This document shows, piece by piece, positions 1 through 64,000 of a stretch of DNA of 64,000 bases. This DNA comes from a virus. The notes under the pieces are model-generated. The model did no database searches, was not told where the DNA came from, and was given only the letters and a program-made list of their open reading frames with translations. Location: IMG/VR virus record IMGVR_UViG_3300034069_001746. One strand, written 5' to 3'. Numbering within the stretch: position 1 is the stretch's first letter; each line of letters starts with the position of its first letter. A program made the position numbers and the translations under genes.

Positions 1-1
1 G

Positions 2-214
2 GACGATGAAAATCTAGCAAAGCTAGTTTCTTATTATCGTGATAATCTTCAAACAATGCCGCCAGAAGAAGCAGCGCTCCAAGCTGTTATAAAACCTTGG
101 CGGGATGAGGGTTGTGACGAGGACTTCATCACCCATCACCAGTATGATTTTGCGCAAGCAGCCCTTCTGGTGATCGATTTAGCCAACAAGGAAGAAGAGA
201 AGGGTACGTCATGA
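2..214 (+). CDS. hypothetical protein, 5'-truncated by window edge
   Basis: Open frame from nt 2 to TGA at 212-214, overlapping the next ATG (ATGA coupling). Confidence 0.6.
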   Translation, partial: DDENLAKLVSYYRDNLQTMPPEEAALQAVIKPWRDEGCDEDFITHHQYDFAQAALLVIDLANKEEEKGTS

Positions 215-468
215 AAGTAGCAGAACTTGTTGCGCAACTCAGTCAGCTTCCTCAAGACGCTGATCTAGGTATTCACTACGATGGATGTGATCGGATGAAT
301 CTCGATGCTGTTTGGCTAGCACGCTCAGGTCGGGTAATTGTAGGTAGTCTTATCCAAGCCCCCGTTTATGACCTTGAAGACCGAACAGTTGATTCTGTTC
401 AGCACGATTCCGATCGGTACCTCCAGGTTCATGAAATGCTAGGTGTCCCTGAACCTAGTGAAAAGTAA
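211..468 (+). CDS. hypothetical phage protein (85 aa)
   Basis: ORF track; coupled start; MKVAELVAQLSQLPQDA N-terminus typical of small phage ORFs. Confidence 0.7.
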   Translation: MKVAELVAQLSQLPQDADLGIHYDGCDRMNLDAVWLARSGRVIVGSLIQAPVYDLEDRTVDSVQHDSDRYLQVHEMLGVPEPSEK

Positions 469-478
469 GGACAAAAAT

Positions 479-829
479 ATGATCGCTACTCATCAAGTCC
501 TCACCGTCAAAGAAGACCTTTTCTCCAAAGAGGTTATGAAACAGTTTAAGCAACTTCTAGACGATTCTACACTGTTAACAGTTTCTATTAGCGTTGATAA
601 AATCAACAAAGTAGCTGTTCTGGAAGCCAAAGAAAGCGGCGACTGGATTGTTAGAATTGTTGTTTTAGCCTTTGATCAGGACAGAATAAAGAAAGCTATT
701 AAACATACAGATCTTAGAATAGAAGTGGTAAGAGAGCTCCACAACCGTCAGGTTAAACAACGTGACATTGCTTTGCTCTTGAGTATCTCACAGCCTTCTG
801 TTTCAAAGATCGTTAAAGAACACCGCTAA
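479..829 (+). CDS. helix-turn-helix DNA-binding protein
   Basis: C-terminal HTH pattern QRDIALLLSISQPSVSKIVK; ATG 479 has an AAGGA RBS (track start 443). Confidence 0.7.
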   Translation: MIATHQVLTVKEDLFSKEVMKQFKQLLDDSTLLTVSISVDKINKVAVLEAKESGDWIVRIVVLAFDQDRIKKAIKHTDLRIEVVRELHNRQVKQRDIALLLSISQPSVSKIVKEHR

Positions 830-841
830 AAGGAAGTCATT

Positions 842-1087
842 ATGTCTGTCTGGCAACCCAATGAAACTCTTCCTACTGCGTGCAGATGTATCCTTATCCG
901 ACACAACAGAGGAACATGGATGTTTCCTGAGGATCAAGACAAGATTAACTGTGTGGTGGTCTATTACGGCGGAACAACCTATGACGGTCATGATCGACCA
1001 GAGGTAGACGTGTGGAAAACGTTTGGTCCTGATAGCTTTAAAAGAAGTGAGATTGAACAATGGTGCGAGCTTCCAGAAAGGGATTGA
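842..1087 (+). CDS. hypothetical protein (DUF551-like, ends WCELP)
   Basis: ORF with AAGGAAG RBS; starts VWQP and ends WCELPE. Confidence 0.6.
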   Translation: MSVWQPNETLPTACRCILIRHNRGTWMFPEDQDKINCVVVYYGGTTYDGHDRPEVDVWKTFGPDSFKRSEIEQWCELPERD

Positions 1088-1088
1088 C

Positions 1089-1328
1089 ATGCCTAGATAT
1101 TTGGTCATAGAAGATGAAGATGATTGGCAGATGGATGCCGATAACGTTGAGGATCTTTTAACTCGCCACCAGATAAGAGATCAAGGTGTTTTAGAAAATA
1201 TAAGAATTATTTACGAATTAAAGGATGTCACACCAGAAAATTTCAAATCTCCTGTAATTGATCAAGAAGAAAACTCTGGCAACAATGATCGTCCTCTACC
1301 AACGTGGTGGTTAGGAGATAAGAAATGA
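1089..1328 (+). CDS. hypothetical protein
   Basis: ATG 1089 with AAAGGG RBS in the frame of track ORF 1023..1328. Confidence 0.6.
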   Translation: MPRYLVIEDEDDWQMDADNVEDLLTRHQIRDQGVLENIRIIYELKDVTPENFKSPVIDQEENSGNNDRPLPTWWLGDKK

Positions 1329-1573
1329 TTGAAGATATTTCAACTGCTCCGACTGATGGAAGTATATGTCGAGTGGCAATGTACTCATTCACGACACAAT
1401 CATTTTAATTTTGGTGATCAACATACTGCTGCTAGAGAAATCATCGACAGAAAGATAAATGAGTTAAACAGGCAAAGAGGGGGTGGGGGAATACCTTTCC
1501 TGTTGGTGGTAATTACCAAATGGAAGTTCTTTTAGACATTCAAAAACAGTTTAAAGAACTGGATGAAAAATGA
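1325..1573 (+). pseudogene. possible disrupted or frameshifted small gene
   Basis: ATGA-coupled at both ends in one frame (MIEDISTAPTDG... and ...FKELDEK) with four internal stops; the middle is open in another frame. Confidence 0.35.
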
Positions 1574-1737
1574 AAACTGTTATTAAATACAACAAGAAAA
1601 CAAAAATGGTAGATGTTTTCTCTTCTTGTTTTCATTCCTACACCATGGGTTACTGGAGGATGCTCCAACAACGTCGTCGAAGGGGATTGCAGTATTTGCG
1701 AGAAGCAGGGATTGTTATGAAGAAAAGGATCACTTGA
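1570..1737 (+). CDS. small basic hypothetical protein (55 aa), not in ORF track
   Basis: Manual translation MKTVIKYNKKTKMVD...KKRIT; stop overlaps the next ATG. Confidence 0.55.
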   Translation: MKTVIKYNKKTKMVDVFSSCFHSYTMGYWRMLQQRRRRGLQYLREAGIVMKKRIT

Positions 1738-2234
1738 TGGGAAAGCGCATGTTTCATGTATCTCGCCAGGATCTTGGAGAAGAGTTTACGCTTACTCCCA
1801 AGATTCCAGCAAACACCTTGTTGAAGATACAAGAATGCAACACGTTTCGCGTTTGTTTCAGTCCCTCTATTCGACAATGTTTAATTGGGATTGTTGGATA
1901 CGAGATATCTGAAGAAGCTACTTTGTTAGAATCTTGGGTTAAATCCGGACGGTATGTGTATACTGTATATACTACCGATAAATCTCTTGTATCAGCACCT
2001 TATCTTGAAGGCAGCGATTATGTCATAACCCAAGAGCACTGGTCTTTAGAACCTATCTCTGTTACCAGACTAGGATTTCTAAACCCCATCAACTACGAGA
2101 CATTTAAAAAGTTCGATCTCTTACCTTACCCTCCAACTATTACTCAGCAAGAACGGGATAGTAGTTGGGCAACGCTGACCCAAGAACAAAACGATCTTAT
2201 CGAAAAGTGGTACAGTCACGATTACATGCGATAA
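1737..2234 (+). CDS. hypothetical phage protein
   Basis: ATG 1737 coupled to upstream TGA; FHVS...LTPKIP...RVCFSPSIRQCL pattern. Confidence 0.7.
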   Translation: MGKRMFHVSRQDLGEEFTLTPKIPANTLLKIQECNTFRVCFSPSIRQCLIGIVGYEISEEATLLESWVKSGRYVYTVYTTDKSLVSAPYLEGSDYVITQEHWSLEPISVTRLGFLNPINYETFKKFDLLPYPPTITQQERDSSWATLTQEQNDLIEKWYSHDYMR

Positions 2235-2257
2235 TTGTTGAAATATAGGAGATCGTA

Positions 2258-2623
2258 ATGTCAGTCAGTCTTACAAGAAAGAAGAACAAACATTCATCAT
2301 TTGATAACTCTAGCAAGACATTTGATTTTACTAACTGGTATTGGGGTCATGCTCTTCATGGAATGGAGCTTCGGTACGAGATCTCAAAACCTACTTTGAT
2401 TGAAAAGCTTTTTGGCAAAAGACCAGTTAAATACGAATATCTAACCTGCATGGGTCACAGCACACCGCTACCTGAAAAGGGTGATGTTCTTCTTGTTAAT
2501 TTGAAAGGGGGTAAAATAGGAAGATACTTCATTGAGGAAATTAACTATATGTACAATCCGTCTGATATGTTTGAAATAGGAAAAGCATATTTTGACGGAT
2601 ATCATCCTCGTAACCCTGTGTGA
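2258..2623 (+). CDS. hypothetical protein
   Basis: ORF with AGGAG RBS. Confidence 0.7.
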   Translation: MSVSLTRKKNKHSSFDNSSKTFDFTNWYWGHALHGMELRYEISKPTLIEKLFGKRPVKYEYLTCMGHSTPLPEKGDVLLVNLKGGKIGRYFIEEINYMYNPSDMFEIGKAYFDGYHPRNPV

Positions 2624-2838
2624 GAAATAGGAGAGTTGTGATGCCAAAGAGAACAACTATTTCATTTATCGTTAACACTGATGATAACGGCAATCGATCC
2701 ATCGACAAACGAGTGTTTGTTGGTCATACTGAACAATTTAAGTATGAAGAAGATAAAGAAGAATCAGCTGTAGCTGACATTAACTATCTGTTTGATGAAC
2801 TTGCTAACGGTAATGTTCATCGGAGGCAGTTAGTGTAG
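2620..2838 (+). CDS. hypothetical protein (likely start ATG 2641)
   Basis: ORF track; AGGAG RBS upstream of 2641. Confidence 0.6.
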   Translation: MRNRRVVMPKRTTISFIVNTDDNGNRSIDKRVFVGHTEQFKYEEDKEESAVADINYLFDELANGNVHRRQLV

Positions 2839-2866
2839 TTTGCTGTAGCTTGATAGGAAGAACTTC

Positions 2867-2992
2867 ATGTTAGTAGGCAGGTTCTCCGATACAGGATTTG
2901 ATCCTGTTTTTCAATCGTGGATGAAAGATATTGTTGATGCTGTTGCTGATTGGAACGAGGAAGAGTGCAAGCTTAAATTTCCAAAACGATGA
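2867..2992 (+). CDS. small hypothetical protein (41 aa), not in ORF track
   Basis: Manual translation MLVGRFSDTGFDPVF...FPKR; AGGAAG RBS. Confidence 0.45.
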   Translation: MLVGRFSDTGFDPVFQSWMKDIVDAVADWNEEECKLKFPKR

Positions 2993-2998
2993 GAATTA

Positions 2999-3259
2999 AT
3001 GAAAGCTATACATGACAGTGGACTGGTGGTGGATTCTCAGTTCAGCTATAAAGGGGTTCACGTTTTCTTTCTTCCTCTTGCCGACAGAATTGTTAATGTG
3101 GAACTCAGTCATCTAAGAGGTCATAGACCTCCTTATCACGAAAAAGAATTTGACGACAACACTGTTTGCTACATGCTAGGGGGTGTACAAAAGCGACATC
3201 GTTCAACTCTTTCTGAGTTATTAAACCTGGACCATCAAGGTGCATACATTCCTTTGTAG
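2999..3259 (+). CDS. hypothetical protein
   Basis: ORF track; last gene before a palindromic terminator. Confidence 0.6.
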   Translation: MKAIHDSGLVVDSQFSYKGVHVFFLPLADRIVNVELSHLRGHRPPYHEKEFDDNTVCYMLGGVQKRHRSTLSELLNLDHQGAYIPL

Positions 3260-3289
3260 AAGAGAGGAGGGCGTACGCCCTCCTCTCTT
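3260..3289 (+). terminator. intrinsic terminator (30-bp perfect palindrome)
   Basis: AAGAGAGGAGGGCGTACGCCCTCCTCTCTT followed by a T-rich tract. Confidence 0.8.
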
Positions 3290-3391
3290 ATTCTAGTTTC
3301 TTTTTATTCGTTTTTACCAAAATACATAGCAAGCACATTGTCTTCCCAAATGAATCTATATATTACAATTTTGGTATAAAGGAGAAAAAGC

Positions 3392-3799
3392 GTGGACGAC
3401 AATTGGGCTTATTTCGGTGGTAATGTTGAAGAAATTACACAGGCATTTACAGATCTTGGTGTTCCAGATGTTGTCTTTACTCATGTTCAATCCACCGAAG
3501 ATCCGGATCATTTCGGCTTTGATTACTTCACCAGTGATCCTGGATTTGATGAGGTAGGGCCGATGCCCGATCCCATGACTCGACAAGAGATGATACAGTT
3601 TCTTGCTGGTTCTGTAACTAAGATGACTATTAGTCCTGACAAGGTTCAATTTAATCGAACCTCCAATCGACTAATTTGGAATTTTCGTAGTGTTACCGAG
3701 CTTGGTATCGGTACTTTGTTAACAACTCTTTTGTTTGATATCAATAAAAATATTCGTTATGTTCCGTATACAGGTGCAGGAAGCGTGTTGAAACATTAA
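3392..3799 (+). CDS. hypothetical protein, possibly virion-associated
   Basis: GTG start with AAGGAG RBS; TATATTAC at 3359-3366 upstream. Confidence 0.7.
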   Translation: MDDNWAYFGGNVEEITQAFTDLGVPDVVFTHVQSTEDPDHFGFDYFTSDPGFDEVGPMPDPMTRQEMIQFLAGSVTKMTISPDKVQFNRTSNRLIWNFRSVTELGIGTLLTTLLFDINKNIRYVPYTGAGSVLKH

Positions 3800-3816
3800 T
3801 CAGTGAAGGGGTTGTT

Positions 3817-4905
3817 ATGGCCGGTAAACCACAATCTGATATACCAAGGAATCAACGACCAGCTACTCCTTGTCCTAAATGTTCAGGACCGAGAGATAGG
3901 TTGCCTAGTGGTTGGATGAGATGTCCCGAATGTGATCGTACTAAAACCAAAGATTATCACTCTAGAAACAGAGAAAAACATAAAGAGAGGGTAAAAGAGT
4001 ATTATCAAAATAACAAAGAAGTTTACAAGAGAAATGCTCTTAAGAATTACGAAATTATCAAACAACGAAATAGGGATTGGTTAGCTAAAAACAGAGAACA
4101 AGAACGTGCTAGATTAAAGAAGTATGCAGAAGAAAACAAGGAACATGTAGCTCAGCGAAATAAAGAATGGAGAAAGAATAATCCTGACAAAGTAGCTGCA
4201 ATTTATCAAAAGAGAAAAGAGAACGAACATCCTCTTTATGCAACCTGGAGAGGTATTATTGAACGATGCTACAACCCAAATCATCATGCTTTTCCAGATT
4301 GGGGAGGAAGAGGTATTGGTGTGAATGAACGGTGGTGGATCTTTGCTAACTTTGTTGAAGATGTATGGCCGAGACCTTCGATGATGCACACTATCGATCG
4401 TTATCCTGATATGTTTGGAGATTATGGTCCTGACAATTGGCGGTGGGCTACTAAAACAGAGCAAAATAGGAACCGTAAAAATACGCTATACGTTGATTAT
4501 AACGACACGGGAGAAATCATTTCACTTTCTGAAGCGGCAGATAGAGATGGAGTTTCTTATTTATCTGCTAAAAACAAATATAAACTGAAAACATCAAAAA
4601 GGATGCTCACCACCTGGGAAGGTAAGCAAATAAAAGTTGAACAACTTAGTAAAGAAACCGGTATAAATGAGCAGGTACTCTTGCATCGAGCAAGGACAAG
4701 TACTAACGTAGAATACCTGACTTCTAGACATAGAAGTATACAAACTCACGAATACAAAGGGTGGTGGTACACCCTTTTAGAAATAGCTTTCATGGAAAAT
4801 GTCGACGTTAGATCTTTAAGACCTAAGATGTTAAAAGAGAAAAAGAGTCTTAAAGAAGCTTTAATCGCTTGTTTCGAAGAAAATAAAGAAAATAGAGATA
4901 GGTAG
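3817..4905 (+). CDS. free-standing HNH-like (homing) endonuclease
   Basis: N-terminal CxxC..CxxC and charged coiled coil; LYATWRGIIERCYNP...WGGRGI...TIDR...YGPDNWRWAT..EQNRN nuclease core; three C-terminal helical DNA-binding-like repeats. Confidence 0.8.
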   Translation: MAGKPQSDIPRNQRPATPCPKCSGPRDRLPSGWMRCPECDRTKTKDYHSRNREKHKERVKEYYQNNKEVYKRNALKNYEIIKQRNRDWLAKNREQERARLKKYAEENKEHVAQRNKEWRKNNPDKVAAIYQKRKENEHPLYATWRGIIERCYNPNHHAFPDWGGRGIGVNERWWIFANFVEDVWPRPSMMHTIDRYPDMFGDYGPDNWRWATKTEQNRNRKNTLYVDYNDTGEIISLSEAADRDGVSYLSAKNKYKLKTSKRMLTTWEGKQIKVEQLSKETGINEQVLLHRARTSTNVEYLTSRHRSIQTHEYKGWWYTLLEIAFMENVDVRSLRPKMLKEKKSLKEALIACFEENKENRDR

Positions 4906-4927
4906 GGGTAACCCTACCTATCTCTAT
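4892..4927. terminator. bidirectional terminator between convergent HNH and RNAP beta genes
   Basis: 16-bp stem ATAGAGATAGGTAGGG/CCCTACCTATCTCTAT, loop GTAA. Confidence 0.8.
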
Positions 4928-4941
4928 CGCTTTTATTTTTA

Positions 4942-7900
4942 TTACTTAAAGTAGAGATCAACAATTTTACGTCTTAACGCGTCCATATTTCTTTCAGCGA
5001 TTCCGACGTTGAAAGGACTAGCTACGATACGATTTGTAATAGAAGTAGAGCTGAAAAGCATATCGATAGGTATGCCAGATTCTGTATAATGTTGACGCTC
5101 TGCTACATGCGACACTATGCTTTTGCAAGCATTTGCTACAACCAGCTTGTCACCCTCAGACATCCCTAAAGTTTCAGTGATCATGAATTCCAGAATCACT
5201 GTTCCCTCAGCAAAGGTCACTCCCTGGTACCTGGTACCCACAGCAACCCAACCTGGCTTTTCAGGAGGCTTGATATCAGCCGACGTACTTAGAGCTTTGA
5301 AGTTATCCCGCACTTCTTTCTCATAGACCTTTAGGATCGTTTTAAGACTATCTGAGAGCTTATCTCGATCACAAGCATAAAGGATGCGGATCTTACTGAT
5401 CGTGCCTGTATAGTCAGCAGGAGGCGTTTGACGATTGAGCTTCTCCATGATGTCTAGGTTTTCGATGTTAAGCTCCGTGGAACTACCCACTAGATAATCA
5501 TCGGAGATAATACAAAGAGCATCAGGTGTTTCAACATGATCGCCTACTTTCACCATGCTTAAGATCACCGCATCGTTGTTGGTTACCACTTCTCGTTGAT
5601 GACTGGGTGTCATCTTTAAGCGGTCTGCTAAACTACGGGAGATTTCACAAGCATCTTCGTGATTGGAGCTTTTCTCGATTAGGGCAATATTAGCCGTTAT
5701 TCCGTGTTTGAAGGTTACCTGTTTAGTGAGAGGATCAGGAACAAAGAATCCCTGGTTATAGATCAAGATATCTCCTGTTTTAAACTTCTCCCCTACCTTG
5801 ACGTTAGGAACAAGTTTTTGTAGGAGGTAGGACCCGCTGTTCTGTGAGTAAACATCGGCAAAACTATAGCTCTTTACCTCTCCGGCAACCGAGTTATTAA
5901 TTGGCTGGAAGCGTAAGTAGTATAAGGCTGCGGTATGACCCTTGTTAAAGTCTTGAATCAGCGAGTTCTGCTTTCGGGCAACTTCCTTATCCGGAATCGC
6001 ATCAAGGTTTTCGATTCGGAGACGATCAACAATCTTACCATAAGTAGATTTAGTAAGCGCAAAAACACCGCCCATGGGGTAGCTAGCAATATCAGCTTCT
6101 GGTATCAGATAACCAAAGCTGGTATGGGACTGACGATAGCCATCAAGTACTGTATCCAAATAAGGAAGCTTTAAAGGTCTAAGGCTTGTTGCGGCTTTAT
6201 CAGCATAACGAACCTTTAAAACCTTTTGTTTATCATCAATCGATTCAACCACCCCGTTATCGTCAGCAGCCGTAGCAAATACCCCGGTGGAGAGATGGGG
6301 AAGGACAGCATCATACCCCGTGCGTACCGCTAGCGTTTCACCGTGTTCATGATTAGGCACATAGTGCGAAATCTGAATACCCAGATAATTAGCTCGCTTG
6401 CCATCATCAGTGGTGCCTCCTGGCATGACCATGTTCGCCACCGAAAGGATCTGTGGAGGTTCTAGAACTTCCCCTTCCTTGTGAGCTTTAGGCAGACCAT
6501 GGATGTCATCGATATTAGGTGATGCTGATAGATAAGAGGTGATACCCACTTTACCCGAATCAGGAACCGATTCTGAGATGACGCCTAACCCATCCTGAGG
6601 ATAAACAATGTCTTTAGGTGTAAAGCTACGACCCATGCGACCACCACCTCCCGTATAGGTAAAGATGGAGCGCTGCTTCACCTCATGAACAGGATTAATC
6701 ACCTCATTGGGTGATACGGTTGCATCCTGAACAATCTTTTGAAAAACAGCTTCAGGGTTAATTGAAAAGCTTTTCTTGGTGGTAGGATTACCACGGTGAT
6801 TAGCGAGGGCTCGGTAAATCTCGTTGTACACGATTCCATTAAAGCGTTCATACAAACGGAAGCGATGAAGCTTTACCGAGGATGATTCATCGGCATGGTA
6901 ATCGGTTAGCATCACGTTGGCACGAAGGAGAAGTTCATGAAAGGTAATCGGTTCCTTCATTTTCTCCAGCACCGCTTCGGTGATAGGATCCACAAAGAAA
7001 TCAAAAATACCATTCAAGCCCTTTAAGACACCCACGCTCATTCTTTTTTGATTCAAAACGGTGGCGTAAGTTTCGGGTAAATTCATGTCACGCCACGACA
7101 AGCGTCGCAAATCAGCCCAGAGCAAACCACTAGCAATTAGCGAACGAGAAAGAGGGTAACGGTTAAAGACTAATGCTCCATCACTAAATTCAACCAGAAG
7201 ATCATCAACACCAACAACGGCGTCTTTGATTTTGGGGTAAAACACATAGGACAGGTTGATCATGTCCAACACCCGCTTTAGTCCAAAGCGGTAAGACAGA
7301 ATATAGACCAGGGGAATAACCTGGTTGATAACCTTCGCTTGCGTCCATTCAATCGGGGTAGAGGTTAAAGCATCACTACCAATGACATCAAGTAACATTG
7401 CGTGGAAGGATGCCCAGCTATCTTTGACTTTTCCGGCAACAACTTGGGTGATGGTGTTATTGGGAGCCCAGAACAAAACACTCTGATTGGGACCAGTACC
7501 TACAAAGATACCGTAACGATCGCCGGCAAGAGCTAGTTCCTCTTCAAGGGTTCCGCTACCATTCGCTGAGGCACCATTGCCTCCAAAATAAAAGGTGTAA
7601 CCACCAAAACCAATCTCTGTGAATTGACGACCAATAGCGCTATAGTCATACGCCACCTTTTTGGTAGGAAAGGGTGTCTGACCAACCACCGCGTTTAGTT
7701 TACCCTTAGCTTTTAAATCCAAGATCAACCGCGCGGTATCTTGTTCATAGCTGTACCGCTTCGACTGAACCCGCTCCACAATGATCTTGTTGTAATAAGA
7801 CGACAGATTAACGCGTGTCGGTGAGGTTTTACAGATAGGGACATTAGCGATCTGCCGCGTCAACCGGTAGTTGATCCCCGACAGTTTCATGATCCCGTTA

Positions 7901-9588
7901 TCATCCACATCAGGGAGGGTATATTTGATGTGGTGGGTTTTACCATTTAAGTCTGACAGGTGAAAACGGTAGGTGGTGGTACGGTCCATTTCGGTATGGA
8001 CCTTGTCTTCCTCGACCTTGGTAATAAACATCCCGTGCTTGGATAAGGAACTGACCACTTTACCCATGTCGTGATGAAAGGCATGCGTCTGGTAAGCCTT
8101 ATCCATGGCTACCAGCGAAGAACGCTGATACGACTCTTCTGGTGTAGAGGTAATAAAGTCCATGCGCTTAGGGGCAATTGCTTGCAGGGGAATCGGTTGA
8201 ATGAGTTCACCCAACGTACGTCCAGCAACACTTACCTTTAAATGGTTCTCCATTAAGCTGTTGCGCTTGGCTTCTTTCTTGGGTTCAGCGTCTACCGCAG
8301 GAAGCGAGTGATCAACAGTTGCCGTCCGCAATCTTTCTTCAAAGCTTTGTTGAAGAGGTTCATGATTGATGGGGATTTCTTTGTCTGGATGAACATCTTG
8401 CTGGCTTCTTTTAACAACCTCTTGTTCGGTTAGTAAAGACGTTGTAGATTGGTCTTCGACCGGGGAAGCAATAACCGCATCGCTAACGGGAGGTTCTGTG
8501 TTGGTTGTATCGTCAACATAGGTGTCAAATTCATCAGAATCAGGATCCACTCCTTCTGGAAGTTTGGTATGACTCAGGCGTAAGTTCATGATGTGACGAT
8601 AAAACTTCTGATAGAAAGAATCATCCTCGGCAAACTTATCTAAGTCTCCCAGATTGTAAACAATGGCCCGGTCATCTTTTTGGATCACAAAATTGAGGCT
8701 AGCAAAAAGATCCTTGTTAAGCCTCTCCAACAACGAGGTGGAATGAAGCGAGGTAAATAAGGGATCTGTTTTACCCAGTAGCTTCACATCTTCTTTGTAA
8801 GGGTTAACGTTGAGCTCACGGTTCTTTCCGTAAACATACCCCAACAGATGAATCATGGGGTAAATGGACGGGTCATGAGCAAACCCGTTTAAGGTACCGG
8901 TGCTCAGATCTTTAAAGCTACGCTGAAGCAAGGCACGAGCAAAGACGTGATCGCTTTGCGGGAGGAGGATATAATGAGCCTTACCTGGTCCAATCGAAGA
9001 GATCAGATCAAGCATGGTGCGAAAGATAATGTCAAACTTGCGGTAGCTATGAAGCGTACCACTCACCTTGATTTCATGGAGCGGACTATAATCGATCCAG
9101 GTCAACACCCCTGACATTGTTCCAAGGGTTCGGTCGCTCAAGATACGGTGGAACTTACGGTGGGTTTGGAAGAAATGCGAGATCTGCGGGGTTAACGTGT
9201 TAGGACGGTAACTATAGCTTTCTTTAACCCCAAAAGGTCCTGAATGATCAGTCGCGACTGATGTGTTTACCTTCAGATAAATGGGTAGTTTCTCATTCAC
9301 CAGAGGAGGCAGGGTTGGATCAGGTAGTCCTCCATTGGGGGCATCCATTTTGTCCCAACCATTTAAAGAATGGAAGATACACCCTACTGGTAGCTGCATG
9401 GAAGACCATGAGTCAAACTTAGTCGGAGCCTGTGAAGCGCGTCGAACGTTATACGCGGTGTAGAACCGGCCTATTGTCATTCTTTCGAGAGCAATGTGAT
9501 CGTCATTGTCGTCGATAAAGTCAGTCATGGTAAAAACCTTTATTCCAGTCATACAATCAAATTTGCATCCCTGAGGATTTAATAACAA
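4942..9588 (-). CDS. rpoB: virion RNA polymerase beta subunit (phiKZ gp178-like); likely start ATG 9528
   Basis: Beta-type motifs: LSGINYRLTRQIAN, GKVGITSYL, TDDGKRANYLGIQISH, TGYD, SNHEDACEIS, GDKL...KS, DMLFS...NR; synteny with beta' and tail muramidase. Confidence 0.9.
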   Translation of the reverse strand: MLLNPQGCKFDCMTGIKVFTMTDFIDDNDDHIALERMTIGRFYTAYNVRRASQAPTKFDSWSSMQLPVGCIFHSLNGWDKMDAPNGGLPDPTLPPLVNEKLPIYLKVNTSVATDHSGPFGVKESYSYRPNTLTPQISHFFQTHRKFHRILSDRTLGTMSGVLTWIDYSPLHEIKVSGTLHSYRKFDIIFRTMLDLISSIGPGKAHYILLPQSDHVFARALLQRSFKDLSTGTLNGFAHDPSIYPMIHLLGYVYGKNRELNVNPYKEDVKLLGKTDPLFTSLHSTSLLERLNKDLFASLNFVIQKDDRAIVYNLGDLDKFAEDDSFYQKFYRHIMNLRLSHTKLPEGVDPDSDEFDTYVDDTTNTEPPVSDAVIASPVEDQSTTSLLTEQEVVKRSQQDVHPDKEIPINHEPLQQSFEERLRTATVDHSLPAVDAEPKKEAKRNSLMENHLKVSVAGRTLGELIQPIPLQAIAPKRMDFITSTPEESYQRSSLVAMDKAYQTHAFHHDMGKVVSSLSKHGMFITKVEEDKVHTEMDRTTTYRFHLSDLNGKTHHIKYTLPDVDDNGIMKLSGINYRLTRQIANVPICKTSPTRVNLSSYYNKIIVERVQSKRYSYEQDTARLILDLKAKGKLNAVVGQTPFPTKKVAYDYSAIGRQFTEIGFGGYTFYFGGNGASANGSGTLEEELALAGDRYGIFVGTGPNQSVLFWAPNNTITQVVAGKVKDSWASFHAMLLDVIGSDALTSTPIEWTQAKVINQVIPLVYILSYRFGLKRVLDMINLSYVFYPKIKDAVVGVDDLLVEFSDGALVFNRYPLSRSLIASGLLWADLRRLSWRDMNLPETYATVLNQKRMSVGVLKGLNGIFDFFVDPITEAVLEKMKEPITFHELLLRANVMLTDYHADESSSVKLHRFRLYERFNGIVYNEIYRALANHRGNPTTKKSFSINPEAVFQKIVQDATVSPNEVINPVHEVKQRSIFTYTGGGGRMGRSFTPKDIVYPQDGLGVISESVPDSGKVGITSYLSASPNIDDIHGLPKAHKEGEVLEPPQILSVANMVMPGGTTDDGKRANYLGIQISHYVPNHEHGETLAVRTGYDAVLPHLSTGVFATAADDNGVVESIDDKQKVLKVRYADKAATSLRPLKLPYLDTVLDGYRQSHTSFGYLIPEADIASYPMGGVFALTKSTYGKIVDRLRIENLDAIPDKEVARKQNSLIQDFNKGHTAALYYLRFQPINNSVAGEVKSYSFADVYSQNSGSYLLQKLVPNVKVGEKFKTGDILIYNQGFFVPDPLTKQVTFKHGITANIALIEKSSNHEDACEISRSLADRLKMTPSHQREVVTNNDAVILSMVKVGDHVETPDALCIISDDYLVGSSTELNIENLDIMEKLNRQTPPADYTGTISKIRILYACDRDKLSDSLKTILKVYEKEVRDNFKALSTSADIKPPEKPGWVAVGTRYQGVTFAEGTVILEFMITETLGMSEGDKLVVANACKSIVSHVAERQHYTESGIPIDMLFSSTSITNRIVASPFNVGIAERNMDALRRKIVDLYFK

Positions 9589-9592
9589 TAAA

Positions 9593-9620
9593 CATTAAGG
9601 GGCTATAAAGCCCCTTAATG
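9593..9620 (-). terminator. intrinsic terminator-like hairpin
   Basis: CATTAAGGGGCT-ATAA-AGCCCCTTAATG, 12-bp stem. Confidence 0.65.
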
Positions 9621-9624
9621 CGTG

Positions 9625-9948
9625 TTAATCATTAGCAGTAAGAGGAGGTAAATATTGATACAAGGTTTTTCCACAAAAGTATCGCCGGTTAACATTTTCT
9701 AACCAGATCCATTTGTCCTCAGTAATACTGTCCCATTTCTCAGCCCTAACAGGATACCAAGCGTACCATAGACTCCAGGTGTTTGTAGGTCCAAATCTCT
9801 TTCGAATCGTTCGGCCGATCCATTCAGGGATTATGATAAAAAGAACAATAAAGGGAAGAAGGAGAAATCCCGCTACGACTGCTGTCGGAACAGCAAGGGG
9901 AGATAATAGCAAGAACACCGTCCGGCCAGAGGGAGACTTCCATTGCAT
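9625..9948 (-). CDS. membrane-anchored hypothetical protein
   Basis: N-terminal hydrophobic segment; WYAWYPV...WIWLE motif. Confidence 0.65.
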   Translation of the reverse strand: MQWKSPSGRTVFLLLSPLAVPTAVVAGFLLLPFIVLFIIIPEWIGRTIRKRFGPTNTWSLWYAWYPVRAEKWDSITEDKWIWLENVNRRYFCGKTLYQYLPPLTAND

Positions 9949-10362
9949 CTAATCCTCCTCTTCATTAAGAATGGTTTCTCCCATGATTCGGTTACCCTCG
10001 TTGTCTTCTTGTACGAGTCGTCGACCACTAGCAAGCGAGCGCCCAGGGCTGTCGGCAGCGCTGTTACCACCCCAATATGCTTCTTTTCCTGGATGCATCG
10101 ATTCAATCATGGCAAAATTGGCAACATCAACAAGATAGTGTTTGTTGCGGGTTTCAATGAACTTCTTCAATCTAGCCCTGATGTCATCTACTGCATTAAA
10201 TTTTAAGGGATAAGCCTTGTCTAGTTTTCCGTATTTGTGATAGCTAACCATCATAGCAGACATCATCTTGATCACAAACTCTGGATCAAACTCACTAATG
10301 GGCACTCCTGCACTAGTGACATATTCACGTAGTGCTTCGAGCGCCTTTTCTTTAGGAGTCAT
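9949..10362 (-). CDS. hypothetical protein, possible all-alpha nucleotide pyrophosphohydrolase-like fold
   Basis: SYHKYG...RLKKF.ET.N..YLVDVANFAMIE pattern; function is inference. Confidence 0.5.
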   Translation of the reverse strand: MTPKEKALEALREYVTSAGVPISEFDPEFVIKMMSAMMVSYHKYGKLDKAYPLKFNAVDDIRARLKKFIETRNKHYLVDVANFAMIESMHPGKEAYWGGNSAADSPGRSLASGRRLVQEDNEGNRIMGETILNEEED

Positions 10363-10365
10363 AAA

Positions 10366-10506
10366 CTATTCCTTTACCAAGCGAGTGCGAAGATCTTCAA
10401 TCATCTTTTGTTCTTTATCTATCACCGTTTGGGTTAAAGGTCTGGTTCTATGAAAAGCCATAGCAGCAATAAGATCAATAAGCTTGTCAAAATCTTCACC
10501 GTTCAT
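10366..10506 (-). CDS. small hypothetical protein (46 aa), not in ORF track
   Basis: Manual translation MNGEDFDKLIDLIAAMAF...LVKE; fills the gap in a minus-strand operon. Confidence 0.55.
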   Translation of the reverse strand: MNGEDFDKLIDLIAAMAFHRTRPLTQTVIDKEQKMIEDLRTRLVKE

Positions 10507-10509
10507 AAA

Positions 10510-10752
10510 TCATGATTCCTTTTCACTAATAAAAGGGTAGACATCTCTACCTAATGATGTTAATTCCCATGGAGGAGTTTTCTGAGCTAGACCTAGATCT
10601 TTTAATTCATTAAAGCCGCGTTTACCTAATCCTCGCCATAGATCACTCATGCGTCGATTATCCCAACTCTTGTAGTTATTGTTAAACAAACCACGAACAG
10701 CTTCTTTTATGTTTTCACCTAAGCTTAAAGCTATTTGTTGAGGATTATCCAT
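10510..10752 (-). CDS. hypothetical protein
   Basis: ORF track; same operon. Confidence 0.55.
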   Translation of the reverse strand: MDNPQQIALSLGENIKEAVRGLFNNNYKSWDNRRMSDLWRGLGKRGFNELKDLGLAQKTPPWELTSLGRDVYPFISEKES

Positions 10753-10803
10753 TGAACAAAATCTTTCAAACGATCATAGAACATTTGTGTAATAAGATGT
10801 AAT

Positions 10804-10837
10804 TATTAGTGAAAGGGGCAATCCCCTTTCACTAATA
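10804..10837 (-). terminator. terminator hairpin directly after vRNAP beta' exon 2
   Basis: TATTAGTGAAAGGGG-CAAT-CCCCTTTCACTAATA, 15-bp stem. Confidence 0.75.
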
Positions 10838-10839
10838 GA

Positions 10840-10998
10840 TCAACGATACGTCAAGGCATGCAAAAACAAATCAACCAGAGCACTACTACCTCCGGTGATA
10901 AACCGTAGATCCGTATTAATAACGCTTTGTTTAGAGTTTAGATACTCCGCACATTCGCGGTTACCATCACTGGACCACACCATTTCTAGTGAGCATTT
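10840..10998 (-). CDS. rpoC: vRNAP beta' subunit exon 2 (52 aa, KCSLEMVWSSDGNRECAEYL...HALTYR)
   Basis: In-frame continuation after splicing at DHDGD; ends in TGA just before the terminator. Confidence 0.85.
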   Translation of the reverse strand, partial: KCSLEMVWSSDGNRECAEYLNSKQSVINTDLRFITGGSSALVDLFLHALTYR

Positions 10999-11397
10999 CC
11001 TTTATGTTCAATGAGGTCGTTAATCTCACCCGTCTCATGCAAGAGACCGCTTGTTATCTCTAACAAGAGCAGACCATATCAAAACCCTCTTGCTTAACAA
11101 GGTTGGGTTCTCTTCATTTCGGAATCACTTGATTCCTACAGGGTGGTAAATCCCTTGGCCGTTGAGCGCATCTCATATCTTTATAAAAAGACGTAGAGAC
11201 TTCGCTGCGGATTGCCCATTGTCCATTCCTTATACTTTTACCGTACCGTAGTAATTAGCTACGCCCCACACTAGTCAGCTTTCGCGGTGTGGTTGGTGAT
11301 AAGGACTTATTGGGTATTCCCGCATTAGAAGAGTTTTCACTTAGTTATCACTAACTAAGCGGACTAACTTTATCATGATTAATTATGCATAAAGAAG
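10999..11397 (-). ncRNA. group I self-splicing intron (IA-like, ORF-less, 399 nt)
   Basis: P AAUGCGGGAA (11317-11326), Q AAUCCGCAGC (11204-11213), R UCAACGGCCA (11156-11165), S GAUAUGGUC (11072-11080); P7 GGCCA/UGGUC; P3 CUCUUC/GAAGAG; P7.2 GGAAUC/GAUUCC; upstream exon ends in U and intron ends in G. Confidence 0.9.
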
Positions 11398-12936
11398 ATC
11401 ACCGTCGTGGTCAGCTCCTAGACCACCTAATTTACTAGTATGCAACATCATGGCATCCATATAAGATGCCCCTTGTACAGGGTATTGTTTTAAAATCATG
11501 GTGGGTTGATCAGGAGCGAGAAGATCAACTAGTTCTACTGTACGTGAAGGAGTGGTGGATACCACATGTAGCTTTGCTATATAACACGATCCTTGCTCAA
11601 TAACAGGGTAGCGTGTCACAATACCGTGTTTACCTTGAGATATCACTTCAGTGATAAGGTAGAACATTTCAATATAGGTGATGGGACGAAGCTTGCTTTT
11701 GTTAACGCTTCTTGGCCAACGAGCTTCTAGATCATCAATACTGCGACAAAGAGCAATGGTGTCACCCTCATCATACACTAGGGATAATGCATAATCTTTT
11801 CCGTCTGTGTCTTTGATTAACACTGGTTTCTTGCGAAGGTCGGTGTTGCGAAAACTGTTAATCAGCTTGTTGATGCCTTCGGACGATGTCCAGTTATCAC
11901 GGGTGGTAGGTGATAAACTGGTGTAAACAAGCTTTCCTGTTTTGGGATCAGATAAAGCCGTGCGAGCAGTGGCTTCTGTTTTGAAAATGGGGTTAGCAAA
12001 GATAGTGTTATAGGCATATTTGAAATAAGGTTGCAGGCCTTTACTAACCTGGTATACCCCTACTTGAACATCATCTGCTTTAAGGAGCTGAGGATCCTCA
12101 GGCGATGCTGCCATATACGGAGCCGCTGTGATGACGTTGCGCGTCCCCATGGCAATCTTACGTCGGGCAAAATTGCCTTGGATAAATCCCCGCTTGCCAT
12201 CTAGGAAGTTTTCAATATATTCAAAGATTTCCTGTGCTTTGGATTGAATCTGATACCGTGCAGAATCGTACAAAGGCGACTGTGTTCCCCTGGGAATTGA
12301 TTTGCTGTAAAGCAGCAATGATGTGTACAGCTTGTTGACATCATCTTGTACCAATCTACCCGAGGAATCATTGGCGATATCACGCAGGCCCGCTGGTTCC
12401 ACTAAATATTTGGTTTGTAGGGCTCGTTCTTTATACTGTTGAATAACCTCGATCCGTTCATCGCGGGTGGAGGAATTAGTGGTGTGAAACGACAAATCAT
12501 GAAAATGGCGTAAAAAGAATAAGTAACCTGTGTTAGCATCAGGTGTTTGTGTTGGGTCACCATGAACACGTTTAAAGTTTTTGGTAACAGGATCAAACAC
12601 AGCATAGGCTGTGCCACTCATGATGTCTTTATAAAGACTACCTAATTGTGTAATAAGCTTAAAGATCTTGGGATTAAAAATAGAGGTGTTAAGATCAATA
12701 TACCCAAAGCGCGTCATGCGCTCTGGAGACCCGACATAACCAAAGATCGATTCAGAATAAAGACCTTCATGATGAAAGAGATTACTAGAAGGCTCCAGCG
12801 TCAAGGGAGAGGTAACAGGAAGAGCTTGATGATCCCTGATGAACTGTTCCACATCCATGATCGCGATGTTAACGGGATCGTAAACAGAACCAATGGTGTT
12901 AGGGGTGAGGCTGGAAAGAGGAACTATACTTGCCAT
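11398..12936 (-). CDS. rpoC: virion RNA polymerase beta' subunit (phiKZ gp180-like), exon 1
   Basis: EGLYSESIFG...RFGYIDL, RGFIQGNFARRKI, VTRYPV and catalytic GADHDGD; spliced product 565 aa. Confidence 0.9.
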
Positions 12937-13018
12937 GGAGGAAAAGTCCTTTTCTAATCATAAAGGTAACGAGATTCTCGCTACCCTCTTAAATCAATAA
13001 TATTGATGGATAGACCCA

Positions 13019-13969
13019 ATGATATTATCATATCTGGGTAGCATTATAACAAGGTTTTACCTCATGCGTCAATCAGGTGATTTCGATACCAAGCGGGTGG
13101 AAGAGATTAACCGTAAAGCGATTGAAAATCAGTTCTTTACCCCCGACCATGTTTATCTCGATATGGCTTTATTTAAAGAATATCCTCTTGGTGTCATTTT
13201 TGCCGACAAGGTTCACCACAACAAAGGTGAAGCTGAATTTTGTCACGTACAAAATCACATCAAATCGCAGTTGACTGAGTATCAAAAACGTCTTTACGAC
13301 ACCATTGATCCTTTTCTCAGTTCTCTTGGTTACACAGACGACCATCTAGAAGACCTCATAAAGGTTATCCCTCATGATCTTATTTTCATGATGTCACCTG
13401 CTACTAATTTTTTAAAAACAGTGATACGCCACACCATTCGTAACAAGAACAATTCAGCACCTGCTAACAAGTTTGTTAAAAAGAGTCTCGACCAACAACA
13501 ATATACATTAGAATCAATGCCTGTTACGTATTACATTAATACATTTCCGCTAACCTTAAGCCTTTCATTACAACAACGATTAGCCCCTGAATTGGGAGAA
13601 GCTTTAGGGGTCAATGTTCAATTTTTAAACAAAGATCCACAATTCTTTAATCAACAAGACTGGGATCGGTGGTTAAGCAAGATTGATTGTTTATACCTTC
13701 ACAGTTTTGGTAGACTGTCCCAAAGTTCTTTTTTTATTCAACAACAAGAAAACATGATGTTTGCCGGTGTTTACTTCTTTGCTCGTAAACGCCTTGAAAA
13801 ACGCGTCATGGCTGAGGTTAAGCATCTGGATATTGAACATCAGATTCAGCTAGCCACAGCACAACTTGATATGTTGTGCGATTTTGCCTGGTTAGCCAAT
13901 AACGATGCTAGGCTTACCGATGAGCCTGACCAAGTCAAAGAACCCCCAACTGAACCCCAAGGAACCTAA
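13019..13969 (+). CDS. hypothetical protein (core region)
   Basis: 316-aa ORF divergent from beta', upstream of the tail muramidase. Confidence 0.7.
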   Translation: MILSYLGSIITRFYLMRQSGDFDTKRVEEINRKAIENQFFTPDHVYLDMALFKEYPLGVIFADKVHHNKGEAEFCHVQNHIKSQLTEYQKRLYDTIDPFLSSLGYTDDHLEDLIKVIPHDLIFMMSPATNFLKTVIRHTIRNKNNSAPANKFVKKSLDQQQYTLESMPVTYYINTFPLTLSLSLQQRLAPELGEALGVNVQFLNKDPQFFNQQDWDRWLSKIDCLYLHSFGRLSQSSFFIQQQENMMFAGVYFFARKRLEKRVMAEVKHLDIEHQIQLATAQLDMLCDFAWLANNDARLTDEPDQVKEPPTEPQGT

Positions 13970-13972
13970 TTC

Positions 13973-16900
13973 ATGGCCGATGATAACAATACCAATCCAT
14001 CGACCCTGGATCAAGGGGTCGATCATCATGATCAAGCCCCCATTATTAATGGTGAAAAATACGAAAAGCAAGCGGGTAATCTAGTTGCTAAAGAACCCAA
14101 CACTACCGCCGACACGAAGGTTTCCGATGCTAAGTCGTGGACCATGGCTGAGATCGACCGAGTTGTATCATCGGAGATTATTCCTGACACCAGGCAGCGT
14201 TTAAATCAATTTGGTGTGGGTCTTACTCGGCGTAATGATTTTCGCCTAAAAGATCTAGCCCGCCGGGTCGAGCGTCAGACTAGGCAGGACTTTGCTGGCG
14301 ATCTTAAATCAGGACCGGTTAGCCGTCGCTTGAGGAATTACGACATCAAGTCGTATACCATGCGAATGATCACGGCTAATGCCGCTCTTGGTTCACTTCA
14401 ATTCCAAAAGAGCCAGCACCTGCCTTATATGCGCAAGTCGCTGTCGTTGGCGTACGAAAAAGTTAACCTCCTGAAAAAGGTGGTGAGCGGGATTGGCGGT
14501 CTCCAGCGTCATGTGGTTGCAAAGCTGGAAGCCATTAAGCTTAACACAGCCGCTGTAGCACCGAGTAAAGAATCTCGTTTTGCCAAAATCAGAAAAGCGA
14601 TCAAAGACAAGATCGATGATCGCATTGCTACAAACTTTTCCGGCGTTATCTTAGCTGGGTATGATGAGAAATACAAAAAATACGTCTCTCCTACGCTGAG
14701 TCGTCTTCATGCTAAAATGGCGCAAAAAGATCGTCATGGCGGTCTCAATGGTGGCGTGGGTGTTCTGTCTCGTAAACTAAATGATCTGCGTCATTCAGTG
14801 GCAAAGGCAGGCGATCAAGGCGGTAAAGTTCCGGCTAGCTTTAATAAGCTTGCTTCAACAATTTTGTCAGGGGCTGTTAAGGCAACACAGCGAGTTCGCT
14901 TACCGCAAGGACTGTCGCAGCTTGCAGCTAAACCCCTTAGTTCAGCGACAGGTCTTTTAGCTAAAGTACAACCTTTTGAGACCCCGGGTTTTAAACCCAC
15001 AACTCCTATTCCTCCAGTCGAAAAAGCTATTGATCAGCTAACGGGTCAAGGTCATGAAAACTCCTCTCTGTTACGTTTTTTAAAGCGTGATAAAAAGGAA
15101 GGCGATGTTTATCGCAAAACTCTTCTTGATCATGTTAAAGCCATTCGATATCAATTGGTTCCTGGTAAACACACGGTTGCTGGTAGAGGAAAGGTAATCA
15201 AAACAACCAAGGCTCTTGGTTCCTTAAGTCTTCAACAACATTTACCTCCGGTTCCTATTCCTACTCCATCACTACGAGGAAAACCTCATGTCGTGATCCA
15301 TAGTCCAGCGCCTCATCACGACGACATTCATCACCCTAAACCTTCTGTTCTTACCACCTTGTTTGGTAAGCTGTCTGACAAGATTGCCAAAATTGATAAG
15401 TCATTAATGGGTGATCGTAAAGCTAAAGCGTTGTTTGACAAAGCGCAGGCTAAACAGAAAGCTTTAATGGACAAATTGGCTGCTCGGGCTAAAGTCCGTA
15501 AAGGGTCGTATGAAGATCTTGAGGAACAACGCCGTAAAGGCAGAGGATTTATTCCTTGGGGTAAAATGGGTAAGTTTGGTTTTCTAGGCGGTGCTGCGTC
15601 AGAAGCAGAGATGGGGGGTCATCCTCACCTTGATGACCCTGATAATCATCCTGTGGATAGTACCGGTATTCCCAGTATTGCCGCAATGGGTTTGATGGGT
15701 CTGGCCGCTACTGGGAAATCACTGGCTCGTTTTGGGTGGAAAGGAGCAAAACTTGCTAGCAGATATGGCTGGCGCGCGGGTAAAAAGATTGTTCCTGCAG
15801 CGGCTCGTACGGGAGCAAAGGGTGCAGGTATTCTTGGTCGCTTTGGGCTGCGTGAAATCAAGGGAGTTGCAGGTCTTGGTGCACGCGGTCTTGCTGCAAC
15901 TGGTGCAGCATCGGCGGGCGGTGTTGCTCGGCTTTTGGGCAAAACAGTTAAAGGTATTCCTCTGTTGGGGCTTGGTGCTGAAAGCATTGATTACCTCACC
16001 GGGCAGCGTGTTCTTAACTGGCGCAATCTTGCTAAATCAGGTATTGCTCTTGGTGGTGGTGCACTGGGTGGATTAGCAGGTGGTCTTGCTACGGCTGGGA
16101 TGGGAGGTGAGTTTGTTGGAGGTATTGGTGGCTATGCAGCTGGTACTAAGCTGGGTAATACTCTTTTAGGCGATGATGCAACAACCAATAAAACCGCTCC
16201 TCAAGACCCAAGAGCGAAAAAAGAAGATTCTTTATCGGATCGCTTTTTCAAGCTACTCAACACCCGACCTGATTTTCTTAAAAAGAAATCACTGGCTCAA
16301 CGACTACGTGATACCGTTAGCACTGGTTCTACTGATCCTAATCGATCAGTGCCTATCCTTAAGGCAGGACAAGCGCTGCGTTATGGATTAACGGCACCTG
16401 GAATGAAATATGGGTTCCAGAAAGCGTTCTACGGTGACCGTTATTCCAATGGCGATTATGCCGCTGGTAGCAGTTTAGCTAGTCACCTCAATCCAACCAA
16501 TTTCTCCATTGGATCAAGTACTGGTATTTTGGGATGGACTGCTTCAACGGGAAGAGCTGATAATCCCACCACACCGTTTTATGCCTATGTGACATTAGTG
16601 CTCGACGCTTATGGGGTAAAGAATCGTTCGCTCTATGCCTATCTTCATTCCCTAGAACTCTCCCAAGAAAAGATCAATTCCGGTAAATCCAAACCGTTTG
16701 ATGATAGTGACATGACCTACATGTCTGGTCGTTTTGGTTTGGATGGGAAAAACAAGGATGCGGTTAATTACTTCAAAATGTGGTATAAACGCCGCTTTTT
16801 GCCAGCTTTAGCCTTAATCACTAAGGTTACCAAAGCGCACCGATTAACCCTAAGCTCGGTGTCAGGGGCTGATGACAAAGCAATGGCGTCGCTTAATGGT

Positions 16901-18424
16901 GATCTTAAGAAAGAGATTGCTGCTTCCGATCTTAAAACATTAGGGCTAGAGGCGTCAGGCGAGGCCTATAACAAATATGCTAAGGTTGGGTCCAAAGCTC
17001 CAGGAACCGTGGCGGGGTCATCGGTGACCAATGCTAAACCTTATGATCCTCGTAACCCTCGCAATATTCCCAATGGTCAAGGAGGATCAGAGGGATATCT
17101 CGGTCGCTTTGGTTCATTTCTAAATTCTGCAACAGGGGGTCTGTTTGGGAGACTAGCTGATCCAAGTGGGAATAATCAACCTGCTCCGGCTTCCCGCAAT
17201 CAAGCACAGATCGTCAAAGGGGGTGTTAAGGATCAGCCTCAGTTTAAGGCAGCGTATCAAAAGCTTCCGCCGACTATTAAGAAAATGGTTGATGGCTCTA
17301 AAACGCTACAGTTTGTCCTTTGGTCTACCTCTATTCAGCATGGTGGTGATGCCGCTGCTTTAATCTTCCAAAAAGATTATTCTGATAAGCTTGATGAAAA
17401 GGGTTATATCAGAAGTATCTATCAGGATCGCTCAACACGGTTTTCTAACTTGGGAAGTATGGATCGTACCTCAGCGATTCAGCATCTTGGGGAAGAACAA
17501 CAGTTTGTGGAAGGCATGCGTACTGGTACCAGTACACCTGACATGGCAACCATGGGTCGTGAGGTTAACAACGTCATTAACCCATCAGGTAATAGTAATC
17601 TAGGGTATGATCCTTCTTCAGCAAAACCTGCTGCCATTACAGGCAACGTTGCATCACGTGCTAAAGACGCTATGCAATATTTGATGAGCAAGAAATATAC
17701 CAAGATCGCCGCTGCTGGTATTATTGGTAACTTGATTGAAGAATCAGCGTTGATGACCAATCGACCAGGTGATGGAGGACGGGCCTTTGGTATAGCACAG
17801 TGGCACGCTGACCGCCGTGGTCCGATTGCTCGCCAATTCAACAAGCCGGTTGAAGCTATGAACTTCCACGAACAGCTTGATGCTGTAGATTGGGAAATTA
17901 GAACAGGTCGGGGGGTTACCGGAGGGGGAGGGTTGTTCAACGCCCTTAACGCCTCTAAGGATGCAGGCGAAGCTGCTCGTATGATGATGAATCGATACGA
18001 GCGTCCTGCTGAACGACAGCATAATGGTGTTGTGCGAACAAACAATGCCTTAGGAGTACTAAAAGCAATGGGTGATACCACCCCTGCCCCAAGCCCTAAT
18101 GCTGCACCAGCCTCTAGCGGAAAACCAGCTTCTTCTGGAACAAAGTCCACGCCCAGCAAACAAGCTACTGTTAAACCTACATCCACCCCTACCGTTGCTC
18201 ATCCTCAAATGGTCGCCCATGGTAAGAGTCTTGATGATCACGCTGATGCGTTGCGGCAGCATACAGCAGCCTTGTTGAAACCTCAACCTCAACCCACTCC
18301 TACCCCTTCTTCTCCTTCTCAGGGTATGTCTATTTTCTCCCCCATCATTAATGCTGCAAAATCCACAGAACATTTCATTTCCATGTCAATGGCCAAAACC
18401 TCTCTTGCTGCAGGAGACATGTAA
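13973..18424 (+). CDS. tail tape-measure / structural peptidoglycan hydrolase (phiKZ gp181-like) with phage-tail-lysozyme domain
   Basis: 1483 aa; Gly/Ala-rich central segment; AAAGIIGNLIEES...GRAFGIAQWH..RR...EQLD...YERP lysozyme motif; synteny. Confidence 0.85.
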   Translation: MADDNNTNPSTLDQGVDHHDQAPIINGEKYEKQAGNLVAKEPNTTADTKVSDAKSWTMAEIDRVVSSEIIPDTRQRLNQFGVGLTRRNDFRLKDLARRVERQTRQDFAGDLKSGPVSRRLRNYDIKSYTMRMITANAALGSLQFQKSQHLPYMRKSLSLAYEKVNLLKKVVSGIGGLQRHVVAKLEAIKLNTAAVAPSKESRFAKIRKAIKDKIDDRIATNFSGVILAGYDEKYKKYVSPTLSRLHAKMAQKDRHGGLNGGVGVLSRKLNDLRHSVAKAGDQGGKVPASFNKLASTILSGAVKATQRVRLPQGLSQLAAKPLSSATGLLAKVQPFETPGFKPTTPIPPVEKAIDQLTGQGHENSSLLRFLKRDKKEGDVYRKTLLDHVKAIRYQLVPGKHTVAGRGKVIKTTKALGSLSLQQHLPPVPIPTPSLRGKPHVVIHSPAPHHDDIHHPKPSVLTTLFGKLSDKIAKIDKSLMGDRKAKALFDKAQAKQKALMDKLAARAKVRKGSYEDLEEQRRKGRGFIPWGKMGKFGFLGGAASEAEMGGHPHLDDPDNHPVDSTGIPSIAAMGLMGLAATGKSLARFGWKGAKLASRYGWRAGKKIVPAAARTGAKGAGILGRFGLREIKGVAGLGARGLAATGAASAGGVARLLGKTVKGIPLLGLGAESIDYLTGQRVLNWRNLAKSGIALGGGALGGLAGGLATAGMGGEFVGGIGGYAAGTKLGNTLLGDDATTNKTAPQDPRAKKEDSLSDRFFKLLNTRPDFLKKKSLAQRLRDTVSTGSTDPNRSVPILKAGQALRYGLTAPGMKYGFQKAFYGDRYSNGDYAAGSSLASHLNPTNFSIGSSTGILGWTASTGRADNPTTPFYAYVTLVLDAYGVKNRSLYAYLHSLELSQEKINSGKSKPFDDSDMTYMSGRFGLDGKNKDAVNYFKMWYKRRFLPALALITKVTKAHRLTLSSVSGADDKAMASLNGDLKKEIAASDLKTLGLEASGEAYNKYAKVGSKAPGTVAGSSVTNAKPYDPRNPRNIPNGQGGSEGYLGRFGSFLNSATGGLFGRLADPSGNNQPAPASRNQAQIVKGGVKDQPQFKAAYQKLPPTIKKMVDGSKTLQFVLWSTSIQHGGDAAALIFQKDYSDKLDEKGYIRSIYQDRSTRFSNLGSMDRTSAIQHLGEEQQFVEGMRTGTSTPDMATMGREVNNVINPSGNSNLGYDPSSAKPAAITGNVASRAKDAMQYLMSKKYTKIAAAGIIGNLIEESALMTNRPGDGGRAFGIAQWHADRRGPIARQFNKPVEAMNFHEQLDAVDWEIRTGRGVTGGGGLFNALNASKDAGEAARMMMNRYERPAERQHNGVVRTNNALGVLKAMGDTTPAPSPNAAPASSGKPASSGTKSTPSKQATVKPTSTPTVAHPQMVAHGKSLDDHADALRQHTAALLKPQPQPTPTPSSPSQGMSIFSPIINAAKSTEHFISMSMAKTSLAAGDM

Positions 18425-18446
18425 TTTATAAGTATCGGAGCTGTTT

Positions 18447-20540
18447 ATGATTACGTCGAAAAACGGACAAACGGCCGATACGGCCAATTTTGTACACGGT
18501 TGTTTTATGGTTCGGGTAGGAACGGATTTCCAGTCCTACCTGGACATTGTTAAATACGCTCAACAAGATGAGATTTATAACCTGACCCCCAGTGATCAGG
18601 CTGCGGTCAATCAAGTGTTAAACGGGGTAGCCCAAAACGATACGGGTAGTGGTGACAATGACACCTTGCCTATTTATTTTTCCAAAACTAAGTGTCGAGA
18701 TACCACCCTTGGTGGTAACGACGCTATCAACCCTCTTCCTCAATTTAGTCCTGACGACGACATTGTTCACCCTCACAATATTCCTAACTTTCCAGGGTCC
18801 CCTTCTGGACGGGTCAGTGTGGGGATGGGTCAGGTGTATTCAGAGAATTATGACGATACCCAGCAGATTCTTTACATGGGATTTGGTATTCCTGTCTACA
18901 GTGATGTGGGTAATTTCTGGTCCACCGCTGTTGATCTTGACATGGCGAAGTTTGTCAACACGGGTGGTGGTATTACGGCTGAAAAGATTGGTTTTCTGAT
19001 CGCTCGGGTCCCCGTAAAGATCTTTAGTATCGCCACCATTCCGGCCAAATTCATCGAAGCGGTGGTAGGAGGTCTTCAGAAAGTTCCTATTACCAAATAC
19101 TACGCTTTTTCATCACAGATGCCTATGTATTTTCGCTTTGTGAATACCATTCTTGTTCATCTTGCCACCAACATGAACTTGATGGGTTCCAGTACCGATT
19201 CTGCGGTTGTGGATACTGGTTCTGTTACCACGGGTAAATCAGCGATACAGTTGCTCAACGACAGTGGGCAGGGCGATGACATGTCAGGCATGCCTGAAGT
19301 CTTTGCTCAATCGGGTCTTGATATGGCCAAGATCATGACCAAACGTTTCTTCTATGAACGCGGTGATCAAGGGGCAGGTAAGATTTATGCTCGTTACACC
19401 GATGACGCCATGTTTAAAGCGGCAGCCTTGTTGAACGGCCAAGGCGTGCTAAGCGATCAAGATGTGAGCAGCGCTAATGCCGATACATCAGCCACCAACA
19501 ACACCGGTAACAACACCAATAGTAACGGCACAACTGATTCATCATCGACGCCAACAGATGCTGCTGCTAACACACCGTCGAGAAAATGGACTCTGTCATG
19601 GGTGGATGCATTCGGCGCTGCCTACACTGATGCCATTTATGACGGCCACATGTTTATTGGTTTTCGGATCGATAAAGGCATGGGGGCGTCTGAATCCTTT
19701 TCTAACTCCACGGGTGAATCTCAATTAGCTCAAGCAGCTAATGCTAAATTCCAACAAGGACGTGAAGTATCATTTGGTACCATGAGTGGTGAATTTGGTA
19801 ATTCAGGGGGTGTTAGTGCTATTCTTAGCAGTGTAGCAGGCGCTGTTACAGGATTAGTAAAAGGACTATCGGCGGCTATTCATCTTGATCCGCTTGCTGC
19901 CATTGCTTCAGGGTCAGCAAAGGTTGATATTCCTGAAGTGTGGATGAACAGTAATTATTCACGCTCAGCCTCGTTCTCCATCAGTTGCCTTTCTCCTTAT
20001 GGTGACATGGCTTCCATTTTCCAATCGGAATATGTTCCCCTTGCTTGTTTGTTAGCAGGAACACTACCACGAGGGACGGGTTATGCTTCCCATTCATCCC
20101 CCTTTATTTGCCAGGCTTACTGCCGAGGAATCTTTTCCTCTCCATTGTGCATCGTTGAATCACTTGATATTCAACGTGGTGCTGATCAGTTCGGGTTCAC
20201 CATGAATCGTCTTCCCTTGAAGATTTCGATGCATGTGACCTTGAAAGATCTCACCCCCAGTATGTACATGAACATGGGTGGTGACCAAGGTATTGCTAAA
20301 GCGATCTTTGGTACAGATGACAATTTTGGTGAATATATGCTCACTTTGTCCGGGATGGGGTTACGCGACCGTCTTGCTCCCTTTCGTACCATTCGGCGTA
20401 AAACCCAAATCTTTATGTCCACTTTATACAAGAATAAATTGTCTCCTTTTATGTTGGGCATGGAAGGCGGTAATCGTTTCTTAGTGTCCCGCGTGATCTC
20501 AGCGATTGTGTCGGGGGGTAGAGGATTGCCCGGTAATTGA
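18447..20540 (+). CDS. virion structural protein (phiKZ gp182-like)
   Basis: DTTLGGNDAINPLPQF, FGIPVY, IPEVW..S.YSRS motifs; follows the gp181-like gene. Confidence 0.75.
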   Translation: MITSKNGQTADTANFVHGCFMVRVGTDFQSYLDIVKYAQQDEIYNLTPSDQAAVNQVLNGVAQNDTGSGDNDTLPIYFSKTKCRDTTLGGNDAINPLPQFSPDDDIVHPHNIPNFPGSPSGRVSVGMGQVYSENYDDTQQILYMGFGIPVYSDVGNFWSTAVDLDMAKFVNTGGGITAEKIGFLIARVPVKIFSIATIPAKFIEAVVGGLQKVPITKYYAFSSQMPMYFRFVNTILVHLATNMNLMGSSTDSAVVDTGSVTTGKSAIQLLNDSGQGDDMSGMPEVFAQSGLDMAKIMTKRFFYERGDQGAGKIYARYTDDAMFKAAALLNGQGVLSDQDVSSANADTSATNNTGNNTNSNGTTDSSSTPTDAAANTPSRKWTLSWVDAFGAAYTDAIYDGHMFIGFRIDKGMGASESFSNSTGESQLAQAANAKFQQGREVSFGTMSGEFGNSGGVSAILSSVAGAVTGLVKGLSAAIHLDPLAAIASGSAKVDIPEVWMNSNYSRSASFSISCLSPYGDMASIFQSEYVPLACLLAGTLPRGTGYASHSSPFICQAYCRGIFSSPLCIVESLDIQRGADQFGFTMNRLPLKISMHVTLKDLTPSMYMNMGGDQGIAKAIFGTDDNFGEYMLTLSGMGLRDRLAPFRTIRRKTQIFMSTLYKNKLSPFMLGMEGGNRFLVSRVISAIVSGGRGLPGN

Positions 20541-20598
20541 TGTAACTTTACGAATAATATGAAATTCCATCCTTCCCTATTAGCAAGGGCTTTTTTAC

Positions 20599-22212
20599 AT
20601 GGCTTATGATCTTGATTTAACTCCCACGCAGCTTGCCAGTGTGTATGCTGGCTATTTTGCTAAAGACTATGCTGAAGATGTGTTGTCCAATCTAAAGGGT
20701 AGTTACCCTATTGAGCAACAGACTCTTTCTGATTTTGTCAACAAGACCATCGCTGACAAAGTTGGCAATACGCCTATTACCCTTGGCAATGACAACGCCA
20801 TCTGCCGGTTCCTGTTTGAGCTGGCGGAACATGCTCTTGAACAAGGAATTGAGAATCCTGATTCCTATGCGGCCTTTGAGCATATGGCAGCCCTCCCTTC
20901 TATTCATCATTCTGAACTAGGATCTTTTGTTTACCAGGCTTCTGATCTTTACAACAAGACGCTTGATGCAACCTTGATGGGGGTTGTTGCTAAAGATGCT
21001 AATGTCGCAGCGGAAGCGATTGTTCAGGCCGTGCAGTCACGTACATCGCTTGACAACACTGGGGGAACGCTGAAGTTTTTTAGTTGGGGTATCCTCAACG
21101 ATGGCTTGTGGATGAACGGGGCGCTGCTTAAAGCCTATAAACTTGCTAACATCTTTCGGCCAGGTGACGCTCCTTCCGCTAGCTATGCTCAGACGGCTTT
21201 TCAGTTTGCCCGTCAGTTTTCCCATCTACCCATGATGGACGCTGATGAAGCAACCTGGGCGCCGGGTGAACTTGATTCTCTGTTGTCCTATGTCACGACA
21301 CCAGACCTTGACAACCTGCTCACATCCTTCTCACAGGAAAGCTTGGTGTCCCTGCTCTTTTCCACAGGAGACCTTGCCAACAAGGTTAGAAAGTGGGAAC
21401 AGGGTATGACGTCTCCTTATTTGATGGTGGAATCGATTCAGGAATTGTCAGCGGTTGCTCGCTTGCTCGACATGCTGGGTGAGGCGTATAAAAAGGCTGA
21501 AAGTGATATGGCCGTATCCTCAGCCACCAAAACACGGATCGACAGTGCGTACAACACTGTGGTGTTGGTATTGGCTGGCTATGCAGCACTGCGTGATACC
21601 AAGTTCAACGAAGCACTGATTCTTGATGTCTATGCTCAAGGCAATGATCCACAGGTTGATGTTACCGTCAACAAAGATGTCATGCGTAATTATTACGCAG
21701 CAGGCGGTGAGGATGAAGATCTGATTCGTTTTGGTCTTTATCTTGATCCTCGTAAAGGATCACCGATGTCGGGTAATGGTTGGAGCTTGCCTTGGGTTAT
21801 GGCGAGACGTGATGATGTGATTCCTAAAATCATGTCAGAAGACGCTGATCGATTGCAGCGGATGCGTGCCAATGACGTCTCCGTCATCGAACAGGAATCG
21901 ATGCGTATCATCAACGATGTGGTACGATCGTATCTTGATGCTTCTGGTAAAAGTGATTTGCGTCCTGATATTCGTCAGAAGATTGGGGCAGTATCACGGG
22001 CTGTTACTAGAAGCGATCAAAAAATCTCTTTAAGTGAAGAGATTATGCAGATCCTGCTCAGTACAATGGATGATCCTACGGTCTCTAGCATGGGTCATAT
22101 GCTCATAAACAATGTGCATCATGATGCTCCCAATGCTAAAGCACTGACCATTGCTCAGATGGCCGCTACTGATGTTCTTGATCTTATAACCACTGCCCCC
22201 GTTGCGGAATAA
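20599..22212 (+). CDS. probable virion protein
   Basis: 537-aa ORF in the structural operon. Confidence 0.6.
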   Translation: MAYDLDLTPTQLASVYAGYFAKDYAEDVLSNLKGSYPIEQQTLSDFVNKTIADKVGNTPITLGNDNAICRFLFELAEHALEQGIENPDSYAAFEHMAALPSIHHSELGSFVYQASDLYNKTLDATLMGVVAKDANVAAEAIVQAVQSRTSLDNTGGTLKFFSWGILNDGLWMNGALLKAYKLANIFRPGDAPSASYAQTAFQFARQFSHLPMMDADEATWAPGELDSLLSYVTTPDLDNLLTSFSQESLVSLLFSTGDLANKVRKWEQGMTSPYLMVESIQELSAVARLLDMLGEAYKKAESDMAVSSATKTRIDSAYNTVVLVLAGYAALRDTKFNEALILDVYAQGNDPQVDVTVNKDVMRNYYAAGGEDEDLIRFGLYLDPRKGSPMSGNGWSLPWVMARRDDVIPKIMSEDADRLQRMRANDVSVIEQESMRIINDVVRSYLDASGKSDLRPDIRQKIGAVSRAVTRSDQKISLSEEIMQILLSTMDDPTVSSMGHMLINNVHHDAPNAKALTIAQMAATDVLDLITTAPVAE

Positions 22213-22219
22213 CAATTAA

Positions 22220-22254
22220 GGTAATAGAGGAGGCATGATGCCTCCTCTATTACC
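22220..22254. terminator. bidirectional terminator
   Basis: GGTAATAGAGGAGGCA/TGCCTCCTCTATTACC, 16-bp stem between convergent genes. Confidence 0.8.
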
Positions 22255-22261
22255 CTTGTGT

Positions 22262-25200
22262 TTATAGAGAAATCAACTGTGCTGTTGATGACGTATCAGG
22301 TGTAGGTAAGAAGCTAATGGTGATGTTAGGTTTACGTAACACACTACCATCAGCTTGTTGTACCAAGATATGTTCCACACTGGGTACAGCCCCTGCTTCT
22401 TCTAGGGCAATAAGACGCAGTCCATCAACCCCTGAGATAAAACCGCCTTCCACAGCAGAGATGTTACTGCCAAGGTTTTCCCGAATCGTTTCGGTGATAT
22501 CCGACACCGAAATAAGAGGATTCTGGACAGCTGCATTAACAATAGTGTTAATGGAATCTTCCATGGTAGAAAGCAACGTCTGACTATTGTAGATCAACAC
22601 ATCTACATACACCGTAAAGGAGAAGCTTAACTCCAGCGACATGGATAGAGTTTTACCTCCTCCGATACCAAAATTAGCATAACCCATGGTACGAGCAGGT
22701 TTGTAATACACAGCCGCTGTTTCAAGAAGACCTGCATCTAACGTGCTGATCTGATTAGCATAATTTTGTAGATACTGAGGAATACTAGCAATAACCTGCT
22801 GATCACTAGGATCCTGAGACGAAAACAATCGTCCATCAAACAAAATAGTCGGAATCAGATATTGATTCTGCGCATCCTTGACGATGATGGGTTTACCGGT
22901 TGGGTCATTAACAATGCTTCCTTTGGCAATCTTTACCACCCCAGGTGCTGTGGTGTTAATAAAGCTCAAAAGAGTGTTTGTAGCAAGAGGATTAAGGGTA
23001 CCGTTGGTTAACGTTATTTGCGTCAAGCTATCCACTGACTGAATAGTGTCACCGGCGGGAATATCAAACCCAAACACTGACAACCCTGGAATCAAACCAG
23101 CCGTACTTTCCACCACAATTTGTGTACCGGCATTTGGCTGAGGAGCCGCTGTGCGCAGGGTGACCGATGGATTAGTGACGGTAAGGTGAATACCTTTAGC
23201 AACACTCGCCGTGATAGGCTTTGATAACGTAATGGTGTTATTAGTAACAGCCGTGATTATTGTCCCTACAGCAAGATTAAGGCCTCGTATCGCCATGCCT
23301 GGCAGAAGACCGATCGTGGTGTCAACCGTTAAAACAGTGGGAGTTCCTTGTGATGATAGGGTTGCTGCAAGAACGGTGGTTACCACCAAATCATCAAGGG
23401 TAGAAGGAATAGATCCTTGGGGGTAAATAACAATCGTTTCTACATTGTGGTTGGTGGGATTGATCCGGGTTTCGATAACCCCTTGTTCATTGTTTTGGAA
23501 AACGGGAACATCTGTTGAGTAATACACCGTGTCATCGGTAATTTTGTAAACATCATTCCCCCAACTTGTATTAACCCCAGAATAGATCTGCGACGATAAA
23601 TTAGTACCCAGTGACAACGTTAACGTCTGTTGCGCCATCACAACAAGCGTCGATTGAAGGGAAGAAGGAAGAAGTAGATTCAATGTTCCATCAACAGGTA
23701 TTGTTGGGTCGTACACGCGGGTGAAGCAGCCCAAAACAGTAAAGCTTTGCGTTAAGGAGATTTCTACTGACGTAAGTACATCACTGGCGTTACGCATGCT
23801 AACGGTGAGATAATCGTCATTGGTGATATGATACGACGTGCTAAGTTGTACTACCCACGTATCAACACCATTATTGCTTGTTGATACATAGGTTGCTGGT
23901 AGATAAGCAAACGATCCTGTTTTTGTTAAACATGTTAAAATAACAGAAAGGTTACTTGCCGGTATTCCTTGAAGATTGGAAGACCTGGTCATGTTTAATA
24001 CAATTTGATAGCCACCTGTTCCATTAACCAGATGGTTAACCCCGCACGCTGTTACCGCCAATTGTGGAGCACTATGAGCATTTTCAGCGTTAAACACCAA
24101 GGAGGTCATACTAGGTGACAACAAGTTGTACACCATTGCTTGAGGAGACTTTTTGTCTGTTCTCAAACTGATATGAAAAGGCTGGCGAACATAAGTGCCT
24201 TTATTGAGTTCTGCAATCAAATTGGTCTGAGTTAGTCCAGCATAAGCGGATACTTGTCCATCGTTTAACGGAATGGCCGTAACACCATTGGCTGAAATCG
24301 TAAAAGTCGTGGTCGGAAGAACGGTGTAATATCCATCAGTGAACGACAAAATAGTGGATGGATTACCAGCAAGAGCATCATCAGCCAACAAGATGTTTCC
24401 AGCAAAAGTAGGAAGAATCATGCCCTTGCTGTCGGTTAAAATGTTGGACGCAAAATAAATTCGCTCCGTTAGATCATCAACAATACGGGTCAAATTAAAC
24501 CCAGCCTTCTTCCCCGCTTCAATAACTTCAGGTGTCGTGACAGCTGTGCGAGTAGAAAGACGCTGCCCAACAATGGCATCACGCACTTCACTATAGGTCA
24601 GGGCATTACTGCCTCCTACCACATCCAAGACAGTTGGATACAAGATATAACTGGGCATCTGGTCCATAGGAGCAGCATAAGGTGATGATGTTGGATCAAA
24701 ATAAGCTTGACGACCAGTCACATCGGCCAGGGATAGTGAGTAATTTACGGCTCCTTTAGTGGTGTATAATTCCACTCTAATGGTTTGGCTAATCTGACCA
24801 TTGTCAAAATAAATTTGAGGAATCTCAAACCTAATCTGATTTGTATCAGACAATAAGCTCAACAATACCGTGGGTGTTTGATAATCGTAGAACAGCTTAG
24901 TTAAAGCATAGCTAAGTTCAACATAGTTACCCTTTTTATCGGTGGTAAACACCTTGGCAGCGTAGAACTGATCTTCATAACTAACGGTCTTGATGTACCC
25001 TTGATTAGAACTCACCGTGTCTGAAAACACCGTGCGTTCAAACTGGAACATATTGAACGTAATCTGAAACCAGTTAATACCGTTTTGCGTATAGCGTTGT
25101 ACATCAAGAAGCATGTTCGATGACAACGTGTAAAGATCATTGCTAACACTGGTGTCATAAAACGCTGTAACAGCTTTGGTGTTACGGTTAACGAGAATTT

Positions 25201-25639
25201 CAATGGGATAATACATGGAATAAACAATGTTACCCATGGTAATGTAACTAGTAGCAGGAATAATCAACTTATTGTAATTGGTGTCGTAATAAACACTGTT
25301 GGCAATAATCCAATCTTCACTCAGGGCAAACACAAAAGGAAGTGTTGCAGGCGATGCCATTAACTTGACATAGTCGTATTCAGATAGGTGCGGATACAGC
25401 TGATCAGCATTTCGAGCGCGTTGAGGATAAAGATAGCTAGTAACACTGTCAATTTTTTGAGAGAATTTGGCAAAGATTTCCATGTTCGCAATCTGCGTCA
25501 TGACAAAGCCATTATTGGGATCAGTGATGGTAAAGCTGCCCCCTGTATCACTTGCTTCTAAGGCATCAATAGTTGCTTTAACCAATTTGGTAGGATTGGA
25601 CAACATGTCCTGTGTGTATGTGTCGCCATCAATTGCCAT
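22262..25639 (-). CDS. phiKZ-like baseplate/virion structural protein with an internal tandem repeat
   Basis: DPNNGF, LYPQRA..ADQLYPHLS, VELYTTKG, GG.NAL motifs; beta-rich; two internal repeats near residues 770-900. Confidence 0.7.
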   Translation of the reverse strand: MAIDGDTYTQDMLSNPTKLVKATIDALEASDTGGSFTITDPNNGFVMTQIANMEIFAKFSQKIDSVTSYLYPQRARNADQLYPHLSEYDYVKLMASPATLPFVFALSEDWIIANSVYYDTNYNKLIIPATSYITMGNIVYSMYYPIEILVNRNTKAVTAFYDTSVSNDLYTLSSNMLLDVQRYTQNGINWFQITFNMFQFERTVFSDTVSSNQGYIKTVSYEDQFYAAKVFTTDKKGNYVELSYALTKLFYDYQTPTVLLSLLSDTNQIRFEIPQIYFDNGQISQTIRVELYTTKGAVNYSLSLADVTGRQAYFDPTSSPYAAPMDQMPSYILYPTVLDVVGGSNALTYSEVRDAIVGQRLSTRTAVTTPEVIEAGKKAGFNLTRIVDDLTERIYFASNILTDSKGMILPTFAGNILLADDALAGNPSTILSFTDGYYTVLPTTTFTISANGVTAIPLNDGQVSAYAGLTQTNLIAELNKGTYVRQPFHISLRTDKKSPQAMVYNLLSPSMTSLVFNAENAHSAPQLAVTACGVNHLVNGTGGYQIVLNMTRSSNLQGIPASNLSVILTCLTKTGSFAYLPATYVSTSNNGVDTWVVQLSTSYHITNDDYLTVSMRNASDVLTSVEISLTQSFTVLGCFTRVYDPTIPVDGTLNLLLPSSLQSTLVVMAQQTLTLSLGTNLSSQIYSGVNTSWGNDVYKITDDTVYYSTDVPVFQNNEQGVIETRINPTNHNVETIVIYPQGSIPSTLDDLVVTTVLAATLSSQGTPTVLTVDTTIGLLPGMAIRGLNLAVGTIITAVTNNTITLSKPITASVAKGIHLTVTNPSVTLRTAAPQPNAGTQIVVESTAGLIPGLSVFGFDIPAGDTIQSVDSLTQITLTNGTLNPLATNTLLSFINTTAPGVVKIAKGSIVNDPTGKPIIVKDAQNQYLIPTILFDGRLFSSQDPSDQQVIASIPQYLQNYANQISTLDAGLLETAAVYYKPARTMGYANFGIGGGKTLSMSLELSFSFTVYVDVLIYNSQTLLSTMEDSINTIVNAAVQNPLISVSDITETIRENLGSNISAVEGGFISGVDGLRLIALEEAGAVPSVEHILVQQADGSVLRKPNITISFLPTPDTSSTAQLISL

Positions 25640-25750
25640 GGTACATCAACATCCTTTTGTTTAAATTAACTCTTTACTTTACGTCGTTAAAGACGTAGGT
25701 TATCACATTATCACTCATCAATCAGCGTCAATAATTACATAAAAGTGCCT

Positions 25751-25776
25751 GTCATCCTCTTTTCACAGAGGATGAC
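25751..25776 (-). terminator. hairpin between structural genes
   Basis: GTCATCCTCT-TTTCAC-AGAGGATGAC. Confidence 0.6.
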
Positions 25777-25783
25777 CTAAGCA

Positions 25784-26920
25784 TTATGTGGGTGTTGTAG
25801 TTGTAGTAGCAGATGATTGTTGGGTTTGAATTTGTTGTTTGATCATATTGATTGTTTCTTGGGTTGGGTCAACCAACTCTTCTGATCTGGCTAGCCACAT
25901 GAGTTCATTGGTGCCATTGATCAGATCAATCCAGGGTACTCCTGTGAAATTGGAAGCGGCATTAACAGGGGTTTTGATCCTATTATCCCCATCAGCAACA
26001 TTGTCACCTGCATACCGTTTTACCAGGGTGTTAAACTGCGCCAAGTGACGCGGATCCATGTACCGAATATTGTTGGTTTTGAAAGGAATAGTGAATTGTT
26101 GGGACGTGTGAATAAAACTGTCACCAGGACCAAAGTTAAACACATCTCCAATAGGAACACTAACCGGAAAACACCCTGTCGCTTTAGCCCACTTGGTAAT
26201 GGTGGTCATGGAGGGGTCAAGGACTAATCGGTAAATGGAGACGGTGTAGTTTAGCCGGTTGGCATCACGGTCTTCGCCGTAGGCCACAATAGTGCCATCC
26301 ATCTGCAAGGTCATGGCAATCAGCCAATAATAGAAATACGCCATGAGGTATCCCCCTTGGATATCACGAAACGTGCACGACAAATCATAGGTGCGTCGTC
26401 CCCAATCCGATCCTCTCACCATGGTCATGTCTTCACTATAGTAACCACTCTGGGTGGTTTCATATTCAACATTGAAATCGGGCCATCCGCTGATCCCCAC
26501 CAGCATGTTACTTAGCGGTACATTGAACGGTGATTCATCATTGATCCAAGGCGACAATGAAGCAATGGAGGCGATATCTGAACGCCTAGCAAATTGTGTG
26601 TCAAGATTGGTGCGGAGTGAAAACATCCATGATAGAGGATCCAACGTATCAAGCATCGCTAAGGTTGGATCTTGACGAACAGATTGTGTTGATAAGTTAA
26701 GCCGGGGTTTTGTAAAAAAGGTAAGCCCTACCATTTCAGCATTAATCTGTACGGCACATTGACCAAAGCGGTCGTGTTTGGTTAGAAGTGTTTCGGTAAC
26801 ATATTGGTTACTACCCCGTCCTGAACCAATAGCAATTGATTCCGTAACAGCATTCATCAGATTGGTGTAAACGTCATCATCAAGTTTGTTAACGGGGGTA
26901 AAGGGGAGGAGATCAACCAT
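25784..26920 (-). CDS. phiKZ-like virion structural protein (tube/hub-type fold likely)
   Basis: GLTFFTKPRLNLS, GWPD, YTVSIYRLVLDP, GCFPVSVP motifs. Confidence 0.7.
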   Translation of the reverse strand: MVDLLPFTPVNKLDDDVYTNLMNAVTESIAIGSGRGSNQYVTETLLTKHDRFGQCAVQINAEMVGLTFFTKPRLNLSTQSVRQDPTLAMLDTLDPLSWMFSLRTNLDTQFARRSDIASIASLSPWINDESPFNVPLSNMLVGISGWPDFNVEYETTQSGYYSEDMTMVRGSDWGRRTYDLSCTFRDIQGGYLMAYFYYWLIAMTLQMDGTIVAYGEDRDANRLNYTVSIYRLVLDPSMTTITKWAKATGCFPVSVPIGDVFNFGPGDSFIHTSQQFTIPFKTNNIRYMDPRHLAQFNTLVKRYAGDNVADGDNRIKTPVNAASNFTGVPWIDLINGTNELMWLARSEELVDPTQETINMIKQQIQTQQSSATTTTTPT

Positions 26921-27088
26921 AATAACCCTGATAAAAGAAGTGTTAAATCATACGATCACACCGTTAATAAGGTATTTTCTAGTATATTAGTACGACCAAA
27001 GATATAAAAAACTAATAAATACTATGGAATTTCCCCGGTGCACGTTTAAAGTGCCCTTGGACCTTTACACATTTAAAGAAGATTTACA

Positions 27089-28351
27089 ATGCCTGCGTTT
27101 GTTCCTGCCCTGTCCACGACGCTTAGCATCATCGATGCTGCTGCCAGCGTTCTGGCCACTGACAAAGTTTCCAAAAAGATTTCCACTGCTACCAACGTCG
27201 CTGCTAAGGCTGACCGGGTAGGAGGTGCTATTACCGGTTTGTCGAAACAGACCACGATTCTCTCTCGCGCATTCGTCGATGAGTCGGTGTTGAATGAACC
27301 GATTCTGCCTAACTTCTTTCGTTGTGCTCATGAATGGTACTGCGCACAGATTGTCTCTGCTCTTCAGCTCTCACAGATGGTGGACTCACACCGCACTGTT
27401 CAAGATGTCATGAGTGTGGTCCAGACGGGTCACAACAACCGTGAAAACAGTTTGGTGTCGAACGTTATTAATCGTCGCATGGGTCAAGAGTCATTCTTGT
27501 CCAACTATCTCGGTGAAGTTGCTTGTGAATCGTTAATGGGTCCCAAGACTCCTGATTATCTTACCAAAGCCAACAAGGCCATTGATCAGGCTAATCAGGA
27601 CCGAGATAAAGCACAGAATGAATTAAATTCCATCAAATCTCGCACCAACGATGCCGCTGTTAAATCCGTCAAGGTGGGCGACAATCGCATCGGTCCCATG
27701 GGTGAGCTTTACGAGATCAAGTTGGCCAATCCCAATGGAAACGGTGTGTCGGTGACGGTGCCTGTGTTTATCCAGATGCAGCCCTCGATCGTTAATGCCG
27801 ATGTTGCTCCTCGCTTTATTGATATGAATGTTGATCCTACCTGGTGGCAGCGTTGGACGCAGGCGCGTGTTGGTGAAATCACCTGGTTCAAGGACTTTCT
27901 TCTTAACCGTGATCTGATCAAGCGACAGAAGTCAATCCTTAAGGATCCGGCGAAAGCACAAGCTTTCTCTAGCTTCCTGAAAACAGTGGCCATGAAAGAT
28001 ACCTATGCCATGGGCGATGCAACGGATACGTTGGGTGCTAGACACTCCTCCAACCTTGCTAACTCTGTGGTGGTCTTCTCCGAAGACACGGTACTTCAGG
28101 CCAAAGCCGATAGCGGTATTGATCTTCACAAAGAAGAGGATCGTCGCCGTTATTTCAAGAATACCTACACCATGATGATTGCCATCATTGATCCTCTTCA
28201 TCAGCGGGTCACGGTGTACTTCAATGGTATCGATGGGGATATTAATTGCTCTTATAATGAGTTTAGACCCAAAGATACTAAGTTTGATCCTAAAGATTTC
28301 ATGACCGCACTAAGTGCGTTTTCAACAAACAATATCAGCCGTCTTCGCTAA
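27089..28351 (+). CDS. phiKZ-like virion (head) protein
   Basis: 420 aa; candidate protease sites GQE and ACE; DLIK..K pattern. Confidence 0.6.
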   Translation: MPAFVPALSTTLSIIDAAASVLATDKVSKKISTATNVAAKADRVGGAITGLSKQTTILSRAFVDESVLNEPILPNFFRCAHEWYCAQIVSALQLSQMVDSHRTVQDVMSVVQTGHNNRENSLVSNVINRRMGQESFLSNYLGEVACESLMGPKTPDYLTKANKAIDQANQDRDKAQNELNSIKSRTNDAAVKSVKVGDNRIGPMGELYEIKLANPNGNGVSVTVPVFIQMQPSIVNADVAPRFIDMNVDPTWWQRWTQARVGEITWFKDFLLNRDLIKRQKSILKDPAKAQAFSSFLKTVAMKDTYAMGDATDTLGARHSSNLANSVVVFSEDTVLQAKADSGIDLHKEEDRRRYFKNTYTMMIAIIDPLHQRVTVYFNGIDGDINCSYNEFRPKDTKFDPKDFMTALSAFSTNNISRLR

Positions 28352-28419
28352 TTTAAAAGCAGACGGATTTAAACACCACCATTACCTTTTTACCACAAAG
28401 CTTAAGGATCACGAGTATC

Positions 28420-29376
28420 ATGGGTATCGTCAAGCTCGTGGCGGACCATTTCAAAACTGCCACGCCTACACACGTTGATCGTTACGGTATTTTATCACCG
28501 CTCCTGGCGTCGGGTGATTACATCACTAGCACATCAGAAATTTATGCTTTGTTTAAGAATTCCGTTTACACCAACCTGATGATGGGTAAAACCAAAACGG
28601 ATAATGGGCATGTCCTAAAAGCGATGGAAGCGTATAGGGACTATGTAAAGGCTCTGCCTTCTCATGATCAGTCAACAGAGAAGGCAGAGCCTTTTTCCAC
28701 CATTATTGCAGCGCTCACTGCTATTGGTGGAAACATTGCTCAGATTGAAGACAATTTCCAGACGCTCTTTGGTGACATTGCCAGCGATAAGCCTGAAGCA
28801 TCGCTTCGTTCGTCATCGCTGGTGGTCATGGGCTATCTAGAAGAGGCTGATGTTTTCGCCACATGGCTTGCTAACCTCACCGAACACATGACGGCGAATG
28901 ATGATGACATGATCCCGCCGTTTAGAACCAAAGAGCTCATCAACAAAGCAGCTGGTGCTGGTCAATTTGCTGGCTTTAACCTTAACAAGTGGAATCCTAC
29001 CCACGGTTCCTTCTTGTCTGAAGTTAAAGAGATGCAGAACAAAGGTGCTGACGTTGCGGTTCAGTCCGACGGTATGTGGATTGACCAGTTTGCTCACGAT
29101 AGCCAGTTTAGTTCAATTGAACAGAATCTTATTTCTGCTTCTTTGCGTTCACCTATTATGATGGCCATGACCCTTGGACATGTTAAGGTGCAGGAGAAGA
29201 TCGATCTGTTAACCACTCGTAAAGAATGGGTAACGGCCAAGATCGTGTTGGAACAAGCTAAGCTTCGCGGGCTACATCCCGATTCTCCTGAATATCGCAA
29301 ACTGAAAAAGGTCACGGACAATTACGCCAATCTAGCCTCCAAGCTGGAACAAAAGATTGAAAGGATGCGTTCGTGA
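28420..29376 (+). CDS. probable virion protein
   Basis: 318 aa; helical C-terminus; structural operon. Confidence 0.6.
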   Translation: MGIVKLVADHFKTATPTHVDRYGILSPLLASGDYITSTSEIYALFKNSVYTNLMMGKTKTDNGHVLKAMEAYRDYVKALPSHDQSTEKAEPFSTIIAALTAIGGNIAQIEDNFQTLFGDIASDKPEASLRSSSLVVMGYLEEADVFATWLANLTEHMTANDDDMIPPFRTKELINKAAGAGQFAGFNLNKWNPTHGSFLSEVKEMQNKGADVAVQSDGMWIDQFAHDSQFSSIEQNLISASLRSPIMMAMTLGHVKVQEKIDLLTTRKEWVTAKIVLEQAKLRGLHPDSPEYRKLKKVTDNYANLASKLEQKIERMRS

Positions 29377-30320
29377 CCGCAGAGCCGCTAATTTCTCAGC
29401 AATTTAAATCACCTAATAAGTTTTTATGGTTGATCAAGACGTATTTGGATCTTATCACAAGAGATGATCCGTTGGTCTATGGTGTTGGTTTAAAGCGGCT
29501 TTTTGTGATGAAGTCTGGTGTCGTCACGTTAAACGATGACGACATTCAGGCTATTACTGCAAAAGCCGAGCGTCTCAAACTGATTCCTGGTAACTTGTCC
29601 ACTTTCACCACCCAGTGCGTGGTCAAGAATCTAGAACTATACGGTAAAGAACTACTGCGTCTTATTCAAAAGCGTATTGTGGGCATTGCTAACGGGGAGA
29701 TCAGGAATCCTGATCCCTTGTTCAAGTTTAGTGCCGAAGAAGCAAGACGCTATTATTACATTCCCCCTGTTAACTTTGTTCAACGCTTGCAACGAGCGTT
29801 GGTGCAAGATATCGACCTTAGAGGTCGTTATGCTTCTTCTGTTCCTGCCTCCGTCACCTTACAAGATATCGCCGATGACAGCGATATCTTGCTGACCCGT
29901 ATGCAAATCTCAGAAGGTCATCTAGCCCCTAGTGAGACGTCTTGGGGTGCTTTAACTAAATGCATGGAACAGTTGATCGATATCTTGGAAGCCGAATCAG
30001 GTTATGATGTAGCGGATCAAAACTACAAGCTACGCGCTAGACCTTGTTTAAAGATCTTGTGGTTTATTGGGAAGCTTCTCTTGGGTGACTTGTCCCCTCA
30101 GCCTCCTCGGCGCGACCTGAATTTGGTAGATTTGGATAGTAAGCTTAATTTCACTGATGGAACGCTGGCCTCGATTCCTTTTCCCTTACCGCAAACCGTG
30201 GAACTCTTTTCTGATTTCGATGGTCAGAATAAGAGTGGTGTTTCCATGAAGGGACGTTTCTATCTTGCCGCTGTTGCTGCAGCTGCTTTTTATCAAAATG
30301 ATCCAGAAGATAATGTGTAA
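29373..30320 (+). CDS. hypothetical protein
   Basis: GTG start coupled to upstream stop. Confidence 0.6.
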   Translation: MTAEPLISQQFKSPNKFLWLIKTYLDLITRDDPLVYGVGLKRLFVMKSGVVTLNDDDIQAITAKAERLKLIPGNLSTFTTQCVVKNLELYGKELLRLIQKRIVGIANGEIRNPDPLFKFSAEEARRYYYIPPVNFVQRLQRALVQDIDLRGRYASSVPASVTLQDIADDSDILLTRMQISEGHLAPSETSWGALTKCMEQLIDILEAESGYDVADQNYKLRARPCLKILWFIGKLLLGDLSPQPPRRDLNLVDLDSKLNFTDGTLASIPFPLPQTVELFSDFDGQNKSGVSMKGRFYLAAVAAAAFYQNDPEDNV

Positions 30321-30360
30321 TCTTTTTTCTCGATCAGGTGGTTAAATAAAGGATAACGCA

Positions 30361-31587
30361 ATGGGTATTTTTACTCAATCACTAAACCTCGGTAGTGAGG
30401 GTAATCAGGAAATTATTACTACTGAATCTGCTGTGGAAAGCATGATTCATGAAGAAACAACTTCTGAAGCACCAGCCACGGAAGTGTTTAGTCAGGTAGA
30501 CGAGGCTGGTGCTTCAATAGAGCAGGATACGAGCGATGCTGTGGTTGGTCAAACAATGACCTTCAAACGTCCGGCATCTGCTAAGACGTACCAGGTCATT
30601 AATCAGCTTGATCGTTTCCGTCGTCACGACCGTTGTGTACAGGCGCTACATACTAGTCTTGACCAGCTTCAGTTGGTTACCAGCCTAGCTCAGGTTGCTA
30701 AAGAACGCAACCTCTCTGAGCCTTTGGTGGCAGCTTTCACAGCTGTTCCAGGGTTTAGTGCAGCACTGGAGAGCTTTCCGTCACAGGACGTGTTTAACGT
30801 TATTCCCGAACACTCCACTACCCCTAATAATGTTTTGGGGTTGGAAGCCTTTGACACGGCAACAACCGCGTCGCTTGGTACTCTTGCAACACGTACCACT
30901 GATATGGTCAATGCCTTTGGGGCAACCTTAAATGGGTTGACGGTAACAGTGGATAGTCTGATGGGTCAGCTTCATGATGATCGTGAGGATCTTGACCGTT
31001 CGGACATGACCAATGATGTCATGCAGGATCTACCTGTTATGACGATGTCCAAAGACGCTTTTGCTACGGTGCTGGACAATATTGAACAGCATCTGCGGGC
31101 AGTGGAAACCTTCTCTTCTGATCAGCTACGCGCAAATCCTGAGCAGATCAAAAATGAAGTTGAAGGCATTCAGAACCTGGTAACCCAGCTGGGACAAGTG
31201 TTGGGTTTGGCAATGGGTGATCATGGTTTGGTTGAATCGGATAAAGGTGGTGACTATCAGCCTTCACCTGGATCATTCGGTGACAAGCAAATTGACAAGG
31301 AAGGCTTGGTCTTCTTGCTGAGCAAGGCCGATAGCGTACTTGATGCACTCAAGGCTATTGCCGAGCGTAAAGACGATCTAGTGGCTGCCATGAGTGCTGA
31401 AGCTGGTGATATGCCAACCGCCCTTGACAGTGATGATGTGACGTATGGTTGTACAGAGCACGTTACGTTGATGAGCTGTTATTCAACCTATGTCACTAAA
31501 CTGGTACGCGAAGCAGTGCTCTCGGTCTCGATGCTCTTGTCCACTGTGGACTCGGTACTTGACATCAATGATGGTCTGGATGCGTAA
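30361..31587 (+). CDS. probable internal head protein with acidic propeptide
   Basis: Acidic N-terminus with several S/A/G-x-E sites (GSE, AVE, ALE, GLE). Confidence 0.6.
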   Translation: MGIFTQSLNLGSEGNQEIITTESAVESMIHEETTSEAPATEVFSQVDEAGASIEQDTSDAVVGQTMTFKRPASAKTYQVINQLDRFRRHDRCVQALHTSLDQLQLVTSLAQVAKERNLSEPLVAAFTAVPGFSAALESFPSQDVFNVIPEHSTTPNNVLGLEAFDTATTASLGTLATRTTDMVNAFGATLNGLTVTVDSLMGQLHDDREDLDRSDMTNDVMQDLPVMTMSKDAFATVLDNIEQHLRAVETFSSDQLRANPEQIKNEVEGIQNLVTQLGQVLGLAMGDHGLVESDKGGDYQPSPGSFGDKQIDKEGLVFLLSKADSVLDALKAIAERKDDLVAAMSAEAGDMPTALDSDDVTYGCTEHVTLMSCYSTYVTKLVREAVLSVSMLLSTVDSVLDINDGLDA

Positions 31588-31627
31588 CATGGCTCATGAT
31601 TCTGGTGCAGATAGCTGACATAAAAAA

Positions 31628-31659
31628 GAAACTGGGAGGCCTCACGGTCTTCCAGTTTC
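31628..31659 (+). terminator. terminator-like hairpin
   Basis: GAAACTGGGAGGCC-TCAC-GGTCTTCCAGTTTC. Confidence 0.6.
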
Positions 31660-31697
31660 CTTCTATGATGTGACTAGCCCGCTTATCCACAAAGGAT

Positions 31698-33080
31698 ATG
31701 TTTATGACGTCTTTAGTTGCTTTGGAATCGCTTGATCAGCGAGGAAAAACGCCTTTCTTTTTAGATCTTATTAAGCTGTATCAAGAATCGTTTGATGATG
31801 TAGCCAAGCTTAAAACTGCCACATCAGGAGATATTGTTTTAACTCTTAAAGCAATGAATTTCAAAGACCGTGTTAGAAAGATCTTTTTAAAACACATGGG
31901 GATCTCTCTTTCAAGGGTAACAGTTGAAGAAGCGGTTGATCCAAATTTGGTATGTTGGTTACTTTGCTCTCCTGTTTTTGATAAAACAACTAAGATAAAG
32001 TCCAGTGGTCAAATGATGACCATGATCGACCAATTGTACAATAACAAGACAGGTAAGTATGACAACACAAATCGAACAGCTCAAGCCTATCGTTTTGGTT
32101 TGTCGGTGTACACATCACTATGGACTCTGAAAAATAAAGATGGTAGTTTCTACCTTACAGCTGAAGAACTAGCTGCTGCTACTTTACACGAAGCAGGGCA
32201 TGTTGATCATTTTATTAGAAACAGTAAACGTGTTTATGCTGACACCGTAGATGCTAGTGAAATCGTTGACTATGTCTACAACAATCCTGACAAAGAGGTT
32301 ATTTTAAAGTTACTAGCTGGTGTTAAACAATCCAAGTATTTAGATAAAAGTTGGCAACCCGTTATTGGGGCAACTGAGGCCTACTTCACCACCAGTAATT
32401 CACTAGACAGCAAAGAGTATTATGAAGCATTAACTACTCTTTGTGCTCTTGTAACCTCAGAAATCGCTGATTTTAGTTTAGCCCAATTTAACAACACGTA
32501 TCACATTTTGGGTCCGGCAGAAAGAGTTGTTGAGACCCGCCTTATTAATGTTGACGTTGAACGATCTGCCGACGAATTTGCTGTCCGAAATGGCGCTTAT
32601 CACGCCCTTACCACTATGCTTGGTAAACTAACTCAGTTGACAACCACACGCTCTTCTGTTCTTCTTAAACAATTTATGTGGTCATCTCCGGCAACATTAG
32701 CTGGCTATCTAACTTATTTTACATCATTATTCAATGTTGCAGCAGAAGATATTGCTAATGGGTATGATCCTCTTATTAGACGCCTGGAACTTATTGTTGA
32801 AACAGCAAAACATGCTTTTAGTAATCTTGATTTATCTGATGAACTAAAAGAAGAATTTCGTCAACAGATTATTGAATCAGAGAAATATATCAAGATGTAT
32901 AAATCTACCAATCATCAACTCATCCGCTCAAGACTAAAATCTTGGAAAGAGGACATTGGTCGATTTGGTAGAATTATCGCGTCCCCTGTTCAAAACAGAT
33001 TAACGCAAGACTACGAACGTCTTCAGGACGCTAACAGAAGCTTGTCACGGCATAGCTTGTACTACCTGGCTAATAAGTAA
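31698..33080 (+). CDS. virion zincin-like metallopeptidase (HExxH)
   Basis: EELAAATLHEAGH followed by ERSADEFA; N-terminal ALE site. Confidence 0.7.
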   Translation: MFMTSLVALESLDQRGKTPFFLDLIKLYQESFDDVAKLKTATSGDIVLTLKAMNFKDRVRKIFLKHMGISLSRVTVEEAVDPNLVCWLLCSPVFDKTTKIKSSGQMMTMIDQLYNNKTGKYDNTNRTAQAYRFGLSVYTSLWTLKNKDGSFYLTAEELAAATLHEAGHVDHFIRNSKRVYADTVDASEIVDYVYNNPDKEVILKLLAGVKQSKYLDKSWQPVIGATEAYFTTSNSLDSKEYYEALTTLCALVTSEIADFSLAQFNNTYHILGPAERVVETRLINVDVERSADEFAVRNGAYHALTTMLGKLTQLTTTRSSVLLKQFMWSSPATLAGYLTYFTSLFNVAAEDIANGYDPLIRRLELIVETAKHAFSNLDLSDELKEEFRQQIIESEKYIKMYKSTNHQLIRSRLKSWKEDIGRFGRIIASPVQNRLTQDYERLQDANRSLSRHSLYYLANK

Positions 33081-33087
33081 CAGCAGT

Positions 33088-33119
33088 GATCTAGGGAGGC
33101 TTGTAGGCCTCCCTAGATC
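33088..33119. terminator. bidirectional terminator
   Basis: GATCTAGGGAGGC/GCCTCCCTAGATC between convergent genes. Confidence 0.75.
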
Positions 33120-33127
33120 CATTGTGG

Positions 33128-33535
33128 TTAAGAGATTACCTTACAGAAATATCCAGCACTTGCAAGCAGTGACAGAATCGTTTGGGTGTTGTTGTTAGGA
33201 TCATCCACTAAAAGCTTAACCTGATTACCTAGGGCAATCACATTAAGTGAACCAGGGGTGATCCATTCCTGGGCAAACACCTGCATGGTGGGAGAGGTTG
33301 AGCTATTGTCAACAGTGATAACAAAATAAGTAAGAAGGCTTAAATCTGAAGGAACGGTTGGATCCGATTGTCGCACTGCTTCATTATACGCTGCAGGATT
33401 TATGCGATCTTGAATAGCTCGGTAGGTACCGATTAGCTCTAAGGTTCCCTGCCAAAAAACAGGATCATTTACGTTCTTGGATCGAAAGGATATTACCTGT
33501 CCTTCCGTAATATCTCTGATAGAAGAAAAAGCCAT
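33128..33535 (-). CDS. hypothetical/virion protein (start ATG 33535)
   Basis: Track ORF 33128..33619 trimmed to remove the overlap with the chaperonin gene. Confidence 0.6.
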   Translation of the reverse strand: MAFSSIRDITEGQVISFRSKNVNDPVFWQGTLELIGTYRAIQDRINPAAYNEAVRQSDPTVPSDLSLLTYFVITVDNSSTSPTMQVFAQEWITPGSLNVIALGNQVKLLVDDPNNNTQTILSLLASAGYFCKVIS

Positions 33536-33557
33536 AAAGAATATCCTGTAAAAAAGG

Positions 33558-35453
33558 TTAGCGAACGCTAGCAGCGTCTGCTGGGTTAAGGCGCATATCC
33601 ACAAGGTGAGTGGTTTCACTCAAACGAGGCAGAATATCACGACAGCGTTTTAGTTGTTCTTCAAAACCAGCATAGGCTTGCAAGAGAATGGGAGAACCTT
33701 GGGTGCGACTAATGAAATAAGGAAGTTGAAGTTCCAGATCACCCACGGTGAGATAATGGAACGGTTCTGCTTCTGCATTGTACCCCTTAGGATCAGCGGC
33801 AAGATACGTCCAGGGTGTAACCAAAGCATTCGCCAATTTGTCACTAACATAAGGATCGGTGGGATTGTGACGCAGGGAATCTTCTACGATGCGTAAGAAA
33901 GCCCCTGCAAACAAATGACTCAGCACGCCTTTACGAGCCCTACAGAGGTTATAGAGATGTCCATAACCTCCCAGTACCACTCCTTCATTAACAGCGCTCA
34001 GAGCAGCTCCTATGGCATCCTCATAGACAGTACGATTAGCGTATTGATCGTGACTAGAACCGCCAATCTTGATATCGTAGATGGTCTGAGTGGTAAGGGC
34101 ACGGTATAGCGAAATCAGATAGGTTACTTCATCATGATCAAGCGCTTGATTGGTGACATTGGCCTGAGCAAATTCGATTAACTCTTCCGTTTCTTTTACA
34201 AAGTCAGTGTAAGGCTTAAAGAGGTCAGGCTCTCGATAAAACAGATGATACACTTCCTCGTCTTTTTCGTAAAGATTAGACAAGGTTAAGGTGTTACCAA
34301 GCAGATGAGCTTTTAGCGCAGGTCCATCTAGACCAACAAGACACAACACTGGATCCATCATGACATCACTAAACAAATAGCTGCCGGCCATGTAATGAAT
34401 CGTTTTGTCTAGGCTGGTGCGCATCCGGGGATGACAATGGGTATTGAACCAAGAGATCTTAATGGTCGGATTCTGATTGTTGAAGTCTTTAATGGCTTGA
34501 ATCAGTTCGGGGTCACTCAGCATCGGGGTTAGAATAAGGAGGTTCTTAATCCCTCCATGATATTCCTCCCACCCTTTAGTATCACCAAATTCAGACAAGT
34601 TAACGCGCTTGTTAGCTTTGGTGGAAATAAAAGACGTAAGAAACAAAGATTCCCAACTATCAATAACGACCTCATTGGCTGTTGAGAAAATCACAGCGTT
34701 TTCTGATAAGTACTGAGTATCGCTTTTGTAATTGTAATCTTGCACATTACCAAGATTAGCGCTAATCGCTAGATCATAGGCTTGCTTTTCAAGGATGTAT
34801 TTTTCTTTGGTCTCAATCGCAAGAGGACTATCTTTAAACATCCCGTAGATAGTCTTGGGAGAAGACTTGATGATTTCTGAAATTTTCCACGCAAGATCTC
34901 GGTCTCCTTTGGATGAAATCATGGCCATATGGTAAGCTATTGCAGCTCTAACCTCTTCAGGCTTAGTATCCATCCCACGACTTTGACAACTAGCCAACAA
35001 GATTTCTTCAGTGATCTTGAAATCAGCGATTCGTTCCAAGCAGAAATCAAGCACCTCTTCAACCCCGCGTGCCCAAGTATAGCGATCAGCAGACAGGTAT
35101 TCTGCATCCATGTGTTTTAAAGCAATACAGGCTAATCGACAAAAAGCAAGCATCGATGTGGTGGTACCATCATGGCACCGGGCATCCACGCGTAAACCAA
35201 CAAAGCGCGCTTCACGTGCGGCAAGTCTAGCGCAAGGATCTTCTGACACAATCAAGTGCAACAGAATCTTAATACCATCTTTACTAAATTCATCTACATC
35301 GTTAATCTGACGCCAACGACTACCAATAAGAGCATTCGTCGCAAAAGGACCCGAATGATCAGAAAGAATACGATCAAGTTCTTCAAACGCCTGAATTAGT
35401 TTGACACGCAGTTCAGGAGCATTGGTAACATTGCCAAAAATATTGTCTGTCAT
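33558..35453 (-). CDS. groEL: phage-encoded GroEL-like chaperonin
   Basis: SGPFATNALI (GPxG-like), FSKDGIKIL, HDGTTTS, EDAIGAALSAVNEGVVLGG; start trimmed from 35522. Confidence 0.85.
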   Translation of the reverse strand: MTDNIFGNVTNAPELRVKLIQAFEELDRILSDHSGPFATNALIGSRWRQINDVDEFSKDGIKILLHLIVSEDPCARLAAREARFVGLRVDARCHDGTTTSMLAFCRLACIALKHMDAEYLSADRYTWARGVEEVLDFCLERIADFKITEEILLASCQSRGMDTKPEEVRAAIAYHMAMISSKGDRDLAWKISEIIKSSPKTIYGMFKDSPLAIETKEKYILEKQAYDLAISANLGNVQDYNYKSDTQYLSENAVIFSTANEVVIDSWESLFLTSFISTKANKRVNLSEFGDTKGWEEYHGGIKNLLILTPMLSDPELIQAIKDFNNQNPTIKISWFNTHCHPRMRTSLDKTIHYMAGSYLFSDVMMDPVLCLVGLDGPALKAHLLGNTLTLSNLYEKDEEVYHLFYREPDLFKPYTDFVKETEELIEFAQANVTNQALDHDEVTYLISLYRALTTQTIYDIKIGGSSHDQYANRTVYEDAIGAALSAVNEGVVLGGYGHLYNLCRARKGVLSHLFAGAFLRIVEDSLRHNPTDPYVSDKLANALVTPWTYLAADPKGYNAEAEPFHYLTVGDLELQLPYFISRTQGSPILLQAYAGFEEQLKRCRDILPRLSETTHLVDMRLNPADAASVR

Positions 35454-35475
35454 ATACGTTAAACCTGTACAAAAG

Positions 35476-35853
35476 TTAATTCGTGGTTGTCCATTGATAT
35501 CCTCTTCCATGAATGTTAACAAAAGGAAGAGGAATGTTATTCTGGATTAGGAATTTGCGAATACGGCAAATATAAACTTGGGTAAGACTGATGTAATCAC
35601 TTACATCATGTCCCCCTATCGCCCATCCGATTTGTTCTGCTTTAACTGGAACATTGCGCGCCGCTAACAAGTATAAAAGATGACTGTGCGTTTTATTGAT
35701 CTTAACATGCTTGTTGTTGTAAAAACTATTCTCTTTAGTAAGCCGCCAATGACCCCTTGTTATTTCTTTGGGATCTTTGTAAGGGAAACGGTGATTACAG
35801 CAAGGACAGGTCTGATAAACAATATCTTCATCCTCAACAAGACTTTCTACCAT
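35476..35853 (-). CDS. stand-alone OmpR/PhoB-type winged-helix protein (CtrA-like), with N-terminal CPCC motif and no receiver domain
   Basis: QVYICRIRKFL...NIHGRGYQW recognition helix and wing. Confidence 0.75.
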   Translation of the reverse strand: MVESLVEDEDIVYQTCPCCNHRFPYKDPKEITRGHWRLTKENSFYNNKHVKINKTHSHLLYLLAARNVPVKAEQIGWAIGGHDVSDYISLTQVYICRIRKFLIQNNIPLPFVNIHGRGYQWTTTN

Positions 35854-35941
35854 GAATAAATTCCTAAAAAAAGATAAAACAATTATCTCTCTTTTAACCA
35901 AGGAAACGAATCATATCTTTTTTACAAGCAATCGTGATAAA

Positions 35942-35976
35942 AATAACAATGGGAGGTGTTATCCCCCCATTGTTAT
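35942..35976 (-). terminator. hairpin between genes
   Basis: AATAACAATGGG/CCCATTGTTATT, 12-bp stem. Confidence 0.55.
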
Positions 35977-35985
35977 TAAAGAGGT

Positions 35986-36528
35986 TTATTCAACAATAGA
36001 AGAAGTTTCATCCATCACAGTAGATTCGACCGTGGAACCCCTATAAAAGGGAATACCATTAACATTGAGCAAGGGGTCAAAGATGCGGTAGGTTTCTTTA
36101 CTAAGAGCTTTAATAAATTCCAAATCATCACCTATCTCAAGGTAATCAGGATTCCATCCAGCGTCCATCAATAGGGTAAAGAAAAAGGGAGTAAGCCAAA
36201 CGGTACCTCCTCGGCGGCGTACTGCCCACGCTAAAGCACCGGTGAGCGGATCTGTTCTCCAGAATCGATAAAGGAGCTCAATGTCACCGAACGTGATTTT
36301 TTCTTGATCAACACTTCCTGATAAAAACACACCGTTGAGAGGAAGTGCTACAATTAGTTCGTCGTAACCACTTGCCCCACGTCCTGCTACTTGGACAACG
36401 TCGTTGATCAGAAGAATACCCAAAGCTTTGGTGACATTAACCCAAGGTTTTAAACCGTGTGCAGTAGGGAGATGACCTTGTGTGGCACTATAGAGTTCAT
36501 CTGAGGCAAAATCATACGTGTAGGGCAT
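35986..36528 (-). CDS. hypothetical protein
   Basis: 180-aa ORF in a minus-strand operon. Confidence 0.65.
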   Translation of the reverse strand: MPYTYDFASDELYSATQGHLPTAHGLKPWVNVTKALGILLINDVVQVAGRGASGYDELIVALPLNGVFLSGSVDQEKITFGDIELLYRFWRTDPLTGALAWAVRRRGGTVWLTPFFFTLLMDAGWNPDYLEIGDDLEFIKALSKETYRIFDPLLNVNGIPFYRGSTVESTVMDETSSIVE

Positions 36529-36533
36529 GGACT

Positions 36534-37037
36534 TTATTCTTGTTGAGATTGTTGTTGAAGGAGATGTTCAATCACCTTCATTAACTGTTCTGTTGGATCA
36601 GGTTTCTTTTCTCGTACGGCTAACGATGAAGCAACATCACGAATGTAATACCATTCGTTAACGGGTAAACGCATGGCACTTTCATAGGTCAAGCCAAAAT
36701 ACTTAGCAATGGGGTAATCGGCGAAAGCTTGTACTACCCCTTCGTAGAATGAAGGGTAGGTATCAAACACGGGTTGCGTGCTATTGGTACGAGGATCAAA
36801 CCTTGTACCCACTCCGATGACCCGATTGTTAACAGATCCTTCGAGTATTTCCATCTTAAGTTGCGCTTTATTGAAACTGCGCAAAATAAGTTCACGTTGA
36901 AGGGTTGACGATATTTCGTCAAGACTGTTAGGAAGCTTGGTAAGAACATCGTCCCATAAACGCTGAAAGGCGTTTCGGTATTCATCAGAGTCTAGGCGCT
37001 CTTCATCAAATACTGAAACGCTATGATAAAAAAAGCG
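36534..37037 (-). CDS. C-terminal extension (-1 frame) of a tail-assembly-chaperone-like protein
   Basis: Frame open from 37037 to the stop at 36534; no ATG start near its 5' end; YPIAKYFGLTYESAMRLP..W motif resembles GT-type extensions. Confidence 0.7.
   Translation of the reverse strand, partial: RFFYHSVSVFDEERLDSDEYRNAFQRLWDDVLTKLPNSLDEISSTLQRELILRSFNKAQLKMEILEGSVNNRVIGVGTRFDPRTNSTQPVFDTYPSFYEGVVQAFADYPIAKYFGLTYESAMRLPVNEWYYIRDVASSLAVREKKPDPTEQLMKVIEHLLQQQSQQE
36970..37034 (-). promoter_or_regulatory. -1 programmed ribosomal frameshift cassette
   Basis: U UUU UUU at 37034-37028; 6-nt spacer; stem GCGUUUCAGUAUU (37021-37009)/AAUACCGAAACGC (36982-36970), 12 of 13 paired. Confidence 0.75.
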
Positions 37038-38560
37038 CTAAAAGGATCAAAGCTGATCATTCCTGAAGGCGTATCAGCGGTATACCCACAAACAACACAC
37101 GGGGTTGATGGGTAACCGACATAGGTTAGCTGAGCTTTATTGATGTAGGCGCGCAGGGTGTCGTAAAGCTTGAGTTCGTCTTGACGCTGATCAAGTTTTT
37201 CAAGTTCCCGCGTGATCTGTTTAACATCAGTCGTTCGCACCGCTTTGTCACTGTTCTCCAGCTTCTTTTCAACCGCTGCAATCCAAGGAAGAAAGGTACG
37301 AATATAACGAAGACCGAATTGTTCTAATCGTCCTTCGTTGTTGTCACCTTCAATTTCATTGATGATGTCGGCGATGAACTGCTTACCAGCATCAAGATGT
37401 TCTGCAATTGACGGGATCCGCATGGTAAAGCTGATGGTTGAATTACCGGAAGGAAAGCTGATCTTTTCGCCTTCAATGCCTAAGCCTGATTGGTATTCAG
37501 CAATCTTACCAATACCAAAACTTGCATTAGGTTGCATGGCCCCCACTAAATGCGTGATGGCTGCTTCTGGTAAGGCGGCTTTACGCGTCAGAATCAAACT
37601 AGAAATGTTGATCTTTAACTCTTCCACGTGGTTACACATCGTACCATCGTCACGCGCTGGTCGTGTGCAGCGTACCAGGAATCCGTCAAATCCTTTGGGG
37701 TAGATGATGTGGGCAAGCGTGGCCATAATCGCGGCTAGATCAGGTAGTTTGATGGCTGCCCACAACTTACCGCGTTTACGCCATTCGTTGTACGAAGAGT
37801 TGATAATCAGCGGTTGCAAGAAGGTCAGTAATTGATTCTTGTTGACCACATTGTTGTAGGTAAAATACTGACCTCCATTAGCGGTACCCAATTCCCGTTC
37901 ACTAGCAACAATGTTAGCAAACATCGTCTGCAAATCATTACCGGTGGGAACAATCACATCGATCGTAAAACCAGAATTGTAAAGAGGAATACGGTAACCG
38001 CCTCCTTTATCGAGGCATTCAAAAGCAAGCAAGGCTTCACCGCCGCTGACGGTTTTTACCTCACCAGCCTTTACTGACTGAATGATGTTACCGGTTTGAA
38101 GAATAACCTTCCCGTCGTTGTTGCGAATCTTGGAGACCAAAAGAGTGCGTTCTTCTGGTGATAGACTAGCCAGTGCTTCTTCGATACGAAGTTGTTCGGG
38201 TTCAGGTTCTAGAATATTACGAAAGATTAGATTCTCCCATGACCCTGTAGTGTGAACCCGTTTATCGAGTTCGGCTGCACCAAGCAAGGCTTCATCTTGT
38301 GCCATGAGAGCAACGAGCTGTTCTTGCGATTCACCACGCAGATCAATCTTGTCTTCAGGATAGTTAATCTCATCAGGTGTATCAACAAGACTAGGCTCGT
38401 TGACATCAAAAGAAGCATCAACACTTCCCTCGCCGTCGGGAATAATGTCAGCAATCACATCTTCTTCTGATAGTGTTTCCTCCTGATCGTCAGAGGGAAC
38501 AGGTTGCCAAATATTACCGTCATCGTCGTCAGGGGTCGGGGGGTTAGGATTGTCACTCAT
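36992..38560 (-). CDS. tail assembly chaperone / baseplate-hub-assembly-like protein (522 aa)
   Basis: ATG 38560 coupled to upstream stop; acidic N-terminus; C-terminal CxxC then FDPFSAFF at the slippery site. Confidence 0.7.
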   Translation of the reverse strand: MSDNPNPPTPDDDDGNIWQPVPSDDQEETLSEEDVIADIIPDGEGSVDASFDVNEPSLVDTPDEINYPEDKIDLRGESQEQLVALMAQDEALLGAAELDKRVHTTGSWENLIFRNILEPEPEQLRIEEALASLSPEERTLLVSKIRNNDGKVILQTGNIIQSVKAGEVKTVSGGEALLAFECLDKGGGYRIPLYNSGFTIDVIVPTGNDLQTMFANIVASERELGTANGGQYFTYNNVVNKNQLLTFLQPLIINSSYNEWRKRGKLWAAIKLPDLAAIMATLAHIIYPKGFDGFLVRCTRPARDDGTMCNHVEELKINISSLILTRKAALPEAAITHLVGAMQPNASFGIGKIAEYQSGLGIEGEKISFPSGNSTISFTMRIPSIAEHLDAGKQFIADIINEIEGDNNEGRLEQFGLRYIRTFLPWIAAVEKKLENSDKAVRTTDVKQITRELEKLDQRQDELKLYDTLRAYINKAQLTYVGYPSTPCVVCGYTADTPSGMISFDPFSAFFIIAFQYLMKSA

Positions 38561-39471
38561 AACAGGTGGTCTTTCAGTGGAACAATAGACGTCTTCATGG
38601 TGGGAAAATATACCGCATTGGGTCGAAGCAATACCATACGCCAACCCTCGCCGATCATGCGGTGAGCGATTTGACATGACACTGATTGATCTTGAAACAC
38701 GATCAATTCTTGCTTCAGTAAAGGATAAGGAAACTCGTCCAACCCTTTGCCCAAAGCAACATCAAGACCTTTATTAGCCATGAAACGAAACCCGTGAGGG
38801 TAATAATGACCTAAAGGATGATTGTTGCTGTGAGGAGCAAGCGTAACAATGCTCCCCGTGTCATTAGCGGTGTGATTGTAATCGTAGTAAAGATAATCCG
38901 GATTATGTGTAGTAAGGAGAGGCCGGTAGTTCTTGCACCAATAATGGACTAGTTCCATATGAAACAAGCTATCAATAGCCTTACATAAATAAAAGGGTTT
39001 ATCTCTACCTTTCGCATCAGGGCGTAATACCCATTTGCTACCAAAGGCATTAAGGCAAATGTCATCAACGTTTGCCTCCCCTTTAGTTTTAGCTAGTTCG
39101 CTGAACTGGTCACGCAGATTAACAATCCGTTGACAATGAGTGTCACTAGTGAAACCGTGAAGCTTATGGAGAACCCCCTCAACAAGATGTTTAACCTCAC
39201 TGGTGGTAAACTCAAACAAAGCCAGGGCAATATCAGGGGAACCAAAGGTGAACTCTTCTTCGTTTTTAGAACATAAAACAAGAAGGTCTGGGTCTTCACC
39301 AAGATCTTTTAAAATAAAAGGAAGCTTACGATCATTGGTGCGTTGAAGAATTGTTCTGGTGATTTCAAAGTCTGAAGGTCTTTTCTTTTCTTTCTTTTTC
39401 TTCGTCTTTGTATCCACCACAACAGGTTCAGCTACACCATCAATTAGCATGATCTTCCATGATGCTAGCAA
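38557..39471 (-). CDS. hypothetical protein (likely start ATG 39450)
   Basis: ORF track; coupled to downstream gene. Confidence 0.65.
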   Translation of the reverse strand: MLASWKIMLIDGVAEPVVVDTKTKKKKEKKRPSDFEITRTILQRTNDRKLPFILKDLGEDPDLLVLCSKNEEEFTFGSPDIALALFEFTTSEVKHLVEGVLHKLHGFTSDTHCQRIVNLRDQFSELAKTKGEANVDDICLNAFGSKWVLRPDAKGRDKPFYLCKAIDSLFHMELVHYWCKNYRPLLTTHNPDYLYYDYNHTANDTGSIVTLAPHSNNHPLGHYYPHGFRFMANKGLDVALGKGLDEFPYPLLKQELIVFQDQSVSCQIAHRMIGEGWRMVLLRPNAVYFPTMKTSIVPLKDHLL

Positions 39472-39715
39472 AGCGAACTTCTAAAGAACGCCTGGCGTCA
39501 TCGAAATCACATAAATCAGCAGAAGAAGGGGCCTTGCCTCCATCTAAATCCGTTAGCAATGTCTGGCAATCTCTAACAAATCGATCGCTAACACCTTTAC
39601 GGTTTGTGGGAATTTCTAAAGTTTGGATCTTAGAAATCCATTCGTTAACCTCAGTCTTATGATCATCGATCTCATCACTTACTAGATGAGTGTTACTAGT
39701 GCTAATGTTTGTCAT
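39440..39715 (-). CDS. hypothetical protein
   Basis: ORF track. Confidence 0.6.
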   Translation of the reverse strand: MTNISTSNTHLVSDEIDDHKTEVNEWISKIQTLEIPTNRKGVSDRFVRDCQTLLTDLDGGKAPSSADLCDFDDARRSLEVRFASIMEDHAN

Positions 39716-39909
39716 AACTTATGAATCCGTTAAGCATGTCTTCCCAATACAGTGTTAGGCTCTTGGACTTTTATCTTTTTTAACTTGGTTAAGATAAAAC
39801 GGTATTCGCAAGAATCATCACCATACCGTATTTCCTAGAAAAACAACAAAGAATCTTTTCTCTTCTCTTTTCAGCAACGATGATCATGATCAGTTTAAAA
39901 GGATAGACC

Positions 39910-42072
39910 ATGTCCTATATTCGCAAAGAAGACTATAGTGTTGAGCGAGAACGCCCTAAACTGTTAACCAATTATCTTGAGCAGATGACGACTTACCTCT
40001 CGCTTCTCCACCCTGATTGCTCTCCTGATATGATTGATGGTTTTGTTAAGGAGATTATTCGTGAACGAGCGACATCTCCTCAAATAGAGGCCATTGTTCA
40101 CAAAACGGAAGGTAATAGTGAAATTGTTAAAACCAGACTTGATCACTACATCACCAATGTTGTTGCCGACAACAATCTAGCACCATCGGGAACTTGCTAT
40201 CATCCCATCAGCCGTAAGGAATCATTCTTGCGCATGAGTATTGATGGTAAAGTGAAAGATCGCAATGCGTTTAAAAAGAAGTATTTAGAATTCGAGGCTC
40301 AAGGTAAGAAACGCGAATCGCAGTACTATAACCAAAACCAAGCCAATGCTAAAATATTCAACAACGCCATTGCTGGCGGTATGGCGATGAAGCAGTTCAT
40401 TTTGTCAGACAAAGCAGGCTTTGCCTCCATTACCTCCGCTGGTCGTTTGTGTGTGAAGCAAGGGTATAGTTTTATTGAACGGGCTGTGAATGGTAATATT
40501 TACCTTCCCTCTGTTGACGATGCCATTAGCTACACTCTTAATCACATTCGTCACATTCCTGATGAGTTTGCGCCTTTAATCATCAACAAAATCCTTTATA
40601 CTCCTTCACCCAACGAAGTAGTGGCGTACCTCATTAATTCGGTACGAAATTACACCCTTCACTTAAACGACACTCATCTTCTTACGCTGATGACCAACAT
40701 GACAGAAGTGGAGCGGTCTTATGTGTTTTATGCAGGGTGCTTAAATAATCTGTGTCGTTATAATGAAGACATGATGCGACAGTGGATTGATTCTTGCTTT
40801 CCTCACCAAGAACTTGATCCTAGCTTGTACCAAGACATTTCTTTAGATGACGTCAAGACCTTTCGCGATGATGTCATTGCGTGCGTTCTGTCGACCAACT
40901 ACAAGCGTTTGGGTCTCAATCCTCATAAACCTGGTAAGTATAACGGTATCAAGGATGCCGCTAAGAATAATCCTGAAGGATTAAAGGAATTTATCTATTG
41001 TTGCCGCCATTTTGTTACAAACTTTGAATCTCTTCTTTACGTTATTAAACCCATCTTTCAGGTTCAAACCACCTTTGCTCGGATGGTCTTTCAGCAGCAT
41101 ATGGCGCGCTACACCGTGCCGTTGTCAGACACGGACAGCAACATCTTTTCAACACAAGAACTAATCCGGTGGAAGCGAGGTAAAATCGATTTCAGCCAAA
41201 CGTCGTACGAGATGAACGCTTTGGTAACGTTTATCTTGTCGCAGTCACTGGAGCATGTTTTTGCTAGACTTTCAGCAGGCTTCGGGATTGAAGACAAAGA
41301 CGTCTTTAGAATCTCAATGAAGAATGAATTCTTGTATCCTATTCTTCTAGCCACGGCTCTCGCCAAACACTATATGGCGATTGCTACCATGCAGGAAGGA
41401 GCTTTGCTCCCTAACCCTCGTAAAGATATTAAAGGGGTTGGTCTTCGTAGCTCAACCTATCCTAAGATTATCCGTGATGGATTTGAGGAATTCATTGTTA
41501 ATCTTTTTGAAGAGATTGAAAAGGGCGAGCCTATTCGTGCTGCTTCCATTCTTCAGCATGTTGCCTCCGTAGAACAAGCCATCTATCATTCCATCAGCAA
41601 TGCTGATCCTGATTACCTACAAACAGTATCAGTGAGGCGTGAAGAAGATTATGTTGATGCCTCCAAATCACAATACTTCTATTACGAAATGTGGCAGGAA
41701 GTCTTTGCTCCCGACTTTGGTGAAATGGTTATTCCTAATAAATGTTACAAGATCCCCTTAAAAGGTGGAGCTAAACTGTTCAAAAGCCCAGAGTTTCTCG
41801 CCAAGCTTGATAACCAGCCTGAACTCAGACAACGACTGGTTGCCTTTATGGAAAGGAATAATGGGAGAGGAATTAAGTATCTACTTGTTCCCCCCTTTAA
41901 AGGAAAGATCAATCCGTTCTTTTCTGACATCTTTGATATCCGGTCTCATATCTGTCAGATCATGGCTGGCTATTACCATGTCCTTGACGCTTTTTCCATA
42001 GGAACCGTTGATATCAGAGTAGACGGATTGGTGTCTGACTTTTATGATCCCTCACAACCTCTATTGGAGTAG
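39910..42072 (+). CDS. family B DNA polymerase, polymerase-domain subunit (phiKZ-like split PolB)
   Basis: Motif B KIFNNAIAG; motif C SDTDS; KHY; KGVGLRSS; no exonuclease motifs in this ORF. Confidence 0.85.
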   Translation: MSYIRKEDYSVERERPKLLTNYLEQMTTYLSLLHPDCSPDMIDGFVKEIIRERATSPQIEAIVHKTEGNSEIVKTRLDHYITNVVADNNLAPSGTCYHPISRKESFLRMSIDGKVKDRNAFKKKYLEFEAQGKKRESQYYNQNQANAKIFNNAIAGGMAMKQFILSDKAGFASITSAGRLCVKQGYSFIERAVNGNIYLPSVDDAISYTLNHIRHIPDEFAPLIINKILYTPSPNEVVAYLINSVRNYTLHLNDTHLLTLMTNMTEVERSYVFYAGCLNNLCRYNEDMMRQWIDSCFPHQELDPSLYQDISLDDVKTFRDDVIACVLSTNYKRLGLNPHKPGKYNGIKDAAKNNPEGLKEFIYCCRHFVTNFESLLYVIKPIFQVQTTFARMVFQQHMARYTVPLSDTDSNIFSTQELIRWKRGKIDFSQTSYEMNALVTFILSQSLEHVFARLSAGFGIEDKDVFRISMKNEFLYPILLATALAKHYMAIATMQEGALLPNPRKDIKGVGLRSSTYPKIIRDGFEEFIVNLFEEIEKGEPIRAASILQHVASVEQAIYHSISNADPDYLQTVSVRREEDYVDASKSQYFYYEMWQEVFAPDFGEMVIPNKCYKIPLKGGAKLFKSPEFLAKLDNQPELRQRLVAFMERNNGRGIKYLLVPPFKGKINPFFSDIFDIRSHICQIMAGYYHVLDAFSIGTVDIRVDGLVSDFYDPSQPLLE

Positions 42073-42077
42073 AAAAC

Positions 42078-42299
42078 ATGTCTGCAATAAAAGCGTATAT
42101 TGGTTCCATAATTATCCATGCTGAACCCATGGAAAAAAATGGTGAACCTGGTTACCGGGTTGTTTATCCTGATAATTATGAAAGTTGGTCACCTAAGCAT
42201 GTCTTTGATCAAGCGTATCGACCTGTTAGCGACATGGAAGCAAGACTCGTTGTTCAAACAATGTCACTAGATGCTGACCACGTCATTTCGGATTGTTAA
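42078..42299 (+). CDS. small conserved phage protein (YIG...AEPM...GY.V.Y..Y.SWSP..VF..AY)
   Basis: Motif visible in translation. Confidence 0.7.
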   Translation: MSAIKAYIGSIIIHAEPMEKNGEPGYRVVYPDNYESWSPKHVFDQAYRPVSDMEARLVVQTMSLDADHVISDC

Positions 42300-42344
42300 G
42301 AAACGCTAGTGATTCATTCATTCATTTTCTGGTTAGGATAATTA

Positions 42345-42563
42345 ATGAGCCATGACTTTACCCAAAATTGGCATTGGCCTCAATGGTTTATTATAGGCTA
42401 TTTATTTCTAAATTACAGTGTTACTATTCACTATCACGATAAGCCTAAAGTTCATACCAGCGGTCCCAAGCAAGGACAACCTTATACCTTTAATGCTTTT
42501 AATACATTGATACGATCTGTAATCTTGATAGCAGTGTTAGATGCCGGTGGCTTCTTTCAGTAA
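42345..42563 (+). CDS. small two-TM membrane protein
   Basis: WPQWFIIGYLFL...LIRSVILIAVLDAGGFF. Confidence 0.65.
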   Translation: MSHDFTQNWHWPQWFIIGYLFLNYSVTIHYHDKPKVHTSGPKQGQPYTFNAFNTLIRSVILIAVLDAGGFFQ

Positions 42564-42586
42564 TTCAATCAAGAAAGGCTAGCTGT

Positions 42587-42901
42587 ATGATTTCATCTAA
42601 TGCTGTGATTACGTCTGCTCATCATGCCTTAAAGGCAGCTAGAGGATGGGTGTTGACCTGTATTGAGAGTACCACGGCTAAACGCGATTTGCGTCTCCTT
42701 GACCAAGCCCTGATAGGACTGGATAATTACCGTCGTCTAGTATGTTTTGACAATGAGAACACCATTGACTCTGTTGCCTTGGTAGCTGCTCAAGATGTTT
42801 GTGACCGATTAAACATCACTCATCCTCAACAGATTGCAAAAATCCAGTTGGTCATTACTGACGCTATTAAAATATCTCATCCTTTATCGGAAGAAAGATA
42901 A
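42587..42901 (+). CDS. hypothetical protein
   Basis: ORF track with AAGG RBS. Confidence 0.6.
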   Translation: MISSNAVITSAHHALKAARGWVLTCIESTTAKRDLRLLDQALIGLDNYRRLVCFDNENTIDSVALVAAQDVCDRLNITHPQQIAKIQLVITDAIKISHPLSEER

Positions 42902-43284
42902 TGGTAACGCATAGACTAAATTCTCTCTACCACACATGGCAAGCAATGAAGGAAGGTATTCTTGGCTTTGTTGTGTTGCGCAATGATCAACACTATCAAA
43001 AAGGTGACACGATCATTTTTACTCAGTTGGACCGAGAAGGCAAAGGATACGCCCCCTCTCCTCTAGGTAGATTTGCAACAAACGATCTTACCTTTACGTT
43101 AGGTTGGATGCAGCAAGGGGGGTTGAACAATGGGATCGATCCAGCTTATGCGGTGTTCCAGCTAGATCTTTTTATTGATCCCGCTGACCCATCTGCAACC
43201 GTGCCACCTTATCACCCTGGTCCGGGAGCGGTGCTTCTTACAGGTGATGCGCCATTTCCTCCAACTACTAATCTTAGAAGATAA
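42901..43284 (+). CDS. ASCH/DUF3850-like protein
   Basis: H.L......WQAMKEG..GF..LRND..YQKGD.I pattern. Confidence 0.7.
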   Translation: MVTHRLNSLYHTWQAMKEGILGFVVLRNDQHYQKGDTIIFTQLDREGKGYAPSPLGRFATNDLTFTLGWMQQGGLNNGIDPAYAVFQLDLFIDPADPSATVPPYHPGPGAVLLTGDAPFPPTTNLRR

Positions 43285-43299
43285 TGATGTAACCATGCA

Positions 43300-43330
43300 A
43301 TAAGAGGAGGGCATCACGCCCTCCTCTTAT
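43300..43330. terminator. bidirectional terminator
   Basis: ATAAGAGGAGGGC-ATCAC-GCCCTCCTCTTAT between convergent genes. Confidence 0.8.
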
Positions 43331-43341
43331 CACTGGTATGA

Positions 43342-44427
43342 TTATGCTGGTTGAGGTGAAGCTTCCTGCTTCAAACTCTGGAATGTTTCTTTAACCATGA
43401 CAAAAGCTTTGCGAACAACATCGGCAAGTAGTTTGGTGATAACGCCCACCACGCTCCACAAAGCAAGGGCAATGTATTTGTTGGCAATCTGCTGACTGAT
43501 CCAACCAGTGAATTTAGACTTGGTCTTTTCTACAACCTTATCCTTGATCGCAGTTCCTGGATCACCGATGTCATTCAATTTAGAAGCAACGCCGGTGACC
43601 TTACCAATAAGGGGACTGGCTGCACCCTTTAGAGTACCCCATGCCTTACTCAGCTGACCACTAACAGCCTTAACAGCACTAGCCGTCCACCCAAGATCAC
43701 CTGCGGTTCCACTCGCCTTAGCAACATCAGCAGGATTAATGGTGATAGTGATTTTGCTAGCGTTCTCTGCCATCTTGGGAACGATTGATCCTCCAGGCCA
43801 GCCAATCTTGTTGATGTGATCCTGGACACTGTACATAAACGACTGGAGAGCATTTTCATTAGAAAAGCTACCAGGGGAGCCAGACGCCACTAGGGCAACA
43901 AGACCAGCAACCGCTCCTACAGCTACCGTAGCGGCCATCACCGTCTTGAAGGGATGAGCTTTGATGGTGCGACCACCAGCTTTAGCAGTGTCCCACGCTT
44001 TACTGGTTAATGACTTGGTGAGATCACTAATGGTATCCCACAGTCCACCAATCACGTGGATGATCTTGTCAGACACGCCCTTGGCAACACTGATGATCTT
44101 GGCAGACCAGCGCGCTACCGTGTCCTTGATCTTGTCACTAAGGGCTTCCAAGGCCATGCTAGTCTCATCACCTTCAGGCTTGTCGTAGGAGAAGTTCTCC
44201 ATCGCCAAGGCATCAAGCGAAGTACCGCTAAGCAGATGCGTTGTTTGAAGCAGTCCAAACGCCGTTGGATTCATCCCAAAGCGTTCAACGGCTACAGCTG
44301 CATCAAGCAACTGATTGAGCTCATCACTCAGCGCATCCCCTTCTACACTGTCGCTATACAACCGATCAATGTCATCACCAAAAGCCTGCTCCAGATCTTC
44401 AGTAATATCCTGGGTCATGGTATCCAT
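43342..44427 (-). CDS. internal head protein family (processed propeptide)
   Basis: Acidic N-terminus ending AME/ALE, then ALSDKIKDT...W; typical of phiKZ inner-head paralogs. Confidence 0.7.
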   Translation of the reverse strand: MDTMTQDITEDLEQAFGDDIDRLYSDSVEGDALSDELNQLLDAAVAVERFGMNPTAFGLLQTTHLLSGTSLDALAMENFSYDKPEGDETSMALEALSDKIKDTVARWSAKIISVAKGVSDKIIHVIGGLWDTISDLTKSLTSKAWDTAKAGGRTIKAHPFKTVMAATVAVGAVAGLVALVASGSPGSFSNENALQSFMYSVQDHINKIGWPGGSIVPKMAENASKITITINPADVAKASGTAGDLGWTASAVKAVSGQLSKAWGTLKGAASPLIGKVTGVASKLNDIGDPGTAIKDKVVEKTKSKFTGWISQQIANKYIALALWSVVGVITKLLADVVRKAFVMVKETFQSLKQEASPQPA

Positions 44428-44489
44428 CTGTAAAACTACCTTTTTCCTGTATAAAAAAGCAAGAACCATAAAATCAAATAGTTTATGGG

Positions 44490-44517
44490 TAAAGAAGAGG
44501 GAATTCCCTCTTCTTTA
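44490..44517 (-). terminator. perfect palindrome overlapping the RNase H stop
   Basis: TAAAGAAGAGGGAATTCCCTCTTCTTTA. Confidence 0.6.
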
Positions 44518-45063
44518 CACTGAATAGGGTCCATCAAGAAGACTAGGATCATCTCTCATTTTCTTTGTTAAGTCTTGAGCTAAATAATCCACTACACTGT
44601 TTAGTGGATCACCTGTATGCGCTTTCACTTTAACACAACGAAATGATGTTAAATTATCTATCTTGCGAGCAATTTCTTGAATAAGTTCTTTATTCTTAAC
44701 GGGCTGATGCAAGGGGGTTAACCAATCATTCATAGCCCATGTGTGTCGCCATAATGTTAAGCATGAAATCGTGTAAGCGCTGTCTGAATAGATAATCACA
44801 TGATCCATTCCTGGATGATCTAGCGCTCGGTTAACTGCTTGGAGTTCCATGGCGTTAATTGTTCCACCCCGGTAGGCTAGTCGTTCCATTCTGATCACAT
44901 GCTGAGTCTTACCTGAAAAGATAACATAAGCACAAGCAGCATTACCCTCTGGTCGGTAACTCCCATCCGTAAATATGTGATAACAGCGAGGATCAAAAGA
45001 ACCATAATCGATCTGTTCTTTGATTCTGAGTCTTTTTCGTTTTGACATAAGGGTTATACCCAC
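44515..45063 (-). CDS. rnhA: ribonuclease HI
   Basis: FTDGS, TINAMELQA, YSDSAY, W...PVKNKEL, VKAHTG...N..VD; catalytic D-E-D-D set. Confidence 0.92.
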   Translation of the reverse strand: MGITLMSKRKRLRIKEQIDYGSFDPRCYHIFTDGSYRPEGNAACAYVIFSGKTQHVIRMERLAYRGGTINAMELQAVNRALDHPGMDHVIIYSDSAYTISCLTLWRHTWAMNDWLTPLHQPVKNKELIQEIARKIDNLTSFRCVKVKAHTGDPLNSVVDYLAQDLTKKMRDDPSLLDGPYSV

Positions 45064-45109
45064 TATAGATACTACATCATTACCGCTGTAAAGAAGGTTA
45101 TAAAAACCG

Positions 45110-45171
45110 ATATCATTCAGATGAATCGCTGTATTACTGGAGTGATAATAGACAGGCTATTCTGTTTATTA
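45110..45171 (+). promoter_or_regulatory. putative early (vRNAP) promoter 1 plus leader hairpin
   Basis: ATATCATT-N12-TGTATTAC-N5-TGA then TAATAGACAG/CTGTTTATTA hairpin; at the start of the plus-strand early block. Confidence 0.55.
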
Positions 45172-45195
45172 GCCTTTTTAAACAGGAGATGTACC

Positions 45196-45339
45196 ATGGT
45201 TGATATTCTTGGCTATCTGCTTGTTATCCTGCTGATCGTGATGACTCTGATCTGGTTGTTCTTTTCGGACAAGATCTGGACCTGGCTGAGCACTGCCGTG
45301 GAGACGTTGTTCAACAATGACGATGTGGTCCACTACTGA
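45196..45339 (+). CDS. small membrane protein (47 aa)
   Basis: AGGAG RBS; ILGYLLVILLIVMTLIWLFF TM segment. Confidence 0.65.
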   Translation: MVDILGYLLVILLIVMTLIWLFFSDKIWTWLSTAVETLFNNDDVVHY

Positions 45340-45384
45340 TTCCTCCAGTTTATCCTCTTTCTTATTGTTACAAAGGAACTAACC

Positions 45385-45792
45385 ATGAACAAGTATCAGC
45401 AGGTTGTTGCCATCCGTACGCAGATTCTGGATCTGGCAACCGCGAAGGGTTTCGGTCCTGACCAGCCTCACGACGTGCAGATGAAGGGTCTGGAGGACGC
45501 TGAACTGGTCGAGCAGACCATGGAACTGTCGTTTAAGATGATGCCACTTCTCGCGGATCTGGCGGATATCGGCAACCTTCGGCCCGAGGACCATGCAGCC
45601 TCTTTGGAAATGCACGAGGCCCTGCTCGCTAAGTTCCAGGACGAACAGGACATCATGCTCAACCAGCGCGAGCGTCTCGCTGACATGAATCCCGAGTTCG
45701 TCGATGAACTGATCCAACAGGTTCCCGCTATGATCGCTGAGACCGAGAGGTCGATCGCGACCATCAAGAACCGGATGTTGATGATTGCCTGA
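45385..45792 (+). CDS. early hypothetical protein (helical)
   Basis: AAGGA RBS; GC-rich codons. Confidence 0.75.
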   Translation: MNKYQQVVAIRTQILDLATAKGFGPDQPHDVQMKGLEDAELVEQTMELSFKMMPLLADLADIGNLRPEDHAASLEMHEALLAKFQDEQDIMLNQRERLADMNPEFVDELIQQVPAMIAETERSIATIKNRMLMIA

Positions 45793-45842
45793 TCACCGTT
45801 CGATCGTTTTCACCATCATTATTAACTCTTTTAACAGGAACA

Positions 45843-46070
45843 ATGATCATGACCAAGCTGACCGACATGAATGCCACCGAGCGTCGTCTGGTGGCCCGTA
45901 AGCACCGCATCCAGGTGGCGCTGATCACCACCGAACTCCAGAGCGTGGTTGGCTTCACGCCCACCTTTGCTAAGCTCACCATGCGCAAAACGTTTCATGC
46001 CGCCCAGGCTAAGCTTTGGGATGTAGCAGCTGCGCAGGCTGAGGCCAACGGTAACGTGACGCTCGCATAA
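45843..46070 (+). CDS. early hypothetical protein
   Basis: AGGA RBS. Confidence 0.7.
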   Translation: MIMTKLTDMNATERRLVARKHRIQVALITTELQSVVGFTPTFAKLTMRKTFHAAQAKLWDVAAAQAEANGNVTLA

Positions 46071-46095
46071 CCCCATTTCAAGAAAGGTTGTCAAC

Positions 46096-46356
46096 ATGGC
46101 TCTTTATTACAGCGCCAACGGTATTGTTGCGGATCAAGAACTTCACGTCGGTAACACCGAAGGGATCAAGCTGATGCGCGGCCGCGCTGACTCGGTTTCT
46201 TGTCTGCAGGCAGACGGCGACGAACTGGAAGCTATCCGCGAACAGTTCACCGGCATTCCGATGCACAACGGCCGCGTCGTCGAATGGTTCGGTGACACTG
46301 CCAAGTTCATCGCTCGTCATTTCAAGTCACCCACTCATTATAATCCCATGTTCTAA
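46096..46356 (+). CDS. early hypothetical protein
   Basis: AAGG RBS. Confidence 0.7.
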   Translation: MALYYSANGIVADQELHVGNTEGIKLMRGRADSVSCLQADGDELEAIREQFTGIPMHNGRVVEWFGDTAKFIARHFKSPTHYNPMF

Positions 46357-46375
46357 CAAGAGAAAGGAATTTACC

Positions 46376-46612
46376 ATGAACGATTCTGAGCTTGTTCTTG
46401 TTAAGGAAGCGCCGCCCGAAGCTTTCAGTGCAACGGTGACGTTTTCTCACGGTTCGATCAAAATCGAAGGCACCATGATCTTCATTCTGGCGACCGTTGC
46501 TGAGCAGGAGAAGCGTGAAGGCTTCAAGACTACGGTCCTCAACGATTCGTTGAAGGCAGCGCTCGCCGCTGCCGAGGAACGTGTTAACAGTCGTGTTGCT
46601 AAATACGCCTAA
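46376..46612 (+). CDS. early hypothetical protein
   Basis: ATG 46376 with AAGGA RBS. Confidence 0.7.
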   Translation: MNDSELVLVKEAPPEAFSATVTFSHGSIKIEGTMIFILATVAEQEKREGFKTTVLNDSLKAALAAAEERVNSRVAKYA

Positions 46613-46664
46613 CACGCTCATTCTGATCCAACTCTTAATTTTTAATTGTGAAAAGGAACAAAAA

Positions 46665-46943
46665 ATGATTATCTTTTATGGAAACAATCAATCGGAAGCC
46701 ACCCTGACCGTGGAAAAGAGCTGGGGCGGATATTCGGTGACTGGTCAACTGGTCAAGGAAATCATCGAAGCCAAGGGGTCGGTCAAGAACATCGAGAGCT
46801 ATATGAAAAACTGCACTGTGAAGGTGTTCTTCCCCGTGCAGTTGTTGACGATGATGACCGTCGACATGGTCATATCGGTGCTCAATGATGTCAAAGATCT
46901 TGAGGCGTCCACTGCCAAGGTCAAATTCGAGTGGATAGCCTAA
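46665..46943 (+). CDS. early hypothetical protein
   Basis: ATG 46665 with AAGGA RBS. Confidence 0.7.
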   Translation: MIIFYGNNQSEATLTVEKSWGGYSVTGQLVKEIIEAKGSVKNIESYMKNCTVKVFFPVQLLTMMTVDMVISVLNDVKDLEASTAKVKFEWIA

Positions 46944-46945
46944 TT

Positions 46946-46996
46946 CACTTTCATTCTAGTCTCATAGGTCAGAGATGTGAGACTATTAAGATTGTG
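46946..46996 (+). repeat. GUCAGAG-loop structured element, copy 1
   Basis: CACTTTCATTC-TAGTCTCATA-G-GTCAGAG-A-TGTGAGACTA-TTAAGATTGTG. Confidence 0.75.
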
Positions 46997-47028
46997 GTTT
47001 TCATTTTCACATTCTAAGGAGATTTGAA

Positions 47029-47193
47029 ATGATCAAAGAAACCTATGATCATTGTAAAATTTGCAAGGGTTACGGTGGTGATATTTGGTCAAAGGAGTGT
47101 AAGCAATGTGCTGGCACCGGTATTGTCATTGTTCGCACCGGTCTTCCTAACGGTCGAGTAGATGTCAGCGCTCCAGCGCCTTACTTGCGGTAA
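47029..47193 (+). CDS. 54-aa DnaJ-type zinc-finger mini-protein, not in ORF track
   Basis: CKICKGYG and CKQCAGTG (two CxxCxGxG); AAGGAG RBS. Confidence 0.7.
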   Translation: MIKETYDHCKICKGYGGDIWSKECKQCAGTGIVIVRTGLPNGRVDVSAPAPYLR

Positions 47194-47219
47194 TCTAATC
47201 TTTTCAGAAAGGAATTAAC

Positions 47220-47573
47220 ATGCTTGATTCTGTTTCTTCTTTGACCATGTTTCCTGGTCTTGACGATCGTCTACGTGTTTGTGCAGAACTGCTTGTTACC
47301 GGTGTTGCTTTCCAGCAGGATGGGAAGACATGGTCGGTCTTCAGCCATGAAGGTGAAGAAATCGGTATTATGTCGACCTACTGGGTCAATGCAACGACCC
47401 ACGCTATGAAGAAGCTTGGTTGGAAGGTCAACGGATTCGATCCGATCATGTACGGTGACAAGCCGGCCATCACCTTCGGCCATCATCCCGATAACATGCC
47501 TCGGCTTCTGTCGAATGCCGAATACGATATCATTCTGAAGCGCCGACACCGTAAAGTTGTCACCATTCATTAA
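47220..47573 (+). CDS. early hypothetical protein
   Basis: AAGGA RBS. Confidence 0.7.
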   Translation: MLDSVSSLTMFPGLDDRLRVCAELLVTGVAFQQDGKTWSVFSHEGEEIGIMSTYWVNATTHAMKKLGWKVNGFDPIMYGDKPAITFGHHPDNMPRLLSNAEYDIILKRRHRKVVTIH

Positions 47574-47584
47574 GGAGAACAATC

Positions 47585-48307
47585 ATGCGTCGGGTGTTTG
47601 AAAAGCTAGACTTTTTTTCCAAGCGTCGGGTGTTTGTTTGTGGTGACCTTCACGGCGAATATCAAAAGCTTGAAGAAGCCCTGTTTGATGTCGGCTTCGA
47701 CACTAGTCAGGATGTCCTCATTTCGGTGGGAGACCTTGTTGATCGTGGTTCCGACAGTGAGGTATTCGAGCACTACATCAAGCAGCCTTGGTTCTACCGT
47801 GTTGTCGGTAATCATGACGATCAGCCCAGAGAATATCTTCTTGGTTATGAAAGCAAGGAGAATGTCGAGCATAATGGAGGCAAGTGGTTTTTAGATAAAT
47901 CACGCGAAGAGCAGGAGCGCATCGCTTCTTTGCTTGAAGACGCTCCCATTGCTCTGGAAGTGATCACACCTGGTGGTCACACCATCGGTATTACTCATGC
48001 TGACACGGGTAGTCGGTGGGATCATCTTGCAGAACAGTGCCGGGATCCTGGTCTAGAGCGTCAGTTGGTCAATCGGCTGACGGGCTCAAGAGAGGTTATC
48101 CGAACTGTTCAATATGACCTCAAGCAAGGTGTGACGGAGTTCAGTAATGAATTTCGGGTATGGGGTATCGATCATGTCTTTCATGGTCATACTCCCGTTG
48201 ACGACATTCTAACCGTCACCAACCGAACCTGGATCGACACCGGTGCGTTTGACCCCAAAGGCAAGCTCACCGTTCTTGATGTCGATCATTTCCTCAACAC
48301 TCTTTAA
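47585..48307 (+). CDS. Ser/Thr protein phosphatase (lambda NinI/PphA-like metallophosphoesterase)
   Basis: GDLHG, GDLVDRG, GNHD, HA, HGHTP, IDTGA motifs. Confidence 0.9.
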   Translation: MRRVFEKLDFFSKRRVFVCGDLHGEYQKLEEALFDVGFDTSQDVLISVGDLVDRGSDSEVFEHYIKQPWFYRVVGNHDDQPREYLLGYESKENVEHNGGKWFLDKSREEQERIASLLEDAPIALEVITPGGHTIGITHADTGSRWDHLAEQCRDPGLERQLVNRLTGSREVIRTVQYDLKQGVTEFSNEFRVWGIDHVFHGHTPVDDILTVTNRTWIDTGAFDPKGKLTVLDVDHFLNTL

Positions 48308-48321
48308 TAGGAGATTTAATC

Positions 48322-49299
48322 ATGGACACCAAGACTCTTTCGACGCTGCGTATCGGCGACACGGTGCGCATCCATTTCACGCACATGGGTGCCCGTGATG
48401 GTGCCCGCAGTCAACCGTTCGATGTCGTCATCACGGGCTTTCACAACACCGGTAAGGCTTACAAGGACGAAGACGGTCAGTATTACGAGTCGCGTCAGAT
48501 CAACTGGTGCTGGCGCGATATGCCCGTCGAGTTGCAGCCTGATGAGCGGGTGCGCGATGACATTCGTGGTATCGACGGATGTCATGTCGATCACATCATC
48601 GAGATCGTCAAGCGGGCTCCTTATCAGGTCCGTTCGCATCCCCGCAACGTTCTCTACGCTGCCGAACAGTCGGCTTTTCTCGATCATCAGAAGGTCGAGA
48701 AGTACCGTCAAGAAAACGGTGAAGATCCGATCGATGTTTTCGGCCGGAGGAGCATGGGTACTACCGCTGTGGGCTATATTTTCGAGGCTTATAACGAGAC
48801 CTACCTTCGCGACATACGCCCCAGCCAGTATAATGGTCACGTCTTCAAGTTAGCTGAAGCCTTGATCGCTCGGCGTCCTACGCTGGCAGTACCAACGCGT
48901 CTCGACGTTGACCGTTTCTATGCGGCGTGGTACCAAGCCGGTTGTCCTGGAAAAGCTGGTCCTTATGAAGAATACCGCTACAGCGACAATGTTGATCCCT
49001 CCCCTTTTAAGGCGCTGATCAACCGTAAAGCGTTCACTAAGTGGGTCGTGCGCAATGTCTACCGGTTCATCATGACGCAGGCTGACATCCTGAAGAACAT
49101 GATCCAGGCGGCCAAGGATGAAGAAGAATATATGCGCAAGTCCATGGACGAAGACATGGAGCGCGAGTTCGGTCGTTCTGATTACGTATCTTCTCACGCT
49201 CTGGCTGACGAAGATGGCAACATCCCTGACGAAGACATCGATGACAGTGATGAAGATGATGTCCTCGTGATTGATAATTCAGATCATTTCTATATCTGA
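48322..49299 (+). CDS. early hypothetical protein with acidic tail
   Basis: AGGAG RBS; KOW-like LRIGDTVRI start; D/E-rich C-terminus. Confidence 0.75.
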   Translation: MDTKTLSTLRIGDTVRIHFTHMGARDGARSQPFDVVITGFHNTGKAYKDEDGQYYESRQINWCWRDMPVELQPDERVRDDIRGIDGCHVDHIIEIVKRAPYQVRSHPRNVLYAAEQSAFLDHQKVEKYRQENGEDPIDVFGRRSMGTTAVGYIFEAYNETYLRDIRPSQYNGHVFKLAEALIARRPTLAVPTRLDVDRFYAAWYQAGCPGKAGPYEEYRYSDNVDPSPFKALINRKAFTKWVVRNVYRFIMTQADILKNMIQAAKDEEEYMRKSMDEDMEREFGRSDYVSSHALADEDGNIPDEDIDDSDEDDVLVIDNSDHFYI

Positions 49300-49309
49300 T
49301 CACATCACC

Positions 49310-49360
49310 CACTGTTATTCTTACTCCCTTGGTCAGAGCAGGGGAGTAATTGAAATAGTG
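49310..49360 (+). repeat. GUCAGAG-loop structured element, copy 2
   Basis: CACTGTTATTC-TTACTCCCTTG-GTCAGAG-CAGGGGAGTAA-TTGAAATAGTG. Confidence 0.8.
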
Positions 49361-49392
49361 AGTTTAACCTCAATTTAAAAAGGATAATTACC

Positions 49393-49854
49393 ATGACGTC
49401 TTCTTATCCTACTGGTACTTATCAGGAACTCCAGAACCGTGTCGTGGAATTGGAAGAATGTTTGCGTCAAACACGCAAACTGGTATCCAGGGCTGCTGCT
49501 GTCGGATTCGATGAAGAGTCTGTCCGGAAGATCTACGCCAATAACGGGGCGATCACTCGGCTTGTCGCTGTTCTTCCTGAGGAGAGGGAAGCAGGGCTGA
49601 AGTTCCTCAATGATCTTTCCTCTGAAAACAAGGATGACCTGACCCGTAAGTGCAAGGTCATCAGCATTAACAGCAATCCGGCTCCCGCAACCAATTGCGA
49701 ATTTGAAGTTCACAAGAACTACGATAAGCCGGGCGCTGACATTTTCGATCAGCAAGTGTCCATTCCTGGCTATGATCCGACACACTTTTACATCGTCGAA
49801 TGCGGCGGTGTGAGGTACGATATCGATCGTATTGGTTGGTCGGAACTCCCTTAA
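49393..49854 (+). CDS. early hypothetical protein
   Basis: AAGGA RBS. Confidence 0.7.
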   Translation: MTSSYPTGTYQELQNRVVELEECLRQTRKLVSRAAAVGFDEESVRKIYANNGAITRLVAVLPEEREAGLKFLNDLSSENKDDLTRKCKVISINSNPAPATNCEFEVHKNYDKPGADIFDQQVSIPGYDPTHFYIVECGGVRYDIDRIGWSELP

Positions 49855-49877
49855 CTTTTCATTCTAGGAGAATGATA

Positions 49878-50405
49878 ATGGTTTACGATCGTCAAGCGCA
49901 AGCCACTGCGGTACTGGAAGCCATGAACAAGTTTCCGGTTCTGGCTGGTCGCACCACCATGTTTCAAGCGGAATACATCGTCGACGCGTTGAACGCTCTT
50001 CGCGACAAAGCAAATCCCGAAGACAAGCTCACCGTTGAAGTTGGTAAATCTTACATCAATGCATCCGGCGATATCATCGAAATTATCAGGATGCATCGTA
50101 AGGGTGAAACACGGTTTGGAAAAGTCCTTCAGTGTGACACCTACGAGACGTATAACGGTAATTACAAGTTTACCAGCGATGGTCAGGTAATCTCCGGGGT
50201 TCGACATAATCGTCTGATGGACCGGGCACAGAGCGTTAAGAAAGGCGATGTCTACGGCTATCACTGGCCTGATGGTCAGAGCGTCGGTTGGTACATCGTC
50301 ACGGATGTAACCGCCAAGGATTACGGTATCACCTGGAGCAATGACGCCACCATGCGTATTCGCTATGGTTGCCCGCTTAATTACGACGCAATCCGGGTTT
50401 CCTAA
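49878..50405 (+). CDS. early hypothetical protein with LEVGKxY-type domain
   Basis: AGGAG RBS; VEVGKSYINASGDIIEI. Confidence 0.7.
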   Translation: MVYDRQAQATAVLEAMNKFPVLAGRTTMFQAEYIVDALNALRDKANPEDKLTVEVGKSYINASGDIIEIIRMHRKGETRFGKVLQCDTYETYNGNYKFTSDGQVISGVRHNRLMDRAQSVKKGDVYGYHWPDGQSVGWYIVTDVTAKDYGITWSNDATMRIRYGCPLNYDAIRVS

Positions 50406-50428
50406 TCAACAATCAGCAGAGGGCGTCA

Positions 50429-50560
50429 GTGTTTGCAGAAGAACAATACCCATCGCCTCAACAGATTCTTGATGCCTTGGGAATGGAAGCCATTTTCTTG
50501 TGTCTGCTGATCTGTGCAGCCATCTGGATTTTCTCTTCCATGATGTACAACAAGAACTAA
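50429..50560 (+). CDS. 43-aa single-TM protein, not in ORF track
   Basis: GTG start with AGAGGG RBS; AIFLCLLICAAIWIF. Confidence 0.5.
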   Translation: MFAEEQYPSPQQILDALGMEAIFLCLLICAAIWIFSSMMYNKN

Positions 50561-50588
50561 TCATTTTAGCTTTAGAAAGGAGATTGCT

Positions 50589-50999
50589 ATGCATTATCGT
50601 GAAAATCAGATCTTTGGTCAGGGTGCTCTTGCGGCTACCGAGGGTTGCGGTCCCGAGGCCAATCCCTACAAGGTCAAGACCAACTTTCATCGCTACTGGG
50701 CTGCTGGTCATAGCAGTCGACCGCAGTCGCGTACACCGGTTAACTACACCTACATGATCGGTGAGATCGTTCAGTTCCGTAGGTACTTCATGGCAACACG
50801 CAAGGATGTCAAGATGTGCATTCTCGACATCGTCGATGTTTCCATCGAGAACCAAACCTTCAATCCTACCATTCCGCCTGAAGTCAATGAGACCGGTGTC
50901 GGTCACCACCAGCATCTGGTTTTGTCGGATTATGACGGACCGTATGTCTCTGGTGCTGTTGTTGAACTTGCTCCGAATCAAAAGGTTCGAACGAATTAA
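50589..50999 (+). CDS. hypothetical protein with N-terminal RMF-like motif
   Basis: QGALAATEG...NPY...WAAGH. Confidence 0.65.
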   Translation: MHYRENQIFGQGALAATEGCGPEANPYKVKTNFHRYWAAGHSSRPQSRTPVNYTYMIGEIVQFRRYFMATRKDVKMCILDIVDVSIENQTFNPTIPPEVNETGVGHHQHLVLSDYDGPYVSGAVVELAPNQKVRTN

Positions 51000-51022
51000 C
51001 TTATTTTAAAGGATAATCGGCT

Positions 51023-51604
51023 ATGCGGTTTCTAACAAACATGACGGCAACACCAGTTCTGGCTGAGCTGGTTGCCCTGGCATCCAAGCATACCAACACC
51101 AAGGTGGTTTGTCGTGAAGGCGGACAGACCATCGCAGAAATGGATTGGGTTGATGCAGCAGAGGCCTGTGACACAGGATACGCTCCCAGCTCCAGCGACA
51201 TGTCTTTGTACATGGACATGAAGTTGGATACCGATCTTACTGCGTTCTGGGAAGAACTCGATCGACTACAGAAGCTTGTCACCAAGCCACTCGACGAACC
51301 AATCCTACCCGACGACTATCCTGTTCACCAAGGCTACCTGTATGTCGCCAACGGGAAGGTCACTCAGTTCATCGATGGGATGAACATGACAGTGGGTCGC
51401 TGGAAGGCTCTCACCATTCCTGGTATCGAGAAGGTTACTGAAGTCAAGCGGTGTGACATAGCTGGTCGCCAGGCGCGGCGTCCTATCGAAAAGCCTAAGA
51501 AGGATGTTAGCCCCGTGGCGCACCGCTGGAACACAGCGGGGACGCATATCAATCAAGCCAAGCGTCGTCCTCGTTCATCCGACAAGATCAAGAAAGTCAA
51601 ATAA
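51023..51604 (+). CDS. early hypothetical protein
   Basis: AAGGA RBS. Confidence 0.7.
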   Translation: MRFLTNMTATPVLAELVALASKHTNTKVVCREGGQTIAEMDWVDAAEACDTGYAPSSSDMSLYMDMKLDTDLTAFWEELDRLQKLVTKPLDEPILPDDYPVHQGYLYVANGKVTQFIDGMNMTVGRWKALTIPGIEKVTEVKRCDIAGRQARRPIEKPKKDVSPVAHRWNTAGTHINQAKRRPRSSDKIKKVK

Positions 51605-51623
51605 CCTACCCCTAGGAGGATTT

Positions 51624-51947
51624 ATGGCCATCGAGAGACGGCGTAGTCACTATCACTTCCTCGACGATCATTTCAACACCATTCTGACTCGGATGGGTTG
51701 CACCGATTATGTTAATCGGTTCGGAAACTTCTCTGCCTCAGGGGATAAGTACAGTCAGTATCAGACCCAATGGGAAGATGCTGGTGTTCCTTATTTCCAC
51801 GGGGCAGCGATGTACCACCTCATGGAATTGCTTTATTCCCATGAAGTAAGGGAGACCAAGCATGGCTGGATCCATCCTTACCAGTGGGTGATCGACAATT
51901 ACCGAGGCGGTTACAATCTGTCACAACACATGGAAGGGCTGGAATAG
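51624..51947 (+). CDS. early hypothetical protein
   Basis: ATG 51624 with AGGAGG RBS. Confidence 0.7.
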   Translation: MAIERRRSHYHFLDDHFNTILTRMGCTDYVNRFGNFSASGDKYSQYQTQWEDAGVPYFHGAAMYHLMELLYSHEVRETKHGWIHPYQWVIDNYRGGYNLSQHMEGLE

Positions 51948-51978
51948 CTCTTCCTCTTCCACTAGAAAGGATCTATTC

Positions 51979-52557
51979 ATGACCAACAAATCAAAGGAAT
52001 ACCAACAAGGCGTCGATGCCTATACTGCTGGCAAAGAATTGGATACCAATCCTTGGGACGATAGCCGTGAAGGCGCTTCGAGGCAGGCTCACAAAGATTG
52101 GAACCTAGGCTGGCTGGATACCCACAACGCAACCCCGCGTATCATCGTGGACATTAACACGCGTCAGGGTTCTCTGACGGTTACCAAGAAGGATGATCGT
52201 TACGACGTGGTGGTTGCCGGTGTCGTTCGTCATCCTAACTGTAACGCTGATTCAGCAATCGGCGCGATGGCGCACTATCTTCACGGTGCTGAATATAAGC
52301 TGATGAAGGATGCCAAGCAGTTTTCGCAGAACGTTGCTCTGCGTAACTGGATTGCGCAGGAGATTCGGCTGGCAATGCAGCAAGACGATGCAGCAAAACC
52401 AGGTAGCAATGGTGGTATTTACCGAGCGGCTGTTGCTGAAATCAGGACGGGGCGTATTCTTGCAAAACTCGATGGTCATCCTGTCGGAGAAATGACTTTT
52501 GCTACCAAAGAGAGCATCGAGAGTGCTACTCGTCAACTTCTTTCACAAAAGGATTAA
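51979..52557 (+). CDS. hypothetical protein with N-terminal RMF-like motif
   Basis: YQQGVDAYTAG...NPW...WNLGW. Confidence 0.65.
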   Translation: MTNKSKEYQQGVDAYTAGKELDTNPWDDSREGASRQAHKDWNLGWLDTHNATPRIIVDINTRQGSLTVTKKDDRYDVVVAGVVRHPNCNADSAIGAMAHYLHGAEYKLMKDAKQFSQNVALRNWIAQEIRLAMQQDDAAKPGSNGGIYRAAVAEIRTGRILAKLDGHPVGEMTFATKESIESATRQLLSQKD

Positions 52558-52559
52558 GC

Positions 52560-52850
52560 ATGAAGAATTCTCTTGATGCCATGAACAATGTCAGGGACGA
52601 AGTTAACGCTGTAGCAAGCGACCTCCTTTTCCTGGCTCAAGCGTTTCGTGTCACTGGTAACAATCAGGTTGCAGAGCGCCTGGCATTTAATGCTGAGAGC
52701 CTGCAAGAGGTGATTAAACCTCTTATGTCAGCCTGGAACAAGGACATGGATGAACAGCTTGGTCACGGCGAAGCCATGATGGGAAATCTTGTCAACTTGG
52801 CGTTGAGCTGTGAAATCAAGCCCCTTGCTACGGAGACGTCTGATGCCTGA
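52560..52850 (+). CDS. early hypothetical protein
   Basis: ORF track with RBS. Confidence 0.7.
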   Translation: MKNSLDAMNNVRDEVNAVASDLLFLAQAFRVTGNNQVAERLAFNAESLQEVIKPLMSAWNKDMDEQLGHGEAMMGNLVNLALSCEIKPLATETSDA

Positions 52851-53352
52851 TTTCGTTATTGTTCACAACCTCGTTGAAGCCAACGGTAAAACGGTGCGCG
52901 AGAATAATCTCGCCACCGAACACTCCATTCCGATTGGTACGCTGGTGGAGGTCAATTGCGACTATCTACCCGAACACCGTACCCGTCAATTCATTGCAGC
53001 TCATGGTCGCGACTGTGATGGTGAGCCGCTTTACTCGCTGTGTGCTAGCCGTAATCACTGCAATGACCAGATTGGTACTGACGGCTACGGCGATGCACGT
53101 AGTCAGGAAAGCATCGATTTATATCGGCGGGTGTACCACAACGGAAGTTGGGGCCGTGATGCGTTGATTATCGTCGACGATCCCTGGAACCGAGACATGG
53201 AGCAAGCGGATCAGACCGCTGAACTACTCCTCACAGACGGCGTTGTCGTGACCCCGGCGAAGTTCCTTAAGGGTAAGTGGATGGCACCTGGTTACAACGG
53301 GGTGAACGTGGAGTTCCATCCGACCGGCTGGATGAAGATGCCACCGTCTTAA
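52843..53352 (+). CDS. early hypothetical protein (PxGT beta-domain)
   Basis: ATG 52843 with GGAG RBS; IPIGTLVEV. Confidence 0.7.
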   Translation: MPDFVIVHNLVEANGKTVRENNLATEHSIPIGTLVEVNCDYLPEHRTRQFIAAHGRDCDGEPLYSLCASRNHCNDQIGTDGYGDARSQESIDLYRRVYHNGSWGRDALIIVDDPWNRDMEQADQTAELLLTDGVVVTPAKFLKGKWMAPGYNGVNVEFHPTGWMKMPPS

Positions 53353-53364
53353 CGGAGAACGATA

Positions 53365-53727
53365 ATGAGTGAAGTTAATAAAGTACTGGAGAAAGCCAGT
53401 CTACGAAATCCTCGAAATTCCAAAGAAGTAAAAAGAGCGTGGCGAAAACTTATCGCAGCTGATGCTTTGTGTCAGCTTCTTAAAAACGCGGCCAAACATG
53501 ATTGCATCACGGCTATCGGTTCGGTGACTCATGATGATGTTTGGAAAAAGGTTCATCACGTCATCTTAACCACGGGAATGTCTAGGGACATCGACCAGTG
53601 GTTTACAACTGTTCAGATTCCGTTCGACTGGAATGATCCTTGTCGCGATTCTTCCTATGAAACTGAAACTATGGCATTCATCGACGCTCTCCACGACAAA
53701 CTTCAAGAAGTGGGGGCTATTCCCTAA
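53365..53727 (+). CDS. early hypothetical protein
   Basis: GGAG RBS. Confidence 0.7.
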   Translation: MSEVNKVLEKASLRNPRNSKEVKRAWRKLIAADALCQLLKNAAKHDCITAIGSVTHDDVWKKVHHVILTTGMSRDIDQWFTTVQIPFDWNDPCRDSSYETETMAFIDALHDKLQEVGAIP

Positions 53728-53741
53728 TTTGGATAATTAAC

Positions 53742-54101
53742 ATGAAAGCAGGATTACGAGCCCATCTCGACAGCTTATTAGCCGAGAACAAGAAGGTTAC
53801 CATGAAGGATATTCAGCGTAACCCCGAGGCCTACAAGAAGTTCATCGAAGACTGCAAGACGCTTCACCGCCCCATCCCACCCGGTAAAGCTATCCAGCAG
53901 GCTGGGCATCACTGGCTCCACTCACTTCCTCATTTAACGGGAAGTGCGGACGCTGGTGACTGGGTTGTTGCCCAGTGGAGTCCATCGGAACTTCGCTGGT
54001 ATCACAGCAACGATGTGTCGACCATGGCCAAACCGCTTTACGGCGATGGCGCTATGACCCATTGGGAATGGGTAGCAGAAGTTCCTCTTCCTCCTCTATA
54101 A
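53742..54101 (+). CDS. early hypothetical protein
   Basis: ORF track. Confidence 0.7.
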   Translation: MKAGLRAHLDSLLAENKKVTMKDIQRNPEAYKKFIEDCKTLHRPIPPGKAIQQAGHHWLHSLPHLTGSADAGDWVVAQWSPSELRWYHSNDVSTMAKPLYGDGAMTHWEWVAEVPLPPL

Positions 54102-54111
54102 GGAAAGAATC

Positions 54112-54381
54112 ATGAAAGAGTTTTACGCCCTTCTTGCTGAGAACGGTTACCCAACGCCACCAGAGGGTGAAGGTTCTCTGGTAATCCTTTCGGTGACCAC
54201 GGTTACTGAGGGGTATGTGTTGGTTGTTCGGCGTAGCTGGACGGATGGTAGCGTTCGAGAAGATATTGTGTTGGTTATCGAAAATCAGTACGGCCGCAAC
54301 AAGGGCCAGTACCGTCTTGGTACACGGCACAAGATCTTCGAACATTATGTCGAAGAGCCTCCTGAGCCCAAGATCAACTAA
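54112..54381 (+). CDS. early hypothetical protein
   Basis: AAGGA RBS. Confidence 0.7.
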   Translation: MKEFYALLAENGYPTPPEGEGSLVILSVTTVTEGYVLVVRRSWTDGSVREDIVLVIENQYGRNKGQYRLGTRHKIFEHYVEEPPEPKIN

Positions 54382-54436
54382 AGTTATCGGTATATTACCC
54401 TGGTGATTAAAGGAAAAGATGTGGTGTCTTTTCCTT
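54371..54436 (+). promoter_or_regulatory. putative early (vRNAP) promoter 2 plus leader hairpin
   Basis: AGATCAAC(54371)-N12-TATATTAC(54391)-N5-TGA, then AAGGAAAAGA/TCTTTTCCTT hairpin. Confidence 0.75.
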
Positions 54437-54473
54437 CTTTCTTTTAACCCTTCTCATTCTTAGGAGATTTATC

Positions 54474-55241
54474 ATGTCTACCCTGCATCTCAACATCGAA
54501 CTCAAGCTCGGCCGGACCTATCTCGATGAGAAGGGTCACAAGGTAACACTGGTGCGTGAGTTCACGCCTGAGGACCCTGACTACGTCCAGGGCTTCCGTT
54601 TCCGTGGGGACAACAAGATCAACTACCTCGCCAACGGCGAGGTAGTTGGTTCCCTCGGCGATTTCATCCACGTCAAGCAACTGGGTGCTTACCCCCTCAA
54701 GAACGAAGTTATCGAGACCACCGATGAAACGGTGATCTTGAAGGACGTCGGCCTTCTCTTGAAGGAAGGTAAGTTCTACCGCAATGGTCTGGGTCATGCC
54801 GTACTGATCATCGGTGCGCCAGTCGTCGATGGTCGCTGGTGGAAGAAGGGTTTCCGCTTCATGGATCAACGCGGGACTTTCTACAAACCCAACGGGTCGG
54901 TCGACTCGCGCATCTGGGGTATCCTGGATATCGTGATGGAAATCACACCGGAAAGCCCTCTAAAAGAGCAGGTGTCCGATGAAGAGATGGAAACCATCAT
55001 GGGTGGCATCAACACCCAGCTCGAACGGATGAACCGCCGCGACGCGCTGAACCCCAATACGCTGCTTCACAAGGCAGCGGTGTTCTCCAAGAAGTCGCTG
55101 AAGGGCTTGGGTGTCGCTTACGCCGCCATCGGCACTGGTGCCATCACGCGCAGTCCCAAATTTGGGCTGTTCTGTTGGACTGTAGCTGGTGCTACCTTCG
55201 CCACCGACGCTCTGACGGGTGATGTCACCGACTGGGAATAA
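54474..55241 (+). CDS. early protein with two LEVGKxY-type domains and C-terminal hydrophobic segments
   Basis: LKLGRTYLDEKGHKVTL and LKEGKFYRNGLGHAVLI; AGGAG RBS. Confidence 0.75.
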   Translation: MSTLHLNIELKLGRTYLDEKGHKVTLVREFTPEDPDYVQGFRFRGDNKINYLANGEVVGSLGDFIHVKQLGAYPLKNEVIETTDETVILKDVGLLLKEGKFYRNGLGHAVLIIGAPVVDGRWWKKGFRFMDQRGTFYKPNGSVDSRIWGILDIVMEITPESPLKEQVSDEEMETIMGGINTQLERMNRRDALNPNTLLHKAAVFSKKSLKGLGVAYAAIGTGAITRSPKFGLFCWTVAGATFATDALTGDVTDWE

Positions 55242-55247
55242 CCTAAA

Positions 55248-55275
55248 AAGGCTAGGGGATAAAACCTCTAGCCTT
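55248..55275 (+). terminator. terminator-like hairpin
   Basis: AAGGCTAGGGG/CCTCTAGCCTT. Confidence 0.6.
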
Positions 55276-55285
55276 GGTTAACCCG

Positions 55286-55347
55286 AGATCAACATTCTTC
55301 ATCCGTATATTACCCTCATGAATAGGAAAAGGAATAGTCTTTTCCTA
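55286..55347 (+). promoter_or_regulatory. putative early (vRNAP) promoter 3 plus leader hairpin
   Basis: AGATCAAC(55286)-N12-TATATTAC(55306)-N5-TGA, then TAGGAAAAGG/TCTTTTCCTA hairpin. Confidence 0.75.
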
Positions 55348-55375
55348 GGTTGTTTTAAACAAAGGAGATTTCATC

Positions 55376-55579
55376 ATGTCGACTCTTCACGCCAAGAAGT
55401 CCGCTCGTAAGGTCAGCAACGTCACCAAGACGATCACCCGCACCAAGGTGCGCGGTGTCGCTGAGGATGTCCAGCGCCAATTGTTCAAGCGCGCTCGTAC
55501 GGCGTTCTGGCTCGGTATCGGCGTTGCTGGTGCTCTCTTTATCGAAGAGCAGATCCATCAGATCAAGCACGGTTCGTAA
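55376..55579 (+). CDS. basic single-TM early protein
   Basis: AAGGAG RBS; K/R-rich N-terminus then AFWLGIGVAGALFI. Confidence 0.7.
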   Translation: MSTLHAKKSARKVSNVTKTITRTKVRGVAEDVQRQLFKRARTAFWLGIGVAGALFIEEQIHQIKHGS

Positions 55580-55726
55580 GACGAATCAGTTCTGTTTGTG
55601 AAAACAAGTAAAGGATTCACCTAGATGCGTCCACCGTGACGATCACACCAATCCCCTTTACCCTTTTAGTTAGATAGTTATTTCATCCTAGTTCTTTTCC
55701 CCTTTCAATACAAGGAAATATACATC

Positions 55727-56038
55727 ATGGATACCACCAACACGTTCGCCGGTAACAACAGCAACGATCATGTCACTGGTACGACCAACGACGGCATCAG
55801 CCGCGAAGAGACCGTCTTCTCGATGAAGATCAAGAAGCCTCATCTGTTCCAGCGCATCAAGAACACCCTTAGCAACAATCCTGTTCCGACGGCAGTGGGC
55901 GCATCGCTCGCCATCGGTGCCGCAGCGCTCGGCAGCGTTAACTACAACCGCTACGGCAATGCGCTCGGTCCCGTCACCAACGAGGACCTGCGTGAAGTGG
56001 CAGCTGCTGGTGCATCGCTGTTTAACGCGCTGCGCTGA
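55727..56038 (+). CDS. early protein with hydrophobic segment
   Basis: AAGGA RBS; PTAVGASLAIGAAALGSV. Confidence 0.7.
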   Translation: MDTTNTFAGNNSNDHVTGTTNDGISREETVFSMKIKKPHLFQRIKNTLSNNPVPTAVGASLAIGAAALGSVNYNRYGNALGPVTNEDLREVAAAGASLFNALR

Positions 56039-56051
56039 TCTGATGAACAGG

Positions 56052-56079
56052 GTGGGGAGGGGGTATTACCCCTCCCCAT
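56052..56079 (+). terminator. intrinsic terminator-like hairpin
   Basis: TGGGGAGGGG/CCCCTCCCCA stem followed by an AT-rich tract. Confidence 0.65.
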
Positions 56080-56166
56080 TACTGGTAATTTTGTTTTTAT
56101 CCATCTTGTCTTTATAGCGATTTTGTCAACATGGATAAAAACAGGATATCACGCAAGGAGAAGCCG

Positions 56167-56388
56167 ATGACGCATGAAGGAGAATTATCACTGGAGGTCG
56201 GTAAGACCTATGGGACACGTGAAGGCTATGACCGAGTCACCATTCGTTACAAAGATCCCCATTCCTTTTGGACACCTTTTGTAGGGGATAATGGTCGTAC
56301 CTATATGTCTAATGGTTATCAGACATGGGACGGTAACCACCATGTTGCTCTTCACAATGATCTTGTTCGAGAGATTGAGATCGGATAG
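56167..56388 (+). CDS. LEVGKxY-domain small protein
   Basis: ATG 56167 with AAGGAG RBS; LEVGKTYGTREG. Confidence 0.7.
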   Translation: MTHEGELSLEVGKTYGTREGYDRVTIRYKDPHSFWTPFVGDNGRTYMSNGYQTWDGNHHVALHNDLVREIEIG

Positions 56389-56410
56389 TGCTTTGTAAGG
56401 AGATACCCTT

Positions 56411-56674
56411 ATGTCAGTAAAACTTGAGGTCAATAAATCCTATCGTAATCGCTTGGGAGAAGTAGTTACCATTATTCGTGAAGCAGGACTAGGTACTCAT
56501 CGCTTCACTGGTAGTGATGGTGAAGTTTATCGGTATAATGGTCGAGTAGGGTTTTTCAAGAACACCGATCTTGATCTCATCGAGGAGACCACGAAACTGG
56601 ATACCATGCGCCCTGGTCCTTGGGGTAATTTCATCGCAGGGATGTTTGATGGTAGCTATCGTAAGGTTGCTTAA
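56411..56674 (+). CDS. LEVGKxY-domain small protein
   Basis: LEVNKSYRNRLGEVVTI. Confidence 0.7.
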   Translation: MSVKLEVNKSYRNRLGEVVTIIREAGLGTHRFTGSDGEVYRYNGRVGFFKNTDLDLIEETTKLDTMRPGPWGNFIAGMFDGSYRKVA

Positions 56675-56689
56675 GGGAAAGGCTAACTC

Positions 56690-57298
56690 GTGACTGAAAC
56701 TCTTCAAGAAGAAATCATTCGTCTCAATCCTAAAATGAAATGGAATTGGCGAAAAACAAAGAAGTCCATCAAGAAGCGAGCAGCATCACTCATTCCCCAT
56801 GTTAGTTATGCCCTAGGATGTCGGGGTCATCCAGGCTTGGTGATTGAACGTAACTACTGGCCCGATTGGTCGCTTCGTGATCTGTATGGGAGCGATGTGG
56901 TGATCAAATCGCTGGTGGATGGGATCGAGGAGAGTTGCTCGATCTACAGTTGCGCTCCGCAAGCTCTTTCAAAGGAAGAAGCGTTTCGGCGAGCAGAAGA
57001 GATCAGAACGGTTCATGATTTTGATCAGTCTGTTCGATACGGTTATCCCGTAGAACAGGTTAAGGGATGGTGTCAAGACTGGATTAATCAAGGCGTACTC
57101 TATTACGTCCTCCACGATCAGGAAGGACATGTTGTTCGTTCTGCGCAGGCCTTCACCAAGGAAGATGCAGAAGCAGATATTGCTAGAACTCTTCGTCTCG
57201 CTGCTGAGGGGTGGATAAAGGATCCAGGAAACCCTCGCATGGTCGACATGCTGACCTATCCTGCTTCCATTACCTCGTTTGAAGTGAGCGTCCCGTGA
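56690..57298 (+). CDS. early hypothetical protein
   Basis: GTG start; GCRGHPGLV motif. Confidence 0.7.
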   Translation: MTETLQEEIIRLNPKMKWNWRKTKKSIKKRAASLIPHVSYALGCRGHPGLVIERNYWPDWSLRDLYGSDVVIKSLVDGIEESCSIYSCAPQALSKEEAFRRAEEIRTVHDFDQSVRYGYPVEQVKGWCQDWINQGVLYYVLHDQEGHVVRSAQAFTKEDAEADIARTLRLAAEGWIKDPGNPRMVDMLTYPASITSFEVSVP

Positions 57299-57525
57299 TC
57301 AATCTGGAACTACGCAAATTCTACCAAAACAAACTGGGAGAAACATTTGTTGTTGTTGACACCGTCGATTCGGAAGATATCGGTTATGCGGTGGGGTTTA
57401 GATTTTGGGTTGTTCAAATAGGCGATCACAACAATGTTTTCCCTGTTACCGCTAACGGATATCAGGACGTCGTTTGTCTAGAACAACAACCAGGGGACCT
57501 GGTGCAAGAAGTCATTTCCCAGTAA
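57295..57525 (+). CDS. LEVGKxY-domain small protein
   Basis: LELRKFYQNKLGETFVV. Confidence 0.65.
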   Translation: MINLELRKFYQNKLGETFVVVDTVDSEDIGYAVGFRFWVVQIGDHNNVFPVTANGYQDVVCLEQQPGDLVQEVISQ

Positions 57526-57555
57526 CATAATAAAGGTTTAAAGCGAGAAAACGTT

Positions 57556-58035
57556 ATGGCGCATTTGATGATTGAAGTCGGCAAGACCTACTTGTCAAGG
57601 AACAGCAAGGTTGTAAAGATCACCAAGGAAAGGAGTTTAGCGCGGTACAAGTTTCAAGGTGATAATGGTCTTCCTTATACCAAATACGGAAAGTCTCGTT
57701 ATCCAGGTGATGACTTGGTTATGACCAAAGCAGAGGCCGACAAGATTAATAAAAAGGCAGCTGCTGTTACACAGCCTCCCGCTGATTCTCCAGTGCGTAA
57801 GCCTCGGGTAAAGAAGAGTGAGGGTGTTCTTCCCATCGACGAACTACGCCCACCGATGCCGCCTGTTGCTCCTCCTTCTACTCAAAAGACAGTCAAGGTC
57901 AATCCGGATCTCACCCACGTCACTCTTAATCTAGATAAACGACAAACACCCCTGAAGATCGACATCAATCAAAACGGTCGCATCACAACAATCATAATCC
58001 CGTCTGATTACGACTCTCCCCTCGTCCAGTCATAA
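57556..58035 (+). CDS. LEVGKxY-domain protein with Pro-rich linker
   Basis: IEVGKTYLSRNSKVVKI. Confidence 0.7.
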   Translation: MAHLMIEVGKTYLSRNSKVVKITKERSLARYKFQGDNGLPYTKYGKSRYPGDDLVMTKAEADKINKKAAAVTQPPADSPVRKPRVKKSEGVLPIDELRPPMPPVAPPSTQKTVKVNPDLTHVTLNLDKRQTPLKIDINQNGRITTIIIPSDYDSPLVQS

Positions 58036-58120
58036 CGGATTGGATGATCGAGATGTTGCAAACTTTGTTGATTAAAATTCTTTCGGCTATTAGTCATCCG
58101 CGTAAGTAAAGGAGTAGGTA

Positions 58121-58474
58121 ATGCCTCATCTTTCTGTTTATGTTGATCCGCGTACCTTTGCTATCCTTGAACGGGAGAGCATGGTAAGCGGGTTGAGTGT
58201 GGAACAGCTGGCTGCAAAGGCTGTGGAGAGTTCAGCTATTGCTACTCTTCCAGGAGGTCATCACTATCCTGCTGGATTCAATGGTGATCATTGGCCGCGA
58301 GATCACGAAGTGGATTTGGGTGGCGTTAGTATCGGTCTGCGTGAGAATCATGACGGATCGATGTCAGTTACCCCGTGGAACCAACCTTCAGCAAGACTGA
58401 CTAATGGTGGTGTTGGGGTTCCAGGCTTTGACTCGTTTAATCCTGATAATCTAGTATTCAGGGTTACTCCTTAG
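58121..58474 (+). CDS. early hypothetical protein (possible N-terminal ribbon-helix-helix)
   Basis: LSVYVD....AILERES...GLSVEQLAAKAVE. Confidence 0.6.
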   Translation: MPHLSVYVDPRTFAILERESMVSGLSVEQLAAKAVESSAIATLPGGHHYPAGFNGDHWPRDHEVDLGGVSIGLRENHDGSMSVTPWNQPSARLTNGGVGVPGFDSFNPDNLVFRVTP

Positions 58475-58486
58475 AGGATATTTTGA

Positions 58487-58696
58487 ATGTCTCGGGCAAT
58501 GTCAGATCTGGAGATAACCGCAAGACGGCAGCTTGAGCTAGAAGAAGAAATTCTTAAGCATTGGCCTGGAAGTGAGTATCAACAGTCAAGAGACTATATC
58601 AACCAGGAGAAACGAATACGCGTATTAAAGCGGATTGTGTATAGATTTGATCACCCGGATGATGGTGATTCGATCTTCTATCCGAATGAACGCTAA
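58487..58696 (+). CDS. early hypothetical protein
   Basis: GAGGA RBS. Confidence 0.65.
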   Translation: MSRAMSDLEITARRQLELEEEILKHWPGSEYQQSRDYINQEKRIRVLKRIVYRFDHPDDGDSIFYPNER

Positions 58697-58718
58697 CTGA
58701 CTCAATCAGGATAGACTT

Positions 58719-59009
58719 ATGATTCCAGAGAGTTATTATCCTGAGTTTGACTTTGACCATCTTGGTATTAAGTTGATCATGACGTGTCGATCGCATCCTG
58801 AGCAATATGATGCTTATAGTGGTCAAGGTCACAAAGTAGGTTATATCCGTCTTCGCTATGGTAAGTTCACGGTTGATGTTCCTTTTGGAACCATCGTTTA
58901 TGTTCACCAATTTGAAGACGATATGAAAGGAGAATTTGATACTCCAGAAGAACGCGAGCTTTATCTAAAAGATGCTTGCGGTACCCTCAAACACTTGTTG
59001 AAAAAATAA
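58719..59009 (+). CDS. hypothetical phage protein
   Basis: TC.SHPEQYD...VGYIRLRYG.F motif. Confidence 0.7.
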   Translation: MIPESYYPEFDFDHLGIKLIMTCRSHPEQYDAYSGQGHKVGYIRLRYGKFTVDVPFGTIVYVHQFEDDMKGEFDTPEERELYLKDACGTLKHLLKK

Positions 59010-59025
59010 CTAGGAGATTGTTTTT

Positions 59026-59220
59026 ATGCAGCATCAATTTGAAACTAATTCTTACAACTCAACACGGCTTTACGTCGAAGATAACAATGCCACCACTTTT
59101 GATGGCGTTAACTCGGTAGTCAAGCTTAGTATTGATAACAAAGAACCAATCGAGTTAGACGTTGATAAGGTCAAAGAACTTATTGACGTCCTGAATTTTG
59201 TTATTCGCAACAAGTCATAA
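59026..59220 (+). CDS. early hypothetical protein
   Basis: AGGAG RBS. Confidence 0.65.
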   Translation: MQHQFETNSYNSTRLYVEDNNATTFDGVNSVVKLSIDNKEPIELDVDKVKELIDVLNFVIRNKS

Positions 59221-59239
59221 ATCAAGAAAGGAATTCATC

Positions 59240-59392
59240 ATGCTTTCTCTTATCACTCGTACCGTAGGCGTGTTGGTAGTCGTTGGACTGGCGGTCGTAG
59301 GAGCTGATAGTGTTCTTACCCGCATTCAGATGTGGAAGGACGGTTACGACGCTCATCGTGAGGCTCACCGTGGTTACCCGAGGGCTGCATGA
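59240..59392 (+). CDS. small single-TM protein
   Basis: ATG 59240 with AAGGA RBS; VGVLVVVGLAVVGA. Confidence 0.6.
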   Translation: MLSLITRTVGVLVVVGLAVVGADSVLTRIQMWKDGYDAHREAHRGYPRAA

Positions 59393-59748
59393 AGACATTC
59401 ATCTTCGGCCTTTTGGCCCTGGTGTTTGCGGGTATTACCGCTAATGTAGGACTATTGTGGGACAACCAACACAATCCGATTTTCTTTATCCTAATAGTCA
59501 TTACGGTCATGCTGTCGGCAAGCTACATCACGCTTATCTTTCGGCATAGGTATCATCTTGTCCTGGAGGAAGGCAAGACCTATCAACGGCGTGATGGGCG
59601 CTTGGTGATCGTACGACGAACCAGCCGGGTACATCCTCAAATTGTTACCCCCAAATATCCGTTTGTGTCGCGGGATGGCTATCAATATCACGCGAACGGT
59701 AAAAGTGCCGCGAACCGTAAATTCGATCTGATGATGATCGTTGACTGA
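59389..59748 (+). CDS. two-TM protein with C-terminal LEVGKxY-type domain
   Basis: Two hydrophobic segments then LEEGKTYQRRDGRLVIV. Confidence 0.7.
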   Translation: MKTFIFGLLALVFAGITANVGLLWDNQHNPIFFILIVITVMLSASYITLIFRHRYHLVLEEGKTYQRRDGRLVIVRRTSRVHPQIVTPKYPFVSRDGYQYHANGKSAANRKFDLMMIVD

Positions 59749-59835
59749 TCATTACTTTTATTTTGACTGCATGTTTTTAACCAAGGAACGTGCAGTCACT
59801 AAAGAAGTAAGTGTAGCCTTTAAAGGAGAATAACG

Positions 59836-60117
59836 ATGCGTAAGTTGGAGATCACGGAGATTGACTCGGACTGTTATCTCGTGGAAACGACGGACTTCCA
59901 GAACGATGAGATCGAGTATCATTGGGACAGCACGACCCGTTCGTTCTACGCTCAGAACAAGCGCACGTTCAAGCGTGTGACGCTTGACTATGGCACGTAC
60001 AACACCATCGGTCTCGCCATCGACTTCATCATGAAGACCGAGCGCGAACAGCGTGATGCTCATCATCTAGCCATCGTCTTGACGATGGCTGATCGTCGCA
60101 GTAGAATATCAGCATAG
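59836..60117 (+). CDS. early hypothetical protein
   Basis: AAGGAG RBS. Confidence 0.7.
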   Translation: MRKLEITEIDSDCYLVETTDFQNDEIEYHWDSTTRSFYAQNKRTFKRVTLDYGTYNTIGLAIDFIMKTEREQRDAHHLAIVLTMADRRSRISA

Positions 60118-60152
60118 GGCTGATATTTCTATCTCACAAGGAGTGTTTTACC

Positions 60153-60695
60153 ATGACCAACAACAAGTTCATTGACATCAATCCCGTGGATCACCCCGTT
60201 GGTACCAAGTTGAAGGTGCAGTATCGTGGGCTGTCCGAGCGGTATGAGGTCACCATTACCGACTGGCCCGGCATCACGGGTAAGGTGGTGAAGTTCTCGA
60301 ATCTCCATATCGGCATGTCGGGTGTCCTGCGGCTCGACCAGATCGAGGTGTTGGAGGTTATTCAGAAGGCTCAGGAAGCGTCGCTCGGTGACATCCTTTC
60401 TTTGGCGCTCGAAGCCAGGCGCGGAAGCGAGGTGGAGGATCCCAAGAAGGAGATTGACACTCTCTTGGGGGACGTTCCGCGGTATTTCAAGGAGACCCGT
60501 CGCCTCGACTCCAGCATCAATATCGAGCGCATCAAGCGGTATCGTGAACTGCATCAGTGTTCCTTGACCGAGGCTAAGCTGAAGGTCGAGGTGATGATGC
60601 TCATCGAGATGCTCAATGAAGCCGTTGATATGACCGACGTCCGTACGATCCGTCAGTGGGCGATGAACCGCCTCTACGTGCCGCTCGCGGTGTAG
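60153..60695 (+). CDS. PxGT-domain protein with C-terminal ribosomal L7/L12-CTD-like motif
   Basis: HPVGTKLKV; INIERIKRYRELHQCSLTEAKLKVE. Confidence 0.65.
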   Translation: MTNNKFIDINPVDHPVGTKLKVQYRGLSERYEVTITDWPGITGKVVKFSNLHIGMSGVLRLDQIEVLEVIQKAQEASLGDILSLALEARRGSEVEDPKKEIDTLLGDVPRYFKETRRLDSSINIERIKRYRELHQCSLTEAKLKVEVMMLIEMLNEAVDMTDVRTIRQWAMNRLYVPLAV

Positions 60696-60699
60696 CTTA

Positions 60700-60748
60700 C
60701 GCTTTCATTCTAACTCCATGGTCAGAGCATGGAGTTATTAAGACAGTG
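60700..60748 (+). repeat. GUCAGAG-loop structured element, copy 3
   Basis: CGCTTTCATTC-TAACTCCATG-GTCAGAG-CATGGAGTTA-TTAAGACAGTG. Confidence 0.8.
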
Positions 60749-60767
60749 TTTATTAAAGGAATAAATC

Positions 60768-61397
60768 ATGAGTCGTCAAAAGTTTGTGATTGCTGATACG
60801 CATTTCAGCCAAGCATCGATGTGTGCGTTTGCCAACGACGATGGATCATCCCTGCGCCCGTGGGGTCGCCCGGTTGCTAACTGGAAAGAGATGAGCGAAG
60901 AAGAGCGTCTCGATCTCAAGCCTGAATTCGAGCGCTATGCCGCTGAAATGGATGAAGCCATGGTTGACAATTGGAACAAAGTAGTTCCCAAGGAAGGGGC
61001 GACAGTGTACCATCTGGGCGATGTCGCCATGAAGGAAAAGCAACTTCCTATCCTTAATCGCCTTCATGGCAAAAAGAAGTTGATTTTGGGTAATCACGAT
61101 ATCTTCTCTGCCAAGGTGTATCTGCAATATTTCTACGATGTTCAGGCATGTAAGGTAGGTGATGGGATTATCATGACCCATATTCCGATTCATGGAGATT
61201 CCATCAAACAGCGCTGGAAGGCAAACGTCCACGGGCATCTTCACGCAGGATGTGTGATGATGGATGACGATAAGAATTGTCGCGTGTTTAATCCTCGCTA
61301 TTTGTGCGTCTCAGTGGAACAGATTGGATATACGCCGCTGTCTTGGGAAGACATGATGAAGCGGATTGATCAGCAACGAGAAGGAGTGGTGAAATGA
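60768..61397 (+). CDS. calcineurin-like metallophosphoesterase
   Basis: IADTHF, YHLGDV, LILGNHD, THIP, NVHGHLH. Confidence 0.88.
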   Translation: MSRQKFVIADTHFSQASMCAFANDDGSSLRPWGRPVANWKEMSEEERLDLKPEFERYAAEMDEAMVDNWNKVVPKEGATVYHLGDVAMKEKQLPILNRLHGKKKLILGNHDIFSAKVYLQYFYDVQACKVGDGIIMTHIPIHGDSIKQRWKANVHGHLHAGCVMMDDDKNCRVFNPRYLCVSVEQIGYTPLSWEDMMKRIDQQREGVVK

Positions 61398-61594
61398 CGA
61401 TCACTGTAAAATGGGCCATTGTCAGTCTTGTGATGGCTGTGACTAGTTTAGGGCTCACCAATGTACTATTGTGGCAGACAGTCGCCTTACATCACTTCAA
61501 TCCTTTACTAGCTTACGCTACATTCGTGACAGGCAGTGTTAGTATCATTGTTGCAATGGGTGTTGTCGGACTTACCTTTATTAACTCAAAATAG
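61394..61594 (+). CDS. small two-TM membrane protein
   Basis: Two hydrophobic segments. Confidence 0.65.
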   Translation: MTITVKWAIVSLVMAVTSLGLTNVLLWQTVALHHFNPLLAYATFVTGSVSIIVAMGVVGLTFINSK

Positions 61595-61608
61595 AAAGGA
61601 TTTTTATC

Positions 61609-61830
61609 ATGAATAAGATTTCTTATTTCTGGAGCAGCGTTGTAACACTGTTTCCGTTGATTCTGTTTGTGCTGATCTTTGTTAGCATTGCAGTTATCTG
61701 TGGGGCGGTGGACTTCTGGCGGGGATCGATTGATCTGTTTATGGTAGAACTTTTCTGTCTCACCATTCCCGCCATGGTGGTAGCTCGGTATATCAAGGCA
61801 TCAAAAGAGGAAGGCTATGAGAATCGTTAA
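61609..61830 (+). CDS. small two-TM membrane protein
   Basis: Two hydrophobic segments; AAGGA RBS. Confidence 0.65.
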   Translation: MNKISYFWSSVVTLFPLILFVLIFVSIAVICGAVDFWRGSIDLFMVELFCLTIPAMVVARYIKASKEEGYENR

Positions 61831-61999
61831 CTACACGCTAGCGGCTATGGTCTTGCTGTTTGTGGGATTGGTGTGCGATTATATCGACTTCACCACTCAT
61901 CGCTATATCTTGACCATTCCAGCTCTTATCTGTTTGTTTCTGGTGGGAGTGTGTCTGGGGAAGATCTCCAACTGGTTTGGTCAGGGAGATAAGTTGTGA
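61817..61999 (+). CDS. small two-TM membrane protein
   Basis: Two hydrophobic segments. Confidence 0.6.
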   Translation: MRIVNYTLAAMVLLFVGLVCDYIDFTTHRYILTIPALICLFLVGVCLGKISNWFGQGDKL

Positions 62000-62154
62000 A
62001 AACCTACACGTATGGAATGATCGCTTTTCTGTCATCTCTAACAGCTATTGTTTTCTATGTTTTATCTAGAAACAACCCGTTCTTCTTGTTTCCAGAATTT
62101 CTGTGCGCTTGTTTGGTTGGTTTCTTTGGCTCAAAAGCCTTGTTCCGAATTTAA
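61996..62154 (+). CDS. small two-TM membrane protein (52 aa), not in ORF track
   Basis: GTGA coupling; GGGAG RBS; MKTYTYGMIAFLSSLTAIVFYVL...FFGSKALFRI. Confidence 0.55.
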   Translation: MKTYTYGMIAFLSSLTAIVFYVLSRNNPFFLFPEFLCACLVGFFGSKALFRI

Positions 62155-62157
62155 ACC

Positions 62158-62559
62158 ATGAAGTTGTTTTTAAGTAGTGATTCCCTTCCTACTCAAGGGG
62201 AATGGGAAGTGGTGCGTAACCATGATGATTTCATCATGACGGTGGTGCTGGCAGAAGGAGCCATTACAACTATCTCGTTTGATCATGATCTGGGCGATGA
62301 TTCAGAAGATGGCTATTGGTGCTTGCGCTGGATGGTGGAAGAAATGACAGGAGATCCCACCTTTCAACTGCCTAAGCTAAAAGAGATCATTATTCATAAC
62401 GCTAACCCTGTTGAGGGTGAAACCATGGCGCGCTATGCTGAAAACGCAAAGCAGCATGTGGATCAGCTAAAAGATGTCAGCATTACTTGGTTAGACAGTA
62501 CTGCTGTAAAAGGACCTACTATCATGCCTGATGATATTAACTGTTCCTCTTGTACTTAA
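62158..62559 (+). CDS. cyclic-phosphate-processing receiver-like (cREC) protein
   Basis: MKLFL..., W.VVRN, ISFDHDLG...DGY, IHNANPV pattern. Confidence 0.7.
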   Translation: MKLFLSSDSLPTQGEWEVVRNHDDFIMTVVLAEGAITTISFDHDLGDDSEDGYWCLRWMVEEMTGDPTFQLPKLKEIIIHNANPVEGETMARYAENAKQHVDQLKDVSITWLDSTAVKGPTIMPDDINCSSCT

Positions 62560-62570
62560 AGGAAAATATA

Positions 62571-63218
62571 ATGCCTTCTACCCTTAACGTAATTGCTCAC
62601 CCTATCGGTACTCGATTAGTCGTTAAAGGCCGCTACGGAGTATGGTATCTGGAAGAAACCCAAGTAAAAGTTCATGCTTGGACTTTTGATGACGCCAGTG
62701 TTCGTCTAGAAAAGCTTAACGGCGCTCCTTTCTTTCCTAACGATGAAAATGCAGCGAGTAAGCTCTGGTTTTATGCAAATGAAATCGAGGTAGTAGCTGT
62801 TCTCCCTTCTATAGAAGGAGCATCAACGATTCCTCCCTTTACGCCAGAAAACTATCCCCCTGGTACCGAGTTAAAGGTTAGCTTTGGGGAAGCACCAGAT
62901 ATTCGCAAGGTTACCGTGGGTGAGTGGAAGCGGGTAGGAGACAAGTTTGAGAATGTTGCCTTGACAATACACAGAGAATCTGAGGAACATTCTTTCTTTT
63001 CTTACCTAGTGAAGGTGCACGAAATTCTCTCAACTGACCAATCAGCTAATTCGAAGGAGCCTGAGAAAAGTAGCTTTGATAAGGTCGAAGCCCATGAAGC
63101 ACTGTTGATGGCTACTCATCCCGATGAGCTACAAAAGGAGTTCTTTAAGCTGACCAATCGTCTCAAGCAGATTGCTGAGTCAATGGGTCTTCGTGTGGAT
63201 ATTACCCTCCACGTTTGA
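62571..63218 (+). CDS. protein with two PxGT beta-domains
   Basis: HPIGTRLVV and YPPGTELKV. Confidence 0.7.
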   Translation: MPSTLNVIAHPIGTRLVVKGRYGVWYLEETQVKVHAWTFDDASVRLEKLNGAPFFPNDENAASKLWFYANEIEVVAVLPSIEGASTIPPFTPENYPPGTELKVSFGEAPDIRKVTVGEWKRVGDKFENVALTIHRESEEHSFFSYLVKVHEILSTDQSANSKEPEKSSFDKVEAHEALLMATHPDELQKEFFKLTNRLKQIAESMGLRVDITLHV

Positions 63219-63241
63219 TTCAATCATCTAGGAGAAACACC

Positions 63242-63517
63242 ATGAGTGACACCCAAGACCTTAACGTGATTATGAACGATCATGATTGGCTTGACATGAA
63301 AATCGGTGATCAAGGACTGATGAGAGGAAAGTCAGATGCCCGTGTCCTTGGTAGTCACACTCTGTTGATTACCTTCCCGTGGGACTGGACATCGATGGTC
63401 ATCGAGATCACCGATGACACCGGTCTCACTCAAGTCTTTCCCACCGGTACTAGCGTGGAGGTAAAGGTCACTCGCACGAAGATGGTCTTAGTTGTATGTC
63501 AGAGGACATCAAGGTAG
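63242..63517 (+). CDS. early hypothetical protein
   Basis: ATG 63242 with AGGAG RBS; FPTGTSVEV. Confidence 0.65.
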   Translation: MSDTQDLNVIMNDHDWLDMKIGDQGLMRGKSDARVLGSHTLLITFPWDWTSMVIEITDDTGLTQVFPTGTSVEVKVTRTKMVLVVCQRTSR

Positions 63518-63543
63518 TGTCTTCTTAAGAAAGGAGAAAAGGT

Positions 63544-63909
63544 ATGTCACGCACCTGGACCTATAGAGGGTTTACCTCAGATACCAACAAGCTCATCGTA
63601 GAAAATGTCAAGGTAGGCACCAGAGTCATCGTCGACCTAGACCTAGAAGGGAAGGTCACGCAAGCGCGAACTGAAGACGTGTTAAAGAACAACGTCCACA
63701 TCGATTTTGTTGCCCAAGAAGATAGTTGGTACGGTGAAGGTCCTACGATTGAGAAGTTTACCTTTTCTGATGGCCGTGTTTGGGAGAGCTATATTCAGGA
63801 AGAACCATGGTCATCAGGTCCAGTGACGTTTATGGCGATGCGAGACTTTACTACCAGAGAACCGATCACAGAAACACTGTGGCCACAAGAACTGATTGAC
63901 GCTGCATGA
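63544..63909 (+). CDS. early hypothetical protein
   Basis: AAGGAG RBS; EEPWSSGP motif. Confidence 0.7.
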   Translation: MSRTWTYRGFTSDTNKLIVENVKVGTRVIVDLDLEGKVTQARTEDVLKNNVHIDFVAQEDSWYGEGPTIEKFTFSDGRVWESYIQEEPWSSGPVTFMAMRDFTTREPITETLWPQELIDAA

Positions 63910-63943
63910 ACTAATAGAAAGAGAAGGTATAAACCCTCTAACA

Positions 63944-63974
63944 ATAAGAGAGGGCCTTATCAGCCCTCTCTTAT
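63944..63974 (+). terminator. intrinsic terminator ending the early block
   Basis: ATAAGAGAGGGC/GCCCTCTCTTAT followed by a long T tract. Confidence 0.8.
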
Positions 63975-64000
63975 CCTCTTCTTTTATTTTTTGTCTGTAA

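Follow-up and report, generated by a model that had tools for sequence, protein, structure and literature searches.

A polymerase subunit that appears to stop four codons after its catalytic motif poses the question of where the rest of it is encoded. In the window, by which the whole 64,000-nucleotide stretch of viral DNA analysed here is meant, the annotated ORF of the virion RNA polymerase (vRNAP) beta'-N gene (11383-12936, minus strand, 517 codons) ends GADHDGD-LLYA-stop, as the original prediction had described. The gene for this catalytic vRNAP subunit of a phiKZ-like giant phage is interrupted directly after the metal-binding motif by a group I intron without an ORF (Table 1), and the evidence for its borders, its ribozyme core and its relationship to introns in other phages is set out below.

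Host gene and borders of the interruption

Exon 1 matched 310 chimallivirus-type phage records by tblastn, all at 37% identity or less, with virion RNA polymerase beta/beta' (phiKZ gp180 family) as the usual annotation. None of 50,697 phage records was matched when the region was searched by megablast and, since the relatives of the host gene among sequenced phages are only distant, the source is taken to be an undescribed phiKZ-like phage. Membership of the gp180 family is indicated by homology, by the DxDGD motif and by a position between a gp181-like lysin and the beta gene, and the order lysin, beta'-N, beta is also found in phiKZ, DT01, RAY and sm033. A 1548-aa ORF downstream of the beta'-N gene is matched by the PHROG 'RNA polymerase beta subunit'. 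No interruption is present in the window's beta gene (4942-9588).

Table 1. Coordinates of the intron, its exons and its structural elements in the window
Feature	Coordinates	Strand	Description and basis
Group I intron	10999-11397	-	399 nt, no ORF, 42% G+C; Rfam RF00028 and exact indel against L006
Exon 1, virion RNAP beta'-N gene	11398-12936	-	513 codons, ends ...LGADHDGD, last codon GAU; ORF list
Exon 2	10840-10998	-	52 codons (10843-10998; KCSLEMVW...LTYR) plus stop (10840-10842); gap-free alignment to homolog C-termini
Internal guide sequence GUCCG	11360-11364	-	directly 5' of P2; homologous in position to the UAAGUCC of the other three introns (phiKZ, Goslar, Yong MS31)
P1 extension hairpin CUUUAU(G)CAU / AUGAUAAAG	11368-11394	-	27 nt; fold of the 5' segment; lies where phiKZ, Goslar and Yong MS31 have an HNH gene
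P2	11340-11359	-	8 bp, GUGA tetraloop; kept through two-sided changes in the four-intron alignment
P7 5' strand GGCCA	11156-11160	-	pairs with UGGUC at 11072-11076
P7.1 and P7.2	11121-11154	-	peripheral helices of a kind typical for phage introns of subgroup IA; form an insertion in the Rfam alignment; 21 nt identical to the Goslar intron
P9, P9.1, P9.2 (loop AUUAACGAC), tail UGAACAUAAAGG, terminal G 10999	10999-11067	-	tail and L9.2 loop conserved with phiKZ; P9.2 stem covaries
15-bp hairpin directly past the exon 2 stop	10804-10837	-	-23.6 kcal/mol, z -7.1

The borders were fixed by comparison with L006, an IMG/VR contig (3300049988_000124; 73% protein identity) in which the gene is uninterrupted and reads ...GGDHDGDKCSCEMVW... 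At the DNA level the alignment of the window with L006 contains a single clean 399-nt gap, from 11397 to 10999, and the empty site in L006 is ...GACGGTGAT/AAATGCTCA... (a slash marks the junction here and below), which places the borders at U11398/C11397 and G10999/A10998, exact to the base. A U therefore stands just before the 5' splice site and the last base of the intron is a G. The gene is also uninterrupted in two further metagenomic relatives, L013 and L014, neither of which gave a match when scanned against Rfam, and the protein of uninterrupted relatives reads DHDGDKCSCEMVW and DHDGDKVSCEYVW across the junction. The presence of the intron is thus sporadic, in that it occupies the window gene and is absent from relatives at 76% (L013), 73% (L006) and 45% (L014) identity. 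Its removal gives a reading frame that is colinear with the uninterrupted homologs.

Other splice sites were considered and rejected. Rfam's own alignment of P1 would put the 5' splice site after U11385, with non-standard pairs, the addition of LLYA and a frame shifted against the intron-less alleles. A hand-compiled list of alternative in-frame pairs (U11396/G11000, U11395/G10999 and U11393/G10994) was discarded because each adds or removes residues relative to those alleles, the relatives having DHDGD-K-C/V-S and no extra residue.

The predicted spliced product is 565 aa long, with the exons meeting at GAU/AAA and the protein reading DHDGD/KCSLEMVW across the junction. In sm033, DT01 and RAY, 51-61 codons follow DxDGD, and the 565-aa product aligns gap-free to these tails. 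Exon 2 is identical to L006 at 38 of 52 residues (73%, equal to exon 1), and its codon differences from L006 are synonymous in 22 cases and non-synonymous in 14; the identity at the level of exon 1 and the mostly synonymous differences therefore indicate that the exon 2 frame is translated. This frame is under purifying selection, including the five codons upstream of its internal ATG.

The original prediction had set the junction at U11398 and omega-G 10999, had joined DHDGD to KCSLEMVW in a 565-aa protein with a 52-aa exon 2, and would have been overturned by homologs lacking a C-terminal segment that matches this exon. The 399-nt indel reproduces the junction exactly, the joined protein sequence is encoded by uninterrupted relatives, and every homolog examined has a tail of 51-61 aa that aligns without gaps, as does exon 2 itself with the homolog C-termini. 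Its further statement that exon 2 ends just before a terminator stands only in part: a strong hairpin is found at that place, but not a canonical intrinsic terminator, as the U-tract is missing and the terminator scan made no call there. The hairpin is possibly a 3'-end or stability element. Beyond it, four small ORFs (80, 46, 137 and 107 aa; 9625-10752, minus strand), none with a PHROG or Pfam match, occupy the 1.25 kb that separate exon 2 from the beta gene; the spacing of beta'-N and beta is about 10 nt or an overlap in sm033, DT01 and RAY, and 400 nt in L006.

Ribozyme architecture

A scan of the whole 64-kb window against Rfam returned one match only, to the group I intron family RF00028 at 11050-11394 on the minus strand, which covers model positions 1-253 of 253 with 70.1 bits (E 9.8e-16) against a gathering cut-off of 50 bits. 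The elements follow one another in the alignment as P2, P3, P4, P5 (enlarged by 86 inserted nt), P6, the R-element region, the P7.1/P7.2 block, P3', P8, the S element and P9, while P9.1, P9.2 and the tail fall downstream of the match. The class of the intron and the pairings that had been named from the letters alone, namely P2, P3, P7 (GGCCA/UGGUC), P7.1/P7.2, P8 and P9, were all recovered, P3 as CUCUUC/GAAGAG, and P4, P6, P9.1 and P9.2 were located in addition; the core helices P3-P8, with the P3/P7 pseudoknot and the G-binding P7, are all present. Equally, the intron proved to be without an ORF, as had been proposed: each of the three sense-strand frames is broken by stops and none contains an ORF of at least 30 aa, so that the homing-endonuclease gene expected of a mobile intron is absent from within it.

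Four introns in the same gene, those of the window, phiKZ, Goslar and Yong MS31, were folded together with RNAalifold. The consensus holds 50 pairs, of which 24 are kept through two-sided changes, one of them a P7 pair of the window; with four sequences this covariation is qualitative only, but it argues that the window ribozyme is maintained. The window P7 differs from that of the family, GACUA/UAGUC, at two pairs, one altered in both bases (U-A to C-G) and the other in a single base (A-U to G-U), and it retains the terminal G-C pair. The 3' tail UGAACAUAAAGG is homologous to UGAACAUAACG/ in phiKZ.

The same RNAalifold consensus also pairs GUC of the guide sequence (11362-11364) with GAC (11014-11016) of the L9.2 loop in the four introns (alignment A2 columns 4-6 / 493-495). 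This modelled pairing may reflect a tertiary contact or compete with P1, or it may have arisen by chance.

Predicted splicing and competing explanations

Taken together, the comparisons make it probable, at roughly 90%, that the window holds a complete ORF-less group I intron of phage type, with P7.1/P7.2 and P9.1/P9.2, which is homologous to introns bearing HNH genes yet offset from them in position. In the proposed reaction an external guanosine would attack after U11398, itself held in P1 by the guide GUCCG; the freed exon would then attack after the terminal G10999 and the exons would be joined as GAU/AAA. The spliced mRNA would yield the 565-aa subunit, and unspliced RNA a 517-aa protein without the conserved 52-residue tail.

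P1 is a weak part of the structure. U11398 is present, and G11364, at a guide position conserved with Yong MS31, is its proposed wobble partner, but the pairing of guide and exon in the window (CGG[UG]AU / GUCCG) is interrupted and needs a 2-nt bulge, and the P1 segment does not fold better than shuffled sequences (z -0.3 to -1.0). By comparison, the guide GUCCGC of Yong MS31 pairs perfectly with its own exon end GCGGAU. P10 with the 3' exon, inspected by eye, amounts to 2 bp at most.

This weakness of P1 could mean that the intron has decayed and does not splice, in which case the gene would make a 517-aa protein (...DHDGDLLYA) and, from the ATG at 10983, a 47-aa peptide, the two assembling in trans in the manner of phiKZ-family polymerase subunits. 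The ATG does sit five codons into exon 2, the second exon of several relatives is annotated as a CDS of its own in public records, and a long-read transcriptome found no spliced reads for the predicted phiKZ introns under its conditions (PMC10914365). However, a useless intron is unlikely to remain intact, and here the core scores well over the Rfam cut-off and has pairs kept by compensatory changes; furthermore, KCSLE, upstream of the ATG, is conserved with uninterrupted relatives, and the only AGGA-like stretch, read by eye, lies about 14 nt upstream of the ATG, which is far for a ribosome-binding site. Little credence is given to a decayed intron for these reasons. Less still is given to an assembly artefact or chimeric join that placed unrelated intron sequence in the gene, which is practically dismissed: the window does come from an uncultivated source, but the inserted sequence has base-exact borders, a U before it and a G as its last base, and its removal restores the reading frame exactly; its G+C (42%, against 44% for the exon) is taken as equal, and its homologs are introns that other phages have in this gene.

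The interrupted, weak P1 and the almost absent P10 may instead belong to a true intron that does not splice on its own, the weak P1 requiring a phage or host protein or active translation, so that splicing may be conditional and may limit the amount of virion polymerase produced late in infection. Sandegren and Sjoberg are said to have found in 2007 that, in vivo, the splicing of T4 introns is dependent on the upstream exon being translated, which is counted in favour of such a dependence, and the lack of spliced phiKZ reads in one study would fit conditional splicing (PMC10914365). Against it, Goslar has the identical exon heptamer and guide, so the P1 geometry is not peculiar to the window, and no candidate cofactor was identified. 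A need for outside help is considered rather unlikely, and it would refine the preferred explanation, a complete ribozyme that joins the two exons, instead of replacing it.

Homologous introns and the choice of insertion site

A 'distant' blastn with the intron found short core matches only, in Goslar, where the annotated feature Intron_gpI was hit, in the Bacillus phages BpSp and Mater, and in Staphylococcus phage SEP9. The introns that the window, phiKZ, Goslar and Yong MS31 have in this gene possess in common the UAAGUCC... guide that immediately precedes P2, the order of their helices, the L9.2 loop and the 3' tail; the Rfam ribozyme scores are 92.2 bits for phiKZ and 69.9 bits for Yong MS31. 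The other three differ from that of the window in two respects. Their P1 loop, the stretch from the 5' splice site to the guide, carries an HNH gene (HNH_3), and they are inserted after the first Asp codon of the motif (GAU/UUC GAC GGN GAY), whereas the window intron follows the third Asp codon, 12 nt downstream.

Because the homologous introns carry an endonuclease gene in the P1 loop, the window intron most likely lost such a gene or never gained one. A neighbouring 362-aa ORF (3817-4905, plus strand, convergent with the beta gene), which has no Pfam family at E <=0.01, is not supported as the missing endonuclease, as it shows no BLASTP similarity to phiKZ gp179 or Goslar gp230.

The offset may be connected with the guide. 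The 5' flank CGGUGAU is identical in the window and in Goslar, and in Goslar-type genes this heptamer occurs at both the first and the third Asp; GACGGUGAU of the window is identical to what Goslar's own gene has at the third Asp. The window gene lacks the first copy and has GCUGAC at that place; because this ends in C, the first-Asp position of the window could not serve as a 5' splice site. The window retains the guide GUCCGC but must pair it with CGG[UG]AU. The intron may thus have originated in the lineage of the first-Asp site and have moved to the neighbouring copy of its RNA target, for which reverse splicing would be the simplest route, reaching the third-Asp site because the guide target CGGUGAU is present there. 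More broadly, the Asp-motif segment of beta'-N in chimalliviruses might be a hot spot in which a single intron lineage moves between neighbouring sites by guide-directed reverse splicing, a tentative proposal that is thought possible but on balance doubtful; four sequences are the basis for the 12-nt hop as well as for the endonuclease loss. If it were true, the intron would have spread without an endonuclease, its site chosen by RNA and not by a nuclease. The conserved guide, the repeated target heptamer and the 12-nt shift make up a small, clean test case for a change of site by reverse splicing.

The Asp motif is occupied at three, possibly four, different points in the gp180 gene family. 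In the EL-like phage GXNNA8, exon 1 ends DSDHD and exon 2 starts GDQLSS, a site after the second Asp, and the interruption holds an HNH gene and a sub-threshold Rfam match of 46.7 bits. In Aeromonas phage PS1, exon 1 ends GGDFDG and is followed, after about 256 nt in which Rfam found no match, by DQLSANS. In PDCC-1 the gene is interrupted after GGD, with an Rfam match of 38.7 bits; a micro-exon encoding xDG was sought there and not found. The third-Asp site of the window was not seen in the few other gp180 homologs examined.

It had also been anticipated that annotation pipelines would report a truncated beta', and public records bear this out. The catalytic virion polymerase subunit will appear truncated unless the exons are joined, and the same error is present in the records of phiKZ, where gp180 ends ...LGAD, and of Yong MS31, PDCC-1, GXNNA8 and PS1, in which exon 2 is a separate small CDS.

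In the phiKZ reference record (L005 2765/2766, 4205/4206), gp180 is annotated as far as ...LGAD, and the exon for FDGDTVSF... (about 60 codons) is unannotated, as a result of which the catalytic motif is missing from the deposited protein.

That RNAP genes of the phiKZ family can be split by introns, which the original prediction had treated as established, is documented in the literature (PMC11512511, PMC10914365). In these two papers, which cite Mesyanzhinov 2002 and Ceyssens 2014, an intron is predicted at phiKZ gp180/gp179, and PMC11512511, with the same citations, lists phiKZ gp180 among the intron-containing genes. The documented introns are those of phiKZ gp55/56, gp71-73 and gp180/179 and of 201phi2-1 gp273/274 (PMC11512511). 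Introns in phiKZ-family polymerase genes, including at the Asp motif, are therefore already known and no concept is changed by that of the window; what is new is the phage, the ORF-less member and the insertion point.

Beyond the phiKZ family, an architectural parallel is provided by the subgroup IA introns of T4 td, nrdB and nrdD (sunY) and those of Twort type, which likewise have P7.1/P7.2 and P9.1/P9.2 extensions and occupy a conserved active-site codon of an essential enzyme. Their host genes are different, and no sequence similarity between them and the window intron was found beyond the core; the likeness is one of architecture.

The PhiPA3 gp210 intron resembles that of the window in being a group I intron in a chimallivirus virion RNA polymerase gene, at catalytic Asp residues, and it was shown to act in competition between phages (Birkholz et al. 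2024, PMC11620839). Unlike that of the window, it interrupts not beta' but the beta gene (gp211/209, the homolog of phiKZ gp178), and its effect depends on its own HNH endonuclease, which the window intron does not have (PMC11620839). An IMG/VR relative of Goslar, L008 (3300045988_173921), contains two group I introns, at 10628-10994 and 14446-14878, one of them in the beta'-N gene, as in Goslar, and the second (54 bits) in the beta gene directly after ...AADRDD. The site of this second intron looks like the PhiPA3 gp210 insertion site and may be equivalent to it.

The closest counterparts remain those in beta'-N itself. The phiKZ gp180/gp179 intron is found in the same gene, at the same catalytic motif and in the same gene order (gp181-like lysin, beta'-N, beta), and has, like that of the window, a GUCC guide immediately upstream of P2, the L9.2 loop AUUAACGAC and the 3' tail UGAACAUAA-G; at the aligned positions of the core the two are about 60% identical. 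It differs in being inserted after the first Asp (GAU/UUC GAC GGG GAC) and in carrying the gene of a 357-aa HNH endonuclease, gp179 (Pfam HNH_3), so that the phiKZ layout runs PHIKZ180, HNH gene PHIKZ179, ribozyme, unannotated exon 2 and PHIKZ178. Yong MS31, a Vibrio phage, has the phiKZ-type layout with ribozyme and HNH gene, again at the first-Asp site. Goslar Intron_gpI (Goslar_00229), which its public record already labels as a group I intron, lies in the same gene and shares the 5' exon heptamer CGGUGAU, the guide GUCCG and 21 identical nt in P7.1, but its site follows the first Asp codon and it holds a 490-aa HNH/NUMOD1 gene (Goslar_00230, 'similar to phiKZ ORF179'), and its CDS is not joined in the record. 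To these introns, which cluster at active-site codons in the RNA polymerase genes of jumbo phages, the window adds one that is free of an endonuclease and stands at a new point.

Follow-up and report, generated by a model that had tools for sequence, protein, structure and literature searches.

Results

Bipartite hairpins between early genes of a jumbo phage

The window analysed here is a 64-kb stretch of DNA from an uncultivated phiKZ-like jumbo phage; the sequencing runs that hold it are only DNA runs, from a plant metagenome. Its early region has about 45 gene junctions, and at only four of them we found a hairpin of the same general design, in every case intergenic and in the sense orientation.

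46946-46996, plus strand: class A hairpin, copy 1; lower stem 46946-46952/46990-46996; 76 bits (covariance model); -17.1 kcal/mol, z -2.55; begins 2 nt past the stop at 46943, next start at 47029
46953-46956 (ATTC) and 46986-46989 (TTAA), plus strand: internal loop of copy 1
46957-46966/46976-46985, plus strand: upper stem of copy 1, 10 bp
46967-46975, plus strand: apical loop of copy 1, GGTCAGAGA (G GTCAGAG A)
49310-49360, plus strand: class A hairpin, copy 2; internal loop ATTC 49317-49320 and TTGA 49350-49353; 75 bits (covariance model); -24.0 kcal/mol, z -4.75; stop upstream at 49299, next start at 49393
49321-49331/49339-49349: upper stem of copy 2, 11 bp; apical loop GTCAGAG at 49332-49338
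60700-60748, plus strand: class A hairpin, copy 3; internal loop ATTC 60707-60710 and TTAA 60738-60741; 72 bits (covariance model); -19.5 kcal/mol, z -5.12; stop upstream at 60695, next start at 60768
60711-60720/60728-60737: upper stem of copy 3, 10 bp; apical loop GTCAGAG at 60721-60727
59752-59810, plus strand: degenerate copy 4, flanked by the stop at 59748 and by the start at 59836; 30-49 bits (30.5 and 48.6 in two model searches); -25.5 kcal/mol, z -7.58
59760-59763 (ATTT) and 59799-59802 (CTAA): internal loop of copy 4 (AUUU/CUAA in RNA), with a lower stem of 8 bp, an upper stem of 15 bp and a 5-nt apical loop unrelated to GUCAGAG

An earlier note on this DNA had described the first three hairpins, and inspection of the sequence bears out their positions and architecture: a lower stem of 6-8 bp, a 4x4 internal loop AUUC/UU(A/G)A, a covarying upper stem of 10-11 bp and a GUCAGAG loop. 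Copies 1-3 also begin just past stop codons, as it had claimed, at a distance of 2-10 nt, and end 7-19 nt ahead of the next RBS. All three are real, but the count of three was incomplete because it missed degenerate copy 4. When the covariance model was run on the 64-kb window with filters off, copies 1-3 scored 68-76 bits (E about 1e-14 to 1e-19), and the folding energies of the window hairpins range from -17 to -25 kcal/mol (z -2.5 to -7.6). These elements are beyond chance. One further candidate, GGTCAGAG at 50274, was rejected, as it sits within a coding region.

Promoters, terminators and neighbouring genes

Early promoter motifs of the phiKZ type (TATATTAC) occur in the window only at 45130, 54391 and 55306; none of this kind was found within or beside the elements, and the nearest one is 1.8 kb upstream of copy 1 and 4.2 kb upstream of copy 2. 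Neither a U-tract nor a TTAT tail is present at the elements, whose stems are AU-rich and whose tails are of the type UUAAGA, and a terminator scan omits them. The terminator motif of phiKZ is a GC-rich CCYCCCC..GGGRRGG-TTAT hairpin (PMC10914365), versions of which occur elsewhere in the window and in relatives. That motif, found in phiKZ and 201phi2-1, is likewise a conserved intergenic hairpin repeated in chimallivirus-type jumbo phages (PMC10914365, PMC11512511); the elements differ from it in being AU-rich, bipartite and devoid of a U- or T-rich tail.

Two relatives (L074 and L077) are without such hairpins, and their junctions between small early genes carry a GC-rich terminator plus a TATAT(T/C)AC promoter. 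The comparison suggests that the hairpin and the terminator-promoter pair are two alternative routes to separate mRNAs. Among the genes neighbouring the elements, Pfam and PHROGs searches gave no candidate RNA-binding protein, only phosphoesterases and a zinc-ribbon.

Conservation and covariation in related phages

The earlier note had proposed searching Rfam and, by covariance model, the phage's relatives. At gathering thresholds, the Rfam search of the window returned only a group I intron away from the elements; an E-value search of 45000-64000 gave nothing at the elements, and the relatives' loci were also without hits. The covariance model, for its part, retrieved seven further copies from three metagenomic jumbo phages related to this one (67-70% identity in DNA polymerase), giving a class A set of 11 copies on four phage contigs, those of the window and the three relatives. 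Across these copies, 96.8% of the pair cells are paired, and two-sided changes are present at 13 of the 17 pairs; none of 500 shuffles reached the covariation score, and slid controls were 30-49% paired. Compensatory changes have driven the stems apart, so that the longest identical runs between copies measure only about 5-8 nt, and copies in one genome are as divergent as copies of different genomes.

The unpaired nucleotides are better preserved than the stems. Conservation of the class A internal loop is 100%/88% (88-100%), and pairwise identity is 78% in the apical loop, as against 54-66% in the stem arms. The apical loop reads GU(C/G)(A/C)GA(G/U/A), with G1, U2, G5 and A6 invariant in 10/10 copies. 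The GUCAGAG loop, which had been called invariant, is so in copies 1-3 but not in the class A relatives, where GUGAGAG, GUGCGAU and GUGCGAA are found. The emphasis placed on it lacks support for another reason too: sister classes B and C, in other relatives, share the architecture with other internal loops and with variable or unrelated apical loops. The class B internal loop is 5'-ACUC/5'-UUGA and that of class A 5'-AUUC/5'-UU(A/G)A; its sequence goes with phage lineage (classes A and B versus C), and its middle Y-R position covaries (U-A, C-G, U-G).

Every one of the 25 elements in classes A, B and C has the same orientation as the genes that flank it, and G-U pairs give the sense fold an advantage of 3-4.4 kcal/mol over the antisense fold. 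Together with the stem covariation, the missing U-tract and the unlikeness to the GC-rich terminators of the group, these pairs uphold the earlier view of a recognised RNA signal rather than a terminator. The upper stem, the four internal-loop positions and the lower stem add up to 20-24 positions, or about two helical turns, in 24/25 elements (20-22 in copies 1-3); the internal loop stands at a fixed 10-11 bp from the apical loop, and the next start codon follows 27-43 nt past the upper stem. Early-region gene order is scrambled among the relatives, and from phage to phage the genes beside the hairpins are not homologous. The complete relative (G001) holds just two copies in 307 kb; with four occupied junctions out of about 45 in the window, the element is therefore no general punctuation mark, a point that weighs against an RNase III reading.

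Resemblance to the RNase III sites of phage T7

The T7 sites R0.3, R0.5, R1, R1.1 and R1.3 are also sense-strand intercistronic hairpins of an early operon, about two turns long, with a lower stem, an internal loop, an upper stem of 9-11 bp and a small apical loop. They stand 27-35 nt ahead of the next start, a spacing like the 27-43 nt measured here. Although the likeness was spotted after the fact, the internal loops are a near match, 5'-A(C/U)UC/5'-UU(G/A)A here versus 5'-ACUC/5'-UAUGA in R0.3, R0.5 and R1.1, and the covarying middle Y-R position resembles the C-G pair of T7. Cleavage of these three T7 sites falls at UAU|G in all. The internal loop thus has a close described counterpart in T7, although the earlier note knew of no matching motif, and of the four roles then offered, an RNase III-type maturation site as in T7 early mRNA fits best, given the two-turn helix and the near agreement of AYUC/UURA with ACUC/UAUGA.

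The correspondence is not complete. T7 sites share their upper-stem sequence, whereas in the present elements it is the loops that are conserved, the stems covarying; the semi-conserved apical heptaloop of class A has no T7 counterpart; and the carrier is a phiKZ-like jumbo phage whose early genes are transcribed by its own polymerase. To our knowledge, apical loops are not read by RNase III, and the better conservation of the class A apical loop than of the stem arms, an argument against the RNase III reading, is left unexplained by it. The internal loop is a symmetric 4x4 in place of the 4 nt/5 nt loop of T7 (described for R1.1, PMC6121014). Substrates of E. coli RNase III typically span two helical turns, about 20-22 bp, and internal loops restrict the enzyme to one strand, leaving protective 3' hairpins (PMC1540722).

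A proposed model for processing of the early message

The elements have a covarying, conserved fold of two-turn geometry, are specific to the sense strand and intercistronic, and carry a T7-like internal loop. By analogy, we favour the reading that they are intercistronic signals of the T7 type, at which host RNase III cuts and which serve to process and stabilise the message, with a probability of roughly 0.55. Because the internal loop resembles that of the T7 sites, the elements most likely mark cutting and hairpin-capping of the early message. That cleavage occurs, that RNase III performs it and where the cut falls we infer from the T7 precedent. In the complete 307-kb relative, a search for RNase III and dsRBD domains (PF14622, PF00636, PF00035) gave no match, which would imply a host enzyme.

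A long early plus-strand message, presumably a single polycistronic transcript, would arise from phiKZ-type promoters, those at 45130, 54391 and 55306 among them. Each element would fold as a quasi-continuous helix of about two turns, broken one turn below the apical loop by the pyrimidine-rich internal loop. Host RNase III would bind this helix and make a single cut in the 3' strand of the internal loop, at UU|RA (by analogy to UAU|GA in T7), that is, after 46987 in copy 1, 49351 in copy 2 and 60739 in copy 3. The upstream cistrons would keep a protective 3' hairpin and the downstream cistron would gain a defined leader of about 30-40 nt ahead of its RBS, so that the operon would be split into segments, each with its own stability and translation.

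A parallel exists in the Bacillus phages SP82 and SPO1, where the Bs-RNase III sites of early mRNA are repeated intercistronic hairpins, strongly conserved within one phage. We liken them to the present elements by description; the enzyme there is that of a Gram-positive host and the motif is different.

Discussion

The strongest competitor to RNase III processing, which we nonetheless consider unlikely, is that the hairpin is the site of a sequence-specific RNA-binding protein or endoribonuclease, probably phage-encoded, that recognises it with or without cleaving it. Such a protein would read the AUUC/UURA internal loop and the heptaloop GUNNGAN, one helical turn apart on the same face, and could govern how particular early mRNAs are processed, translated, stabilised or localised, possibly together with RNase III. 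The superior conservation of the unpaired nucleotides could be so explained, and the 88-100% conservation of the internal loop could equally fit a sequence-specific protein. The equal divergence within and between genomes speaks for purifying selection on the loops. The fixed spacing of the two loops, the lineage-specific internal loop, as if co-evolving with a factor, and the small number of junctions that bear an element also point this way. However, classes B and C keep the architecture with unrelated apical loops, so that the shared function has no need of the loop; the internal loop resembles a known host RNase III site; and the neighbouring genes offer no candidate protein.

Still, the semi-conserved apical loop leaves room for a phage-specific RNA-binding factor, and the small RNA decoy that the earlier note had offered as another role may also apply. 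Class A may be a dual signal, a more tentative idea still, in which the heptaloop G-U-N-N-G-A-N and AUUC/UURA together dock a dedicated phage factor, besides or instead of an RNase III site. In a nucleus-forming-type jumbo phage, this factor could pick out a small number of early mRNA segments to be processed, translated or trafficked in a regulated way.

It is improbable that the hairpin is passive and uncleaved, blocking 3'-5' exonucleases or insulating the RBS from upstream ribosomes or structure. Stable folds placed directly past stop codons, at a fixed distance ahead of the next RBS, would suit that role, but neither the conserved internal loop nor the constant two-turn length would be required of a passive block, and a 3' barrier acts only at a 3' end, which itself requires downstream cleavage or termination.

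A transcription-level signal for the phage RNA polymerases, be it a pause, a nut- or put-like antitermination site or a non-canonical terminator, appears more doubtful again. In favour of it, the element is a sense-strand RNA hairpin within early operons, as is the lambda nut site, and a nut/boxB-like role had been among the earlier proposals. Lambda boxB has a 5-bp stem and a GNRA-like pentaloop and lies beside boxA, close to a promoter. The elements instead have stems of 10-11 bp, loops of 7-9 nt and an internal loop; no boxA-like CGCTCTT was found beside any copy, and copies 1 and 2, kilobases from their promoters, are not promoter-proximal, so that this proposal finds no support. Elongated terminator hairpins of the giant phage 201phi2-1 have been speculatively tied to antitermination (PMC11512511), but AU-rich stems without a U-tract or TTAT are unlike the phiKZ terminator motif (PMC10914365).

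In T4-type phages, PeSLs are conserved intergenic stem-loop cassettes of hyperplastic early regions (PMC2839356, PMC4122927), and the elements are similarly a conserved intergenic motif repeated among small early genes of a non-syntenic region. A PeSL, however, is a terminator-like stem-loop plus an early promoter, a combination that does occur at junctions of the two hairpin-free relatives, whereas the elements have no promoter but an internal loop and two-turn geometry. That they are recombination or cassette boundaries, or small mobile palindromes shuffling early genes, is the least probable reading: the scrambled gene order, the non-homologous neighbours and the PeSL precedent would agree with it, but identical stretches of 5-8 nt are a poor substrate for homologous recombination, the strict sense orientation and the G-U pairs favour RNA, and no promoter is included.

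Taken as RNase III sites, the elements are most likely a signal of a kind already known, met here in a new group of phages. Phages of the phiKZ type use polymerases of their own for the early genes, and studies of their expression have centred on promoters and terminators; our literature search on these phages found no paper on RNase III-type mRNA processing. A T7-like internal loop in a phage unrelated to T7 would provide a useful natural data set on what RNase III reads in internal loops, and the elements could serve as compact operon-splitting parts. Should the apical loop prove to be a protein site, the finding would go beyond the ordinary, and a dual signal would mean a phage-specific RNA-protein recognition system, so far undescribed in chimalliviruses. 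If host RNase III makes the cut, the clade would be able to separate its early genes in either of two interchangeable ways, by a processing hairpin or by a terminator with a promoter, and its early expression would depend on a host RNase despite host-independent transcription.

Bipartite hairpins at gene junctions of the early region

The three intergenic hairpins reported by the earlier note are present in the sequence, and all were recovered by a scan for hairpins with GTCAGAG-like loops. A first covariance model, built from these three copies plus one relative and run with filters off, scored copies 1-3 at 72-76 bits and revealed a degenerate fourth copy. A fourth GGTCAGAG, at 50274, was rejected as a hairpin copy because it lies within a coding region.

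46946-46996 (+), class A copy 1; fold -17.1 kcal/mol in sense, -12.7 in antisense
49310-49360 (+), class A copy 2; fold -24.0 kcal/mol in sense, -19.7 in antisense
60700-60748 (+), class A copy 3; fold -19.5 kcal/mol in sense, -16.5 in antisense
59752-59810 (+), degenerate fourth copy; AUUU/CUAA internal loop, 15-bp upper stem, unrelated apical loop

A stop codon precedes each of copies 1-3 by 2-10 nt, and the next Shine-Dalgarno sequence follows 7-19 nt behind. Each copy consists of a lower stem of 6-7 bp (CRCU.. / ..AGUG), a 4x4 internal loop (5'-AUUC / 5'-UU(A/G)A), an upper stem of 10-11 bp and an apical loop containing GUCAGAG. Pairing in the upper stem is kept although its sequence changes from copy to copy, as had been claimed. 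Because of G-U pairs, every copy folds better in sense than in antisense. The gene directly 3' of copy 1 encodes a zinc-ribbon protein of 54 aa that weakly matches DnaJ CXXCXGXG (47029-47193, +), followed further downstream by a NinI-like Ser/Thr phosphatase (Metallophos; 47585-48307, +); a phosphoesterase (phrog_547; 60768-61397, +) lies directly 3' of copy 3.

The window DNA has no close relative among GenBank phages. Its DNA polymerase, a divergent family B enzyme (PF20286), has its best GenBank matches in phiKZ-like phages at 28% identity; many metagenomic contigs, the longest reaching 308 kb, carry homologues of 53-70% identity. The public runs containing the window sequence are all DNA runs, from a plant metagenome. 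Between 45 and 64 kb, the + strand is a succession of small genes, with the following signals:

45130 (+), phiKZ-type early promoter motif TGTATTAC
54391 (+), phiKZ-type early promoter motif TATATTAC
54410-54436 (+), leader hairpin GGAAAAG...CTTTTCC, about 20 nt past the 54391 motif
about 55248, GC-rich terminator-like hairpin
55306 (+), phiKZ-type early promoter motif TATATTAC
55323-55347 (+), leader hairpin GGAAAAG...CTTTTCC, about 20 nt past the 55306 motif
56050 (+), GC-rich terminator-like hairpin GGGGAGGGG/CCCCTCCCC, loop containing GTATTAC, T-run absent
56090-56147 (+), near-perfect long AU-rich hairpin of about 20 bp, directly 3' of the 56050 hairpin

The three promoter motifs share the context CG.TATATTACYC...TGA, and at equivalent junctions the relatives show TATATTAC or TATATCAC. 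The 45130 motif precedes copy 1 by 1.8 kb and copy 2 by 4.2 kb; both copies would thus sit inside a long early transcript, which they probably share. The AU-rich hairpin at 56090-56147, closely followed by a gene start at 56167, may be another dsRNA substrate or a regulatory leader.

Class A hairpins covary across related phages

A class A covariance model run on the relatives found further copies in three metagenomic jumbo phages: two in the complete 307,821-bp IMG/VR genome G001 (and none elsewhere in it), one in contig FSSH01000099 and four within 4 kb of the 270-kb JGI contig L072. Standard pairs occupy 96.8% of the pair cells over the 11 class A copies, against 30-49% pairing in slid controls. 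Both sides have changed in 13 of 17 pairs, bearing out the covariation first proposed from three copies, and none of 500 shuffles reached the covariation score.

With the degenerate copy left out, the other 10 share a mean pairwise identity of 100% for the 5' internal-loop strand, 88% for the 3' strand, 78% for the apical loop, 54-66% for the stem arms and 42-50% for the flanks. Copies within a genome are as divergent as copies from different genomes; class A is therefore old, and purifying selection acts on its unpaired bases. The loop is not the invariant GUCAGAG that had been described: in the family it varies as GU(C/G)(A/C)GA(G/U/A) (GUCAGAG, n=5; GUGAGAG, n=2; GUGCGAU, n=2; GUGCGAA, n=1).

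The early region itself is hyperplastic. With tblastn, only 8 of 45 ORFs from window positions 45000-64000 had matches in G001:150000-189900, and their order differs in G001, the closest complete relative. This comparison also took in the relative L066.

The same architecture recurs with other sequences

When the early regions of the relatives were scanned with a descriptor, the class A architecture recurred with other sequences. Class B (five copies in contig L071:17191-21409 (+), one in L072:17537-17564 (+)) has a lower stem AGACNNUA../..UANNGCC, a mostly ACUC/UUGA internal loop and apical loops without mutual resemblance. Class C (five copies in contig L076:14663-16730 (+), three in L075:1495-2642 (-)) has a lower stem CUANNUUC/GANNAUAG, a CUAC/UAUU or UUAC/CAUU internal loop, and variable upper stems and apical loops. 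The three classes together comprise 25 elements on seven contigs. Every one is intergenic, right behind a stop codon and sense to its flanking genes, and gene order around them differs between relatives. Upper stem, four loop positions and lower stem add up to 20-24 positions in 24 of them, about two helical turns, a geometry common to the three classes; the upper stem usually ends 27-43 nt before the next start codon. No recurrent hairpin class was seen in the available flanks of six other relatives (L200-L203, L073 and L078, the last two with short flanks).

Searches for known counterparts

No Rfam family matched the elements or the loci in the relatives, and the relatives' equivalent junctions held no hammerhead, twister or other ribozyme in Rfam. 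Elsewhere in the window, a group I intron (RF00028; 11050-11394 (-), 70.1 bits, E 1e-15) adjoins a 517-aa ORF (11383-12936). GenBank phages gave no DNA match to the region or to a single element, and a class A model match in a Phikzvirus genome (19.8 bits, inside a CDS) was due to chance. In IMG/VR, 1 of 62 pattern matches was real (G001), the others arising by chance. An exact-pattern scan of prokaryote genomes gave at least 120 matches; no hairpin was in register among the matches listed, and thus there was no sign of a host original mimicked by the phage. A loop-loop or antisense partner of GUCAGAG was rejected, CTCTGAC occurring only twice on the + strand, both times in coding regions. Nothing speaks for anticodon-loop mimicry beyond the 7-nt loop length and the U and A at loop positions 2 and 6.

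Likeness to T7 RNase III sites and proposed function

For comparison, we folded the five early RNase III sites of T7 from NC_001604. In R0.3, R0.5 and R1.1 alike, the lower stem is followed by an A-A mismatch, a C-G pair, a UC/UAU loop, an upper stem of 9-10 bp and a small apical loop. The cleavage coordinates that we take for them (890, 1468 and 5887) all fall between UAU and G in the folded sites. Their internal loop is 4 nt/5 nt (5'-ACUC / 5'-UAUGA), as described for R1.1 (PMC6121014). Classes A and B likewise have a mismatch with A (N-A), a covarying Y-R pair (C-G, U-A, U-G) and then a UC/UU loop. Their internal loops (5'-AUUC / 5'-UU(A/G)A in class A, 5'-ACUC / 5'-UUGA in class B) differ from that of T7 by a 3' strand one nucleotide shorter, so that the earlier view that no described motif matches is not supported. 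The T7 sites lie 27-35 nt upstream of the next start codon, a spacing close to that of the present elements. Substrates of E. coli RNase III are usually two helical turns long, and internal loops confine the enzyme to one phosphodiester, leaving a protective 3' hairpin (PMC1540722).

Of the four roles offered initially, a T7-like RNase III site is thus the best supported. We propose, with a probability of roughly 0.55, that the elements are T7-type intercistronic processing and stabilising signals cut by host RNase III. We infer both cleavage and the identity of the enzyme; by analogy to T7, the cuts would fall after 46987, 49351 and 60739. Neither an RNase III nor a dsRBD domain is encoded by G001, and the enzyme would therefore be the host's.

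The other readings rank below this one. A sequence-specific RNA-binding protein or endonuclease, whether in place of the RNase III reading or on top of it, is rather unlikely but stays alive, since RNase III alone accounts neither for the partly conserved apical heptaloop in class A nor for the rarity of the element (at only 4 of about 45 junctions of the window early region, and two copies in the 307-kb relative). A passive stabiliser or insulator hairpin is improbable. A transcriptional signal, also among the initial proposals, is less likely still. The hairpins contain no promoter motif, phiKZ-type TATATTAC motifs lying elsewhere, and a sigma-70 promoter scan stayed at chance level. An N4-type DNA hairpin promoter was rejected on stem and loop size and on the presence of TATATTAC promoters. 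The conserved terminator of phiKZ and 201phi2-1, a GC-rich hairpin (CCYCCCC/GGGRRGG) with TTAT behind it (PMC10914365, PMC11512511), is distinct from these elements; versions of it are present in other parts of the window and in the relatives. Least probable is a recombination boundary like the PeSL (promoter-early plus stem-loop) cassettes of T4-type phages. Junctions resembling the PeSL arrangement, with a GC-rich terminator and then a TATAT(T/C)AC promoter, separate small early genes in contigs L074 (14734-16396) and L077 (16445-18372), which are without bipartite hairpins.

Our searches of the literature turned up no RNase III-type processing site described for phiKZ-like or nucleus-forming phages. 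T7-type RNase III processing signals are already known; judging from sequence, their occurrence in a phiKZ-like phage would be new.
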